Source: a virus (taxonomy: Duplodnaviria; Caudoviricetes). Taken from it: DNA of 52,952 bases. Each line of letters opens with the position of its first letter. Position 1 is the stretch's first letter. The notes below the pieces were generated by a model that worked only from the letters and a program-made list of their open reading frames with translations, did no database searches and was not told where the DNA came from. The position numbers and the translations under genes are program-made. The stretch spans positions 1 through 52,952 of the IMG/VR virus record IMGVR_UViG_3300027833_000068, one strand, 5' to 3'. Of this stretch, positions 1 to 52,952 are shown piece after piece.

Positions 1-1603
1 CAATAGTATTAAACAGTTCGGTTGCTTCTGTTTGTCTAATTTCTGTACCGTCACATAAGTACCATCCTGGAGGAGCAACTTCTCCGCCAAATGGCACAAT
101 CATTCCTACTGGATTAGTTGGAACACCCTTTAGTAAGTTAGATTGCGTAATTCTAAATAATCCGCCATCGCCCTGTGTTCTGTTTATTAATATTTCATCT
201 CCAGTTTGCGGAGTAACAACAACACTTTTATCTGTTATAAATCTATCACTAAGTACTGTTGTAAATGTCTTAGTTAAATCGCCTGCACCGTCAAACACAA
301 TAGCATCTGAACTTACATCGCCTGACAGTTGAAATACTGTTTTATTATTAAGTTTTGCTGCACTTGATGCTGTACCATTAATAGTACCTGACATACTTCC
401 GTTAAAAAATCCTTCAAATGTATCTGCTTTAACTGTACCAAAGCCTTCCATGTTTGGCTTAGTTAGTGCATCAGGGTCTGCAACAATATCGCCGCCTATA
501 TTTGTTTGACCTTTTACTGTAAGTTTGTTTCCAATTTTTACATTCTTAGCAACACTTAATCCACCGGAAGTTACAATAGTTCCTTCTGTTAGTGTATCAT
601 TAAATGAGGCATCTGCATCTTCTATACCGTTTACATCTAAGTTACCAGTAAATCTTCCGCTACCTGTAACATCTAATGGTACTTGAGGATTTTCGTTGTT
701 AATGCCTACATTAGTATCAGACTTAATCCTAATTGCTGTTTGCTCGCCTTGATCGTTTTTTACTTTAAAATCTAGACTAGCACCATTAAAGTTACTTTTT
801 ACAACTCCGCTTTCGCCCGATGCTTCAAGTGCAAGCTGTGAATTAGCACCTACTTGTACACCTTGGTTATTCTTTACATAAATTATGCCTGACGATGTTG
901 TGTTTACATCTGCACGTAAAAAGTTAGCTGCAGGAATTGCAACATTTTGTATTCTAAGAGAATCTGCTGATTCTGCTGTGCCGTTATATCTTGCAATAGT
1001 ATTAGATAGTGTTAAACTAGTTAGGTTAAATCCTGGTTTGAGTTCTGAAAAACCTCTAATATTTACTTTTGGTATAAATTGAGCGTTAGTAATAATTGCT
1101 ACTGGTTGTGCTCCGACTTCAACTTTTAATACAGTATAAGTTAAATCGTCAGTGCCTTGAATTTGTTCTGCTTTAGTACCAGATGAAAGACCTTCACTAA
1201 ATTCAGGACCTACTAATATCCAACTAGACCCATTATTTAAATATAGTTGCTGGTTACTAGTATCTACCCAAAGGTCACCTATTACACTATTACCAACTTC
1301 TGGTTGTGCGGCACCTTTTTTAATACCGCCGGACTCTACCCAGTTTGTTCCGTCATATACTTTAAGTGCATCAACTCCAACTGTTGTATCATACCATGTT
1401 TGGCCTTCTACAGGATTTGCTGGTGCATTGTTATTTGCAAAATTTTCTAACAAATGTAAGAAGTTACCTGCAATAGCTTCACCATATGCGGTACTATTTC
1501 TACCAGGTAATTGTAAACTAGTGTCTGTAGAGTTTATTTCTCTATCTTCGACAATAATCGATCCTTTATTTGTATAATCTGTGAATTGGATTTGATAAGC
1601 CAT
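1..1603 (-). CDS. Tail fibre/baseplate protein with tail-collar domain (runs off the left end of the window)
   Basis: Not in ORF track. ATG at 1603 overlaps the upstream stop (TAATG). Reads MAYQIQFTDYTNKGSIIVEDREINSTDTSLQLPGRNSTAYGEAIAGNFLHLLENFANNNAPANPVEGQTWYD...; near the window edge PVGMIVPFGGEVAPPGWYLCDG matches the phage tail-collar motif. Confidence 0.85.
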   Translation of the reverse strand, partial: MAYQIQFTDYTNKGSIIVEDREINSTDTSLQLPGRNSTAYGEAIAGNFLHLLENFANNNAPANPVEGQTWYDTTVGVDALKVYDGTNWVESGGIKKGAAQPEVGNSVIGDLWVDTSNQQLYLNNGSSWILVGPEFSEGLSSGTKAEQIQGTDDLTYTVLKVEVGAQPVAIITNAQFIPKVNIRGFSELKPGFNLTSLTLSNTIARYNGTAESADSLRIQNVAIPAANFLRADVNTTSSGIIYVKNNQGVQVGANSQLALEASGESGVVKSNFNGASLDFKVKNDQGEQTAIRIKSDTNVGINNENPQVPLDVTGSGRFTGNLDVNGIEDADASFNDTLTEGTIVTSGGLSVAKNVKIGNKLTVKGQTNIGGDIVADPDALTKPNMEGFGTVKADTFEGFFNGSMSGTINGTASSAAKLNNKTVFQLSGDVSSDAIVFDGAGDLTKTFTTVLSDRFITDKSVVVTPQTGDEILINRTQGDGGLFRITQSNLLKGVPTNPVGMIVPFGGEVAPPGWYLCDGTEIRQTEATELFNTI

Positions 1604-2223
1604 TAGCTATTACCTCCACTAAGGCTCTGTACTCTAACTGTATAGTCAACTTGTATTAGTCTATTAAGTGATTTTTGTACAGGATGGAAAATGACATGTG
1701 TTAGTAATCTACCATTACCTAAAACACCATCTGTACTAGCACTTCGTAACCCTAATTCGTCAAATACAAAACTATTATCTGCATCAGATGCTGTATCAAA
1801 TGCGTCTTGCCCATTTGGTTCACCGTAATCTAATAAACATGTAATAACAATATCAGTATAGTTAGTACCATTTACGTGCCTAGTTTCAATCTTATTTCTA
1901 GTAGGATCTAAATTATCTGTATTTCGATCATCAACTATTTTTGTAAATGTTTGATTGTATAATCCGGCGTTTGTACCTGTTGAGTTCGGAGTAAGGTATG
2001 TTATAACTCCTGTTGAATCTATATTTGTACCGCCATTACCAAAACTCATTACAGCAATAGGCCCTTGCCCTGCGTTGCCCAAAGACTCTGCAAGTGCAAT
2101 ACTCATATTTTCATAGTGTATAGCGTTCTTTTTGTTTACAAAAACTTCGCCACTGGCCGGGTCACTTATTTTAATGTGACCTTGCACAAATACACCGCTT
2201 TTTTCATTTATTGTGTTTGTCAT
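1603..2223 (-). CDS. Conserved virion/baseplate-associated hypothetical protein (206 aa)
   Basis: Clean ORF with AGGA SD inside the tail module; C-terminal FDELGL...LLTHVIFHPVQKSLNR motif typical of tail-associated phage proteins. Confidence 0.7.
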   Translation of the reverse strand: MTNTINEKSGVFVQGHIKISDPASGEVFVNKKNAIHYENMSIALAESLGNAGQGPIAVMSFGNGGTNIDSTGVITYLTPNSTGTNAGLYNQTFTKIVDDRNTDNLDPTRNKIETRHVNGTNYTDIVITCLLDYGEPNGQDAFDTASDADNSFVFDELGLRSASTDGVLGNGRLLTHVIFHPVQKSLNRLIQVDYTVRVQSLSGGNS

Positions 2224-2244
2224 TTTCTATTCCTACTAGTATAT

Positions 2245-5200
2245 TTATTCGGGTAATTCACTTTGCGCTCCACGTAAGAAACTACCGATATCGTTTTGAG
2301 CATCTTTTAATGGAGTGCCCGGTGTTGTCCACAATTTGCCTATTTTCCTAATAACAACTAACTTTTGATTTGCACTCATTGGGTTAGTTAATGTTAGTAC
2401 ATTGCCACTTACAGTGAACTCTGCTGGTGTATTTACATCACCTTCCGGTGAGTCAATGGCTATAGCTGGATTAAACTTAACTATAGCAGCTTTATTTAAC
2501 CTCGTTCCTGCAGCAAATACTTCAAATTCATTTACACTATTTGGAGTAAAATCAAGTGTAAAATCAGTTTGTCCTTCAGTTACAGCATCTACTGGTGACC
2601 AAACTATTGTTTCGTCACGGTATGGAATATTTTTATCTATTCCGCCACCGTATACTGGTGTATTTGTTGGATATGTATCTTTAACTCCTGTGCCCAAAGT
2701 ACCTCTTCTAAGTTGTCTTAGATCATTGCCTGTTTTAGCAAAGTATTCTATGCGTTCTCCGTCTAGCCAAATTACGCCTGGCTTATTAGAACGCTTATCA
2801 GGTGTTGGTAATCTGTCTGCTCCTTCAACAACTACAACTCTAAGATCATCATAATTTAATGGTTGAGATAGTTTAATTCCATCGTTGTTATCAACACGTT
2901 TATAATGTGTTCTATTTAAAATATCTTTAAATTGTTGCCATGCAATAGTTGGTGTACTAATTGGTGCTGTAAAGTGTATAATATCAATTATATCATTTTC
3001 AGCAGGCACTGTTACTAACTGTATAACCTTCATATTAGATTCTAATTTATAATCAACACTTGGTGCTAACATTCTACCATTTTGGAATATCCAAACATTT
3101 TCTACACCGGATGCTGGCGAATTAAGTTCTATTCTGCCTCCAGTTAAAGAGTGGTAAGCTGAATAGTTATCTGTTCCAGGTGTTAATGTACTTCTATTAA
3201 TAACATCATAACTTATACGGTTAATATCTACAATATCATGATTACTAAATGTATACACATTTATTTCTTGATCTTCAATTGGCGCACTATTAAATGTAAC
3301 TTGGTTACCTACTACCCTGTAGTCTGCATTTCTAAAGTATACTGATAATATGTCGTTTTCTGATAGTATATTGTTTTCTAAAATAATACTACTTTGCCCA
3401 ATATTAACAGCATAACTATCTTGTTGATTTAAAAGGTTGCCATTTAAGTAAACTTCTGTATCAGCAGCACTTAATGTTGATTCCTGTACTTGGAAGGTTT
3501 CTAACTCGTACTCTCTAAGTGTAGGATCTGTAATTTTAAATATCTTAGAATAGCCTGGCTTCTTAACAATTCCGTCTACTTCAACAATAGTAAAAAACTC
3601 TGCTGGTGTTTCGTAGATTGCACTAGTTGATAAGTTGTATGTAACACTTGACCCGTCTGCAATTATATTATCTTTTTGTATTTTACTATAATTAATTTGA
3701 TCACTGTTTGAATAAATTTCATAATCTAATCTAGTACCAACTACTGGTGGTTGTGGACTAAACACAAATTCAATAAATCCGTTAACATTATCTTTCCTTG
3801 CAATAAGCTCAAGTCCGTCTGGTGTGTTACCATCTTTTCTAAGGAAGATTTGATAATTATCGTCCCAAAGTATGTTTGTTTGATATACATTTTCATCGGC
3901 TACACTAATTATTGTACCTATATCAATTATGTTTTGACCGTTTACGCCAACTGTTAAAATTGTTAATATTTGATCAGTTACCGGAGCAACTTTAAATGCC
4001 AATGTAAGTGTTTTATAATCAACAGTATACAAACTAGCATCAATTATTGTATTACCTAATTTAACAATAACAGCATCGTTGCTGTTTGGTAACAATCCTA
4101 ATGGGTACTCAGTTGTTGTTCCGTCAGTTATATAATTTTGATTATATATTTGTCCTTGGCCTTCACCGGTTCTTTCAAACACTGTAATATTGACCGAGTC
4201 CATAACTTGCCCGTTAACTAATTCTTCAGGACCGCCTGCATTTAGCGGAGTAACAAATAAATCACCGTCTAAAATAATATCATCTGCGTTTACACCTGCT
4301 GCATTACCATAGTCTAATTGGCCGCCTGTTAACAGTGTGTCATAAGAATCAGGATCTGGTTTAAAACTACCATCACTAGTTATTTTTCTTATAGTAACAA
4401 TATCACCATCGCTAACTTCTATATCGTTTTCTGCTAAATTAATAGTCTGTGTTACACCGTCACCTGTAAGTGTTTGCATCTTTGCAAGTGTATTTGCAGG
4501 ATTATTACCGTAGTTAGGATCATCAATTCTAATTGCTTTAGTTTGTCCAGAACGTTTTAGGTATACATTATATTGTATTCCGTCTTCTAATGGATTATCT
4601 AGTTCTATAGCAACAGTAGTGCCGTCTGCAAAGAATATTTCGTCTTGGAATTCGTTATCATAGCTATCCCAAGTATCTGCACCATACTCGTCAGTCATCC
4701 AACCCGATGTACCTTCGAACCCAAAGCTCTTAACTTCAACTCCGCCATAGTCAATGCCAGTCATTAATTGACTTAATTCTTTACCTAGCATTCCTGTAGT
4801 AGGATTATACAAATGGTTTATTCTGTCTTGTGCATTTAGTATAGTTGATTGTTTTTCATACTCTACGACAATTATTGATCCTAGCGGCGGTGTTGTTGTA
4901 AGTTGTACTTGCCCTTTGTATCGCTTATAGGTATAAGTATTGTCTTCTATATTAGTAAACGTATACTCACTACGTAGTAAAATTTGACCATTTAACGTAA
5001 TTTTTACTTTGTTACGTCTTAAGTTCATTGGCCATTTTAGTGCAAACTTATCGTTAATTGCTGTACCAGTAAATGTTTCTGTTTCTGGTAATTCAATTAT
5101 AACATATTCGCCCGATACTCTATCAAACTTCATTTCGACATGCATACTTCTAACAACAGTTTCGCCTATTTGTGCTGATGCTATTGCTGTTGTAGATCCG

Positions 5201-8200
5201 TCTGCCTGTGATCCAGTAATAGTAACTGTTGGTGCAGATGTATATCCAGTACCTGTATTTGTAACTACAATGTTTACAACTTTGCCTGCACCAAGATATG
5301 CTTTTGCTGTTGCACCTGTGCCGCCTCCGCCTGCAATAGTAACTGTTGGAGGATATGTATAATTACTTCCGCCATTGTAAATGTTTACAGCAATAACTTT
5401 AAATCCGTAGTTCTCGCTCCAGTTTTTATATGGATAATCATCAAAGAACGAATCTACACCAACTAATGAGTTGTCAGTAATTTTAACTGACTTAGTTTTG
5501 ATTCCGTTTTGTGTAAAATCATAATAAGGAGGAACATCAAAATCACTTGTTTGTGTTTTTGTGTTATCAACGTTTTCATAAGAACTTAAATATTCACGTA
5601 CATTTGTTTTGTAAGGCTTAACTTCGTTTATGTAGTCATTGTAACTTTCTAAATTATCATTCTGATAATTTATTTTTTGTGTTAAGTCGCCTACATTATG
5701 TTTTGCTTTTACAAAACTTGTTTTATAAACCCAATCAACATTTTGTTGTTCTGAAAGCACATATCTAATACTTGCAAAAAACAGCTCTTGCCATTTAACA
5801 GCAAGATTGTCAACAAATATATCATTCTTTAGTGCTGTCATTATTTGTCTGGCTTCTGTAACAGGTTCAGTATCAAAGAATCTATTATCGTAACCTAATA
5901 AGTCGTAACCAACAGTGTTTTCAATAACATTGTATAGTTTACTATTAATTTCAATTGTGCCGTTTTCTCTGCCAATTGTATCATAGTCAATTGTGTAATC
6001 AGTTGAGTTTGTTTCTGCTGTACGTTTTAGTAGTAACCAGCCGCCGTTGCCAATATTGTCAATTTTTACAATTTGTCCAAGTTTAGCATTTGTTGACGCT
6101 AGTTGGTAACTTTCGTCTACTCTATGATCAATTCTAGTAAACTGAGTATAGTTAGGTGCATACCAATCTACATAATCCCAATATTCTGTAGTATCGTAAC
6201 TTTGTGATAGTATTCTGTTCCATACGTTTGAATTTTTATTGTATTCGTATGTAGCCCATTTGTTATTTACTGTTGAATCATTTTCAACAAGTACTGTAAG
6301 TGGTCTAACTTCAATTCTTAAATTTTCATCGTATCCAGATCCACCATTAATAATATTTACTTTACTAATTTGACCTAAGTTATTAATCTCTAAATTAAAA
6401 TCTAGTCCGCTGCCGTTGCCAAATAATTCAAAACTTGGTCCATGTCTAACAGTTGATGTTGTAATATCATATGTAGGGTCTGAATATCCTCTACCAGAAT
6501 TTATTATTCTTATATCTGTAACAGTGCCGCCATGTATTGATGCTCGAAGTATCGCTGTTTGTATTTTATTAATGCCAATAAAATCAAGCTCATCCAATGT
6601 ATCAATTTTATAATCATATGTTCTATTAGTAACAAAAGGTTGTACATCGGCACTATTAAGTGTACTAAAACTAAAATCATCTACAATAATATTTTCTTTT
6701 AAAGTTATATTTGCTCTTTCAATAACTTGTTTGAATGCTTCTTGTCTATTTACAAACCAACTTTGTCTTGGACTGTTTAATGTTCCGTATTTTTCTCGTA
6801 AACTTAACTCTGGATTCGGAACAGGTCGACCCCTAGTGTCGTATCCAATTAAACTATCAATCCACTTTCTTTCTATATCTGCTTTAGGAACACTTGTTTC
6901 TAAGCCTTCTGTAACAATATGATATTCAAGATGTGAATTCTGTTCTTGTGTATCTTGTGTATAGTAACTTACATGTAATGCAACGTCTTTATCTTTAAGT
7001 AGGCGCTCGCTATTATATAACACAAATCTGTCATTACTTAATAATGCTAAGAAACTATAACCTTGTCCTCTTGGATTTCCAATTAATCCTTCTGCTTCAA
7101 ACCCACTAATTGATCTTGTTGGATCACCAGCTGGTATTGTTTTCTTATTTTTTACCCAGAAGTAATACTTGTCGCTAAATGTTTGGGACAATGTATCGTA
7201 TGCTAGTTTTTGACTATATGCATTATTACCATACTTAGACGTTCCGCTAATACCTTTAGCATAACCTTCACTTGTGTCTGCTAATGAATCCCATTTATCT
7301 GGGGGAATGGTGCTTTCAACCCATTCATAAACATCAACTGAGTAGTTAGGTATTAATTTACTCCAGACATTTGCTTGATTAACAATGTCTTGTTGATATG
7401 GATTATAGAATCTTGTTGTGCTAAGATCCCACCATAATTTTCCTACATACTTTTCTTCCCAATTACTTGTTTCGCTAAAGTAATCAGGTAGTGTTGTAAC
7501 ATTGTAACGTGCAAGGTCAATATTAGATTTAAATGTTAATTCTTGTTCTGCTGGTCCTGCAATTTTACCTTGTATTGGATCAATATAATCTAAGTACTCA
7601 ACAAGGCTATTTGTTTTTGTATTATACAAAAATGCTGATTTAATCTTTTTAATATCAACAATTTCATTAGGTGATCTTAATGTAGTCCAAGGTTTAGTAC
7701 CCCGATTAACTTGATAATCAACAAAACTGCCTGGATTTGTATCTTCAGTATAGTAATCATTTGGATCACCAGGTACACCAACATAAACATGATTGTCATT
7801 AATTAATACTTGCTCACCAAATCTACTTGCTGATAATACTGTAAGGTCACCATCATAATCTAGTTCTTCTGCTAGTATAAATGCATCCTTTACTTTTTGA
7901 TACAGCCTAACACTTCCGCTATCAATTTTCTTATCGGGGAAGGATGTAAATGTATCGTCAAATGTTGTTATGGCGCCATCGAATAATGTATCAGTTGCTA
8001 CATCACCGTTTCCGCTTGTAACAGCAATTATATCTTTTGAAATACTAACTTTGTTACCAAACTTTTCTGATTGTGTGCCTGTACCGGATAATACTTGGTG
8101 CATTTCAAATGTGCTGTTTGATTTAGCGTACACATAAACTTTTCCTGTATTGTATCCGTCTATATCACTTTCAGGATCTGCAATAACTAAAGTGTCTCCA

Positions 8201-11200
8201 TCTTCACTAAGATCAATACTACTGCCCCAACCAGTGTTTGATACTGGTGCAACAATTGTTTGATCTATTACATACCTGTCATCTAATATTCTATACACAA
8301 GAACTTTGTTATCTGCATCAACAGACACATCTGTTACAATACTAATTGCAAGTACTTGTCCATTATCGCTTACTGTAATTTGTTTAGTAAAGTCTGTTAC
8401 ACTTTCGCCTAAGTCGTCAAACGCCGGATCGTTAAATATATTAACAGCATTTGGTAAAGTTGGCAAATAGTTAACTTGACTGTTAAGTATTCTCCACTTA
8501 AGAGTGCTTGTCGGTGTTACACCTTTAACAAAAGTTAATGCAGAATATAATTGGTTACTATATAACACAATTTCATCTGTTTTATATGTTGCGTCTACAT
8601 TATATTCACCTCTGTAATGAGGATTAATATCAAATGCATAGTTATATTGTTTGCCGTACTTGTCAGTACCGTGTTTTATAACTGTTAAATTTTCTTTTGA
8701 TCCAATGTAGAATCTATATAAATCATTTTCTTGACTTACAGCAACTTGCTGACCTACATTACTATTTGTACTACTATTAGGAATTTCAAAAGTGCCTCGG
8801 TTAACCCATGTACTACCTATTCTGTTAAAGATACTGTAGACACCTTGGTTAGCTGGCTTGCTTACTTGTGACCCTGCTGTAGTAACTGGCAGGTTGTAAA
8901 CTAATTGCCAATCACTATTTGATGTACTAGGAATACTTGCTGGAGCATCTGTTCCGGCCTCTGTTAAGTTTTCTTTGTAAATCCAAAATTCTTTGTTTAC
9001 ATATGCAAAAGAATTTAAATCTCTAAACTGATCTAAACCACCATATGACTCTGGGTGAGCTGGAAACGTTGTTCCTTTTTGCATTACAGCAATTTTACCT
9101 GTATTATTTCCTGTTACAGATATTTTATTGATCGGACCCATGATACGCAAGTTATCTAGTTCTGCTACGCCTTCTTTTGTTTCAAGTAACATTCTGTTGC
9201 CTTGTACAAAAGTGCCTGTAACATCTTTAAGATAAACTCTGCCTTGATCAGTAGCTCTTCGAATATAATAAGCTACTCTAGCCCTTGCACCTGTAATTTC
9301 ATCTCTTATAAAGTCGCCATCTGCTCCATTTATATTTACAATTACACCGTTTATGTCTGTAAACACTTTGCCTATGTATGCAGGTTCAAAGAAGTCGCCA
9401 GTATCAATGTCCTGGTCTGATAACATAACAACGTCTGCACCCTGTGTTTTAGTAAATGTAAAGTCAATATATCCTTCCCACATATCTATAACAGTGTGTT
9501 CGTTGTCGTTAATATAACTAGCGTCAATACCTAGTAAATCAAAATCCGCTGGTACCGCTTGATCGTCAATGTAAGCTCTAAATTTATCGTTAGGCTGATT
9601 AATTTGTCCAGCTAAACTTGGAGGTATTCTAAGTAACCATCTATTATCTAAAATATTTTGTACACCATCATTATCAACATTAGTGTATGCTGCACCTCTA
9701 TGGGATAGTACACTTGCAAATCCCGGTTCATCTCTAGTTGGAAAAATAGTAGAGTTAACATCATCAAGTATGTTGTTATAAAAGTTTGGTGTTGTTCTTG
9801 CATACGAGTCATTAACTTCGTCGTAAACTAATATATCTTGATATACTAAACCATACGCAGGAATACCATAATCACTAGGATTAGTAAATTCATCCGATGT
9901 TAAGTAAGTTTGGGTAGCAGGCATATTGATATACCACCAACCACCAATTGCGTTAGTTGTGCCATTGTAATTAGGCTGTGTATAATTACCAATTAATGTA
10001 CCATTAGAATTATTAATAGTACCTGATGGTCCAAATATTCCGTTAGTATCTTTTATGTAAAGTACAAGTTTAAAGTCTCTTTGGAATGCTTTATAAATTG
10101 TTGCTGAACCACTTGCTGTTTCAATTATGTCGCCGTCTTGTGGCGGATCTGTAAATGGCTCTACAAGCAATACTGAATCAATTTTTTCTATAATTAAATG
10201 CTCGCCTTCGATAAAGTTTGCATTTGGTTCAGTGTATTGTGATGCTGTATTTTGTGCGTTAATTCCTTGCGGAAACAATTCAACTGAGTTAGACGAACCT
10301 GTATTTCGATTAAAGTTAGTAAACGAATTCCAATTAAGTACTAACTTGTCTTGAGGTTTTGTACCTCTGTATTGGTCAAACGGTGCAGCTATTAATAAAT
10401 GGTCTGTTGAAGTATTAGGAAGGTATGGATTACCTTGTAATACCAATGTTAATAAACTACTGTCACTTGCTCTTTCAAGATTTGCATAACTATCAAACGT
10501 ACTAAATGCAATGCTTCCACTTTCAGGAGTAATAGTTCTTACAGCCTTCCAATAGTTTTCGTCATACTTAACTATGTCATTTTCGCTGTACTCTATGCTT
10601 GTTGCATAGTTACTTTTATAATTTGATGCTACGTCAGACGCTGTGCTAGAACCTACAATAAGATACTTACCATCAGCACTAATGTCAATATCTGTACCAA
10701 AACGGTGATCGTCACTTACTGGGTAAACACTAGTATCTAATTCAAGTGTTGCTTCGTAAAGTAACTCTCTTAAATTTGACCCTCTTTGATAAGTGTAAAC
10801 TAATCCTTTATTGTTATTAGCACTATGGTCTCCAAACGCTAATTTAGTATTTGAAGAATTTGATGTCATTGAAGACCCAAACTCGTATGTCGAAGTGTTA
10901 TCGTAGTCTGACGGATTATTGTAATGTGTTTTTTCTGTGTAAACACTATTCTTAATCGGAACTATCCAATTGCCTGTATCACCTACCCATATTTTTTGAT
11001 TTTTTAGAACTTTATTTTCTAGTATAGCATTTGCTTCTTTTATAGTGTCATATTTTACTGACCTAAGTACACTAACAAATCCATCTGTTTCTTCTAACGT
11101 TTCAATTGTTTGATTTTGACCTGACAGCACTTCGATAGAATTAGCAAACACTGATTCAACTGAGTAAAATGCATCGTTAGATGCTGATGTACTTTGTACA

Positions 11201-14200
11201 CCAATAATATCACCTCTAACAAACGGATGAGCTTTATTAAATGTAAACAAGCCTCCCGGTCCTTCAGTGCCATCTATTGTATCTCGTCCTGCAGCAAATG
11301 ATGATATTGCTGTTACTCGCAGGTCAGTAGTAACATGCTGAAGTACGTCCCAGTTACTATTTTCTCCTGTTACCCAAACATAATCATCTGCACCTATAAC
11401 AGATATATCAGCTGTAAGTATGTCTGACTTATCATTAATTCTGTAACTAATATCTTGATCAAATACAAATCCAGCGTCTTTTACAAACGATGTGTAATCA
11501 GTAATTGTTGGAAACGGTTTATGATCGTAGTTTTGTGGCTTTAAATATACTTCTTCAGGAGTTAATTTGTAAATAGTATCGGTATCATTGGCTGGTATAC
11601 TAGATACTAATTCAATTGGTTGCGGATTAGTTTTAATTTTTGACTCGTCAAGTAAAAACTCTACATTATCAAAATTTTCAGTTGCGCCATATTGACCTAC
11701 TCTTAACGCCCATTCTTCGTAAAATTCTAAACTTTCTTTGTCAGCACTCGCAAGTGCATCAAATAAATTAATTAAAGAATTTGATGTTCCTTTATCTTGT
11801 AACATACCTTGATAAAACTTATATTGTGAAACTTCATCATTAATAATGTTTTCAAGATATTTTCTTTTCTGGTAACCAATTAAATGTTGTGCATGTTTCT
11901 GTTGCTCTAGATCAAAGTTGTCTGTATCTAAATCATAAAAGTCTGCAAACTGATTTATTTTGTATTCAAAGTTTGGTATTAGTTTTGCTTCTGGACGTTC
12001 GTCTAAACGTTGCCATTGGTTGTCAATAAAGAATTCTGTCCCAGTAACATCTATTATTGCAACATAATAAAATTCTTTGTGTTTTACTAGCTTTCCTATT
12101 CCGTAATCTTTATAAGGCGTCCAATCTCTTACTTCAGCTTCGTCATAAACAAATCCAGGAATATTTAATCCGCCACTCCAATTATCACTTCTATAACCAG
12201 TAACTTTAATTCTCTCTTGTCTGTAACCTGCTTCTTGGTCGTAAATTACATCTCCAAAAACTGTTTTATTATCTAATAATATAACATGTTCTCTTTGTAC
12301 TAACGGAAGTTTTACACTGTAAATGCCGTCTGCTGAATTTTTAACAGTTAGCCCAAACTGGTTTTCACTGTCTCTAGCAATACTACTAAAGCTCTTATCT
12401 AATTTTTGACCATCTGCTTTTAATAAACTATAATCATAAAAATTATCAAAGATATTATCAACTACAACATATGGACGGGTAAAGTTAAATTGTTGTGCGC
12501 CTGGACTAAGTGTAATAACTGTGCCTGCTGCCCAATTCTGTGTGGTCCAGAACATAAATTCTTTTACACTGTAAGTCCAATCTTCAACTACACTAATATC
12601 TTTATTGTAGTATTCAAATACAAAACCTTGCTGTTTTAAATACGCTTCATAGCCCAATAAAAAGTCAACTACGTCTTGTGTTGTTCTTAGTAATGTACCG
12701 TATGATATAGTCTTAACTCTGTTTGTAAACTGTCGTCTAAGTACATTTGACCTGCCTCCAACTAACGGAAGCTCTGCCAATTTAGACATTTTAGTAGTAT
12801 CAAAAGATTGTCCACTTACATGACTGTCGCTTACTCTATAGTAAAAGCTATCAAATCTTACATTTTGGCCTTTAACATATTGTTTGCCTGAATCCCAATT
12901 AACAAATGTTTCTGATATTCCGCCAATATTAATTACAGGATCCCTTTGACTTGCAATAGGCTCGTAGTATTTAAATGTTGATAATGCCTGATCGTAACCC
13001 TTTACTACATACCCATTTGTATTTTTTTGTATAACAACACCGCTGTAAGTTGCGATATCAACTGGTGACGAAGTATTAAGAAATAACTTATAATTTTCTG
13101 TAGGTACAAAAACATTACCTTGATTTAATGGGGTTCTGCTATCTAATATTAATTTAAACTTACTCTTATCTGTAAAGCCGCCTACTTTTAATGCTAGTCT
13201 GTTAGACAATGATGTTAATTCTGTTTGATATTCATTATAGTTTGTATTAATATCACTTACAATATAATTGTATATAAAGTTTACGAGTCCACTAGTTATA
13301 ACTCTTTGATTATCAGTATATGTATTAGGAAATAATAAATCTTTTAATCTAATAATAGCATTAGTAGGTTTGTAAACAAGGTTGCCTACTTTATTTCTTT
13401 CAATCCTTGATAAATCAAACGCTGTGCCCATTACTTTTGCAGGTTGATTTAATAACCATGAAGTAATTAATGCAAACGGATATTCACTACTTTTTCTCCA
13501 AGCACTCTCAGCAGGAGTATGGTCTCCAAATGCATAAGGATCTCTTGTCTTAACAGCAATAAAGTTTTGTGCATAGTTGCTGTCTAACGGACTTAATAAA
13601 TTACCATTTTCGTCTACCGGTATATGATTAACTAAATTTGGTCTTTTGTATTTCTTAACTACTTTTGCAGGAACACCAGGTTCTCTTACAATACCATTTT
13701 GTAAATCTTCCCAAAGTACAAAGTTATTTCTAGTATACGGAGCTGCACCGTATTCTGTTTCCCACCATGTTGGCTTAATACTAAATCCTAACATTTCCCA
13801 AGGATGACTGTGAGGACGATCAGTATCGTATGCGTTTATATATACGCCTCTCCAAAATCCAGGTAACGTATTACCTTGTGGAGATGACATATTTTTATAG
13901 TTGTATCTAAATGTATCAGTGTCTTTCCAAAAACTATTAGAAGTATAATCAGGATCGCCTGCAATAACACTCCACTGTACAAAATCCGAAACCATTGCAT
14001 TATTAATATCAATATTATTAAACCCTGTATCTCTAAAGTTGCCGCCTTGGAAATCAGTGATGTCAAAAATGTCTGTGTTGTACTTTTGTTTTAAATTATT
14101 ATATATTCTTCTTTCAAAATCTAATATTAAGTTATCTCTAAAATCCCCGTAAGCAAACGTAATGCTTCCGTCATGACCTTGAATAACAGTCTTTGGTGTT

Positions 14201-17200
14201 TGGTATGTTGTATCTAAAAATATTTCAGGTTTATATGCTGGATACAATCCTAACTTAGTCGGTGTAGTAGGAACAAAGCAAGCATCAGTTGTATCGTATT
14301 CGTATATTTCTACTTCATCGCCAACAGCTAATGTTGCTGAAATATTTACAAAGCCTTCTATAGTAAAAACATAATCTGTTCCATGACATAGTAACTGATC
14401 GTTAAGGTATACTAATACACCATTTGGCGACAAAGTGTCAAGTGTAAAAACTTTTGACAATGCAAAAAATGTACCAGTACTTGCTGTTACTGAATGTAGT
14501 GTTCTTTTAGATGCACCATGCGGCAACATATCTGAGAAGTAAAACGACATGCCTTCAGTTTTTTGGCTGTTTATTTCTTCTAATACTTTATCAACATGTT
14601 CTTTGGTAGGACCATCATATCCTAGATTTTCTGCAACTTGTAAAAATACTCTTTTATATTTTGCGTACTCTATTCTAGCATATTTTAATGCTTTTACAAT
14701 GTTTGCATTTTTATCTGTTAAGTGGTAACTAGCTAATGCTATTGGACCACTATGTTTTACAAATCGTGTTCCGTACTTGCTCGTGTTACCAATATCTCTT
14801 AGATTGCTTACTCCGGGAAATGTATTTCCGTCATACTCAAATGTATTTTCAATAATTGTGCTAACATGATCGTTAACTTCAGCTATTGTAAAATCGCCTA
14901 TGTTTTCGTTCATAGGATTGCGTTCTAAGTTATATGCTAATTCATAATAACCGTTTTCGTTTTTAGTTGTAGCACTGTAGCATCTTAATACTACTACATC
15001 GTCTTCTGTAAGATCATTATTAAATCTTACATATGCAATGCTATTAATTCTGTTAATTTCGTAGTGTGTTGTTTCTTGTTTGAAAGAATTATTTACATAA
15101 ACTTTTACAACTAAATCATTTAGGTCGCCGCTTGCATCAAAAACGTCAACAGCAAAATCATTTGTTGTAGTATCTACAACGTACTGTCTTATTATTGCTT
15201 GACTACTTAATGCATGTGCTTTAGTCCAGCCATTTTCACTAACGTAAGTATTAAGGCCAGTATATTTTCTTAAATATCCTGTTTCAACTTTAACATTTAT
15301 ATTTTCGTTATTTTCTTCGTATACAAATGAATCAGTAACTAGTGGAAAATTAAATTGTATATCGCCAAAGTTTTCAATTGCCCTGTACGATAATGGAAAT
15401 CCTAGCTCTGAATCATTAGTGCCAGTGCCTTGTTTGTAACCAAATAATTGTGTTCCACTAAACGTAGAAGCATTGTAAGTAGTAAAACTATCATCGTTAT
15501 TATCAAATACATCAAATAACGGTTGCTGATTTACTTTAATTTTGTCTTGTGCAGCTTTCCACATAGATCCGTTAAAGTAAAATAAATTACCTTTATAAGT
15601 TGTTCCGCCTTTAACTAATAGTGTTTCATTTACTAACGGAGTCGAATCAGTATCTTCAATTAAACTAATTTGTCTAATATTATCAATTAGAATAAAGTTA
15701 ACTGTGTAAATTTTACCTACTACATTTCTATCTGTATCTGCATTGAAAACTATACGCATACCTTCAGCAACATTTGTGCCGTCAATATTATATCCTGTAG
15801 CATTTTCTACTGTACTAAATGCATCTTTAGTTTTAAAATCAATTAGATCAACATCATTTTTAGCCTTAGTACCAAAGTTAAATAATTTTAAGCCTGCATT
15901 AAATTCAATAATAGGTCTTGATGCTCTAGCACTTTGATCTACTGTAGGCACTTGTCCATTATATTCTGCAGATTTTTCAATTACATCTTTATGGAACCAT
16001 TTGTTGTAACGTGACCAAGCGTTTCTATCAACACTTGCTCTATTAACTATAATGTAATCTTTAGTTCCTGCAAAGGCACTTGCATTACCAAATGGCAATC
16101 TATCAAACCCTTCACTATCAAACGGAACTAATTTATCTCCAACATAACTAGCAGGAATAACTAAGTCACTTTCCTTAACTAGTTTAATGTCGCTACCGAC
16201 ACCTTCAATAAACCATTCGTCATTTTTATAAATTTCAGGTGTAACATTTCCAGCAAACTTAACTTTTAGTCCGTTACTAAATTTAACTTTATTAGAACTT
16301 GTATAAGTTTTCTTTCCAATAATATCGGTGACATCAATTTCAGTGTTTTCAATTATGTCAAATACTTTAATATAGCCACTAGTGTTAACGTCACTTTGGC
16401 TTGAATAATATAATTGCTCTGGTGCATTAAATGGAACTGTGAATGTAATAAAGCCTTCTTCAACATTTACAGGATTAATTTCATTGCCGTTTAAGTCTGT
16501 TGCTGTTATGCCTTGTACATATAAACTAGATATATTTTCTGCACTTCCAGTTGATACAATATTATAACTGCCATCTGCTTGTTTAACTACATCAAATGGT
16601 GCATCAGTAAATCGTCTATCTGTAGAGAACGAAAATGGATGTCCTAGTGTGTTAATTTCAAATGTATAAGTTTGACCTCTATATAAAGTCAATGCCGGAT
16701 TAGGTGTAAACCCTGGTGGTGAAAATTTGTAAACAACATTGTCGTCTTGGTCTTCTGTTGTTACAGTATATGTACTAACTTCTTCTAAACTTTTTCCAAA
16801 AACTGTTACAGTTTGAGGACCGTTTGGCAACCAATAATACTCACGGAAATTTGTAAACTTATCCCAATCAATGTTTGGATTCCAAGCATAATATTCTTGG
16901 CTATTTAATTTACTCTGATTTGCAACACTTCCAGCAAAATTGTTAACTTGATTAACATAGTCAGGATAATCAGCAAAGAAGTTTACATTACCTAAATCAT
17001 CAACAGAAACTGTTGCTGGTTCTAACTGCCTGTTTTCTCTTTGTTCAGTAACATCAGCAATGTATGTGTCGTCGGCCCTAAATGCTTTTGCATTTTTTCG
17101 TCCCATATAGCCACTAACTTTTTCTGCTGTGCCAGGTTGTACTAACTGATCTATTGTACTAGAAAGTATTTTCTTATTTGCTTGTGTTCTAAAATATTTA

Positions 17201-17280
17201 GGAAGTAAGTCAACACTCTTTCTATTAGAGTTGTCGCCTGCTGGCAACGGTGAATCTGTCTGATCGTTATCGTAAGACAT
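2245..17280 (-). CDS. Giant multidomain baseplate wedge/tail structural protein (5011 aa; positionally gp7-like)
   Basis: 15-kb uninterrupted ORF coupled to the gp6-like gene; contains FG-GAP-like propeller blades, short aromatic carbohydrate-binding-like motifs, GGSGY repeats and Ig-like 'VYLNG' modules. Confidence 0.8.
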   Translation of the reverse strand: MSYDNDQTDSPLPAGDNSNRKSVDLLPKYFRTQANKKILSSTIDQLVQPGTAEKVSGYMGRKNAKAFRADDTYIADVTEQRENRQLEPATVSVDDLGNVNFFADYPDYVNQVNNFAGSVANQSKLNSQEYYAWNPNIDWDKFTNFREYYWLPNGPQTVTVFGKSLEEVSTYTVTTEDQDDNVVYKFSPPGFTPNPALTLYRGQTYTFEINTLGHPFSFSTDRRFTDAPFDVVKQADGSYNIVSTGSAENISSLYVQGITATDLNGNEINPVNVEEGFITFTVPFNAPEQLYYSSQSDVNTSGYIKVFDIIENTEIDVTDIIGKKTYTSSNKVKFSNGLKVKFAGNVTPEIYKNDEWFIEGVGSDIKLVKESDLVIPASYVGDKLVPFDSEGFDRLPFGNASAFAGTKDYIIVNRASVDRNAWSRYNKWFHKDVIEKSAEYNGQVPTVDQSARASRPIIEFNAGLKLFNFGTKAKNDVDLIDFKTKDAFSTVENATGYNIDGTNVAEGMRIVFNADTDRNVVGKIYTVNFILIDNIRQISLIEDTDSTPLVNETLLVKGGTTYKGNLFYFNGSMWKAAQDKIKVNQQPLFDVFDNNDDSFTTYNASTFSGTQLFGYKQGTGTNDSELGFPLSYRAIENFGDIQFNFPLVTDSFVYEENNENINVKVETGYLRKYTGLNTYVSENGWTKAHALSSQAIIRQYVVDTTTNDFAVDVFDASGDLNDLVVKVYVNNSFKQETTHYEINRINSIAYVRFNNDLTEDDVVVLRCYSATTKNENGYYELAYNLERNPMNENIGDFTIAEVNDHVSTIIENTFEYDGNTFPGVSNLRDIGNTSKYGTRFVKHSGPIALASYHLTDKNANIVKALKYARIEYAKYKRVFLQVAENLGYDGPTKEHVDKVLEEINSQKTEGMSFYFSDMLPHGASKRTLHSVTASTGTFFALSKVFTLDTLSPNGVLVYLNDQLLCHGTDYVFTIEGFVNISATLAVGDEVEIYEYDTTDACFVPTTPTKLGLYPAYKPEIFLDTTYQTPKTVIQGHDGSITFAYGDFRDNLILDFERRIYNNLKQKYNTDIFDITDFQGGNFRDTGFNNIDINNAMVSDFVQWSVIAGDPDYTSNSFWKDTDTFRYNYKNMSSPQGNTLPGFWRGVYINAYDTDRPHSHPWEMLGFSIKPTWWETEYGAAPYTRNNFVLWEDLQNGIVREPGVPAKVVKKYKRPNLVNHIPVDENGNLLSPLDSNYAQNFIAVKTRDPYAFGDHTPAESAWRKSSEYPFALITSWLLNQPAKVMGTAFDLSRIERNKVGNLVYKPTNAIIRLKDLLFPNTYTDNQRVITSGLVNFIYNYIVSDINTNYNEYQTELTSLSNRLALKVGGFTDKSKFKLILDSRTPLNQGNVFVPTENYKLFLNTSSPVDIATYSGVVIQKNTNGYVVKGYDQALSTFKYYEPIASQRDPVINIGGISETFVNWDSGKQYVKGQNVRFDSFYYRVSDSHVSGQSFDTTKMSKLAELPLVGGRSNVLRRQFTNRVKTISYGTLLRTTQDVVDFLLGYEAYLKQQGFVFEYYNKDISVVEDWTYSVKEFMFWTTQNWAAGTVITLSPGAQQFNFTRPYVVVDNIFDNFYDYSLLKADGQKLDKSFSSIARDSENQFGLTVKNSADGIYSVKLPLVQREHVILLDNKTVFGDVIYDQEAGYRQERIKVTGYRSDNWSGGLNIPGFVYDEAEVRDWTPYKDYGIGKLVKHKEFYYVAIIDVTGTEFFIDNQWQRLDERPEAKLIPNFEYKINQFADFYDLDTDNFDLEQQKHAQHLIGYQKRKYLENIINDEVSQYKFYQGMLQDKGTSNSLINLFDALASADKESLEFYEEWALRVGQYGATENFDNVEFLLDESKIKTNPQPIELVSSIPANDTDTIYKLTPEEVYLKPQNYDHKPFPTITDYTSFVKDAGFVFDQDISYRINDKSDILTADISVIGADDYVWVTGENSNWDVLQHVTTDLRVTAISSFAAGRDTIDGTEGPGGLFTFNKAHPFVRGDIIGVQSTSASNDAFYSVESVFANSIEVLSGQNQTIETLEETDGFVSVLRSVKYDTIKEANAILENKVLKNQKIWVGDTGNWIVPIKNSVYTEKTHYNNPSDYDNTSTYEFGSSMTSNSSNTKLAFGDHSANNNKGLVYTYQRGSNLRELLYEATLELDTSVYPVSDDHRFGTDIDISADGKYLIVGSSTASDVASNYKSNYATSIEYSENDIVKYDENYWKAVRTITPESGSIAFSTFDSYANLERASDSSLLTLVLQGNPYLPNTSTDHLLIAAPFDQYRGTKPQDKLVLNWNSFTNFNRNTGSSNSVELFPQGINAQNTASQYTEPNANFIEGEHLIIEKIDSVLLVEPFTDPPQDGDIIETASGSATIYKAFQRDFKLVLYIKDTNGIFGPSGTINNSNGTLIGNYTQPNYNGTTNAIGGWWYINMPATQTYLTSDEFTNPSDYGIPAYGLVYQDILVYDEVNDSYARTTPNFYNNILDDVNSTIFPTRDEPGFASVLSHRGAAYTNVDNDGVQNILDNRWLLRIPPSLAGQINQPNDKFRAYIDDQAVPADFDLLGIDASYINDNEHTVIDMWEGYIDFTFTKTQGADVVMLSDQDIDTGDFFEPAYIGKVFTDINGVIVNINGADGDFIRDEITGARARVAYYIRRATDQGRVYLKDVTGTFVQGNRMLLETKEGVAELDNLRIMGPINKISVTGNNTGKIAVMQKGTTFPAHPESYGGLDQFRDLNSFAYVNKEFWIYKENLTEAGTDAPASIPSTSNSDWQLVYNLPVTTAGSQVSKPANQGVYSIFNRIGSTWVNRGTFEIPNSSTNSNVGQQVAVSQENDLYRFYIGSKENLTVIKHGTDKYGKQYNYAFDINPHYRGEYNVDATYKTDEIVLYSNQLYSALTFVKGVTPTSTLKWRILNSQVNYLPTLPNAVNIFNDPAFDDLGESVTDFTKQITVSDNGQVLAISIVTDVSVDADNKVLVYRILDDRYVIDQTIVAPVSNTGWGSSIDLSEDGDTLVIADPESDIDGYNTGKVYVYAKSNSTFEMHQVLSGTGTQSEKFGNKVSISKDIIAVTSGNGDVATDTLFDGAITTFDDTFTSFPDKKIDSGSVRLYQKVKDAFILAEELDYDGDLTVLSASRFGEQVLINDNHVYVGVPGDPNDYYTEDTNPGSFVDYQVNRGTKPWTTLRSPNEIVDIKKIKSAFLYNTKTNSLVEYLDYIDPIQGKIAGPAEQELTFKSNIDLARYNVTTLPDYFSETSNWEEKYVGKLWWDLSTTRFYNPYQQDIVNQANVWSKLIPNYSVDVYEWVESTIPPDKWDSLADTSEGYAKGISGTSKYGNNAYSQKLAYDTLSQTFSDKYYFWVKNKKTIPAGDPTRSISGFEAEGLIGNPRGQGYSFLALLSNDRFVLYNSERLLKDKDVALHVSYYTQDTQEQNSHLEYHIVTEGLETSVPKADIERKWIDSLIGYDTRGRPVPNPELSLREKYGTLNSPRQSWFVNRQEAFKQVIERANITLKENIIVDDFSFSTLNSADVQPFVTNRTYDYKIDTLDELDFIGINKIQTAILRASIHGGTVTDIRIINSGRGYSDPTYDITTSTVRHGPSFELFGNGSGLDFNLEINNLGQISKVNIINGGSGYDENLRIEVRPLTVLVENDSTVNNKWATYEYNKNSNVWNRILSQSYDTTEYWDYVDWYAPNYTQFTRIDHRVDESYQLASTNAKLGQIVKIDNIGNGGWLLLKRTAETNSTDYTIDYDTIGRENGTIEINSKLYNVIENTVGYDLLGYDNRFFDTEPVTEARQIMTALKNDIFVDNLAVKWQELFFASIRYVLSEQQNVDWVYKTSFVKAKHNVGDLTQKINYQNDNLESYNDYINEVKPYKTNVREYLSSYENVDNTKTQTSDFDVPPYYDFTQNGIKTKSVKITDNSLVGVDSFFDDYPYKNWSENYGFKVIAVNIYNGGSNYTYPPTVTIAGGGGTGATAKAYLGAGKVVNIVVTNTGTGYTSAPTVTITGSQADGSTTAIASAQIGETVVRSMHVEMKFDRVSGEYVIIELPETETFTGTAINDKFALKWPMNLRRNKVKITLNGQILLRSEYTFTNIEDNTYTYKRYKGQVQLTTTPPLGSIIVVEYEKQSTILNAQDRINHLYNPTTGMLGKELSQLMTGIDYGGVEVKSFGFEGTSGWMTDEYGADTWDSYDNEFQDEIFFADGTTVAIELDNPLEDGIQYNVYLKRSGQTKAIRIDDPNYGNNPANTLAKMQTLTGDGVTQTINLAENDIEVSDGDIVTIRKITSDGSFKPDPDSYDTLLTGGQLDYGNAAGVNADDIILDGDLFVTPLNAGGPEELVNGQVMDSVNITVFERTGEGQGQIYNQNYITDGTTTEYPLGLLPNSNDAVIVKLGNTIIDASLYTVDYKTLTLAFKVAPVTDQILTILTVGVNGQNIIDIGTIISVADENVYQTNILWDDNYQIFLRKDGNTPDGLELIARKDNVNGFIEFVFSPQPPVVGTRLDYEIYSNSDQINYSKIQKDNIIADGSSVTYNLSTSAIYETPAEFFTIVEVDGIVKKPGYSKIFKITDPTLREYELETFQVQESTLSAADTEVYLNGNLLNQQDSYAVNIGQSSIILENNILSENDILSVYFRNADYRVVGNQVTFNSAPIEDQEINVYTFSNHDIVDINRISYDVINRSTLTPGTDNYSAYHSLTGGRIELNSPASGVENVWIFQNGRMLAPSVDYKLESNMKVIQLVTVPAENDIIDIIHFTAPISTPTIAWQQFKDILNRTHYKRVDNNDGIKLSQPLNYDDLRVVVVEGADRLPTPDKRSNKPGVIWLDGERIEYFAKTGNDLRQLRRGTLGTGVKDTYPTNTPVYGGGIDKNIPYRDETIVWSPVDAVTEGQTDFTLDFTPNSVNEFEVFAAGTRLNKAAIVKFNPAIAIDSPEGDVNTPAEFTVSGNVLTLTNPMSANQKLVVIRKIGKLWTTPGTPLKDAQNDIGSFLRGAQSELPE

Positions 17281-20200
17281 TAGTAATAACTTCCTCCGCT
17301 ACTTGAATTGTTTGAACTGTTTGAACTAGTGAATGATGTTGCACTTGTAATCCCTGTGTTTGCTGTCTCGCTTGATGTAACAACTCTGCCAGACGCATTT
17401 AGTCTAGTAGCTGTAATTTGATCTATTATTTCTATATCTGCTACAGTTGCACTATTAATAAAAATTTCATCAACTTCGCTTCTTACTTCAAATAAACTAC
17501 CAAACGACTGTGTTGGCTGATCAGGTACAATTACTACACTTACTAAGTCTGGTGCAAGTCTGTTTGTAATATATGTTGCCAATTCTTGAAAGTAAAAAGT
17601 GTCTCCAAAATTCCAATTTTCTAATGCAAAGTATTGATTAATTGCTTCAATACATCTTGTTTTTACATCGTTGTCGTTAAGGACTTGATCTGGATTCTTT
17701 ACTACTTTAAATGTTGCTTGTAAATTTGTCTTAGCAAGTGAACCAAATAATTCCTTATATTTTACTGGATGATAAATTACTTCATCACTTATTGATTTTA
17801 TTTTATTAAGTTGTCGACCATATGATCTATACAACTCATCTGAGCTTGGCGGTAGTGGTTGCTGTAGAATTTGTCCATCTATGAAAAGTCTATAATTCCT
17901 GTCATATGTTTTAGTTAACATATAAGTATCAATTATGTTACTTGCACTTGGATCAATTCTGTTGTTTGTATCAGCAACATGTACATAATGGAATTTAAGT
18001 TTGTCTCTTCCAACAAATGCTTTATAATCACTATTTGTTACTAATTCTAATATTGTCGAATCTAGTTTTTTAAATACATTGTTATCTCTAAAGTAAAATA
18101 CTTGTCCGTCTGTATAAGAACTTAAAGGACCTGCATTTGTTTGTGATTCAAGTATTTGAATATTTGTTGATTCAACATATCTAAATTCTTCAACGCCTGC
18201 ATCTGTGAGATATTTTTCGTGTATAATAATTTTATTTAAAGGATTAACATCTTCATCTACAATATGTAAAAATAATTCTGGATCATCAATTACGCCATCT
18301 GCATCTTTGTCTGCAAATGTTACTTCTATTTTTTTAGTATCTACGTAACCTTCTTTATCTCTATAAGACTCTAAAATATCAAAGTCAAAACCGCTAGTAA
18401 ACGGTAATGCACTATCAGGCTGTGTGTTTATATTTAAAACACATAATTTATCTCTTATAACTTTACCTTTTTGTGTGTCGTATATTTTGTCTGAACTGTC
18501 GTAGTAGAATTTTATTTCTCTATCACTTTCAAAGACATATCTCAAACCTCTATATGTAATTTTATATGTTTCGCCATTAGTTTCAAAAAGTAATAACCAA
18601 CTTGCATCAAGATTTCCGTTACTTACATTTCCTGCAAAGCCTGTACTAAAGTTACTTCTTTTATCTAGGTCAGTTGCTTTTACTAATCTCCAAACTCTAT
18701 TAACATCGTCATACCGCAATCCAAAGTCATTGTAAGCAAAAGTTTGATCAATAATTTCTACCTTAACATCATCAAGTAGACTATTTGCTAACATAGGACG
18801 TATTTGTATTAGTCTACAGTTAGTAGGAATTTTATCAGCTAGTGCTATAGGCCCTTGTGTTTCTGCTAGGCCTACATCTAGTCCGTTGCCTGCAACAGCA
18901 ATAACCTTAGTCCATTTGTATAAAGCACTTCCAAGGTGATCAGCATCACCTGCCATTAATGATCCATCTTCCATAAAATGGAAGCCAGTCGGTGCTTGGA
19001 ACTTAATTGCTGTTCCTGCTTCAATATACTTTAAACTATTTGTAGTAAAAGTACCAACTTGATAACCTGCGGCAGCTAATGATTGAAATTTACCTGTGTA
19101 AGTATTTGTTTGTTCAGTAACAGCGTTCCAATAAACATTTAGGTCAACTGTATTAATTTTTGGAAACTTGTCTAGGTAAAAATGTTTTACTTTTTTGTTA
19201 TCAAGAATAGGCTCAACATTGTTTATTATAATACCTTCAATGTCAGTCTGTGTATTAAAGTTAAAACTTGTTTTTTCAGTAGTATACTCTTTGTATATTA
19301 CTCCATCGTTTCCGTATAAGTTAGTATTACTGTATTTTCCTGTTGCATCGTTTAAGTCGAAATATCTTGATATGCCGCTTGATGTTCTGTTAACACTTTT
19401 TACTTTTACTATTTCTTGGCTTATACCTAAAGGAGCAACATTATAGTCTTCTCCTGTAATCATTCTATTTTGTGTATAATATGTTGCAGGAGCATTTTGT
19501 TTAATACTTAAACTTGTTTCAGCTCTTGCACTATTTGCAACAGTTGTTTCTAAACTCATTGTTAATGTAAGTGTATGAACTCTGCCCTTTTTACTTAGGT
19601 ACGGTATATTAACAGAAATATTACTAATAGATGTTGGTGTAATAACCATATTTCTATTTTCACTTGTTCTAAAATAAGTTTTAAAATTACCCTTTGGAAG
19701 GTTTCCAAAAACTCCATCACTAAACGCTAAATTAATTCTATCGTCAACTCTTGTTAAGACACTATAAATATTTCTTACTTTTTTATTAATACTATTATAG
19801 ATTACATTGTTGCCTTCAACAGCATCAAGTTTTGACCATAACTCTGATTCATTGTTGTTGCCGTCTAGTTTAAATAACCAAACATCTGAGTCATTAATAT
19901 TTTCAGTATCAATCGAAACTGTTTGATTTGGTGTAGGTTGTGTTACAGAAAACTGTCCACTTTCTAATCTTCCCTGACGGAAGTGTGCAAAGAATCCAGT
20001 GTTACTACTTCCAGGTCCTTGTGCATCGTTTCTATACATAAACGCAAAATTATTTCCTGGTACTGGTGCTTCCTCTATTAAACTGCCATCTTCAATATCA
20101 GTAGATACAATTTCAAATGGTGTTGTTTTACCTTCAATAGGTTTTTCAAATGCAAATACAGGAACATCAGTATTAACACCGTTTACTCTATACTGGTCAG

Positions 20201-20750
20201 TTGAAATGCCAGATACTATTTCGCTTTTGTTTGGTTTACCAAATACACCGTTTACCGGCAATGAGGAATTTATAACTTTAATAAACTGTTCATACCAATT
20301 TGAGTTAGTACTATCGTTCCATTGTATTGTTTGACTTGCTAAGTTAGTACCGTTAGAATCTATTAAATCTTCTGTTGTGCTAATTGCTGTGAATTTTAAA
20401 AGTCCATTAGCTGATTGATTTCTACGAGGATTGTAATTTAAAAGTCTTGCTAGTCTTAAAACAGACTCTCTACGTTCTGCAAGTTCGAGGAAATTTTCTC
20501 TTGCATTTAAGTCAATTCTAAAGGATAAATTTTGCCCAAGGAATGCAACTAAATCAATTAGTGCAAGGTATTCACTTGATTCAATGTAATCGTTAAAATC
20601 CTCAGGATAGTTAGTCCTAAGATATTCTATCATTGTTCGTCTTAAATTGTCAAAGTCATAACTTTGAAAATCGGCATTGCGAAAGGATTGGTATATTGTT
20701 TTCCAATCCTCTGCAACTAGTAATCTGTTTTGTCTATCCGTAGCTGACAT
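17280..20750 (-). CDS. gp6: Baseplate wedge subunit, gp6-like
   Basis: N-terminal DFDNLRRTMIEYL...FNDY...ARENFLELAERRESVLRLARLLNYNP and YYTQNRMITGEDY motifs of the T4 gp6/baseplate J family; follows the gp25-like gene. Confidence 0.85.
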   Translation of the reverse strand: MSATDRQNRLLVAEDWKTIYQSFRNADFQSYDFDNLRRTMIEYLRTNYPEDFNDYIESSEYLALIDLVAFLGQNLSFRIDLNARENFLELAERRESVLRLARLLNYNPRRNQSANGLLKFTAISTTEDLIDSNGTNLASQTIQWNDSTNSNWYEQFIKVINSSLPVNGVFGKPNKSEIVSGISTDQYRVNGVNTDVPVFAFEKPIEGKTTPFEIVSTDIEDGSLIEEAPVPGNNFAFMYRNDAQGPGSSNTGFFAHFRQGRLESGQFSVTQPTPNQTVSIDTENINDSDVWLFKLDGNNNESELWSKLDAVEGNNVIYNSINKKVRNIYSVLTRVDDRINLAFSDGVFGNLPKGNFKTYFRTSENRNMVITPTSISNISVNIPYLSKKGRVHTLTLTMSLETTVANSARAETSLSIKQNAPATYYTQNRMITGEDYNVAPLGISQEIVKVKSVNRTSSGISRYFDLNDATGKYSNTNLYGNDGVIYKEYTTEKTSFNFNTQTDIEGIIINNVEPILDNKKVKHFYLDKFPKINTVDLNVYWNAVTEQTNTYTGKFQSLAAAGYQVGTFTTNSLKYIEAGTAIKFQAPTGFHFMEDGSLMAGDADHLGSALYKWTKVIAVAGNGLDVGLAETQGPIALADKIPTNCRLIQIRPMLANSLLDDVKVEIIDQTFAYNDFGLRYDDVNRVWRLVKATDLDKRSNFSTGFAGNVSNGNLDASWLLLFETNGETYKITYRGLRYVFESDREIKFYYDSSDKIYDTQKGKVIRDKLCVLNINTQPDSALPFTSGFDFDILESYRDKEGYVDTKKIEVTFADKDADGVIDDPELFLHIVDEDVNPLNKIIIHEKYLTDAGVEEFRYVESTNIQILESQTNAGPLSSYTDGQVFYFRDNNVFKKLDSTILELVTNSDYKAFVGRDKLKFHYVHVADTNNRIDPSASNIIDTYMLTKTYDRNYRLFIDGQILQQPLPPSSDELYRSYGRQLNKIKSISDEVIYHPVKYKELFGSLAKTNLQATFKVVKNPDQVLNDNDVKTRCIEAINQYFALENWNFGDTFYFQELATYITNRLAPDLVSVVIVPDQPTQSFGSLFEVRSEVDEIFINSATVADIEIIDQITATRLNASGRVVTSSETANTGITSATSFTSSNSSNNSSSGGSYY

Positions 20751-20805
20751 CTAATTTCCTCTTATAACGTATTTATTCATAATAGTTATGTACGTATTTT
20801 ATTTT

Positions 20806-21252
20806 TTAAGCAAGTAAGCCAATGTCTCTATCAAATTGTAGTGTCATAGCTTCAGCAATGCTGTATTTTAAATATATTAGAGTACATTCAATTTGTATGC
20901 CGCTTTCGTATGTGTCAACAATGATATTATTAACAGAAACACGCGGATCATAGTTAACAATATCTTCTACATTTTCTATAATTGCAGCTTTTAGTCCTTC
21001 GGTTAGTGGGTCAAACAATGTGTCCCAAATAATAGTTCCAAATTCAGGATTCTCTAACTTTTCTCCTTGACGTATATGAAAGTGATTTATTATATCTTGT
21101 TTAATAACAGCAAGATCATATAGTCTATACCCTTCGTTTGCAGGGTTAACTGTGCTAATAGACCTATAAGCAGAACTTGAAGCTGGCTGTTTAGGTTTTT
21201 TAGAGCTCGATACCTTTACTCTTTTGTATATGTTTTTTTCTAATGTACTCAT
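20806..21252 (-). CDS. gp25: Baseplate wedge protein, gp25/GPW-like
   Basis: IKQDIINHFHIRQGEKLENPEFGTIIWDTLFDP...YDPRV motif of the gp25 family. Confidence 0.88.
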   Translation of the reverse strand: MSTLEKNIYKRVKVSSSKKPKQPASSSAYRSISTVNPANEGYRLYDLAVIKQDIINHFHIRQGEKLENPEFGTIIWDTLFDPLTEGLKAAIIENVEDIVNYDPRVSVNNIIVDTYESGIQIECTLIYLKYSIAEAMTLQFDRDIGLLA

Positions 21253-21267
21253 AGTAATATTTACCCT

Positions 21268-23670
21268 CTATGCATAACCGTCTGATTTAATAACGTTAAC
21301 AGCCGCAAGTAATTGTGTTGGAGATATTCTTGACTTATTTCCAGCAACACCAGCATAATAACTTTCACCAGGATTAACAACTCGTTTTGCTGGCTTAGAA
21401 TATGTTTTTTCAATTACTGGTAAACTTGCCCACTCTTGTGCCATTGATAAACAGAATGATTTTCTAGATTTTGAACCAGACCTAAATGCATCAACTCCTC
21501 TACGCTGTAGCAACTTACGACACAATTTATCTTGGTTAGCAGGACTAAACAGCTCTGTTCTGCTTAATACTCCATCTCCGTCAATAAGACTTTTAAGAGT
21601 CTTATTAATTATTTGATATTTGCCTGCAGCACTACTAATTGAACCTGCATTTACTGATGCTGTTTGCCAATCTAAAACTTCTTGCACTGTTAGTTCTGAA
21701 AGCTGTTTTCCATAATACGATATTGGTGTTATGTTACTTCCGCCATAAGGAGTATTGTAACCTGCACCTTCAGCTGCTCCAATAATATCTAGTATATTTC
21801 CGTCGGCTCCAACAGTAGAATATTTTTGTGCTAGTGCTTTATCATCGGCGCCACCGGCACCGGCAGTTCCTACACCACCATAAACTCTTTTAGTGCCGCT
21901 TGTATCTGCTACATTTGAGGAGTCCGATCTTGTGCCACCTGTAAAACTCTTTCTAAAAGTATCTACAGTATTAAGTAATGCAGCATTAGGTAATGAAACA
22001 TCATTATTAATATCTGTTCTTTCACTTTTAAGCATTACAGGATCTAAATTTTCATGATGTGCATATGGCTCGTGACTTGGCATCCTTTTTACAAAAGTAA
22101 TTACGTCTGATGGAACTATTGTTCCTGGGCTTGTTTTAGGTACAGTCCATGTAGGTAACGGTATTGCAGACACAGCGTCTGTTGCATCAGTAGCATCTGT
22201 ACCTGCACTTGATGTAGCACTGTTTAAATTAATATCTGTGGAGCCGTCAATTTCAACGTTGCCGCCTACGGCATTAATATTAATTGCTCCTTCTGTTGCT
22301 GTTAAGTATGATGCTTTTCCTACTAAGTTAAGAGTTTCTGTAGAATTAATAAGCATGTTTGTTCCAGCTTTTATATGTCCTTCTTCATCTGCTAATATGT
22401 ATAAATTTGCATTTGTATGATGATGTATATCACCCGTAACTAATGTCTTTTGTATTCCGCCAATTTTAATATCTTGATCCTTAGCAACATCTACAAACAT
22501 ATTAGTTTCAGCTCTTAAAGTTGTATTAGTTTGGCTTTCTATTTTTACTTCACCGCCTGAAGCAAAATTATCATATCTACCACTGGCTCGCATGTTTACA
22601 TTTCTGCCACCTTCGATGTTTACATCTCTATCTGCTGTAAGATTAATATCTGCATCACTATGAATAGATATACTATCTAATCCGTATACGTCTATTTTCC
22701 CGTCACTAGTTAATTCTACCCAAGCTGTGCCTCTACTGTTTGCAATATAGATAAAGTCTTCACTATTATGCATTAATATTTGATGCCCTGTTCTAGTTCT
22801 AAATCTTAACAGTTCGTTGTGAGGTATTGTACTTTGGCCAAAGTCTTCGCCGGCTTCAATATTAGCATATGCTGGAGGACCTGCTGATGCATGCGAAACT
22901 CTTAATAGTTTGTCATCACCGTCATCCATAACAAAACTCGAGCCGCCTAATCGATTTACAAAAGCAGAATGTTTAAGGCCTGCTTCTCCCTTTAATCCTT
23001 TAGGTGCACCTTGTCGTTTATCTACTGGTCCAGGTGTGCTTATTCCAAATACAGTACTCGGTACTTCTCGTCTTGCACTTGAAGAAGTTAGTCCTCTATT
23101 TTCGTCTCTAATTAATCCTTGTACTTCTAGTGTTTGTGTAAAATCTTTGTTGTATGGTTTAAGATATCTTGTTGGATCTCTGCCATTACCCTTTTCAACT
23201 TTTTTGTTATATTCGCCTGTTGGTAATTTAAGTCCTTGTACATTGTCAGGTGTTTGCGGAGTTGTAAGTGAAGTTGATGCACGGCCATCTGGAACCATAA
23301 AGTTCATAAACTTGTCCTGCACACACCCAATCCAAAAACCGTTAGCAATATCGCCTTCTGCAAAAGTTACTAATACTCTAGCACCTACATCAGGTGGAAC
23401 AAACCACATACCATAACTTTTTTGTGTTGCTGCATATCCATCATTATTTGTTGTGTGCTGGGGATTAGTAACACCATAAAACGGTGATAGATATCTAACT
23501 TCAATTGATGTGCCTAATTTTTCAGGTAAACTGCCTGAAGAATTATTTCTTAAAATATCAACTTTTAATGTGCCCATGTAAGTAGTATCTAAATTGCTCA
23601 CTACGATGGCTTCAAATGGTCCTGGTCCAATATCAAGTTTCTTTAAATTAGTTCTTTTACTTTTTGCCAA
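21268..23670 (-). CDS. gp5: Baseplate hub spike gp5/VgrG-like protein with C-terminal lysozyme-like domain
   Basis: TTG start; OB-fold motif (SYGMWFVPPDVGARVLVTFAEGD...FWIG), beta-helix repeats, C-terminal AEG...YN...AAGKYQII...FSPANQD...EWASLP muramidase signature. Confidence 0.85.
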   Translation of the reverse strand: MAKSKRTNLKKLDIGPGPFEAIVVSNLDTTYMGTLKVDILRNNSSGSLPEKLGTSIEVRYLSPFYGVTNPQHTTNNDGYAATQKSYGMWFVPPDVGARVLVTFAEGDIANGFWIGCVQDKFMNFMVPDGRASTSLTTPQTPDNVQGLKLPTGEYNKKVEKGNGRDPTRYLKPYNKDFTQTLEVQGLIRDENRGLTSSSARREVPSTVFGISTPGPVDKRQGAPKGLKGEAGLKHSAFVNRLGGSSFVMDDGDDKLLRVSHASAGPPAYANIEAGEDFGQSTIPHNELLRFRTRTGHQILMHNSEDFIYIANSRGTAWVELTSDGKIDVYGLDSISIHSDADINLTADRDVNIEGGRNVNMRASGRYDNFASGGEVKIESQTNTTLRAETNMFVDVAKDQDIKIGGIQKTLVTGDIHHHTNANLYILADEEGHIKAGTNMLINSTETLNLVGKASYLTATEGAININAVGGNVEIDGSTDINLNSATSSAGTDATDATDAVSAIPLPTWTVPKTSPGTIVPSDVITFVKRMPSHEPYAHHENLDPVMLKSERTDINNDVSLPNAALLNTVDTFRKSFTGGTRSDSSNVADTSGTKRVYGGVGTAGAGGADDKALAQKYSTVGADGNILDIIGAAEGAGYNTPYGGSNITPISYYGKQLSELTVQEVLDWQTASVNAGSISSAAGKYQIINKTLKSLIDGDGVLSRTELFSPANQDKLCRKLLQRRGVDAFRSGSKSRKSFCLSMAQEWASLPVIEKTYSKPAKRVVNPGESYYAGVAGNKSRISPTQLLAAVNVIKSDGYA

Positions 23671-23682
23671 TGTAAACTTCCA

Positions 23683-26600
23683 TTAAATTGCTGTTGTGCC
23701 AGGATTGAATTGCTGAGTTTCTGGTTCTACTGTTACGTCTCGTGCTGTTGCTGTATTTACTTCATCTCCGAACTCGTTATAAGTAACCCCGGACGATAAT
23801 TGTGTTACTGGTCTACTTGTTTCTACACCCTGAGCTGTGTAAAATGCAGATATTGCTTTTACCTTGTCACCTAGTTGTATATTGTATAGATTGTCAGTTG
23901 GGTCTGTAGGAAAGTATGGTCGTATACTTGATTCGCCACGTACACTATTTTGAAATGCACTTTCGTATCCTGCATATTGGGTCGTTGTCATTGAACGTGT
24001 GCCACTAACTCTGTACCCGTCATCTAGTGCTGCTGTTTTTTGTTTAGGATCTTTTGTGTCAGCGCCGTCTGGTCTTGTTGGTCCAACAAATGGCGTTCCT
24101 CCAGGAATTAATCCGTTTGCCGGCCATTCAAACGAGCCTTGTTCAGCTTTTGCTGCACAAAAATGCATAGCATCTGTTGAACTGTTCCAGTTACCGCCCC
24201 ATCCTAGTCCATACTTCTCACCTAGTGCTACCATAACTGATCCGGTTCCGTCTTCCGGCATGTCTGTAAAATCATCTGTAACTCTTCCGGTTTTCTTAAT
24301 TTTTCTAAAAGGATTTTCTGCTGGGTTAATATCAATTGCAAGTCCACTAGCATGATAGCTAGGTCTTGATCCGCCTTCTATAGCTCTTTGCGCATACCCG
24401 CCTAATGATTTTATTTCGTAATTGTATTCTGTTTCTAATTCGTCAATTAATCCTTGGAAGTTTTTTGCAAACATTGCAGCAACCTGTGTTGTTTTTCCTG
24501 TTGATGTTCTAATTGTTGCCAACGGCCCATTAGTTCCTGTTGGAGGCACTACACCAATGTCTTGATTAGTAGTATCTTCTGAATAATCTGAACCAGGTTC
24601 TCCAGCAGGCCCTATGTCGTTAGGATTAAGACTTTCGCAACCTGGTTTTTCAACAAGTGCTTTAACTTTATTAATGCCTGCTGTACTTTGATTTCTACGT
24701 CTTACTAGTTCTAAAGTTTGTGTAAATTTATTGCCGCTTATTTTTGATTGAACAGTTATTACCTGATATACTCCGCTGAAACTGTCTACAGCAAGAGTGT
24801 CTGCTCCTGAGAAAAACATTGTGCCGTCACTGTTATAATCAACTGGAGTTCTAAAGTTTACAATAATATCTATTTCATTCCTTTGGTGATCAACGCCGCC
24901 GCCAGCTGTTATATTTTTTGTGCCGCCTCGAGGTGCTGTATAATTTCCAATTCCGCTATCTGGTAAAAAGTAAGGATCTCCCCAAATTTCTAGTTCTGCT
25001 GTGATTAAATCAACAGGACTGTTTATTAGAGCATTATGGAACATCTTAGCAAGCTCTTCGCCGTACTGTTTATTATAACTACCACCATTAAAATTGCCAG
25101 GCTTCATAACAGACCTTGATTTACCTTCTGGTATAACATTACCGTCTGTTGGTTTTCCTGTTACAGGAGTTTGTGGTGTAATCGTAGTTTTTTCTCTATC
25201 ATTAACTACAGCTGATGCGTTTAGTTGGCCCATATCCATTTGTATTGCTTGGTAAAATGCTGCATCGAATTTAATATCAAAGCCTAACACATCTTCATTT
25301 TTTCCAGAGTAAATATAGTTGTATGTTTTTACACAATGTTTTGCTTTTTCAATTAAGCCAGGCCCTGCTTGGTTAGGCGCACTAAATCTACTTGCATCTA
25401 CTTTATAAGGAACTACATCATACACATAAATTTTTGCTGGTTCACCATTTGCACTTTCATATGCTTGGTCACTTATAATATAACACTGTGACTCAATTCT
25501 AAACCAACTAAGTTCACCTTTTTGGTCTGCTCTTTGTAGTGCTGTTCTACCATACTCACTTACAATTACAAGTTCTTCAATTATCTTAGTAATCGGTGTT
25601 CCTTGATCAAACTTAAATGTTCTATTTTTATCGCTAATAGTAAGTTCTACACCATTACGTTTGTAAATATTTGTTTCTTTATCATATGCATACAATCCTA
25701 ATCCAAAAGGATTGTCGCCACCTTCTTTATAATCGGATATCATTTTACTGGCACCGATAGCATTTAAATCAGTAATGCCGGATGCTTTGAGCGTTTGAAG
25801 TAATGAACTATTAGTAGCGTCTACGCCAACACTGTTAAAGAATGATGTTAATCCATCTTCTTCAGGTACGTCTGCTGTTTGGCTTCCTTTGCGAGATGCC
25901 CTTGCTTCTGAATCTGTCTGGGTTGCTTTATTAGTATCCGGGGGTGCTAACATTGACTTCGTTATTGGAGGTGTACGCTTTGTAGGAAATCTAATAAGAT
26001 AATAGTTAGTTGCCGGTTGACAAGTTTTTTTAGCAATTTCTTCTAGCTTAGAATTAATTATAGTTGATAATCCTTGTTCTCCTACTGAAAGTACATCAAG
26101 CAATGATTCACCTGTAAGACTTACAGGATCTGTTATTTTTTGTACCTCTTCATCAAAGGATTGTTCGTTCCAAGGTATACATTCTACTTGATAAGTGCTT
26201 CCTCCACTTTCTACACTAAATTCAATATTAATTAATTTAAACGGAAATGATCTTTTGCTGTATGCAGCTGGCCTGCCGCCCGCGTCGTCAAATCCTACAA
26301 AGTCAAGTTCTAACAAATACGGTGCTTGTAAATAGTTTTCAAATCCTGCATCAAAAGCAGCACCCTGCAATGCTTGTAAAAATATTCCCATTGAGTAAGG
26401 TTCTTTTACTGAGAAACTAAAATTAATTGCTTGAGTAGCGCCTGTTCTACTATTGGCTGCTAAAATAGCAGTCATATCAAAGTCATCTATGAAGTATTCT
26501 AAATTGCCCTTTTCTTCACCGGCACTATCATATGCTGTTTGTATACGCTTGTCGTCGATGCCGCCGCCGCCACTGTTTAATATAGTAAAGTCTGCACCGT

Positions 26601-27237
26601 TTTTAAGATATGTGTCAACAGGATTATTTGCACTATCTGCCGTTAACACTCCTAAAGAAAAAATGGCGTTAACACTATTAAATAATCTAAGTGGATTTTT
26701 AATTGTTATTCCCGGACCTTTAGGTTCCTTTTCGGGTTCGCTGTTTGATCCTTTTTGCGAACCAGGGTGACCATCTAATATCTTTTCTATATCTGTAAGT
26801 ACGGATTGAAATTCAGCGTCAACAAGGCTATCAAGTTTATCACTTACAGCTGCGTTAAGATCGACATCAGTCATAACGCTGTTAGCTAAAGGAATTACTT
26901 GTTGTATAAGACTATCTGCTTTGCTTTGTAAACTTGCGCCGAAGCCATTTGCAAGGGCATTTAGACTTGGTGGATATATTGAACTTGGAGACGGATCTAC
27001 ATTTACTAACTGTGGTATACTTCTACCTAAAGATGCAACTTTTTGTCCTAGACCTTGAATATCAGTTTTAGAAAAAGGATTTTCAAGAACACTTAATGCA
27101 CCCGATGCATCATATACATTTGTTGCTATGTTTTTTATATCGCCAAACTGTGCCGAAGCATCAAAATTATCTAATCCTAAGTTGCTAGTAAGAGTTTTTG
27201 CTTTGTTTTCAATAATAGCTTTTGGATTAATGCTCAT
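23683..27237 (-). CDS. Baseplate hub protein (gp27/late control D-like) fused to an M15-family peptidoglycan peptidase
   Basis: Hub-like motifs (LEIWGDPYFL, FSGVYQVITVQSKISGNKFTQTLELVR); C-terminal SYHASGLAIDIN...GLGWGGNW...DAMHF Zn-peptidase M15 motif; sits directly upstream of gp5. Confidence 0.75.
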   Translation of the reverse strand: MSINPKAIIENKAKTLTSNLGLDNFDASAQFGDIKNIATNVYDASGALSVLENPFSKTDIQGLGQKVASLGRSIPQLVNVDPSPSSIYPPSLNALANGFGASLQSKADSLIQQVIPLANSVMTDVDLNAAVSDKLDSLVDAEFQSVLTDIEKILDGHPGSQKGSNSEPEKEPKGPGITIKNPLRLFNSVNAIFSLGVLTADSANNPVDTYLKNGADFTILNSGGGGIDDKRIQTAYDSAGEEKGNLEYFIDDFDMTAILAANSRTGATQAINFSFSVKEPYSMGIFLQALQGAAFDAGFENYLQAPYLLELDFVGFDDAGGRPAAYSKRSFPFKLINIEFSVESGGSTYQVECIPWNEQSFDEEVQKITDPVSLTGESLLDVLSVGEQGLSTIINSKLEEIAKKTCQPATNYYLIRFPTKRTPPITKSMLAPPDTNKATQTDSEARASRKGSQTADVPEEDGLTSFFNSVGVDATNSSLLQTLKASGITDLNAIGASKMISDYKEGGDNPFGLGLYAYDKETNIYKRNGVELTISDKNRTFKFDQGTPITKIIEELVIVSEYGRTALQRADQKGELSWFRIESQCYIISDQAYESANGEPAKIYVYDVVPYKVDASRFSAPNQAGPGLIEKAKHCVKTYNYIYSGKNEDVLGFDIKFDAAFYQAIQMDMGQLNASAVVNDREKTTITPQTPVTGKPTDGNVIPEGKSRSVMKPGNFNGGSYNKQYGEELAKMFHNALINSPVDLITAELEIWGDPYFLPDSGIGNYTAPRGGTKNITAGGGVDHQRNEIDIIVNFRTPVDYNSDGTMFFSGADTLAVDSFSGVYQVITVQSKISGNKFTQTLELVRRRNQSTAGINKVKALVEKPGCESLNPNDIGPAGEPGSDYSEDTTNQDIGVVPPTGTNGPLATIRTSTGKTTQVAAMFAKNFQGLIDELETEYNYEIKSLGGYAQRAIEGGSRPSYHASGLAIDINPAENPFRKIKKTGRVTDDFTDMPEDGTGSVMVALGEKYGLGWGGNWNSSTDAMHFCAAKAEQGSFEWPANGLIPGGTPFVGPTRPDGADTKDPKQKTAALDDGYRVSGTRSMTTTQYAGYESAFQNSVRGESSIRPYFPTDPTDNLYNIQLGDKVKAISAFYTAQGVETSRPVTQLSSGVTYNEFGDEVNTATARDVTVEPETQQFNPGTTAI

Positions 27238-27540
27238 TTATATTCCCAATTTTCTTTTAAGTTTGGCCGGATTAGGTAAAAATATAGTTGTTCCGGCAAC
27301 CATATCAAATACCGGATCTTTAATTATATCCATATTTCTCTGTGCAAACACCCACCATAGTTTTGGTGTTCCATAAAGGTCATATGCCAATAAGTCTGGT
27401 CTATGAGTATATTGTGTTTCAATAGTGTAACTCGAATCGTCTGATGATTTAGGCACAGGTCTTATTCTAAGTATATCTAGTGCGCCGTTTCTAGTGTATG
27501 GTGTTTGCTTCCACGGACTTGATGATGTATAATTTGCCAT
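27238..27540 (-). CDS. Small baseplate protein, gp53/LysM-like
   Basis: YTHRPDLLAYDLYGTPKLWWVF motif typical of gp53-like wedge proteins. Confidence 0.8.
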   Translation of the reverse strand: MANYTSSSPWKQTPYTRNGALDILRIRPVPKSSDDSSYTIETQYTHRPDLLAYDLYGTPKLWWVFAQRNMDIIKDPVFDMVAGTTIFLPNPAKLKRKLGI

Positions 27541-28439
27541 TAAATAAAGCCCTCTGAGCCGCTAATGTAATCACCATTAACAAACTTTTGTAAATTAAAT
27601 TCACTAGTTCTTCTTCTTGAAAAAGTAGGTTTAAGTGTTACAGATATTTGACTGTTTGTAGGCACCCATGAAGTTGCTCCTTCAATATCGGCGCCTTCTA
27701 GTGCTGTAGCAATATAATCAACATCTGCTGGAAGGTCTACTGTAAAGTTTGCTATAACTACAGGAACATTATTAAAGATATAATCTCCATATCCATTTAA
27801 TCTTACCATAGGAGGCGGTGATCCAGCATTTGCTGATGTTTCTCCATAAAACATTTTTGTTACAGTACGCAAGTAATGTATAGCACCAATCCAATATTTT
27901 GCATCGTCTGGGCTTTCTACAGGAAACTCACCAGTAATTACAATGTCATCTGCTTGACTGTTTTCGTAAATTTGAAATGGGTAATTAGTATGCACAGGTT
28001 GCAACGTATTATAATTTGCACTATGACTTACAATTATTGTAGGAGTAATTGGAAAACAGAAGCCATTAGTTTTTATTAGCGGGGATAACAGTTTAGAATT
28101 ATCTAGTGTTGGACTTGCAGGCAGACTAAGTTTTACACGCCAATCAGCATCTTTTGCAGATTGTGCAAACCCGGCGCCAACTTTGGAATCTACTTTGCCA
28201 GTTTCTGCACTTGGTAGATTAATACTTCTAGCTTGTTTTGCAAACCCTAAGGCTCCAAATATTTCACTAGTTATATTTTTAATTGTACTATCTATAAAGC
28301 CTACACCAGTGTTTAAAGTATCACCAACAAATTTTTCAACTGATGCTTGAGCACCTGCGGTTAGTGATGCTTGTGCTTTGTTTGCTTGTGTCTTTACAGC
28401 TTTTCCTACTGCGCCAAACGGATCTGTTGCCATTTTCAT
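27540..28439 (-). CDS. Baseplate tail-tube initiator/cap protein (gp48/gp54-like)
   Basis: FPITPTI...HTNY, PPPMVRLNGYGDYIFNNVPVVIANFTVDLPADVDY motif of tube-like baseplate proteins; first gene of the leftward operon. Confidence 0.6.
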   Translation of the reverse strand: MKMATDPFGAVGKAVKTQANKAQASLTAGAQASVEKFVGDTLNTGVGFIDSTIKNITSEIFGALGFAKQARSINLPSAETGKVDSKVGAGFAQSAKDADWRVKLSLPASPTLDNSKLLSPLIKTNGFCFPITPTIIVSHSANYNTLQPVHTNYPFQIYENSQADDIVITGEFPVESPDDAKYWIGAIHYLRTVTKMFYGETSANAGSPPPMVRLNGYGDYIFNNVPVVIANFTVDLPADVDYIATALEGADIEGATSWVPTNSQISVTLKPTFSRRRTSEFNLQKFVNGDYISGSEGFI

Positions 28440-28454
28440 ATCTCCTATATGTAT

Positions 28455-28462
28455 TATTTAGT
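28455..28462 (-). promoter_or_regulatory. Putative T4-type late promoter (ACTAAATA) for the leftward baseplate operon
   Basis: TAAATA core just upstream of the AGGAG SD of the 28439 gene; matches the motif recurring before other structural genes. Confidence 0.55.
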
Positions 28463-28490
28463 TGACATAATTAAGTATGTAGTTTATAAT
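28462..28490 (+). promoter_or_regulatory. Consensus sigma70 promoter upstream of the late sigma gene
   Basis: TTGACA (28462-28467), 17-nt spacer, TATAAT (28485-28490). Confidence 0.9.
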
Positions 28491-28516
28491 AGTGTTAATT
28501 AACTTGGAGAATACCA

Positions 28517-29377
28517 TTGAGAAAACGTAATTACCTTAATAATAAGGACATATTGTCAGAAATCCATAAATCTAAGAACACTTTTAATAGTTATGTGGAA
28601 TCTTCATATCATCAGTACGATTTGATACTGTTAGATATAGCTAAAATTAATAGACTAACTATTGCTGAAGCAAAAAGAGCGAAGGCTAAGAGGCTCAGCT
28701 CTGCTGAATACGAAAGACGAAAAATGGCCGGTGAAAAGGTCAAGCAAGCTGAATGTGAAACAGATTGGAAAAAGATAACAAAAGAAGAACTAATCTTCCG
28801 TGTTATGTCATTTGATCATATTCCAGAAGAGCCTGGACGTAAGAAGAATCCTAAAACTATAGCAGACACTAAGACTAAACTTAACTTTCCACCATTTCAT
28901 CATTACAAATTTAATGACGAAGGTGAGCTTGTTTTAGTTGGTAAAAGTCATTGGGTCGGTGGTATGGACAACGGGCACTTTGACAAAACACATGGTAAGG
29001 CAACAAATACACTTGCTACTATGTGGTTAAAGTTAGTAGACCGTTATGCTACTCGAGGCAATGTACGTGGTTACACATACAATGACGAAATGAAGGGTCA
29101 AGCAATACTACAATTAGCGCAGATTGGTTTACAATTTGACGAATCAAAGTCAAACAATCCGTTTGCATACTATACAGCAGCCGTTACTAACAGTTTTGTA
29201 CGTGTTATTAATATAGAAAAACGTAATCAAAACATTAGAGACGACATTTTAGAAATGAACGATCTTAATCCTTCTTACACAAGACAAGCACAAGGTGAAT
29301 GGGAAGCAGCTGTAAAACGTAACGAACAAGCACCTATTACAATCTTTAAAGATAAAAAACCGGTTGACAACAGCTAA
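28517..29377 (+). CDS. gp55: Late-transcription sigma factor, gp55-like
   Basis: TTG start with GGAG SD; NYLNNKDIL N-terminus and RGYTYNDEMKGQAI...FDESKSNNPFAYYT motif of gp55 homologues; adjacent to gp47/gp46 as in T4-like phages. Confidence 0.85.
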   Translation: MRKRNYLNNKDILSEIHKSKNTFNSYVESSYHQYDLILLDIAKINRLTIAEAKRAKAKRLSSAEYERRKMAGEKVKQAECETDWKKITKEELIFRVMSFDHIPEEPGRKKNPKTIADTKTKLNFPPFHHYKFNDEGELVLVGKSHWVGGMDNGHFDKTHGKATNTLATMWLKLVDRYATRGNVRGYTYNDEMKGQAILQLAQIGLQFDESKSNNPFAYYTAAVTNSFVRVINIEKRNQNIRDDILEMNDLNPSYTRQAQGEWEAAVKRNEQAPITIFKDKKPVDNS

Positions 29378-29392
29378 TTGTTTCGCTATAAT
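29364..29392 (+). promoter_or_regulatory. Consensus sigma70 promoter upstream of gp47
   Basis: TTGACA (29364-29369), 17-nt spacer, TATAAT (29387-29392). Confidence 0.9.
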
Positions 29393-29423
29393 ATTAATAT
29401 AAGAGCCTAATGGAGGACTGACT

Positions 29424-30446
29424 TTGTTTAAGAAAGCCGCTGTCTTTACCGATATTCACTTCGGTTTAAAAAGCAATTCGCGTGTTCATAATGACGACTG
29501 TGAAGAATTTATTGATTGGTACATAGAACAAGCACAAGCTGCCGGTTGTGAAACTGGTATCTTCTGCGGAGACTGGCATCACAACAGAAATAGCCTTAAC
29601 CTTACAACTATGGATGCAACTATTAGATCCATGGAAAAATTGGGTAATGCATTTGAAAAGTTTTATTTCTTTGATGGTAATCATGATTTATACTACAAAG
29701 ACAAAAGAGATGTAAATTCAACAGCATTTGCAAAACACATTCCCGGAATTACGTTTGTTGACGAAATGATGGTTGAAGAAGATGTTGCACTTGTTCCTTG
29801 GTTAGTAGGCGATGAATGGAAGAAAATACAAAAGTGTAAAGCAAAGTATATGTTTGGTCACTTTGAACTTCCTAGTTTTTATATGAACGCAATGGTTAAG
29901 ATGCCCGATCACGGAGGCGATCTTAACAAACAACATTTTGCAAATCAAGATTATGTGTTTAGTGGACACTTTCACAAAAGACAAACACAGGGTAAAATAC
30001 ATTATATCGGTAATGCGTTTCCACACAACTATGCAGATGCGTGGGACGACGATAGAGGTATGATGATATTAGATCGTGAAAACGATTTAGAACCAGAATA
30101 CATCAATTGGGAAGATTGTCCAAAGTATCGGACTGTAAAACTTTCAAAACTAATTGATGAACAGAGCACTCTTATTAAGAGTAGAATGTATCTGCGTGTA
30201 GAACTTGACATTGACATTAGTTACGAAGAAGCAAGTTTTATTAAAGAAACATTTATAAGAGATTATAAATGTAGAGAAATTACACTTATTCCCCAATCAC
30301 AAATTGAGGAAATATCAACAGACTTAGACATTAGCAAATTTGTTAGTGTTGACCAAATTGTTGCAGGTGAAATAGCAGAACTAGATACAGACTCTTTTGA
30401 TAAGGTAAAACTTTTGGAGATTTATAACGGATTGGCACATGATTAA
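29424..30446 (+). CDS. gp47: Recombination endonuclease, Mre11/SbcD-like
   Basis: Metallophosphoesterase motifs DIHFG, GDWHH, GNHD, FGHFE, SGHFH; TTG start with GGAGG SD. Confidence 0.93.
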   Translation: MFKKAAVFTDIHFGLKSNSRVHNDDCEEFIDWYIEQAQAAGCETGIFCGDWHHNRNSLNLTTMDATIRSMEKLGNAFEKFYFFDGNHDLYYKDKRDVNSTAFAKHIPGITFVDEMMVEEDVALVPWLVGDEWKKIQKCKAKYMFGHFELPSFYMNAMVKMPDHGGDLNKQHFANQDYVFSGHFHKRQTQGKIHYIGNAFPHNYADAWDDDRGMMILDRENDLEPEYINWEDCPKYRTVKLSKLIDEQSTLIKSRMYLRVELDIDISYEEASFIKETFIRDYKCREITLIPQSQIEEISTDLDISKFVSVDQIVAGEIAELDTDSFDKVKLLEIYNGLAHD

Positions 30447-32211
30447 AATTCAAGACCTAACAGTAAGAAATTTTATGAGTGTTGGGAATCAAACCCAAGC
30501 GGTAGATTTCGACAAACAACAACTTACATTAGTACTCGGCGAAAACTTAGATCAAGGAGGTGACGATTCTGGCTCGCGAAACGGTACTGGTAAAACTACA
30601 ATCATCAATGCACTAAGTTATGCACTCTACGGAAATGCATTAACTAATATTAGAAAAAATAACTTAATTAACAAAACTAATTCTAAAGGTATGTTAGTTA
30701 CTCTTTCTTTTGAGAAAGATAGTCTTCAATATCGCATTGAACGTGGTAGATCCCCAAATTTATTAAAGTTCTACATTAACAATGAAGAACAAGTTGACAT
30801 AGATGAATCGCAAGGCGATAGTCGTAAGACTCAAGAATCAATAGACCATTTGCTAGGTATGAGCCATGATATGTTTAAGCACATTGTTGCATTAAACACA
30901 TACACAGAGCCATTCCTAAGTATGCGTACTAACGATCAAAGAGCTATTATTGAACAACTTTTAGGTATTACAATATTATCCGAAAAGGCAGATGTACTTA
31001 AAGATGATATTAGAGATACTAAGGATAATCTAAGTCAAGAGACAATGCGTATTAATGCATTACAAACAGCAAACGAAAAAATTGACGAAACAATTAACGG
31101 TCTTAAAAGTAAACAGAAAGCATGGCTATCTAAACGTACTACAGACACAATAAAGTTACGTGAAGCAATTGACGAATTAGAACATTTGGACATTGAATTA
31201 GAACTAGAATCACATGAAAAATTAACAAATTGGTCTGAACTAAACAATTCTATTTTGGCTCTTAATAAAGAGAAAAGCACACTAGAGACTGCACAGTTAC
31301 GTGCTACTAAGTCTGTGTCTAAAGTTGAAAAAGATATCTTACAACTAGATAATGCTGCTTGTCATACATGTGGACAATCATTACATGCTGACAAAAAAGC
31401 AGAAATATTAGATAACAAATCTAAAGAACTAACTGACGCTGATGCATATCTTACTGAAGTATCTGATAAGTTAAATGTTGTAATTACTGAACTTTCAAAC
31501 ATTGGAGACATTAACGGTCGTCCAAATACTTTTTATGAAACTTCTAAAGAAGCGTATGCTCATAAGAGTAATGTTAGCAACTTAACACAGGCATGGAGCA
31601 ACAAAAAAGACGAAGCTGATCCATATCAAGAACAAATTGACGATCTTGAAAATAGTGCAAAACAAGAGATTGATTGGGAAGAAATTAATACGTTAACTTC
31701 GCTCAAAGAACATCAAGAATTTTTATTGAAACTACTTACTAATAAAGATAGCTTTATACGTAAAAAGATTATTGATCAAAATTTAGCATATTTAAACAAT
31801 AGACTTACTAACTATCTTGATAGATTAGGACTACCGCACAGTGTTACATTCCAAAATGATCTTAGTGTAGAAATTACACAACTTGGTCAAGACTTAGACT
31901 TTGATAACTTGTCAAGAGGCGAACGTAACAGACTTATACTTGGTATGAGTTTTGCGTTCAGAGATGTATGGGAAAGTTTGTATCAAAATATTAACTTACT
32001 ATTCATTGACGAACTTATTGACAGTGGCATGGATGCTAACGGAGTTGAAAACTCGTTAAGTGTACTTAAAAAGATGGCTAGAGAACGTGATAAAAATATC
32101 TACTTAATATCACATAAAGATGAATTAATTGGTAGAGTTAACAATGTTCTTAAAGTTATAAAAGAGAACGGATTTACAAGTTATGAAAACGATGTTCAAG
32201 TGATAGAATAA
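30439..32211 (+). CDS. gp46: Recombination ATPase, Rad50/SbcC-like
   Basis: Walker A NGTGKTT, coiled coil with CHTC zinc hook, signature LSRGE, Walker B LLFIDE, H-loop ISH. Confidence 0.95.
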   Translation: MIKIQDLTVRNFMSVGNQTQAVDFDKQQLTLVLGENLDQGGDDSGSRNGTGKTTIINALSYALYGNALTNIRKNNLINKTNSKGMLVTLSFEKDSLQYRIERGRSPNLLKFYINNEEQVDIDESQGDSRKTQESIDHLLGMSHDMFKHIVALNTYTEPFLSMRTNDQRAIIEQLLGITILSEKADVLKDDIRDTKDNLSQETMRINALQTANEKIDETINGLKSKQKAWLSKRTTDTIKLREAIDELEHLDIELELESHEKLTNWSELNNSILALNKEKSTLETAQLRATKSVSKVEKDILQLDNAACHTCGQSLHADKKAEILDNKSKELTDADAYLTEVSDKLNVVITELSNIGDINGRPNTFYETSKEAYAHKSNVSNLTQAWSNKKDEADPYQEQIDDLENSAKQEIDWEEINTLTSLKEHQEFLLKLLTNKDSFIRKKIIDQNLAYLNNRLTNYLDRLGLPHSVTFQNDLSVEITQLGQDLDFDNLSRGERNRLILGMSFAFRDVWESLYQNINLLFIDELIDSGMDANGVENSLSVLKKMARERDKNIYLISHKDELIGRVNNVLKVIKENGFTSYENDVQVIE

Positions 32212-32399
32212 TGGACGATACACACGATAAACTTATTAAAGCATATCTTATGTACTTTGAAGAAAATGAAAAGTTCGAAGCACGTAATTCTGTGAGAACA
32301 CACGGAAGTGCAAGACGTGCTTTAAGACAGTTACGTATGTTAGCAAAAGAACGTATGGACGAAATACACACTAAACATAAAGGCAAAAGTCAGAACTAG
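32211..32399 (+). CDS. Small basic hypothetical protein (62 aa)
   Basis: Coupled to the gp46 stop (TAATG); helical, Arg/Lys-rich. Confidence 0.65.
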   Translation: MDDTHDKLIKAYLMYFEENEKFEARNSVRTHGSARRALRQLRMLAKERMDEIHTKHKGKSQN

Positions 32400-32433
32400 T
32401 CTAACACCATGCAAGAAGGAAATAATTACTTGC

Positions 32434-32883
32434 ATGGAGTGGACGTACAAAGGCAAAAAACTTAAAGAAATACCAGACGAGTACGAAGGCTTCGTTTATT
32501 TAATAACGAACAAAAAGACTGGTCAAAAATACGTAGGCAAAAAACTAGCAAAATTTAAGACCACAAAGCCACCACTCAAAGGCAGAAAAAACAAACGCAG
32601 AGGATACAAAGAGTCAGACTGGAAAACTTACTATGGTAGTTCAGACAGACTTAATGCAGATGTTGCAACACTAGGCGAAAAGCACTTCACAAGAGAAATA
32701 CTATACCTATGTAAAGGTAGGGGCGAAATGTCCTACATAGAGGCAAGAGAGCAGTTTGACAGGCGAGTACTTGAAACAGATGATTACTATAATGGAATCA
32801 TTAATGTTAGAGTAGGCGGATCAGATAAACTCAAACAGGCATTACTAGAACACCACATCAAGGCAAAACAAACCAACACATAA
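32434..32883 (+). CDS. Stand-alone GIY-YIG family endonuclease
   Basis: GFVYLITN...YVGKK (GIY-YIG motif), conserved Glu (YIEAREQ) and Asn (YYNG); no obvious C-terminal DNA-binding repeats. Confidence 0.85.
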   Translation: MEWTYKGKKLKEIPDEYEGFVYLITNKKTGQKYVGKKLAKFKTTKPPLKGRKNKRRGYKESDWKTYYGSSDRLNADVATLGEKHFTREILYLCKGRGEMSYIEAREQFDRRVLETDDYYNGIINVRVGGSDKLKQALLEHHIKAKQTNT

Positions 32884-33280
32884 GGTTGGCGGGCCAGACT
32901 AGAAATACCGCTGTGGAAAAAGCTCTCGTATAGAAGCACACGTACATATTGATTGACACACCAGAGTGTGGAAGCCATCAAACAAATTGGGCTCACTAGT
33001 TGATATAGATTGCATGTTGGCAGTCGAAAAACACAAACACAGTACATAAAAACTCTTTAGCAATAGGAACGAAGCGAGAGGTAGCGCAAGCGATGTCGAC
33101 GTAGGTTGGGAAAGGTCAGAGCCCATTGTACTTTGTGTATAAACAATTACCTACTTCCAATGTCTCGGCTGGTGCGACTCACATGAAGCGTATTTTGAGA
33201 TTAGATGGGACCGTAACAGGTTCCGTCTGACTGAAACAATCTACATGAAACTTAAACATTATTACATTCGTAATAATGCA
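32884..33280 (+). ncRNA. Candidate large structured non-coding RNA (class not recognised)
   Basis: ORF-poor and visibly more GC-rich than other intergenic DNA; many helices including GU-containing stems (33201-33230; 32994-33003/33165-33174) and long-range pairs (32988-32994/33119-33125; 33006-33012/33237-33243). Confidence 0.6.
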
Positions 33281-33342
33281 TTTGTTCATATTATAATCAC
33301 TTCTATCAAACAAAAAAGTTAGTTTGAGCGTTAGCGAAAACA

Positions 33343-33362
33343 TTAAGAGCTTTAGCTCTTAA
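33343..33362. terminator. Perfect hairpin TTAAGAGC-TTTA-GCTCTTAA (possible terminator or processing site)
   Basis: 8-bp inverted repeat flanked by A-rich tracts just before the next late promoter. Confidence 0.45.
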
Positions 33363-33368
33363 CAAAAA

Positions 33369-33376
33369 CATAAATA
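33369..33376 (+). promoter_or_regulatory. Putative late promoter CATAAATA
   Basis: T4 late-promoter-like core ~30 nt upstream of the 33407 gene. Confidence 0.6.
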
Positions 33377-33406
33377 GTATTAGTAAACTTATAAGGTATA
33401 TTCAAG

Positions 33407-34147
33407 ATGAAAATAAATGATATTCTAATAGAAGCAAAAGCTGATCCTGATGTAGTAAAAAGATTTGCAGGAGTTGCTGATAGCCAACGTTCATATTACA
33501 TACACCATTGGGCAAAAGAAAAAGGCATAGACACTGATGATGCTATGCACATGGCAGGCTATGTACAAAATGGTTACTTAGGTGCTGGTGCTTGGAACTG
33601 GCGTTATGTAGGTATGGAGGAAAGTTTAGCAACCGAAGCTCCTGTAGGAATGTTAAAAAGAGCTGGACAGGCCGTAGGTGCTAAAGCACTTGGAGCAATT
33701 GGCATGAAGGGCAAAGCAGGCAACTTAGCAGGCAAAGCAGATCTTAGTGCTACAGCAAATACCTTATACAATCAATTTAGACAGTACCTTGGAACACAAG
33801 AACTAGATATAAAAAATGCAACAGGAGCATCTTTAGTTGCGTTTTTAAAATCTAAGCGTGTTAAGAAAATTGGTGCTGTTCCTAAAGGTCCACTAACTAA
33901 GCAAGTTATGGACACAGCATTTATGCAAGCCGCAAAAGAAGCAATGAATACACAGCAAGGCGTAAAAGGACCAGTTGCTAGTCCTGCTCCTAAGAAAGCT
34001 GTTGCTAAAAAAGTTCCAGTTGGATCTAGTGGTTATGTAAAGACTAAGGATGCTGCACTTCAACTCAATGCAAAAGAGAAAAGAAGATTAATTCAACAGA
34101 TTGAAAAAAGTATTAAAGTTAGTCCGGCTAAGAAACCTACTGTTTAA
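33407..34147 (+). CDS. Hypothetical protein, possible internal head protein
   Basis: Late promoter upstream; N-terminus MKINDILIEA resembles a capsid-targeting/gp21 cleavage leader; basic Ala/Gly/Lys-rich body. Confidence 0.65.
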   Translation: MKINDILIEAKADPDVVKRFAGVADSQRSYYIHHWAKEKGIDTDDAMHMAGYVQNGYLGAGAWNWRYVGMEESLATEAPVGMLKRAGQAVGAKALGAIGMKGKAGNLAGKADLSATANTLYNQFRQYLGTQELDIKNATGASLVAFLKSKRVKKIGAVPKGPLTKQVMDTAFMQAAKEAMNTQQGVKGPVASPAPKKAVAKKVPVGSSGYVKTKDAALQLNAKEKRRLIQQIEKSIKVSPAKKPTV

Positions 34148-34299
34148 AAATAAGGTAAACCGGACTTTTTAGTTGTTTCTAAATTTTCTTTGATAATATC
34201 AGAAATAATATCTCTATCTTCAGGCGGAAGTTCAAACGCCTCATTCATAGTTAACGATCCGCGCATATGCCATGCAAGTTTAAAAAGATTGTAACGCAT
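34144..34299 (-). CDS. Small baseplate-hub/tail assembly chaperone (gp51-like); possibly also the -1 frameshift extension of the upstream gene
   Basis: Missed by ORF track: MRYNLFKLAWHMRGSLTMNEAFELPPEDRDIISDIIKENLETTKKSGLPYF; the frame stays open back to the slippery site at 34374-34380. Confidence 0.7.
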   Translation of the reverse strand: MRYNLFKLAWHMRGSLTMNEAFELPPEDRDIISDIIKENLETTKKSGLPYF

Positions 34300-34358
34300 T
34301 TGCTTAACTTCGTCATCTAGGACCTTAACTTCGTTAAGGATTTGTTGTACTGGTAGTG

Positions 34359-35222
34359 CTAAGATCCTGATGCGAAAAAACTTGATTGATCAAATGTTAC
34401 AGGAACTTCATAAGTTTCTGGCACACCTGCTTCTATTTCTTCCGGAGTAGCATCTACTACTAGCGGCTTAACTTGAAACTTAGTTCTTTGTTCTTCAATA
34501 TGATTAGTAACACTTTCAAAAAGCCCTTGGTCTGTATTTGCAATAAACTCTTTGATATGGGCTTGGTCAGTAACAACATCATCGCCAACCTCAATTGATG
34601 CAATTGACTTTTCAAGGGTTAGTATAGTAAGGTCTGTTAGTTTTTTAAAACTTTCAGTAAACGTTGCTAACTTATCGCCTTCGGCCATATCAGTATCATT
34701 AATTACGTTAAATATTCTTTGTTCGTCAAATGTCTTTCTACTTGTTTCAGTAAACTCTCCGTAGGTTAACGGTCTTAGATTTACAATCATGCCATCTAAC
34801 TGAATAGCACTGTTGTAATCTACATTTGAAAACTGATCTAACATTATTCTTAGGTCTAAGTCAAAGTCTTTATCTTCACCAGTAACTGGTACTTTAATAC
34901 TAACTTCCATCATTTCGCCGTATGTTGCTATGCGAATAGCAATCAAACATGCATCAAGATCCATAGAAGGCATATTAAATGGATCTTTAATTGCCGGTAT
35001 ACAGCTGGTAATAACACTAGCTGTTGCTTGCCCGTTCAATAAAGCGTCCGGTGTTTTGATCATTATTTCGTCTCTAGCCGTCATAGGAAATACTGGATAC
35101 TCTCCGTTTTCTGATATTTCCAAACTTCCGGCAGGGTAATATTTTCCGTTACTTGGTAATGACAAATATATCTTAGGTTGTCTAAAATATTTCTGTAACG
35201 GATTAGTGTTTTTGTTTTCCAT
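34359..35222 (-). CDS. gp26: Baseplate hub assembly protein, gp26-like
   Basis: NPLQKYFRQPKIYLSLPS...PMTARDE...DLDACLIAIRIATYG...LRPLTY motifs; followed by a gp51-like ORF; divergent from the tape measure gene. Confidence 0.75.
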   Translation of the reverse strand: MENKNTNPLQKYFRQPKIYLSLPSNGKYYPAGSLEISENGEYPVFPMTARDEIMIKTPDALLNGQATASVITSCIPAIKDPFNMPSMDLDACLIAIRIATYGEMMEVSIKVPVTGEDKDFDLDLRIMLDQFSNVDYNSAIQLDGMIVNLRPLTYGEFTETSRKTFDEQRIFNVINDTDMAEGDKLATFTESFKKLTDLTILTLEKSIASIEVGDDVVTDQAHIKEFIANTDQGLFESVTNHIEEQRTKFQVKPLVVDATPEEIEAGVPETYEVPVTFDQSSFFASGS

Positions 35223-35266
35223 TTTTTCTCCTGGCTAAATACTATTGTAAATGTATATACCATTAT

Positions 35267-35274
35267 TATTTATA
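35267..35274 (-). promoter_or_regulatory. T4-type late promoter TATAAATA for the gp26-like gene
   Basis: Exact TATAAATA on the minus strand ~45 nt upstream of the start codon. Confidence 0.7.
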
Positions 35275-35301
35275 TACGCACATAACTGGAATTGACTATA
35301 A

Positions 35302-37950
35302 ATGGCTGATGAAATTAAAATTGAAAACATAGGCGGTGAAAACGGCGTAGCAAGTGAAGTTACACTTGTTAGACTAGTTAATGCTATGGAAAAAATGGCC
35401 AAGACTTCGGGGGCCGATCCTAAGTCACAAGCAGCCAAAACACAACAAGCATATAACAAAGCTCAACAGTCTGGTGTTAAAGTTTCAACTAAACATAGAG
35501 ATGCTGTTAAAGACAATACTAGCGCGGTACAATCAAACACCAAATATTTAAACCTAGCAGCCGGCGGCCTGATGAGATTAGCCGCAGGCGGAATTGGGTC
35601 TGCTATCGGAAGTCTTAAAGGGTTTGCTGAAGAACTAATATCCGGTGGTGACAGCTTAACAAGTTTTGTACAACACATACCTATATTTGGTGGTGCGTTA
35701 TCCATGCTTACAGGAGTTATGGATAGGAGTTATGTTTCATTCCAATCAATGGCCAAATCAGGCGGCGACCTCGGCTACGATTTAGAAAGTTTAAGAACAA
35801 CAGCAGCTGAATCAAGATTAAGCATTGAAGAATTTAGTTCATTCGTAGCTCAAAGTTCTACTATGTTAGCAGCGTTTGGCGGAACAGTTAGTATTGGTGC
35901 TAAACAAGTTGCCGGCATGACAGATGCTCTAGGCAATGACCTACGAACAGAGTTACAGATGATGGGCTTATCGTTTGAAGAGATTAACGAATCAATGGCT
36001 ATGAGTGCTTACCTAAACAGAACAGGAAGCAAGATGGAAGCACGAGATAAACAAGTACAAGCAGAAGCTGCCGCTGGTTTAACAAAGAATATGCTACAAC
36101 TTGCAAAATTAACAGGCGAAGATGTAAAAGCACAACAAGATAAACTTGCACAAGCTTCAATGGACTTAGCATTCCAAAGGGAACTAGGAAAACTTGAAGG
36201 CGATGAGAAAAAGAATATGCTTTTAGCAATGGCAGAAGCACAAGCTACAGGCGGTGAAGTTGCTGTTAATGCACTAAAAGCACAATTTTTAGGAATGCCA
36301 CCAATAACAAGAGAATTGCAATTATTTACAGCAACAATGCCAGAAAGTGCAGCTCTTATAAAAAAATTACTCAATGACGCTGTTAACTCAGGTATGGCTC
36401 ATGACACATTCCAGAAAGGACAAGAAAAAAGAGTTGTTGACTATACAGCGTCTTTGATAACCTCATCAAAAAATCTTGACGCTATTATTAGAGTTGGTGC
36501 TATATCAGGCGCAGGAGTTGCTGGTGAAATATCCGCCATGGCCAACACAACTATGGATAGAATTCTACCGTATATTGAATCTGGCGGGGAAGATATTGAA
36601 GCAGCTAAAAAGGCAATTGCTAAAAACTACAAAGAAATTTTACCACTACCGCCGAAAGACGGTGAACTAGGTGCAATGGCACAATTTTTAGAAACAGTTA
36701 AAGACGCAAAACTAGCGATTGTTACAAATTTAATTAACCCGCTCGTAGGCGCAGCTGTTGAAGTGTTTGGGCCAGTGACTGGATGGTTTAAAGGATTTGT
36801 TGGTGAAAAAGGCGAAGCAACTACTTTTCAAACAACGTTGGCAGGGTTCAGCAAGTATATAAAAGAAACAGTTAATCCTGCACTTAAAGCCTTTTTCGAA
36901 GCATTTGGAAAAGATCCCAAGAAAGCATTGAAAGAAGCAATGTTTGGTGACGGCAAAGACAAAAAAGGTCTTCTCAAAACAATTATGGAACCAGTAGGAG
37001 AAGCTCTAGTAGCAGGATTTAAAACCGGCCTTGCAGCATTGTTTGAGAATATTGATGTTAGAACGGCATTGATAGCAGGAATTGCTGGATTATTTGCAGC
37101 AAAAGCGGTTGTGGCTGCAATGGCGGCAGGTGCAGCATCGTTAGCTGCATTAGCAATGCCAAAAACATCACCTACGGGAGCACCAATTGCCGACGGCGGT
37201 AAGCCTAAGGGTAAAATGAACTTATCCAAACAGGCTTTAAAAAGACTAGGGCCTCTAGCACTATTGTTTGGAGCATACGAAGTTGGCTCAACAGCAATGA
37301 ACACTGACTTAACACAAGGTCAAAAAAAGGAAGAATATGGCGCAATTGGCGGCGGAATGGCAGGCGCAGCCGCAGGAGCCTTAGCTGGCTCATTTATTCC
37401 TTTTATTGGTACAGCAATAGGTGGACTACTTGGCGGTACACTAGGATATTTTGGCGGTAGTGCTGCAGGTAGAGCGATAATGAAGGACGATGGCACTGTT
37501 AGTACTGACACACCGTCGGCAACAGACAAAGATGTAGCAGAAACACTTGGCGTAACACCAGATACTGTAAAATTATTAGAAAGAATGTCCGGAATTGGCG
37601 GAGGAATGGAAAGAGTTGCTAGTGCGTTTGAAAGAATTGACAAATTAGAAAGATTTAGCGAAAATGTAAATGCAATACAAAAAGGACTTGACATATCAGA
37701 GCTTTCCAAGTATAATAATAATATGCAAGAAATAGCAAGGTCATTAGAAGATATGAATAAAGCCTTAGCAGAAGATAATAAAGGTTTATTTGGCGGCACA
37801 GGCGTAGCATCAGCTGATCTACTTAAAAAGATGGGCGGATCAGGTCCTAGTACAGAACTAATAAATTCAATAAATAAGAACATGAGCGATATGAATATTC
37901 ATCTAAAAGCAATTGTAAGATCAAATAAAACAATCGCAGGCGAATCTTAG
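35302..37950 (+). CDS. Tape-measure-like protein (882 aa)
   Basis: Long helical Ala/Gly/Leu-rich protein with hydrophobic segments and a glycine-zipper (GAIGGGMAGAAAGALAG...GTAIGGLLGG); next to assembly chaperones. Confidence 0.7.
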   Translation: MADEIKIENIGGENGVASEVTLVRLVNAMEKMAKTSGADPKSQAAKTQQAYNKAQQSGVKVSTKHRDAVKDNTSAVQSNTKYLNLAAGGLMRLAAGGIGSAIGSLKGFAEELISGGDSLTSFVQHIPIFGGALSMLTGVMDRSYVSFQSMAKSGGDLGYDLESLRTTAAESRLSIEEFSSFVAQSSTMLAAFGGTVSIGAKQVAGMTDALGNDLRTELQMMGLSFEEINESMAMSAYLNRTGSKMEARDKQVQAEAAAGLTKNMLQLAKLTGEDVKAQQDKLAQASMDLAFQRELGKLEGDEKKNMLLAMAEAQATGGEVAVNALKAQFLGMPPITRELQLFTATMPESAALIKKLLNDAVNSGMAHDTFQKGQEKRVVDYTASLITSSKNLDAIIRVGAISGAGVAGEISAMANTTMDRILPYIESGGEDIEAAKKAIAKNYKEILPLPPKDGELGAMAQFLETVKDAKLAIVTNLINPLVGAAVEVFGPVTGWFKGFVGEKGEATTFQTTLAGFSKYIKETVNPALKAFFEAFGKDPKKALKEAMFGDGKDKKGLLKTIMEPVGEALVAGFKTGLAALFENIDVRTALIAGIAGLFAAKAVVAAMAAGAASLAALAMPKTSPTGAPIADGGKPKGKMNLSKQALKRLGPLALLFGAYEVGSTAMNTDLTQGQKKEEYGAIGGGMAGAAAGALAGSFIPFIGTAIGGLLGGTLGYFGGSAAGRAIMKDDGTVSTDTPSATDKDVAETLGVTPDTVKLLERMSGIGGGMERVASAFERIDKLERFSENVNAIQKGLDISELSKYNNNMQEIARSLEDMNKALAEDNKGLFGGTGVASADLLKKMGGSGPSTELINSINKNMSDMNIHLKAIVRSNKTIAGES

Positions 37951-37978
37951 ATGATAATAACGATTAGGCAGGAATAAT

Positions 37979-39727
37979 ATGAGCTGGAAAAAATATTTTA
38001 CACCAGTACCAACGGGTACTAACGCAGAAGGCAGCTATAGTCCCTTCAGCGGCTATAATGGTGGTATGCAACCAGGTCCTGCAACAAAAAATTATAACTC
38101 ACACTTACCAGATGTGTATGTTGGTAGTCCAAATCGTGTTGAGCGTTACGGTCAATACAATACAATGGACAGCGATTCGGAAGTTAATGCGGCACTAGAC
38201 ATACTTGCTGAGTTTTGCACACAAAAGAATGAACAAAACGGTACTAACTTTACTTTAGAGTTCAAACAAAAAGCAACAAACTCCGAAACAACTATTTTAG
38301 CAAAGTATCTACAGCAATGGTGTAAACTTAACAAGTTCGAAACACGTATGTTTAGGCTAATACGTAATGCATTTAAGTACGGAGATCAAATTTTTGTTAG
38401 AGATCCAGAAACTAAAAAGTTATACCATGTAGATACAGCAAACCTAACAAAAATTATTGTTAACGAATCAGAAGGCAAGACTCCTGAGCAATATATCATC
38501 AAAGATTTTAATTTAAACTTTGGTGAAATGGTAGCAACTACTCCGCATCAGACAAATGGTCAAACAAATAATGGTGGCGCAGGCAGTTATCAAAGTGCAA
38601 GTGCTGGTAAAGGCTTTATAGGAAGTCAGCAAGGTAGCCAAGCAGGCACACGTTGGAGTAGAGAAGAGTCGGAAATAGCAGTTGATGCTGATCATATTGT
38701 ACACCTTAGTATGAGTGAAGGCTTAGACAACAACTATCCATTTGGTAATTCGTTATTAGAAACAATTTTTAAAGTATACAAGCAAAAAGAACTATTAGAA
38801 GACGCAATCATTATATACAGAGTACAACGTGCTCCTGAAAGACGTGTTTTTTATGTTGATGTTGGTAACATGCCAAGTCACCTTGCTATGCAATTCGTAG
38901 AACGTGTTAAAACAGAGATACACCAAAGACGTATTCCAAGCCAATCAGGCGGGGGTACCAATGTTATAGACAGTAGTTACAACCCGTTAAGTATTAATGA
39001 AGACTATTTCTTTCCGCAAACAGCAGAAGGACGTGGTTCTAAAGTAGAAACGTTACCAGGTGGTACAAATTTAGGAGAAATTGATGACCTTAGATATTTT
39101 ACTAATAAGCTCGTACGCGGTTTACGAATTCCTAGCTCATACTTGCCTACAGGGGCTGAAGATGCAAGTAGTCAGTACAATGATGGTAGAGTCGGAACAG
39201 CATATATACAAGAATTAAGGTTCAATACTTACTGTGAACGCTTACAAGGCATGCTTGTTGAAGAATTTGACCAAGAATTTAAGAAATATTTGTTAGAAAA
39301 GGGTGTAAACGTTGATACTTCAATGTTTGACCTAGTTTTCCAGCCTCCACAGAACTTTGCATCGTACAGACAGTCAGAAGTAGACAATGCTCGTGTACCA
39401 ACTTACACACAAATGAGTGCAATACCTTATATTAGTAATAGATTTGCTCTAAAACGCTTCTTAGGCATGACAGATGAAGAAATTGCAGAGAATGAACGTA
39501 TGTGGAGAGAAGAAAATGATGAAAATCTTGAAACTCCAGCAACAGATGCTGCAGGCGAAATGCGCGGTGGTGGCATATCAGGAGCAGGTATGGATGCAGA
39601 CCTAGGCGGAATAGAAGATGAAGATACTTCTGTACCGACAGAAGATGGCGGAGAAGCAACACCGCCAGAAACAACAACAGGAGCCGAACTTGGTGGCGGA
39701 GCAGCAACAACGGACCAAACGGTATAA
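37979..39727 (+). CDS. gp20: Portal protein
   Basis: LLEDAIIIYRVQRAPERRVFYVDVGNMP, EDYFFP, VETLPGG, LRIPSSYL: T4 gp20 signatures. Confidence 0.96.
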   Translation: MSWKKYFTPVPTGTNAEGSYSPFSGYNGGMQPGPATKNYNSHLPDVYVGSPNRVERYGQYNTMDSDSEVNAALDILAEFCTQKNEQNGTNFTLEFKQKATNSETTILAKYLQQWCKLNKFETRMFRLIRNAFKYGDQIFVRDPETKKLYHVDTANLTKIIVNESEGKTPEQYIIKDFNLNFGEMVATTPHQTNGQTNNGGAGSYQSASAGKGFIGSQQGSQAGTRWSREESEIAVDADHIVHLSMSEGLDNNYPFGNSLLETIFKVYKQKELLEDAIIIYRVQRAPERRVFYVDVGNMPSHLAMQFVERVKTEIHQRRIPSQSGGGTNVIDSSYNPLSINEDYFFPQTAEGRGSKVETLPGGTNLGEIDDLRYFTNKLVRGLRIPSSYLPTGAEDASSQYNDGRVGTAYIQELRFNTYCERLQGMLVEEFDQEFKKYLLEKGVNVDTSMFDLVFQPPQNFASYRQSEVDNARVPTYTQMSAIPYISNRFALKRFLGMTDEEIAENERMWREENDENLETPATDAAGEMRGGGISGAGMDADLGGIEDEDTSVPTEDGGEATPPETTTGAELGGGAATTDQTV

Positions 39728-39730
39728 ATA
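39723..39730 (+). promoter_or_regulatory. T4-type late promoter TATAAATA
   Basis: Exact match overlapping the portal stop codon. Confidence 0.6.
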
Positions 39731-39734
39731 CAAT

Positions 39735-39986
39735 ATGATACTTAGAGAACTATTTTACTTTGACCCAGAAACAATTGAGCCTGTAAACAATAAAGGTTAC
39801 GAGCCTCAACACGATGAGTCCCCAGTTAAAGCAACTGACACTAGAAAGACTAGACTAACACTAGGCCAAATCAATAGAATTCGTAAAGCATCCGAATTAC
39901 ATCAAGAAGAAATAACAAATGAATTAGATTTTGTTAGACAGATGTACGGAATAGCAGCACAAGCGGAGGCCGGCGGTGCTATTTAA
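39735..39986 (+). CDS. Small hypothetical head-module protein (83 aa)
   Basis: More plausible start ATG 39735 (MILRELFYFD...) than 39618, which overlaps the portal gene; contains DTRKTRLTLGQINRIRK. Confidence 0.7.
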   Translation: MILRELFYFDPETIEPVNNKGYEPQHDESPVKATDTRKTRLTLGQINRIRKASELHQEEITNELDFVRQMYGIAAQAEAGGAI

Positions 39987-40705
39987 TGGCAAAAATAGAT
40001 AAATCTCTATACACCAAACAAGAATGGCTTGTTATACGCAACCAACGAAGACTCCAAAAGCAATTACAAAAACAAAAAGAACATATATCAAACTCTGTAT
40101 CTAATAAAGATAACAGCGTTGCTTTTGTATTAGGTAACGGCACTAGCAGATCTGTTATAGAGCCAGAATCATTATTAGAATTAGGTACTGTCTACGGTTG
40201 TAATGCTTTATACAGGACGTTTTCTCCAGACTACTTAATAGCAGTAGATGTAAAAATGATACTAGAGCTTAGTAAAAGCGGTTATCAAAATAATAACAAA
40301 GTATGGACTAATCATAATAATGCATTTACAGCAATAAAGAATGTAAATTATTTTCAACCTAGTAAAGGTTGGAGTAGTGGCCCAACAGCGTTGTGGTTAG
40401 CAGCAGAACACGGATATGATGATATTTATATATTAGGATTTGACTTTGCAGGTCTTGAGAACAATAGTAAATTAAATAACATATATGCTGGCACAAAAAA
40501 CTATAAAAGAAGCAACGAAGGTGCTACTTTCTACGGTAATTGGCTACGACAAACTAAAACTGTTATAAGAGATAACAAGAAAATTAACTTCCATCGAGTT
40601 ATAGCATCTGATAATTATAAACCAGATGAACTAAATACTTTTGAGAACTTTAACACAATAGAGCTTGGAGATTTCCAAAAAATCTTCAGTTTTCCCCAGA
40701 TATAA
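39986..40705 (+). CDS. MptE/Maf(DUF115)-like or sialyltransferase-like nucleotide-binding protein
   Basis: AFVLGNGTSR, YGCNALYR...PDYLIAVD, SSGPTALWLA, IYILGFDF motif series. Confidence 0.65.
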   Translation: MAKIDKSLYTKQEWLVIRNQRRLQKQLQKQKEHISNSVSNKDNSVAFVLGNGTSRSVIEPESLLELGTVYGCNALYRTFSPDYLIAVDVKMILELSKSGYQNNNKVWTNHNNAFTAIKNVNYFQPSKGWSSGPTALWLAAEHGYDDIYILGFDFAGLENNSKLNNIYAGTKNYKRSNEGATFYGNWLRQTKTVIRDNKKINFHRVIASDNYKPDELNTFENFNTIELGDFQKIFSFPQI

Positions 40706-40747
40706 ACAAAATGGCTCGTTTTGAGCCTGTTTGACCACACATTCTTG

Positions 40748-40755
40748 CATAAATA
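40748..40755 (+). promoter_or_regulatory. Putative late promoter CATAAATA
   Basis: Upstream of the head core operon. Confidence 0.6.
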
Positions 40756-40809
40756 GTAAATACAAATGACAGCCTTACCATAGGTAAATACTTTTATAGG
40801 AGAAAAGAA

Positions 40810-41784
40810 ATGGCAGATAAAAATAAGTTCGAAGAAATGCTCGAACGTCTTGTTAATGAAGACAAGGCCGGCGCAGAAGAACTATTCCACGATATTGTTG
40901 TAGAGAAGTCAAGAGACATCTATGCAAGTCTAATTGAATCAGATATTGAAATCGAAGAAGACGATACAGAAGTAGAAGAAACTACTGATGAAGAAGTTGA
41001 CGAAGCAACTGATGAAGAAGTTGATGAAACAACTGATGAAGAAACAAACGAAAATTTTGACCTAGACGAATTTGAAGTTGAAGCAGACCCAATGGACATG
41101 GGCGGCGATCCAACTGACGATATGATGGGTGACATCGAAGCAGGTGATGACGAAGGTGAAGAAGGCGAAGAAGAAGGCGACATTGAAGATCGTGTTGTAG
41201 ACCTTGAAGACGCATTAGACGACCTAAAATCAGAATTTGAAAAAATGATGGGTGACGAAGAAGGCGAAGGCGATGAAGAAGGTGATGATGAACCTGAAGA
41301 AGAAGCATTTGCATTTGAAGCAACTGATGAAGAAGTTGACGAAGCCTCCGACGAGGAAGTTGACGAAGCTTCAGACGAAGAAGTTGATGAAGCTTCAGAC
41401 GAAGAAGTTGAAGAGTCATCAAAGTCAGACAGAGAACAAATGCGTGAGTACGTCGATAAAGTAGCAGGCGGACACGGCGCAGAGAAAAAAAGCACAGGCG
41501 ATAATGGAGACAGCGGTAAGTCACCAGTAGCAAGTGCAAATAACATGGGTGGCACATCAGCTAACATCTTAAAAGGTGGAGAAGCAGGTAGTGGCGACCA
41601 TGCTGGTTTAGGCGATTTAAACGCTAAAGACCAAGATGGCGGAAACATCAATGTACCAGGCGGTAAAGCGTCTAAAGCTGGCAAATCAGAGCCAGGACAC
41701 GGTGCAGAGAAAAAAGGGAAGCCAGAACAAGCCGATAAAGGTGCAGGTTCACCATTAAACGGCGCTCCTAAAAGAGCAAAATAA
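40810..41784 (+). CDS. Highly acidic prohead core/scaffold-associated protein
   Basis: Asp/Glu-rich with tandem DEEVDEAT repeats; strong AGGAG SD; sits between portal and protease like T4 gp67/gp68. Confidence 0.7.
   Translation: MADKNKFEEMLERLVNEDKAGAEELFHDIVVEKSRDIYASLIESDIEIEEDDTEVEETTDEEVDEATDEEVDETTDEETNENFDLDEFEVEADPMDMGGDPTDDMMGDIEAGDDEGEEGEEEGDIEDRVVDLEDALDDLKSEFEKMMGDEEGEGDEEGDDEPEEEAFAFEATDEEVDEASDEEVDEASDEEVDEASDEEVEESSKSDREQMREYVDKVAGGHGAEKKSTGDNGDSGKSPVASANNMGGTSANILKGGEAGSGDHAGLGDLNAKDQDGGNINVPGGKASKAGKSEPGHGAEKKGKPEQADKGAGSPLNGAPKRAK
40984..41043 (+). repeat. 24-bp coding tandem repeat (~2.5 copies, TDEEVDEA)
   Basis: actgatgaagaagttgaYgaaRca units. Confidence 0.85.
41317..41412 (+). 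repeat. 24-bp coding tandem repeat (4 copies, EA[T/S]DEEVD)
   Basis: gaagcNNcNgaYgaRgaagttgaN units. Confidence 0.85.
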
Positions 41785-41794
41785 GGGAAACTGA

Positions 41795-42430
41795 ATGCAA
41801 AACTTTCTAAGAGAGCATCTGACATTTGACCAAGCGAATATGGTCGTTGAGTCTGCTGAAAATTCCAATGGAGGAAAAGACTTATACCTAAAAGGTATTT
41901 GTATACAAGGCGGTGTGCGTAATGCTAACCAACGTGTTTATCCTGTAAACGAAATTGGCAGGGCTGTCAAAACTCTTAATGACCAAATCCAGGGAGGATA
42001 TAGTGTTCTTGGAGAAGTTGATCATCCAGAAGGCCTTAACATTAACCTAGACCGTGTATCACACATGATTACTGAAACGTGGATGGACGGACCTAACGGT
42101 TATGGTAAATTAAAAGTATTACCAACCCCAATGGGACAACTAGTGCAGACAATGCTGGAAAGCGGCGTCAAGCTAGGTGTTTCATCTAGGGGCTCTGGTA
42201 ACGTAAGTGAAGACGGTAGCGGAAACGTTAGCGACTTCGAAATTATTACAGTGGACGTTGTTGCACAACCAAGTGCACCAGGTGCGTACCCAACGCCAAT
42301 TTACGAACACTTGATGAACACCCGCGGAGGGTACCAGGCATTTGAACTAGCACAGGCAACTAAAGAAGACACCAAGGCACAAAAATATTTAAAAGAGAGC
42401 TTATTAGGAATAATAAGCGGGCTCCGATAA
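41795..42430 (+). CDS. gp21: Prohead protease
   Basis: NANQRVYP, GEVDHP, LDRVSH, GVSSRGSG, DVVAQPSAPGA: gp21 catalytic motifs. Confidence 0.95.
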   Translation: MQNFLREHLTFDQANMVVESAENSNGGKDLYLKGICIQGGVRNANQRVYPVNEIGRAVKTLNDQIQGGYSVLGEVDHPEGLNINLDRVSHMITETWMDGPNGYGKLKVLPTPMGQLVQTMLESGVKLGVSSRGSGNVSEDGSGNVSDFEIITVDVVAQPSAPGAYPTPIYEHLMNTRGGYQAFELAQATKEDTKAQKYLKESLLGIISGLR

Positions 42431-42444
42431 CTGAGGAGAATAAT

Positions 42445-43542
42445 ATGTTGGAAGCATTAAAATCACTCTTCGAGAGCAGCGCACTTTCAGAAGAAGTACA
42501 AGCAGAAATACAAGAAGCATGGGACGCGAAGATCACTGAGAATCGCCAACTTGCTACCGCTGAACTTCGTGAAGAATTCGCAAAGAAATACGAGCATGAC
42601 AAATCTACGATGGTGGAAGCTATTGATAGTATGTTGTCAGAAAAATTAGCAGAAGAAATTGCTGAATTTTCAGATGATCGTAAACAACTTGCTGAGGCAA
42701 AAGCAAAATATGCAATAGCAATGCGTGAAAACGCAGACCTAATGCAAAAATTTGTAATGGAAACTCTTGGTAAAGAAGTTGGTGAATTACACGAAGACAA
42801 GAAGGCAATGGCATCTAAGTATGCACAGCTTGAGGAATTTGTAATAGAAGCTCTTTCTAAAGAAATTGCAGAGTTCTACGAAGACAAAAAAGATTTAGCA
42901 GAAACGAAAGTACGTTTAGTACGTGAAGCTAAAGAACACTTCAAGAAAGTTAAAACTAACTTTGTTGAAAGAAGTGCAACCGCTGTATCTGAAACTGTTG
43001 ATAAGGTCCTTAAAGGGGAAATTACACAACTTAAAGAAGATATTGAAGAAGCACGAAGAAACGATTTTGGTCGCAAAATATTTGAAGCATTCAGTAATGA
43101 ATATTCAGGTAGCTACCTAAATGAAAAAAGCGAAAGTGCCCAGCTATTGAAAGTTGTTGAGTTGAAAAACAAACAACTAGCAGAAGCAAAAGCATTTGCT
43201 GCAAAAGCTAAAAACTTAGCAGAAGCTCAGGCAACTGAGAAGAAGCAAATAGTTGAAGCAGCAAGACGCGAAAGAACCATAAACGAATTGATTGCACCAT
43301 TAGGCAATGATCAACGCGACATTATGACTGACTTACTGGAAAGTGTACAAACTGATAGATTACAAAGATCTTTTGATAAGTACCTACCGTCTGTAATAGA
43401 TGGCCATACTCCAGCAAAGCGTAAGGCAAAAGTATTATCAGAGGCGAAAGAAATAACAGGCAACAGAGAAAAAACAACGACACATGTCAAAGCAGACGAA
43501 TCAAATGTATTAGATATACGCCGTCTAGCTGGATTAAATTAA
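42445..43542 (+). CDS. gp22: Prohead scaffolding/core protein
   Basis: Coiled-coil Glu/Lys/Ala-rich protein between protease and capsid genes. Confidence 0.85.
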   Translation: MLEALKSLFESSALSEEVQAEIQEAWDAKITENRQLATAELREEFAKKYEHDKSTMVEAIDSMLSEKLAEEIAEFSDDRKQLAEAKAKYAIAMRENADLMQKFVMETLGKEVGELHEDKKAMASKYAQLEEFVIEALSKEIAEFYEDKKDLAETKVRLVREAKEHFKKVKTNFVERSATAVSETVDKVLKGEITQLKEDIEEARRNDFGRKIFEAFSNEYSGSYLNEKSESAQLLKVVELKNKQLAEAKAFAAKAKNLAEAQATEKKQIVEAARRERTINELIAPLGNDQRDIMTDLLESVQTDRLQRSFDKYLPSVIDGHTPAKRKAKVLSEAKEITGNREKTTTHVKADESNVLDIRRLAGLN

Positions 43543-43549
43543 GGAGAAA

Positions 43550-44728
43550 ATGATGTCAGAACTATTAGAAAGTCGCTGGACAGAAACCAAAGACGCTCTT
43601 CTTGAAGGCCTAGACGGTAACAAGAAAAGTGTGATGGCTGCCACACTAGAAAACACTCGCAGATATTTGTCTGAGAGTGCAACAGCAGGTGCAACTTCAG
43701 CTGGTAACGTAGCAACACTTAACCGTGTTATCCTACCTGTTATCAGACGTGTTATGCCAACTGTTATTGCCAACGAATTAGTTGGTGTACAACCAATGAC
43801 TGGCCCAGTCGGTCAGATTCACACGTTACGTGTACGTTACGCAGATGCTTTTGATAGCGCAAACGGAACAGACACAACAGCTGGTGAAGAGGCATTAAGC
43901 CCATTTAAGATTGCTGAAGGCTATTCAGGCGCAGCGGACGATAAAGCAGCTCAAACAGCAGCTTTAGAAGGCCAAGCTGGACGTAAGTTAAGCATTCAAA
44001 TCTTAAAGCAAACTGTAGAAGCAAAGTCAAGAAAGCTATCAGCTAGATGGACTTTTGAAGCTGCACAGGATGCACAATCAATGCACGGTATTGACGTTGA
44101 AGCAGAAATTATGGCTGCTTTAGCACAAGAAATTACCGCTGAGATTGATCAAGAAGTTTTAGCAAGCCTTAACAGCCTAGCTGGTAATGCCGCTGAAACA
44201 TATGACCAAGCTGCTGTATCAGGTACAGCTACATTTGTTGGTGACGAGCATGCTGCATTAGCTGTTCAAATCAACCGTGTTGCTAACTTGATTGCACAGC
44301 GTACACGTAGAGGCGCAGGTAACTACGCCGTAGTTAGCCCATTTGCGTTAACAATTCTACAAAGTGCAACAACTTCTGCGTTCGCAAGAACAACTGAAGG
44401 TACTTTTGAAGCTCCAACTAACACTAAGATGGTTGGTACTTTGAACAATGCAATGAAAGTGTACGTTAACACTTACTCAGCTGATAACGCTGATGTACTT
44501 GTTGGTTATAAAGGAGCATCTGAATCAGACGCACCTGCATTCTATTGCCCATACATTCCATTAATGAGTAGTGGTGTTGTATTAGATCCGTCAACATTTG
44601 AACCAACTGTGTCATTTATGACACGTTACGGTTATGTTGAACTGTCTAACACAGCTTCGTCACTTGGTAATGCAGCAGATTACTTAGGTAAAGTTGCAAT
44701 TACTAATGGTAACGTTAGCTTTAGCTAA
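43550..44728 (+). CDS. gp23: Major capsid protein
   Basis: LVGVQPMTGPVGQI, VEAKSRKL.ARWT.EAAQD, ALAQEITAEID, FYCPYIPL, TRYG. Confidence 0.97.
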   Translation: MMSELLESRWTETKDALLEGLDGNKKSVMAATLENTRRYLSESATAGATSAGNVATLNRVILPVIRRVMPTVIANELVGVQPMTGPVGQIHTLRVRYADAFDSANGTDTTAGEEALSPFKIAEGYSGAADDKAAQTAALEGQAGRKLSIQILKQTVEAKSRKLSARWTFEAAQDAQSMHGIDVEAEIMAALAQEITAEIDQEVLASLNSLAGNAAETYDQAAVSGTATFVGDEHAALAVQINRVANLIAQRTRRGAGNYAVVSPFALTILQSATTSAFARTTEGTFEAPTNTKMVGTLNNAMKVYVNTYSADNADVLVGYKGASESDAPAFYCPYIPLMSSGVVLDPSTFEPTVSFMTRYGYVELSNTASSLGNAADYLGKVAITNGNVSFS

Positions 44729-44745
44729 GTTTTATTAAAACTGAG

Positions 44746-44773
44746 AAATAGGACCTTCGGGTCCTATTTTTTT
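44746..44773 (+). terminator. Rho-independent terminator after the capsid gene
   Basis: AAATAGGACC-TTCG-GGTCCTATTT plus T-run; cUUCGg tetraloop. Confidence 0.93.
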
Positions 44774-44801
44774 GACTTAAAGTCCTTTACTGTTTTAGAT
44801 T

Positions 44802-44809
44802 GATAAATA
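44802..44809 (+). promoter_or_regulatory. Putative late promoter GATAAATA
   Basis: Follows the terminator and precedes a structured leader. Confidence 0.65.
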
Positions 44810-44820
44810 CTATTGTCAAA

Positions 44821-44886
44821 TAGTGTGCCGCAAGGCGGACTTATGCTGTACCCACAGCGTAGCTCATAGAACGGGCATAGGACTAC
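44821..44886 (+). promoter_or_regulatory. Candidate structured 5' leader RNA
   Basis: GCC-GCAA-GGC GNRA hairpin, TATGCTGT-ACCC-ACAGCGTA stem, closing TAGT/ACTA, immediately before the SD. Confidence 0.5.
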
Positions 44887-44905
44887 TTTTTATAGGAGAA
44901 AAAAA

Positions 44906-45358
44906 ATGGGAAGACCACTTAATAAAAGATTTTTTGGACCAGCTACAGCAGATGGTAATGAAATCAAAGTAGACTTTTATAACGGTGCAGCCGTTGTTGA
45001 AGGCTATATCGTAAAGCAATTAGGATCTAAAAAGTTTCGTGTAGCGGCTATCGGTACACCAGCAACAACTTACGATCGTGTATTAACAACTGGTAAACTA
45101 CCAGCTGCGCTAACTGGCACAGAAATGTCCATTAGTGTAAAAGGTGATGACGGTGAAACTTATGGAGTAAGCAAAATTGCAGGACGTAAAGTAACACTAG
45201 CACAACCAAGTGCAACAGGTGCAAACGCATTAGATGGAACATCTATTTCGTGGAACTTTACAGCTAGTGATGGCGATTACGCTGTTGAAGTTGAAGAAGC
45301 TGGTGACGATGATACATTAATCGGAACTGACGATTCAGACTTTACTGAAAACGCATAA
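44906..45358 (+). CDS. Virion structural protein (possible head decoration protein)
   Basis: Strong SD, late promoter, directly downstream of gp23; function inferred from position only. Confidence 0.65.
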   Translation: MGRPLNKRFFGPATADGNEIKVDFYNGAAVVEGYIVKQLGSKKFRVAAIGTPATTYDRVLTTGKLPAALTGTEMSISVKGDDGETYGVSKIAGRKVTLAQPSATGANALDGTSISWNFTASDGDYAVEVEEAGDDDTLIGTDDSDFTENA

Positions 45359-45368
45359 GGAATAACTT

Positions 45369-46382
45369 ATGGACAAGTATCTTAGAGTAGCAGACGGCAA
45401 TTACAGAGTAGTTGTTAAGAGCGGTGGTAGAATTACACTAGACACAGGAACAGAAGTTGGTGATGTTTACATTACCGGCAACTTAACTGTTGAAGGCACG
45501 CAAACTACTCTAGATACTGTCAACAGTACAATTGAAGACAACATAATTGAACTAAACAAAGGCGAAACCGGAAATGGCATCACTAGAGATGGCTCTTCCG
45601 GTATTCGTGTTGATAGAGGAACAATTGAAGACGGCCAATGGCTGTTTGTCGAAAGTATAAATTGGACAGATACACAGAACAGTGGTACTACAGACTTAGG
45701 CGCATGGAGTGTAAGATCTCCAAGTGGAAGAGTAGGCGGTATCGAAACAGTAAGTATTGTAACACCGGGTGTTGATTTAAACCTAATGGGGCAATACAAT
45801 TTATCAGGTAACGTAACACCTAACCCTGGTATGTTAACTGTAAAAGGTACAGCTAGTTATGAAGCTAGAGTACTAGATGACGATCACATTCCAAATAAGA
45901 AATATGTTGACGACACGGTATCAAACTTCTTTGGAACTGTTGTTCCAAACAGAATACAAGTAGGCGACACTAAAGTACATGTATACGATAATTCAGTATC
46001 AGGACCAAGTAGAATTGAAACAGAAATAGACGGCACTCTTATACAAGATGTACGTCCAAATTATTCAGATCAATACGGTATTAGGATTGAACAAACTCTA
46101 TACGGTACTGAAATAAAAACACTTGGCACAAGTCAAGAAGACTTAATTTTAAGTGCAACAGGAACAGGACATGTTGTTGTTGATGATAATTTAAGACTAG
46201 GATATACACCGCATGAAGGCGTTGACGGTGTAACAGATCCAGTAGAACCATCAGACGGAATACTATTTTATGCTAAGCCGTCACAAGCTGCAGGAACAGG
46301 AATGTATTTCGTTAATGCAGAAAGTCAACGTGATGAAATAATAAGTAAAAATAGAGCATTAATTTTTAGTATGCTTTTTTAA
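45369..46382 (+). CDS. Virion structural/fibre-associated protein
   Basis: ITGNLTVEGTQTT...IEDNIIELNKGE...GIRVDRG and IPNKKYVD motifs common in phage fibre proteins. Confidence 0.7.
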   Translation: MDKYLRVADGNYRVVVKSGGRITLDTGTEVGDVYITGNLTVEGTQTTLDTVNSTIEDNIIELNKGETGNGITRDGSSGIRVDRGTIEDGQWLFVESINWTDTQNSGTTDLGAWSVRSPSGRVGGIETVSIVTPGVDLNLMGQYNLSGNVTPNPGMLTVKGTASYEARVLDDDHIPNKKYVDDTVSNFFGTVVPNRIQVGDTKVHVYDNSVSGPSRIETEIDGTLIQDVRPNYSDQYGIRIEQTLYGTEIKTLGTSQEDLILSATGTGHVVVDDNLRLGYTPHEGVDGVTDPVEPSDGILFYAKPSQAAGTGMYFVNAESQRDEIISKNRALIFSMLF

Positions 46383-46391
46383 GGAAACAAT

Positions 46392-46763
46392 ATGGCAATA
46401 GTAAATGAAGCAATAACTGATCAAGGCGGTGGCGACTACAGACACATTATGTTAACTGTGCCTGCAAATAAGTCATATGCTATTACAAATATTTTAATTT
46501 GTAACACATACGATCCAAGTGCAGCAAATCCAGAAAATGAAACTTGTGAATTTGATTTACATTTTGTCCCGGCAAGCGGATCATACAGTGATACAGTTAC
46601 TTCAGTAGTTAGAAGATTATCTCTACCTGCAGGAGAAACATTCACATTAGACACAGAAAAAGTTGTGATAGATGCGGGCGACAGTGTACAAGTTAACGGT
46701 GGACCTTCAGCAAGTGGTACAGGCAGATTAGCTTGTACAGTGAGTTATTTGGATATTACATAA
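46392..46763 (+). CDS. Small beta-rich virion protein
   Basis: Clean ORF with SD in the late operon. Confidence 0.65.
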   Translation: MAIVNEAITDQGGGDYRHIMLTVPANKSYAITNILICNTYDPSAANPENETCEFDLHFVPASGSYSDTVTSVVRRLSLPAGETFTLDTEKVVIDAGDSVQVNGGPSASGTGRLACTVSYLDIT

Positions 46764-47293
46764 TGAGATTACTCAAGGCACAAAATACAAATAGAAGAAC
46801 TATCTATGGTAGAGGTGTACAGTTTGATGTAGATGATCAAGTGTATATGGAATCTACTAACAGTATACGTGTGCCTAAAGGTACAACAGCTGAACGCCCT
46901 GCTAATCCTGAAAATGGACACTTTAGATATAATACAACAGATGATAGATTTGAAGTATACGAAGCTAGTGTATGGGCAGGCGTTAGAGGAGCAACACCTG
47001 TGCTTGTTGGAATTACACAACAAGGTTTAGGCAATGGCGATGCAACTGAAACTGTATTTGGACCATTAGCAAGCGGAGATCCTGAATTTCCTGTTCCAGT
47101 AGCCGCAGAGAATGTTTTAGTATTTGTTGAAAACGTATTTCAAATATCAACTACAAACTATACACTAGAACAAAGTGTAAGCGGTAACTTAACCGGCCCC
47201 GGCGCACCATATGCTGATGGTTGGTATCTTAAATTTACTTCCCCAGTAGACTTGGGCAAACCAGTAACAGTCCTACATAACTTCGATAAGTAA
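46763..47293 (+). CDS. Virion structural protein
   Basis: Likely start ATG 46763 (TAATG coupling); IRVPKGTTAERP...GHFRYNT...FEVY motif typical of phage fibre modules. Confidence 0.7.
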   Translation: MRLLKAQNTNRRTIYGRGVQFDVDDQVYMESTNSIRVPKGTTAERPANPENGHFRYNTTDDRFEVYEASVWAGVRGATPVLVGITQQGLGNGDATETVFGPLASGDPEFPVPVAAENVLVFVENVFQISTTNYTLEQSVSGNLTGPGAPYADGWYLKFTSPVDLGKPVTVLHNFDK

Positions 47294-47297
47294 ATCC

Positions 47298-47305
47298 TAT
47301 AAATA
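47298..47305 (+). promoter_or_regulatory. T4-type late promoter TATAAATA
   Basis: Exact match upstream of the AGGAG SD of the 47327 gene. Confidence 0.7.
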
Positions 47306-47326
47306 CTACTGTAGGAGAACAGTAAT

Positions 47327-50300
47327 ATGTCACAAGTAGGTAGAATATCAGGTCCATTATTATTTGCCAATCTGGAAAGAAATGGCGTTGACCTTGCGTT
47401 CGAAACAGACTTAATTTATCTTGATGTTAGTGCCGGCAAGATTGGTATTAATAACTCTTCTCCTAGTAATGATTTACAGATTTTAGATACTACAAGGACA
47501 GTATCTTTAATAACTGATACACAAGCAGACATTGCAAACATTAATATTCAAGACACAACTATACAGCCGTTTCCTGGCAATTTGTTTCTTGATGCACGTT
47601 ATAAAATTACAGCAAGTAATATACAAACAGGCGATGTGTTTATTGATGATAATTATATTTCAACTACAAATAGTAATTCGAACTTAGAACTAAGACCTAA
47701 CGGAACAGGGCGAGTTGAAGTATATAATAACTTAGAAGTTAACGGAGATATACACGCAGATGGTAATATTACACTTGAAGGTAATATTACATTTGGTGAT
47801 TCAGTTGCACAAGACACTATAACATTTGAAACTGATATTACAAGTGATATAGATCCTAATACAACAATACCACAATCAATATACGATTTAGGTAAAGCAG
47901 ACAAACGTTGGTTAGAAGCAAATAATAGACTAACAAACATTTCAAGAATTAATGCTACAGACTTTGCACTAGGCGGCGTTGATCTTACACTATCGCCTGG
48001 AAAAACTATTTACGTTGCTAAGAATGGTGATAATGATAGCAGTGGCACAAACATACAAGCACCTTTTGAAACAATCGATTATGCTGTAACACAAGCAACT
48101 TCAGGAGATACTATATATGTTCTTCCAGGAGAGTACGAAGAAAGTTGTCCTATAGTTGTTCCTGCAGGAGTAACTGTTGTAGGCCACGATGTGAGAAATA
48201 CAATAATTTCTCCACCAAGCAGTGCAAGTACTACAGACATATTTCATCTTAATGGTGAAACAACTGTCCAAAATTTTACAATTAAAGATTTCTTTTATAA
48301 TAGTGGCACTGATGTAGGATATGCATTTAGATTTGCACCTAACGCAACTGTTACATCACGTAGTCCTTACATACAAAATATTACAGTAAGCACACAAGGT
48401 ACAACTACAAGTGCAAGTGATCCAAGAGGATTTGCAAGTGCTGATGCAGGTAAAGGTGCATTAGTTGACGGTGCAAGTGTACTAAGCACAAGTAATGATG
48501 CAAGTATGTTATTCCACGCTGTAACATTTATTACACCGGGCGTTGATGCACTTACAATGACTAATGGTGTAAGAGTCGAATGGTTAAATTCATTTACATA
48601 CTTTGCTAATAGGGGATTGTATGCTGTCAACGGCACCACAGGACATTTAAGTACAGACGGGTCGACAGTACTTTATGGTGCTGAATTAAGATCAATAGGA
48701 TCAGCAAACGTATATGGAAACAAAGGTGCTGTAGCAGATGGCGCAGACACATTAATGTATCTTATTCAACACAACTTTGGATACATAGGTGCAGGAAAAT
48801 TTGTTGACAATGATCCAAGTAGAGCAATACAAGTAAACGAAACTGAAGAATTAAATTCAGGTACAATATACTTTAGTTCAACAGACCATTTAGGAAACTT
48901 TAGAGTCGGTGAACAGTTTTTTGTTGACCTAGATACAGGAAACAGTACATTAACAATTGACGAATCAACAGTTGATGCACTTGCAGGACTAACTGTTACT
49001 ACAAACGGCAACATTGCAATTATCGACGGCACAAAAGTACAAAATCAAAATATTAGATTAAGCGGCAATACAATAGAAAGCCTCAGCGGCGGCATAACTA
49101 TTGATAGTCCTGTATCAACATTTATAAATTTAAATGCTAACACTAGTCTTACTGGTAACTTGGATATTACTGACAACTTTACATTTGACGGCACACTTTC
49201 GTTAGCAGGCAACCAGCCAACAGATACCGTAACATTTAATACTGAGTTTAGCCAGGACTTAGAGCCTAACCAGCACGAAACATTTACACTAGGTAAGCCA
49301 GACAAGCGTTGGAATATTGCTCATGTAAATGATGCTAGACTAAATGACATTGATATAGAAACTAATTTTATAACTACAACTGTTTCTAATGCAGACTTAG
49401 AACTACGTGCTAATGGAACAGGTACAGTAAATATTACTGATAATTTTACTATTGGTAATAATTTTACAGTAGATGGCACAAGTACATACCAAGATATACA
49501 GGTTAGTACAATTGATGTAGATGCTGATTTAACATCAACTAACTTTACAATCAAAAACTTTAATATAGATGGTAGCTTGGGACAACTAGGTCGCACACAA
49601 TTTGAAAATATAGTAATTGACGATAACTTTATTTCTACTACAGTAAGTAATAGTGATTTAGAATTACGTGCTGCAGGAACAGGTTCAATTACAACTGATG
49701 AATTTGTAAGAATTAATAATACATTATATGTTGAAGGTACAACTACTACTGGTGATGTTTCAGTAACTAATGATGTTACATTTACTACTATCGAAACTGA
49801 CGATATAAGAATTACGTCAAACACTATTACAGGTTTAAATTCAAATCAAGATATAATTTTAGAAGCACCTGATACTGTAGATTTGTTAAACGGTGATGTT
49901 GAAATTACACAAAACTTAACAGTAAACGGTAATACTACTCTAAATGATTTATCAGTTAACGGTTCGATAACACAAACTGGAGATACAACACAGACAGGTA
50001 ATTTAAATATTTCAGGCGAAATAAGCAACGGTAATATTTTAATTGAAGATAACTTTATTACAGCAACAGAATCAAACAGTGATTTAGAACTTCGTGCTAA
50101 TGGCACTGGAGAAATTTACATACCTGAGAGTGTAACTGTAAACAATAATTTAGATGTAAACGGAACAAGTACATTTAGTAACTTTACTGTTACAGGAACA
50201 TTTGCACCAGGATTTTCATACGTTGATGGCGATAGAGGGTTTACAGGCAACTTAACAGTTACACAAAATATTGACGTTACACAACAAGCACAGTTTGAAG

Positions 50301-52864
50301 AAATATTAATTGATGATAATTTTATTACTACTACGTCAAGTAATGCAGATTTAGAACTTCGTGCTGTAGGCACAGGCGAAGTATTAATACCAAACAACAA
50401 TGTAGAAATTACAAATGATTTAAGTGTAGCAAATGCACAAGTTGTAAATGTTAATATTGCACAAGACTTAGTGTTAAATGAATTAATTATACCACCTAGC
50501 ATTATAGAAATAGATGATAATTTTATTAGCACAAGAATATCAAATGCTGATTTAGATTTACGTGCAGACGGTAATGGAAATATTGTGTTCACTGATAATA
50601 CAACTATTACTAACGCACTCAGTGTTAACACACTAAGCACTTTAGATGATGTTGAAATTACAGGCATTACAAATATTAATGGCAATACAACATTTACTAA
50701 TGATTATACTGTTACAGGTACACTTACTACAGACGAACTAGTTCTTACTGAAAGCAAACAAGAATTTGAAGGTATTACTATTGATGGCAACGTTATTAAA
50801 AGTGTTAACAGTAATAGTGATTTAGAACTACGTGCAAATGGTACAGGTAAAGTTGTTTTTCAAGAAGATGTTGTTTTTGAAAATGATGTAAGCGCAGATA
50901 ATCTTACAGCATTTAATATTATTGCAGACCAAGATTTTGAAGCAGCACTATTAGATAGTGACGATGTTGAATTTTTTAATAATGTTGTAACAACTACATT
51001 AAGCAATAGTAATTTAGAATTACGTGCAAATGGTACAGGTATAATTGATGTACAAAATGATTTAGATATTACAAACAATTTAACTGTTAATGATCTAACA
51101 ACAATTAATAATGTTGTAAATATCAGCGATCCAGTTACGGTGAATAATAATGTAACAATGACTGGTGATTTACAAACTACTTCCGGTGCTACAATTAATG
51201 GTACACTTACAGTAGAGCATACAACAGGTCCTTTACAATACGATTCAATTGCAAACTTTTATATTGATAATAATCAAATTATATTATCTACCACAAGCGA
51301 CCTTACATTAAATGCAAGCGGAACTGGAGTTGTATCTTTAACAGATACAATAGTAAGTCAAGATATGTCAGCAAATGCTGCATCGTTTGGTAGTTTACGA
51401 ATATTAGATAGTGTTGCACTAGAAAACATGGTCAGTTCAACTGATATTGAAATATTTGACAATGTTATAACAACAACAAATAGTAATAGTAATTTAGAAT
51501 TACGTGCTGCCGGTGATGTAGAAATTGATAATAATTTTGACGTAACAGGCAACGTAGTAGTTGATGGTGCAAATAGTTTACAAGATACTAATATTAATGC
51601 AACACTTAATATTAACTCTAATGTTAATCAAAGCGGCGACAGAGATATTACAGGCAATGTTTCGGTAACAAACTTAACTGTAGATAGACAAACCGATTTA
51701 GGAAACTTTACGTTTGAAGACAGTACATTAACAAATAATAATGCTGGTGATTTAACATTTACAGCATCAGGAACAGGTAATGTAGTTATCGAACAAGGCG
51801 GTGCTAATAACGTTTCTGCAACTAGAGCATTGAGTGATGGGTTTATTATTAACAATGTTGTTACAGCAAATAAATTTGTAACAACGGATGATATAGAAAT
51901 ATTCCAAAATGTAATTACAACTACAAACAGTAATAGTAATTTAGAGTTGCGTACATCAGGTACTGGCACAGTGTTTATTGAAGATTTAGAATTTGATGCC
52001 TCTACGTTAACGTCCAATGATGATATTATAATAACATCTGAAAATGTTATTTTTGATAATGTGCGCTCTATATCACTTCCACAAGGTGATAACTCACAAC
52101 GTATTGTAGCAACAGGCGGAACGTTTGTACTAGACGGTGGTAACGGAGTTAATGATCCGCATCTATCTACAGTATCAGGCGGGAATGCAACAACTGTGTT
52201 TGGACCGAGTGATGTATTTTATGATGCAGGAACATCATTAGAGCCTAATGGTAATCCGGGTGATTTAAGATTTAATACTGAGTCTAACTTATTTGAAGGA
52301 TTTAGTCAAGCAAATCAATATTTTGGTGGTGTGTTTAGTGAAGATGCTCGAACTAATGTACAAACTAATAACAACGAAATAGAATTTACAATATCAGATA
52401 CAAAAGTAGGTAGTGTTGCATATGACGGTGTAACTATTAATACGTCATTACAAACAGCAAGTTTAATTATTGAAAACAATACTATAACAGCACCTGTTAA
52501 TACATCATTACAATTAACACCAAATGGCGCGGGTACTGTACAATTCTTTGATCATACTAGATTAAACGATAACAAGATACAAAACTTAGCAAACGACGGT
52601 CCGTTAACACTATCATCTACTGATAACGGTTATATTAAGATCAATACTCTTGTAAACGGGTTTGTAGTTCCAGTTGGTGATGATACAAATAGAGGATTAA
52701 CACCTGTAGTTGGCGAATTGCGATACAATACTGACTCCGGTGACACTGGAGGCCAAGAAGTTTATAATGGCACTGAATGGGTATCTGTTGCAGGTGATAA
52801 CAGTCAAGCAGACGCACTAGTTATTGGTGAAGCTATTGATGAATGGACTCTTATACTAGGGTAA
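47327..52864 (+). CDS. Large repeat-rich fibre/spike protein with parallel beta-helix domain (1845 aa)
   Basis: About 10 clear copies of DNFI.TT.SNSDLELRA.GTG; IYVAKNGDND.SG...APFETI..A...A.SGDTIYV.PG.Y.E beta-helix start; C-terminal GELRYNT. Confidence 0.8.
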   Translation: MSQVGRISGPLLFANLERNGVDLAFETDLIYLDVSAGKIGINNSSPSNDLQILDTTRTVSLITDTQADIANINIQDTTIQPFPGNLFLDARYKITASNIQTGDVFIDDNYISTTNSNSNLELRPNGTGRVEVYNNLEVNGDIHADGNITLEGNITFGDSVAQDTITFETDITSDIDPNTTIPQSIYDLGKADKRWLEANNRLTNISRINATDFALGGVDLTLSPGKTIYVAKNGDNDSSGTNIQAPFETIDYAVTQATSGDTIYVLPGEYEESCPIVVPAGVTVVGHDVRNTIISPPSSASTTDIFHLNGETTVQNFTIKDFFYNSGTDVGYAFRFAPNATVTSRSPYIQNITVSTQGTTTSASDPRGFASADAGKGALVDGASVLSTSNDASMLFHAVTFITPGVDALTMTNGVRVEWLNSFTYFANRGLYAVNGTTGHLSTDGSTVLYGAELRSIGSANVYGNKGAVADGADTLMYLIQHNFGYIGAGKFVDNDPSRAIQVNETEELNSGTIYFSSTDHLGNFRVGEQFFVDLDTGNSTLTIDESTVDALAGLTVTTNGNIAIIDGTKVQNQNIRLSGNTIESLSGGITIDSPVSTFINLNANTSLTGNLDITDNFTFDGTLSLAGNQPTDTVTFNTEFSQDLEPNQHETFTLGKPDKRWNIAHVNDARLNDIDIETNFITTTVSNADLELRANGTGTVNITDNFTIGNNFTVDGTSTYQDIQVSTIDVDADLTSTNFTIKNFNIDGSLGQLGRTQFENIVIDDNFISTTVSNSDLELRAAGTGSITTDEFVRINNTLYVEGTTTTGDVSVTNDVTFTTIETDDIRITSNTITGLNSNQDIILEAPDTVDLLNGDVEITQNLTVNGNTTLNDLSVNGSITQTGDTTQTGNLNISGEISNGNILIEDNFITATESNSDLELRANGTGEIYIPESVTVNNNLDVNGTSTFSNFTVTGTFAPGFSYVDGDRGFTGNLTVTQNIDVTQQAQFEEILIDDNFITTTSSNADLELRAVGTGEVLIPNNNVEITNDLSVANAQVVNVNIAQDLVLNELIIPPSIIEIDDNFISTRISNADLDLRADGNGNIVFTDNTTITNALSVNTLSTLDDVEITGITNINGNTTFTNDYTVTGTLTTDELVLTESKQEFEGITIDGNVIKSVNSNSDLELRANGTGKVVFQEDVVFENDVSADNLTAFNIIADQDFEAALLDSDDVEFFNNVVTTTLSNSNLELRANGTGIIDVQNDLDITNNLTVNDLTTINNVVNISDPVTVNNNVTMTGDLQTTSGATINGTLTVEHTTGPLQYDSIANFYIDNNQIILSTTSDLTLNASGTGVVSLTDTIVSQDMSANAASFGSLRILDSVALENMVSSTDIEIFDNVITTTNSNSNLELRAAGDVEIDNNFDVTGNVVVDGANSLQDTNINATLNINSNVNQSGDRDITGNVSVTNLTVDRQTDLGNFTFEDSTLTNNNAGDLTFTASGTGNVVIEQGGANNVSATRALSDGFIINNVVTANKFVTTDDIEIFQNVITTTNSNSNLELRTSGTGTVFIEDLEFDASTLTSNDDIIITSENVIFDNVRSISLPQGDNSQRIVATGGTFVLDGGNGVNDPHLSTVSGGNATTVFGPSDVFYDAGTSLEPNGNPGDLRFNTESNLFEGFSQANQYFGGVFSEDARTNVQTNNNEIEFTISDTKVGSVAYDGVTINTSLQTASLIIENNTITAPVNTSLQLTPNGAGTVQFFDHTRLNDNKIQNLANDGPLTLSSTDNGYIKINTLVNGFVVPVGDDTNRGLTPVVGELRYNTDSGDTGGQEVYNGTEWVSVAGDNSQADALVIGEAIDEWTLILG

Positions 52865-52886
52865 GTCAACCCTTTTCTCTTTAATT

Positions 52887-52894
52887 GATAAATA
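52887..52894 (+). promoter_or_regulatory. Putative late promoter GATAAATA
   Basis: Same GATAAATACTA context as 44802. Confidence 0.55.
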
Positions 52895-52952
52895 CTATTA
52901 ATGCAATGTACGACCATACTTGCAGGGTCAAACTGTGGTTAGCCAGCAAAGA

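Follow-up and report, generated by a model that had tools for sequence, protein, structure and literature searches.

A pseudoknotted RNA related to Polynucleobacter-1 RNA beside a stand-alone GIY-YIG nuclease gene in a phage contig

The stretch of DNA analysed here, called the window throughout, is a viral contig of 52,952 nt in which a small GIY-YIG nuclease gene is directly followed by a long region devoid of evident genes. The original prediction took gene and region for a candidate nuclease–RNA system whose two parts might form a ribonucleoprotein. The locus thus raises the question whether a structured RNA is present at all and whether the adjoining nuclease is its partner. The window itself has a completeness rating of 14%, and four relatives of 120–236 kb are rated 33–66% complete; because of these ratings the source genome would, by inference, be a jumbo phage of roughly 350 kb. 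On the plus strand we find a 286-aa ORF (28517–29377), a gp47-like gene with a Metallophos domain (29424–30446), a gp46-like gene of the AAA_23/SMC_N type (30439–32211), a 62-aa ORF (32211–32399), the GIY-YIG gene (32434–32883) and, beyond the putative RNA, a 246-aa ORF (33407–34147). The closest named match of gp46 is found in Pseudomonas phage PA5oct with 49.7% identity.

The 149-aa GIY-YIG protein is a stand-alone nuclease of the SegE type. It matches Pfam PF19835 (SegE_GIY-YIG) with an E-value of 1.8e-35, residues 3–123 covering profile positions 1–123 of 123, and only 26 residues follow the domain. A second Pfam domain, DNA-binding domains included, was not found at E≤0.01, which bears out the claim that the protein is essentially only a catalytic domain. 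The FVY, Y[IV]G, KRR/ESDW, YxEA and YYN columns vary little or not at all among 106 distinct proteins; we take them to represent the GIY-like and YIG-like tyrosines and the conserved Arg, Glu and Asn, and presumably they contain the catalytic residues. A very basic insertion had also been pointed out. The segment, KFKTTKPPLKGRKNKRRGYK, is indeed present, but it is part of the family domain and is found equally in Melnitz-type proteins that occur without the RNA, so it is not peculiar to RNA-linked proteins. A PDB sequence search with the protein returned no match at E≤1. Its best PHROG match is PHROG 447 (E 2.4e-39), which bears the label “NAD synthetase”. Many phage records give the same label to this family of PF19835-type proteins, which is widely mislabelled in this way. 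Upstream, a hairpin at 32407–32440 on the plus strand takes in both the ribosome-binding site of the gene and its ATG, the latter (32434) being located in the 3’ strand of the stem. The segment 32400–32450 folds with −15.3 kcal/mol (z −4.77), and 0 of 200 shuffles folded as well. Our analysis shows that a “minimal GIY-YIG” at this locus needs no exotic explanation.

Downstream of the GIY-YIG stop codon 523 nt (32884–33406) contain no credible ORF; the next largest non-coding gaps in the window measure 258 and 177 nt. Two antisense ORFs (32899–33126 and 33179–33343) overlap the covarying RNA described below. If these two ORFs are spurious, no non-coding stretch in the window is longer, as had been stated; otherwise the statement does not hold. 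The further statement that no terminator separates gene and RNA agrees with our data, since no terminator-like site is present on the plus strand from the ORF end to 33340. We considered several conventional identities for the region. Decayed coding sequence or a series of small ORFs was rejected: indels are not multiples of three, and the ORFs running through the region are unconserved. A group I intron was dismissed as well, given that no Rfam intron matched at E≤10, that gp46 is complete, as is the ORF downstream, and that the flanks vary among relatives. ARAGORN predicted 0 tRNA or tmRNA genes in the window and Rfam matched none. Against Rfam as a whole, the RNA region gave nothing at the gathering cut-off and two chance-level rows only at E≤10, and no DNA similarity of the RNA to named phages was found.

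We determined the extent and fold of the candidate RNA by comparison of relatives. A protein-first scan of IMG/VR yielded at least 590 relatives, of which 80 were kept. These are 83–89% identical to the window at the nucleotide level from the nuclease gene through about 33341, with 71–77% for gp46, and sequence conservation stops at 33341. An alignment of 92 distinct full-length copies (433–600 nt) contains 11 helices with 69 pairs, which are 98.7% paired; changes on both sides occur at 32 of the 69 pairs, amounting to 382 cells. Shifting the 3’ partner by 1–3 columns reduced pairing to 32–43% and left 24–46 cells with two-sided changes, and 200 permutations reached a maximum of 92.7% paired and 124 two-sided cells. 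The 3’ core, most of which is invariant across copies, was 89.6% paired when taken alone, and on every measure 0 of 500 shuffles reached the observed value. Summed over helices G-U appears in about 809 cells and A-C in about 14, and because G-U far exceeds A-C we assign the folded strand to the plus strand. Taken by itself, the sequence folds only a little better than its shuffled versions (z −1.8 for the plus strand, −1.15 for the minus strand), so the proof of the RNA is comparative. This comparison of sequences confirms that a folded RNA of about 480 nt really follows the nuclease gene. Many IMG/VR contigs and some contigs from RNA libraries stop near 33003–33052. We read these stops as a probable assembly break where variants diverge, not as an end of the RNA or genome.

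The RNA had been described as a pseudoknotted element of about 400 nt ending at 33280. The alignment upholds its existence and its pseudoknots, but the extent differs: the RNA runs from approximately 32865 to 33341 on the plus strand and begins inside the last codons of the ORF. According to the pairing counts per helix the 5’ domain (32865–33030) consists of helices 32887–92/32908–13, 32912–15/32939–42, 32946–52/33000–06 and 33008–12/33021–25 and the pseudoknot helix 32873–78/33015–20. The latter enters the loop of hairpin 33008–12/33021–25, is Watson-Crick paired in 552 of 552 cells and contains 3 covarying pairs, its 5’ strand (32873–78) being formed by the last codons of the GIY-YIG ORF. 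The 3’ domain (33031–33341), supported by pairing counts and by a covariance model built on 33092–33252 (model R1), comprises helices 33041–46/33127–32, 33053–56/33077–80, 33101–06/33149–54, 33114–20/33226–32, 33204–12/33219–27 and 33257–65/33270–78, a variable hairpin site at 33084–92 and a conserved tail at 33323–33341. Three of these helices, 33041–46/33127–32, 33101–06/33149–54 and 33114–20/33226–32, cross each other. Helix 33114–20/33226–32 is almost invariant, so that covariation gives no proof for it. At least two pseudoknots are supported by the aligned copies.

To place this RNA we compared it with more distant loci. Model R1 detects one copy in each of the four large relatives and gives weaker matches to copies from divergent subfamilies. 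When a protein-first scan was started anew from the protein of phage Melnitz, it led to more distant loci whose downstream regions comprise the window type, groups C and D and the Melnitz type. Groups C and D have long non-coding stretches of 400–800 nt after the nuclease gene, and model R1 scores 50–66 bits against group C. Common to all subfamilies is a layout of two short repeats, R1 and R2, on either side of a hairpin, together with a GAGCG..GCGAAA tail.

One subfamily leads to a known motif, the Polynucleobacter-1 RNA (RF01718), an orphan with unknown function that is found in fresh, estuarine and marine waters. In its row of the motif table of Weinberg et al. it is a 2010 motif with 16 members from Burkholderiales and from fresh and estuarine water, marked “cis-reg: y”, and the consensus drawing extends well past 141 nt and bears the remark “pseudoknot?” (PMC2864571). 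A full-text literature search for the name returned PMC2864571 only. Positions 32300–33500 of the window gave no match to RF01718 at E≤10 and do not reach its gathering cut-off of 37 bits. Sister loci L272, L270, L289, L294 and L359 pass this cut-off. Four loci and one contig from a Polynucleobacter MAG carry RF01718 at 63–108 bits directly after the GIY-YIG gene, the order in the MAG contig being gp46, a 72-aa ORF, GIY-YIG and RNA. The 3’ continuation of the RF01718-bearing RNAs is recognized by the window-type nhmmer profile with E-values of 3e-9 to 5e-6 and weakly by model R1 (13–22 bits), and the 141-nt model of RF01718 extends no further than a quarter to a third of the way into the RNA. 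Some window-type relatives lack the 5’ domain altogether, some relatives carry a replaced one, and in others RF01718 takes its place. Because the 5’ domain can be missing, the 3’ domain is the common core and the 5’ domain exchangeable. We here define an extended Polynucleobacter-1-like class by the 3’ domain, the identical repeat words and the tail, all of which are present in the window RNA. It shares with Polynucleobacter-1 RNA the position after GIY-YIG in sister phage loci and a related 3’ part, whereas its 5’ domain is of another type. The nuclease link and the concerted words are absent from the table row and the supplement text of PMC2864571.

The class also occurs in bacteria. RF01718 scored above cut-off in 17 of 151 sampled Polynucleobacter-genus genomes. 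Of twelve loci fetched, one is a phage-like contig; the other 11 lack a GIY-YIG gene and have a DUF6641 gene in divergent orientation in its stead. In the seven of these 11 that were aligned, the RNA is full-length at about 520 nt and possesses the same late elements. A structure model of the DUF6641 protein (pLDDT 79.1) matched no PDB fold at E≤0.001 and no nuclease fold. GOLLD and ROOL, as far as the available descriptions go, are likewise phage-associated RNAs of several hundred nt with many helices and pseudoknots and unknown function, but the window RNA has no Rfam match to either.

The repeats deserve closer attention. R1 (33177–33188, plus strand) consists of ACTC followed by ACATGAAG and R2 (33239–33250, plus strand) of ATCT followed by ACATGAAA; the two flank hairpin 33204–12/33219–27. 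In the main alignment they change in parallel at three positions, A>G in 3 copies, G>A in 5 and A>T in 8, and these changes are identical, not complementary. Locus L127 shows AC>GT in both repeats. Groups C and D, the Polynucleobacter-1 type and the chromosomal copies have different words. Real and shuffled sequences could not be told apart by a generic statistic of the longest direct repeat, and an anchored test was used instead. Of 235 distinct RNAs, 217 have one and the same 7-mer at the two sites, while the controls reached 18 of 235 (shuffled sequences) and 28 of 235 (reverse complements). The 235 RNAs carry at least 25 different words between them. The search for a variable guide-like segment, suggested in the original prediction, therefore did turn up a candidate, in the form of two identical lineage-specific words of 7–9 nt within a conserved scaffold. 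Such words, identical within each RNA and drifting between lineages, are a rare signature that points to a specificity element.

We also searched for a partner of the words. In cis no column covaries with them, and no reverse-complementary 9-mer with up to one mismatch was found in the loci and 2.5 kb to either side. In trans we analyzed three contigs of 124, 123 and 76.5 kb (21–34% complete), where only R1 and R2 covary among 37 homologous occurrences and word counts revealed no clear avoidance or excess. From sequence, the identity of R1 and R2 fits two sites of one partner, either a protein or a nucleic acid that acts in trans and is there in two copies; a copying step would fit as well.

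We then assessed how tightly RNA and nuclease are linked. An RNA-first scan with a window-type 28-mer returned at least 120 stretches; 79 were newly fetched with flanks and 72 of them have at least 700 nt upstream. Among the matches listed, GIY-YIG is located upstream on the same strand in 72 of 72 loci, with 61–97% identity. A scan with the group D motif gave GIY-YIG in 32 of 32 loci. The Polynucleobacter-1-type motif returned 120 stretches, of which 113 were confirmed by nhmmer and 66 could be judged, and GIY-YIG was found in 63 of these (57 directly upstream, 1 overlapping and 5 with a gene in between). The predicted co-occurrence of RNA and protein is thus confirmed for phage contigs: GIY-YIG accompanies the RNA in 167 of 170 judged RNA-bearing loci of the three scans, without sporadic presence or decay. 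The link is kept while gp46 diverges to 61–66% identity and the nuclease to about 45–60%. Each of the four large relatives contains exactly one RNA and one GIY-YIG gene, which adjoin, and in L127 nuclease, small ORF and RNA lie between different flanking genes. In the window and in L359 the RNA starts 0–12 nt after the ORF, and because of this spacing both are probably part of one transcript.

On the other hand, the GIY-YIG–RNA coupling is not obligate, as it would be in an RNA-guided system. In the 11 Polynucleobacter-genus loci the RNA exists without any GIY-YIG. In loci L398 and L430 the GIY-YIG gene is replaced by a PD-(D/E)XK nuclease of family PF24608 (E 2.5e-29 and 5.6e-30), which follows the same small ORF and occupies exactly the nuclease slot; the PHROG label of this protein is “RusA-like Holliday junction resolvase”. 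L387 has no GIY-YIG gene either and contains a putative PD-(D/E)XK protein, recognized by resemblance, and an RNase H-like ORF. Other genes intervene between GIY-YIG and RNA in at least 11 loci, namely a varied ORF of 87–104 aa in six window-type loci and a gene of 257–341 aa in the five Polynucleobacter-1-type loci. Conversely, close homologues of the protein without the downstream RNA, the finding named beforehand as speaking against a ribonucleoprotein, do exist. The complete 141.5-kb genome of phage Melnitz encodes a 68% identical GIY-YIG after nrdB and gives no match to model R1 at E≤1, and 20 Melnitz-type IMG/VR loci (GIY-YIG 68–69% identical, nrdB context) match neither model R1 nor the nhmmer profile. 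Five cultured phages have GIY-YIG-only proteins of 40–47% identity followed by gaps of 0–194 nt and no long non-coding stretch.

The idea of a ribonucleoprotein, in which the RNA would serve the minimal nuclease as scaffold or guide and the identical words would pair with a target to aim the cut, has to be viewed in this light. Near-universal adjacency in a shared orientation in phages, a protein without DNA-binding domain, lineage-specific words in a conserved scaffold and the substitution of one nuclease by another at the same slot all argue for it, but RNA and GIY-YIG are each found without the other, words of 7–9 nt are short for aiming, no covarying complementary site emerged from the three contigs, and the literature covered contained no RNA-linked or RNA-guided GIY-YIG. 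We consider the idea in this form very unlikely, and an RNA-guided nuclease at this locus in general unlikely. The locus resembles OMEGA systems (IscB/TnpB with omega RNA) in that a small nuclease gene abuts a structured RNA that starts inside the end of the ORF. It differs from them by a GIY-YIG instead of a RuvC/HNH fold, by having neither a transposon end nor a long variable guide at one end, and by the existence of the RNA without nuclease. Since some nuclease was always present in phages, a small probability has to be left to a ribonucleoprotein, and the replacement of a missing GIY-YIG by another nuclease means that the RNA could need some nuclease. It is conceivable, though improbable, that the RNA and whichever small nuclease lies upstream (GIY-YIG or PD-(D/E)XK) are a cognate pair, with the words setting specificity as short guides or as sites read by the nuclease.

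The occupation of one slot by different genes can also be explained if GIY-YIG and PD-(D/E)XK are free-standing homing endonucleases that settled beside a conserved RNA gene, their target. T4 SegB, for instance, sits in a tRNA gene cluster. Members of the GIY-YIG family are found in many unrelated contexts in other phages (next to nrdB, endolysin or tRNA-Arg), the hairpin described above hides the ribosome site and start codon of the gene, and nuclease and RNA are more alike among relatives than gp46, all as expected for homing. This has to be set against an empty slot in 0 of 170 judged RNA-bearing phage loci, the lack of any decayed copy among 173 related ORFs (all intact, 134–152 aa) and a single copy per large contig; intact ORFs and single copies are not the usual look of a selfish homing gene. 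We regard homing as possible but doubtful; it would not conflict with an autonomous RNA. Seg-type enzymes of T4 (SegE, SegB) share with the window protein the PF19835 domain family and a gene position between conserved genes of a T4-like block, and SegB likewise adjoins structured-RNA genes. The window protein differs in that it lacks their C-terminal DNA-binding part, with a length of 149 aa where they have about 200 aa, and in being always present and intact in its lineage rather than sporadic. One possibility is that a Seg-type endonuclease has become domesticated or fixed here. Another is that the protein serves the recombination block as a structure-specific nuclease, as hinted by the resolvase label of the PD-(D/E)XK replacement, labels not being tests.

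Identical rather than complementary repeats and the failure to find a nucleic-acid partner would agree with yet another relationship, in which the RNA is the substrate or antidote of the adjoining nuclease. R1 and R2 would then mark two places where one protein cuts or binds, which would oblige them to remain alike. Repeats are also carried by the RNAs of type III toxin–antitoxin systems, to which R1 and R2 may be likened. There is a precedent in Ssn, a lone GIY-YIG domain genetically linked to a structured nucleic-acid motif that it reads as a hairpin beside its own gene (PMC11893778). According to the same source this motif (NTS) is a 28-nt DNA hairpin repeated genome-wide, and Ssn enzymes cut it as single-stranded DNA, not RNA; the window phage in contrast has one RNA of about 480 nt per genome. 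Moreover, the same R1/R2 layout is found beside three unrelated proteins, GIY-YIG, PD-(D/E)XK and DUF6641, the last of which resembles no nuclease fold in its model. The RNA thus has little probability of being a substrate or antidote.

Finally we examined the region between RNA and next gene. A hairpin of 8 bp with a TTTA loop follows the RNA at 33343–33362 on the plus strand, as seen from folding and alignments. It is restricted to close relatives, and other subfamilies have a covarying hairpin at the same place. At 33369–33376 on the plus strand, 31 nt before the ATG of ORF 33407–34147, lies CATAAATA, a word of the YATAAATA type which we take to be a T4-type late promoter; relatives have it at the same place. 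The window contains 7 matches to YATAAATA where 13.8 are expected, and at least 4 of them lie in gaps before ORFs. Contigs from metatranscriptomes (four runs of three studies) cover the nuclease gene and the 5’ domain of the RNA to about 33044–33155 and nothing of 33186–33467. They are compatible with transcription, contigs being unsuited to reading strand, ends or absence and DNA carry-over being possible. The marking of Polynucleobacter-1 as cis-regulatory in the 2010 table (PMC2864571) and the same-strand gene that always follows in phages might suggest a cis-acting leader controlling the downstream late gene. Against this, hairpin and late-promoter word stand between RNA and gene, which argues that the RNA is not its leader, the downstream gene differs among subfamilies and in bacterial loci, and about 480 nt with several pseudoknots would be unusual for a leader. 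A leader is extremely unlikely.

Taken together, we think that the RNA is probably an autonomous gene, located where the gp47–gp46 block ends and beside a nuclease slot of variable occupancy. The gene at 32865–33341 would encode a pseudoknotted non-coding RNA of about 480 nt belonging to a wide class in aquatic phages and bacterial islands, of which one subfamily is partly represented in Rfam as Polynucleobacter-1. In the phage lineage of the window it would close the early block gp47, gp46, small ORF and nuclease, be produced most likely by read-through of this block or from a start within the nuclease gene, and end ahead of the late promoter of the next gene. The stand-alone SegE-type GIY-YIG would fill the slot just upstream, and their adjacency would represent a conserved gene order, not a demonstrated partnership. 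The independence of the RNA is supported by the 11 Polynucleobacter loci, the PD-(D/E)XK swaps, the intervening genes and the RNA-less Melnitz type. Autonomy is less easily reconciled with the almost perfect link in phage loci and its survival of the divergence of gp46 and nuclease, with the placement of nuclease, small ORF and RNA between different flanks in L127, and with the intact ORFs and single copies of both partners in the four large contigs. R1 and R2 would be single-stranded words that act as specificity element, presenting the same 7–9 nt twice to one kind of partner, either a protein that reads sequence or a trans-acting nucleic acid complementary to the words; that the partner search found none speaks against this preferred explanation.

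If the cognate pair were true, it would be the first RNA-programmed or RNA-gated nuclease on the GIY-YIG fold, and the R1/R2 words provide a direct handle for experiments. The window RNA adds a subtype undetected by Rfam to the Polynucleobacter-1-like class. An old orphan motif of 141 nt, which the 2010 table gave as probably cis-regulatory, becomes part of a pseudoknotted RNA of about 450–550 nt, and this extended class is very common in aquatic phage contigs and is found in Polynucleobacter genomes as well.

The place of the GIY-YIG nuclease gene upstream of the RNA can be taken by a different type of nuclease. A PD-(D/E)XK nuclease (PF24608, PHROG 244) was found in place of GIY-YIG in the related loci L398 (1022-1543) and L430 (955-1521), and a putative enzyme of this type, a PD-(D/E)XK look-alike, takes its place in L387 (182-703, oriented), where an RNase H-like ORF follows on its 3' side. 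In all of these loci the small ORF comes first, followed by the nuclease and then the RNA. The stretch before the RNA also varies among loci that carry the GIY-YIG gene. L110, L114, L117, L127, L149 and L157 each have a varied 87-104-aa ORF that lies 5' of the RNA and overlaps the GIY-YIG 3' end, with weak, sub-threshold matches to a zinc ribbon or PF12843; in L150 and L152 the spacer between GIY-YIG gene and RNA is filled with short tandem repeats, with units like CAGACACCAAGTCAAAC.

Within the RNA itself, many independent IMG/VR contigs end no more than about 50 nt apart. The ends of L003, L018, L019, L027, L052, L057, L067, L074 and L075 cluster at window positions ~33003-33052, and contigs from RNA libraries also terminate near these positions. 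Assembly probably breaks here at a variant junction. Elsewhere in the window lies another known orphan RNA motif, the second on this contig: the Rfam scan places a freshwater-2 RNA (RF02980) at window 44824-44908 on the + strand (68.4 bits vs a cut-off of 49.9), and the 3' limit of this match is an ATG.

In the Polynucleobacter-genus genomes (L363-L374) a divergent DUF6641/PHROG 31551 gene lies ~200 nt from the RNA. Two RNA copies are present in 4 of the 151 sampled genomes of this genus. Of the loci inspected, two (L369 and L370) have a putative integrase-like ORF, called by eye, within ~700 nt.

Homologues of the nuclease also occur in other surroundings. In the cyanophages S-SSM4 (L227) and S-H38 (L228) a GIY-YIG-only homologue lies just 5' of a tRNA-Arg gene. 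A 54-kb contig of a Rickettsiales MAG (L360) encodes a GIY-YIG protein 56% identical; scanning this contig gave no RF01718 match at E<=0.1, only chance-level rows with the R1 model of the RNA 3' domain (E 0.09-0.2, opposite strand) and one sub-threshold Thr-leader row, likewise on the opposite strand. Public phage records (H5-H30; PHROG 447) widely annotate this family as "NAD synthetase", which looks like a propagated mislabel.

At window 32407-32440 a strong hairpin (fold z -4.77) is predicted to hide both the start codon and the ribosome site of the GIY-YIG gene. Translational control is known for T4 homing endonuclease genes, and this hairpin is reminiscent of such regulation.

What the first reader, a model, noticed from the sequence alone, without database searches (positions are those of the whole stretch)
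32884..33250. Ribozyme-like architecture: one strand pairs consecutively with three distant segments
Seen: 32988-32994 TGGGCTC pairs with 33119-33125 GAGCCCA. 32994-33003 CACTAGTTGA pairs with 33165-33174 TCGGCTGGTG (3 GU). 33006-33012 TAGATTG pairs with 33237-33243 CAATCTA. Also ACACAA..AGTACA (33031-33046) with TGTACTTTGTGT (33127-33138), GTAGGT/ACCTAC (33101-33106/33149-33154), CAGTC/GACTG (33021-33025/33229-33233), a local CACAC-CAGA-GTGTG hairpin, GCAA tetraloops and a 12-bp stem with 3 GU pairs (33201-33230). Several helices cross, so the fold needs pseudoknots or alternative conformers. GU pairs that work only on the + strand point to RNA rather than DNA cruciforms. I cannot assign it to a known class (RNase P, tmRNA, group I/II intron, HEARO, GOLLD, ROOL).
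Basis: partly seen in the sequence, partly recalled or inferred. Interest (0 to 1): 0.8.

Follow-up and report, generated by a model that had tools for sequence, protein, structure and literature searches.

The report
New large pseudoknotted phage RNA gene

Summary
The quoted complementary strings are all at the stated coordinates. In this one sequence they are no more than chance: the MFE z-score is -0.94, and stem counts equal those of shuffles.

Comparison with relatives shows a genuine + strand structured RNA, about 32872-33280. My 89-pair model, with two pseudoknots, scores as follows on 76 distinct sequences:
- 91.7% of cells paired, against 82.0% shuffled.
- 52 pairs changed on both sides.
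- Covariation 0.277 against 0.132 (0 of 500 shuffles reach it).

Rfam 15 has no match, and isolate phage records have no blastn match.

The RNA sits after gp47-gp46 in two divergent types, each found in at least 120 loci. The upstream GIY-YIG gene is optional: it is absent in 29 of 104 type-2 loci.

One feature is unexplained. Two copies of a 7-mer, one in a hairpin loop and one in the 3' tail, change identically in 74 of 76 sequences.

Function is unknown. My best guess is a trans-acting scaffold that presents twin specificity sequences to one partner.

The parts
32434..32883 (+). 149-aa stand-alone GIY-YIG nuclease ORF (context, not part of the RNA). Its last codons overlap the 5' strand of pseudoknot PK1.
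   Evidence: Pfam PF19835 SegE_GIY-YIG, E 1.8e-35. PHROG 447, E 2.4e-39. Present in 40 of 40 gp46-anchored loci. Absent upstream of the RNA in 29 of 104 type-2 loci and in L059.
32873..32878 (+). PK1 5' strand (CCAACA). It pairs with the P5 loop at 33015-33020.
   Evidence: helix 1: 99.6% paired, and 5 of 6 pairs change on both sides. Counts: CG:58/AU:14/GC:2; CG:68/UA:8; AU:59/GC:16.
32888..32912 (+). P1 hairpin (GGCGG/CCGCU) with a conserved 15-nt loop.
   Evidence: helix 2: 98.9% paired. One pair is compensated (GC:71, AU:5).
32913..32941 (+). P2 (32913-15/32939-41), which encloses the P3 hairpin (32922-27/32933-37).
   Evidence: helix 3: UA:64/AU:9. Helix 4: 5 of 5 pairs change on both sides, for example GC:57/CG:17 and CG:53/UA:23.
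32946..33006 (+). P4 (32946-52/33000-06). Its interior varies between subfamilies and includes the local hairpin 32957-61/32966-70.
   Evidence: helix 5: 98.5% paired, with UA:50/CG:26, AU:47/GC:28 and UA:46/CG:23. Helix 7: 4 of 4 pairs change on both sides.
33008..33025 (+). P5 hairpin. Its loop, 33015-33020, is the 3' strand of PK1.
   Evidence: helix 8: 98.4% paired, and 4 of 5 pairs change on both sides.
33031..33046 (+). P6 5' strand (outer part 33031-37, inner part 33042-46).
   Evidence: helix 10 (inner): 98.4% paired, 5 of 5 pairs compensated, for example UA:51/CG:19/GC:3. Helix 9 (outer): 72.1% paired in the MAFFT alignment. By eye it is compensated: ACACAAA/UUUGUGU, CUGC/GCAG, CCGC/GCGG.
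33053..33080 (+). P7 hairpin with a nearly invariant 12-nt loop, AAUAGGAACGAA (33062-73).
   Evidence: helix 11: 96.3% paired, and 5 of 7 pairs change on both sides (UA:41/CG:24, CG:51/GC:20).
33083..33092 (+). P8, a hairpin of variable length. In the window it is GC-GCAA-GC; relatives have up to about 110 extra columns here in the alignment.
   Evidence: Alignments.
33093..33126 (+). Ultra-conserved core. It holds the PK2 5' strand GUAGGU (33101-06) and the P9 hairpin UGGG-AAAGGUCAGAG-CCCA (33107-25).
   Evidence: the block 33095-33124 is almost wholly invariant in 76 sequences. Two caveats apply. The 18 bases 33106-23 were the search pattern. The flanks were not, and they are conserved too. 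PK2, helix 12: 100% paired, UA:74/CG:2, GC:68/GU:8.
33127..33138 (+). P6 3' strand.
   Evidence: See the P6 5' strand entry (helices 9 and 10).
33149..33158 (+). PK2 3' strand ACCUAC (33149-54), followed by the invariant UUCC.
   Evidence: helix 12. In L059 the pairing is GCAGGU/ACCUGU. A pairing of UUCC with GGAA of the P7 loop is my inference and could not be tested, because the columns are invariant.
33162..33201 (+). P10 (33162-67/33196-201), which encloses a small hairpin. The roughly 12-nt loop of that hairpin carries twin motif copy A, ACUC-ACAUGAA (33181-87).
   Evidence: helix 14: 83.3% paired, and 3 of 6 pairs change on both sides. Loop context.
33204..33227 (+). P11 hairpin (GAUGGGACC/GGUUCCGUC).
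   Evidence: helix 15: 98.8% paired, CG:73/UA:3, with many G-U to A-U or G-C switches. In type-2 RNAs a wholly different hairpin (UUCGCCCG-GCAA-CGGGCGAA) stands at the same place.
33228..33249 (+). Conserved single-stranded tail UGACUGAAACAAUCU, then twin motif copy B, ACAUGAA (33243-49).
   Evidence: A pairing of 33228-32 with the P9 loop 33114-18 (GGUCA) is my inference. Only 33232 varies (U or C), and both letters can pair with G33114.
33257..33278 (+). P12, a terminator-like hairpin followed by a weak U-tract. This is the probable 3' end of the RNA.
   Evidence: helix 16: 9 of 9 pairs change on both sides, but only 71.4% are paired in the MAFFT alignment, because the sequences differ in length. 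Sequences are listed. It was not picked up by the terminator scan, which requires at least 3 G-C pairs.

Best explanation
The region is a gene for a large non-coding RNA of about 400 nt, from roughly 32872 to 33280 on the + strand.

Structure and setting:
- The RNA folds into at least 12 helices tied together by two pseudoknots, possibly more.
- It is a constant part of the genome of a clade of uncultured marine T4-like phages. CheckV estimates imply genomes near 370 kb.
- It lies at the end of the rightward gp55-gp47-gp46 gene block, just before convergent baseplate genes.
- It is transcribed with, or processed from, the 3' end of the upstream message. Its first helix strand lies in the last codons of whichever ORF stands upstream.
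- The GIY-YIG gene is an optional insertion, not a partner.

How it most likely works is inferred, not shown. The compact, sequence-invariant core acts as a ribozyme-like or protein-binding scaffold. That scaffold displays the same 7-nt 'specificity' sequence twice, once in a hairpin loop and once in the 3' tail, to one common partner that varies between phage lineages.
For: Conservation:
- The non-coding stretch is 73-100% identical in 20 of 21 loci fetched through the downstream protein. In some of those loci that protein is only 57% identical.
A second, divergent type also gave at least 120 loci.

Structure:
- 89 pairs; 91.7% of cells paired against 82.0% shuffled.
- 652 cells changed on both sides against 206 shuffled.
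- Covariation 0.277 against 0.132 (0 of 500 shuffles reach it); slid controls give 0.05-0.07.
- Hairpins vary in length at fixed points.

Not coding: stops in all three + frames.

Strand: G-U pairs fit only the + strand.

Independence from GIY:
- GIY is absent upstream in 29 of 104 type-2 loci, where another ORF stands instead.
- The RNA is also present in a non-T4-like phage beside terminase genes (L059).
- A GIY homologue in phage Melnitz has no such RNA.

Constancy: of 40 gp46-anchored loci with enough sequence, 35 have type 1, 3 have type 2 and 2 run out of sequence.

RNA libraries: contigs from 4 metatranscriptome runs of 3 studies cover 32650-33150 and bridge the stop codon.

Twin 7-mers:
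- The two copies are identical in 74 of 76 rows, with 9 different 7-mers.
- 40 cells changed to the same letter in both copies, and 2 changed in one copy only.
- The rule holds with other 7-mers in type 2: 55 identical, 3 with one mismatch, 16 of 74 not scorable.
Against: - No partner for the twin 7-mers was found. None lies in the RNA +/-330 nt. None sits at a fixed place within +/-7 kb of 125 loci. The complement TTCATGT is absent from the window.
- No RNA ends, abundance or strand could be read, because all four runs are kept as contigs and DNA carry-over in RNA libraries cannot be excluded.
- Single-sequence folding energy is not better than shuffles.
- The 5' domain is replaced in some subfamilies, so not all of the 400 nt is essential.
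- The 18-mer and the 17-mer were search patterns, so invariance inside them is by construction.
- Related sequences share ancestry, which inflates the shuffle statistics. The slid controls and multi-type pairs argue against this being the whole story.
- No catalytic activity is shown.
Confidence: 0.55

Rival explanations
1. A cis-acting sensor, like a riboswitch, T-box or attenuator. The folded RNA would decide whether transcription from the early gp47-gp46 block stops at the P12 hairpin or reads on into the genes downstream. The twin 7-mers would be alternative pairing partners in two conformers.
For: - The RNA ends in a hairpin plus a U-rich stretch, and copy B lies about 10 nt upstream of it.
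- In many sequences the 3' part of B can pair with a UUCAU-like stretch behind the hairpin.
- Further conserved hairpins follow before the next gene.
Against: - The downstream genes differ between loci, and convergent genes often come next. The upstream block is constant, which is unusual for a cis regulator of downstream genes.
- The stretch behind the hairpin does not covary consistently with the 7-mer.
- No cis complement was found for both copies.
- At about 400 nt, with two or more pseudoknots, it is far larger than known expression platforms.
- No riboswitch or T-box model matches at E up to 10.
Confidence: 0.15
2. A group I-like intron or its remnant, associated with the GIY-YIG homing endonuclease gene.
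For: - A GIY-YIG ORF lies directly upstream.
- P6 and PK2 cross like P3 and P7, with two hairpins nested in P6.
- GGUCAGAGCCCA recalls the R element. This is recalled from memory, not tested.
Against: - No Rfam intron model matches at E up to 10.
- The flanks are a complete ORF and intergenic DNA, not a split gene.
- There is no P8 between the P3'-like and P7'-like strands, only 8-14 unpaired bases.
- No skipped-part joints appear in 4 RNA-library runs.
- The RNA persists without the GIY gene.
Confidence: 0.04
3. An RNA partner or guide of the GIY-YIG nuclease, which lacks a DNA-binding domain.
For: - The ORF is only the catalytic domain: 149 aa, with Pfam covering residues 3-123.
- In all type-1 T4-like loci with enough upstream sequence it lies directly upstream of the RNA.
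- The variable twin 7-mers look guide-like.
Against: - GIY is absent in 29 of 104 type-2 loci and in L059.
- The same protein family occurs in 798 isolate phage records, and neither type of the RNA has any blastn match in that collection.
- In Melnitz the homologue sits after the ribonucleotide reductase genes, followed by only 148 nt of spacer.
Confidence: 0.04
4. A DNA-level element, such as a replication origin, packaging site or operator pair, or nothing but chance complementarity.
For: - Single-sequence statistics are at chance level.
- Identical change of two short sites is what operator sets bound by one protein show. This rests on general knowledge, not on a test here.
Against: - Compensatory changes in 52 of 89 pairs.
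- G-U pairs are specific to the + strand.
- Hairpin insertions of variable length.
- The spacing between the twin sites varies with the length of the intervening hairpin.
- The stretch is present in RNA libraries.
Confidence: 0.04

Closest known systems
GOLLD and ROOL RNAs (large ornate RNAs, often in phages or prophages, function unknown)
   Same: A large, multi-helix, pseudoknotted non-coding RNA carried by phage genomes, found by comparative sequence analysis and with no known function. The comparison rests on my recollection and on the abstract of PMC12286853 as shown in the search listing.
   Different: Neither Rfam model matches, and no family is reported at E up to 10. This RNA is smaller, about 400 nt. 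It holds a fixed syntenic place after gp46. It carries the twin 7-mers that covary identically. Homo-oligomer formation, as described for GOLLD and ROOL, was not tested.
Group I intron catalytic core
   Same: A long-range helix (P6) encloses two hairpins. It is crossed by a second helix (PK2), as P3 is crossed by P7. There are invariant joining strands, and a homing-type nuclease gene lies next door.
   Different: There is no P8, no split host gene, no Rfam match and no spliced contigs, and the RNA is kept where the nuclease gene is missing.
T-box riboswitch (logic only)
   Same: A codon-like triplet followed by a purine is displayed in a loop. Positions 3-5 of the 7-mer are AUG or AUA in most sequences, and position 6 is always A. 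A terminator-like hairpin lies downstream.
   Different: No T-box model matches. There are two copies of the sequence, the RNA sits at the 3' end of an operon, and no T-box bulge was recognised. tRNA binding is untested: 0 of 60 loci and 0 of 5 large records encode a tRNA to compare with.
Free-standing seg-type GIY-YIG genes of T4-like phages
   Same: The upstream ORF is of this kind and behaves as an optional insertion between conserved genes.
   Different: That describes the neighbour, not the RNA. No structured RNA is known to me as part of seg cassettes; this is recollection.

Membership tests
Group I intron | Match to the Rfam group I intron covariance model(s) | tested here: not met
   The search of 32100-33500 at E up to 10 lists no intron family. 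The same holds for a type-2 locus.
Group I intron | Interrupts a host gene, with exons on both sides that join to an intact gene | tested here: not met
   Upstream is a complete ORF that ends at 32883. Downstream there are stops in all frames up to an independent ORF at 33407. No joints appear in 4 RNA-library runs.
Group I intron | P3-P7 pseudoknot with P4-P6 nested in P3, and P8 between P3' and P7' | tested here: not met
   P6 and PK2 have the crossing topology. However, only 8-14 unpaired bases lie where P8 should be, and a hairpin (P9) lies between the P7-like and P3'-like strands.
Group I intron | Guanosine-dependent self-splicing | not testable with these tools
   This needs in vitro transcription with Mg2+ and GTP.
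RNase P RNA | Match to the Rfam RNase P models (P4 pseudoknot with the CR-I/CR-V sequences) | tested here: not met
   No RNase P family at E up to 10. The likeness of GGGAAAGGUC to CR-I is a recollection only.
tmRNA (including two-piece forms) | tRNA-like domain plus a tag reading frame | tested here: not met
   ARAGORN finds none in the window or in 60 loci. There is no Rfam tmRNA match.
HEARO / omega RNA of IscB or TnpB | Rfam match and an adjacent IscB or TnpB gene | tested here: not met
   No Rfam match. The neighbours are gp46, a 62-aa ORF, a GIY-YIG ORF and a 246-aa ORF.
GOLLD / ROOL | Match to the Rfam models | tested here: not met
   Searches list none.
T-box riboswitch | Rfam T-box match; Stem I with a Specifier loop; T-box bulge in an antiterminator | tested here: not met
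   No match at E up to 10. Only the codon-plus-purine look of the 7-mers resembles it.
Structured non-coding RNA (generic) | Base pairs kept by compensatory change above controls, and no conserved reading frame | tested here: met
   0 of 500 shuffles reach the observed covariation, and the slid controls are about 4-fold lower; stops in all + frames.

The most novel reading that the evidence does not exclude
A new class of large phage RNA that reads a tRNA. The twin 7-mers are exactly the length of an anticodon loop. Position 6 is always A, which could pair with U33. Positions 3-5 are AUG or AUA in most lineages, with rare switches to GUG, ACG or AGA. Both copies change together.

This is what one would expect if both copies must pair with the anticodon loop of the same tRNA (Met, fMet or Ile2 in most lineages). 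The invariant pseudoknotted core would hold or act on the body of the tRNA. Possible roles are shielding the tRNA from host anticodon nucleases, sensing its state, or processing it.

More broadly, it would be a programmable, address-carrying RNA machine in jumbo T4-like marine phages.
Probability: 0.15. Interest if true: 0.9.

Novelty: categorically new. Interest (0 to 1): 0.75.

Why it matters
Large RNAs with complex folds and invariant cores are rare. Most that have been understood, such as RNase P, group I and II introns, tmRNA and the T-box, turned out to be catalysts or precise molecular readers.

This one is found in at least 240 phage loci of two deeply divergent types. It keeps a fixed genomic place while its neighbours come and go, and it matches none of the 4227 Rfam families.

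Its two copies of a 7-nt sequence that mutate in lock-step are a kind of covariation I know from no described RNA class. They point to a specific, lineage-variable partner that can be searched for.

One caveat on novelty. A 2023 survey of IMG/VR predicted over ten thousand unnamed candidate structured RNAs (PMC10690425). I saw its listing and passages found by term search, and the main text does not mention GIY-YIG or this locus.

Tried and rejected
Known families. The window was searched against Rfam at gathering thresholds, and the region and a type-2 locus at E up to 10. Nothing relevant was found. The weak rli49, TB11Cs5H3 and DUF805b rows lie outside the RNA or inside the ORF and are far below their cut-offs.

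Decayed C-terminal domain of the nuclease. Rejected. The 149-151 aa length is the norm among the best 120 of 8000 scored relatives, and the region has stops in all frames.

Partners for the twin 7-mers. Each of these was examined and none covaries with the 7-mer:
- the P6 3' strand, whose G/U-rich UUGUGU pairs promiscuously but stays put when P6 changes to GCAG or GCGG;
- the P5 loop;
- the GIY start region;
- the conserved CA(A/G)CACNUAAGG motif at the upstream stop codon;
- the stretch behind P12;
- any site within +/-7 kb.
Self-complementarity (CAUG) is not kept in the variants. Translational bypass from the ACA-UAA of the ORF to ACA-UGA in the motifs was considered and dropped: the codons do not covary, and a landing would meet a stop at once.

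A possible pair 32943/33243 (UA:68, CG:4) rests on one clade and only 3 stacked pairs, so I did not include it.

tRNA test. No tRNA gene was found in 60 loci or in 5 records of 105-169 kb, so the tRNA idea could not be tested.

RNA libraries:
- No contig at 88% likeness or more covers 33220-33430 in the four runs. This says nothing about absence.
- Depth differences between genes cannot be used.
- Common contig ends at 32904 and 32933 overlap by 30 bases. I read them as assembly-graph breaks, not RNA ends.

Cellular genomes. 119 are chance hits without the flanking features. One is the same phage synteny in a contig binned to a MAG.

Isolate phages. No blastn match for either type.

PDB. No sequence match for the nuclease.

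Literature.
Full report
**What is at the coordinates**

The finding spans 32884-33250. It begins one base after the stop codon of a 149-aa ORF (32434-32883, +) that consists only of a SegE-type GIY-YIG nuclease domain (Pfam PF19835, E 1.8e-35; PHROG 447).
- Upstream lie a late sigma factor (28517-29377), an SbcD/gp47-like gene, an SbcC/gp46-like gene (30439-32211) and a 62-aa ORF.
- Downstream, after about 520 non-coding bases, lies a 246-aa ORF of no known family, followed by convergent baseplate genes.
- The region has stops in all three + frames.
- Its G+C is 0.42-0.44, against 0.25-0.32 in the AT-rich spacer that follows.

**The observation itself**

Taken by themselves they are not evidence.
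- The + strand folds to -95.0 kcal/mol against -89.95 +/- 5.35 for dinucleotide shuffles (z = -0.94; 16 of 100 shuffles fold as well).
- The minus strand is worse than its shuffles (z = +1.43).
- Perfect stems of 7 or more number 3 against 2.62 +/- 1.56 in 200 shuffles. WC+GU stems of 7 or more number 37 against 35.3.

**Relatives show a real RNA**

Loci fetched through the downstream protein (21 loci) carry the non-coding stretch at 73-100% identity in 20 of 21. In some of them it is more conserved (83% nt) than the neighbouring protein (57% aa).

The alignment has three marks of a structured RNA:
- invariant blocks;
- hairpins of very different length inserted at fixed points;
- paired changes.

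On 76 distinct sequences (alignment A1) I scored an 89-pair model with 16 helices, two of them pseudoknots:
- 91.7% of cells are standard pairs, against 82.0% in shuffles.
- 52 pairs have changes on both sides, against 36.0.
- 652 cells are doubly changed, against 206.
- The covariation score is 0.277 against 0.132. For each of these four measures, 0 of 500 shuffles reach the observed value.
- One measure, further pair types, was not above shuffles (121 against 123.0; 372 of 500 reach it).
- With the 3' partners slid by 1-3 columns the score falls to 0.05-0.07.

The shuffle control ignores shared ancestry. However, many pairs show three or more pair types, and the slid controls keep relatedness.

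**The structure, in window coordinates**

| Element | Coordinates | Note |
|---|---|---|
| PK1 | 32873-78 with 33015-20 (the P5 loop) | CG:58/AU:14/GC:2; CG:68/UA:8; AU:59/GC:16 |
| P1 | 32888-92 / 32908-12 | |
| P2 | 32913-15 / 32939-41 | encloses P3 |
| P3 | 32922-27 / 32933-37 | |
| P4 | 32946-52 / 33000-06 | interior differs between subfamilies |
| P5 | 33008-12 / 33021-25 | |
| P6 | 33031-37 + 33042-46 with 33127-31 + 33132-38 | |
| P7 | 33053-61 / 33074-80 | nearly invariant 12-nt loop |
| P8 | 33083-92 | variable length |
| PK2 | GUAGGU 33101-06 with ACCUAC 33149-54 | UA:74/CG:2; L059 has GCAGGU/ACCUGU |
| P9 | 33107-10 / 33122-25 | invariant |
| P10 | 33162-67 / 33196-201 | |
| P11 | 33204-12 / 33219-27 | |
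| P12 | 33257-65 / 33270-78 | terminator-like |

- PK1 puts the 5' edge of the RNA inside the last codons of the upstream ORF.
- Two further tertiary pairings look plausible to me: the P9 loop GGUCA with the tail UGACU, and the P7 loop GGAA with UUCC at 33155-58. The columns are invariant, so neither could be tested.

The four long-range helices behind the title are 32988-94/33119-25, 32995-33003/33165-73, 33006-12/33237-43 and 33021-25/33229-33. Together they score 0.079 against a shuffled 0.079 (241 of 500). In helices 1, 3 and 4, 0 of 19 pairs change on both sides, and many cells are unpaired. Their strands belong to P4 and P5, which do covary.

So is the general statement that pseudoknots are needed and that G-U pairs mark the + strand.

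**Not a known family**

Rfam 15 (4227 families) gives nothing in the region at gathering thresholds or at E up to 10. The same holds for the second type. ARAGORN finds no tRNA or tmRNA.

The P6/PK2 crossing resembles P3/P7 of group I introns, but four things are missing:
- P8;
- a split host gene;
- a model match;
- any joint in RNA-library contigs.

Three literature searches found no description. A survey of candidate structured RNAs in IMG/VR (PMC10690425; passages read) does not mention this locus in its main text, and its supplements are closed.

**Distribution and neighbours**

The window is an IMG/VR record that CheckV rates 14% complete. Five related records of 105-169 kb are rated 29-46%. 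This implies genomes near 370 kb.

Neither type of the RNA has a blastn match in 50,697 isolate phage records.

In type-1 loci the order gp47 - gp46 - 62-aa ORF - GIY - RNA is kept, while what follows the RNA varies.

In an unbiased sample anchored on gp46, 40 loci have at least 1400 nt after gp46:
- all 40 have the GIY gene;
- 35 have the type-1 RNA;
- 2 run out of sequence;
- 3 have a different non-coding stretch at the same place.

That stretch is a second, deeply divergent type of the same RNA. It shares ACGAAGC-AGAG, a hairpin with AGGUCA in its loop, GGCUG, the loop ACUC+7-mer, a P11-like hairpin of unrelated sequence, and the tail UGAC...AUCU+7-mer.

A 17-mer from type 2 found at least 120 loci, 122 in all held. 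Of the 104 with at least 900 nt upstream, 75 have GIY directly upstream and 29 do not. In L339 another ORF stands there.

Two further loci add to the picture:
- L059 carries a type-1 RNA in a phage with no gp46 or GIY, beside terminase-like genes.
- The closest isolate homologue of the GIY protein (69% identity, phage Melnitz) lies after the ribonucleotide reductase genes with no such RNA.

The RNA is therefore the constant gene and the nuclease gene an optional neighbour.

**Expression**

One search of public runs listed 12 rows on record as RNA that hold part of the stretch. I laid four metatranscriptome runs from three studies.
- Their contigs cover about 32650-33150 and bridge the stop codon (for example 32730-32933 and 32797-32933).
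- One contig reaches 33155, and a loose end continues as a relative's version of the RNA.
- There are no joints.

All four runs are kept as contigs. Ends, strand and level cannot be read, and DNA carry-over cannot be excluded.

**The twin 7-mers**

Copy A (33181-87) lies in the roughly 12-nt loop of a small hairpin and is preceded by ACUC. Copy B (33243-49) lies in the single-stranded tail and is preceded by AUCU.
- On A1 the two copies are identical in 74 of 76 rows, although nine different 7-mers occur: ACAUGAA 46, ACAUAAU 9, ACAUGAU 7, ACGUGAA 4, GCAUAAA 2, GCAUGAA 2, ACAUGAG 2, GUAUGAA 1 and ACAUAAA 1.
- 40 cells changed to the same letter in both copies. 2 changed in one copy only.
- Type 2 keeps the rule with other 7-mers: GAAUAAU 32, GGAUGAA 10, GAAUGAU 5, GGAUGAG 4, AGAUGAU 3 and GGAUGAU 1. 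Three rows have one mismatch, and 16 of 74 were not scorable by my pattern.

This is identity, not complementarity. Both copies presumably meet the same partner. I found none:
- not in cis;
- not at a fixed place within +/-7 kb of 125 loci;
- the complement is absent from the window.

Position 6 is always A. Positions 3-5 are AUG or AUA in most sequences. The length equals that of an anticodon loop. This suggests, but does not show, pairing with a tRNA anticodon loop. No tRNA genes were available to test it.

**Verdict**

This is a real and apparently undescribed large structured RNA.
- That it is a functional folded RNA gene: I hold at about 0.9.
- That it works as a trans-acting scaffold presenting twin specificity sequences to a common partner: about 0.3-0.4.
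- The rivals in order: cis regulator 0.15; group I-like remnant, nuclease partner, and DNA-level element or chance, about 0.04 each.

Noticed in passing
window 44824-44908 (+): This is the only Rfam match above a gathering score in the window: the freshwater-2 RNA motif (RF02980), 68.4 bits against a cut-off of 49.9. It lies just upstream of the ORF at 44906-45358.
   Followed up: no
window 33322-33342 (+), and the same place in many loci: A second small conserved RNA-like element lies downstream of the big RNA. It is a hairpin whose outer stem covaries (GUUU/AAAC, GUGUU/AACAC, GUUUUU/AAAAAC). Inside are what look like tandem G-A pairs, a 2-bp GC stem and a GNNA loop, as in UGAGCG-UUA-GCGAAA. 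It is followed by another strong hairpin (33346-33366). On the minus strand that second hairpin scores as a terminator.
   Followed up: partly
window 32409-32440 (+): A hairpin (CCAUGCAAG...CUUGCAUGG) holds the AAGGAAA ribosome-binding stretch in its loop and the start codon of the GIY ORF in its 3' strand. In many relatives the same place carries a conserved GGUAAGUA box 5-6 nt before the ATG.
   Followed up: no
L059 (IMG/VR contig): A type-1 copy of the RNA sits in a phage without gp46, gp47 or GIY. It lies between a 65-aa ORF and terminase-like genes, which suggests transfer of the RNA gene between unrelated phages.
   Followed up: partly
L152 (genome contigs): The same gp47-gp46-62aa-GIY-RNA synteny occurs on a 72.8-kb contig binned into a Crocinitomicaceae (Bacteroidota) MAG. 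This is either a binning artefact or a hint at the host.
   Followed up: partly
window as a whole; records G001-G005: CheckV completeness is 14% for 52,952 bases and 29-46% for relatives of 105-169 kb. This implies genomes of roughly 370 kb, so these would be jumbo T4-like phages. No tRNA gene was found in the window or in five large records.
   Followed up: no
window 2245-17280 (-): One open reading frame of 5011 aa. It is flanked by further ORFs of 1156, 800 and 1184 aa on the same strand.
   Followed up: no
L339 and 28 other type-2 loci: Where the GIY gene is missing, a different ORF of about 170 aa (MTSPQKAKGGSFEREIA...) occupies the slot directly upstream of the RNA. It again ends at the conserved AAAUAGG at the 5' edge of the RNA. 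Its family was not determined.
   Followed up: no
window 32756-32784 (+): A sigma-70-like match (TTGACA, 17 nt, GATGAT) lies inside the 3' part of the GIY ORF, about 100 nt before the RNA. It is one of only 2 matches in the region, fewer than in shuffles (4.4), so it is no evidence on its own.
   Followed up: no
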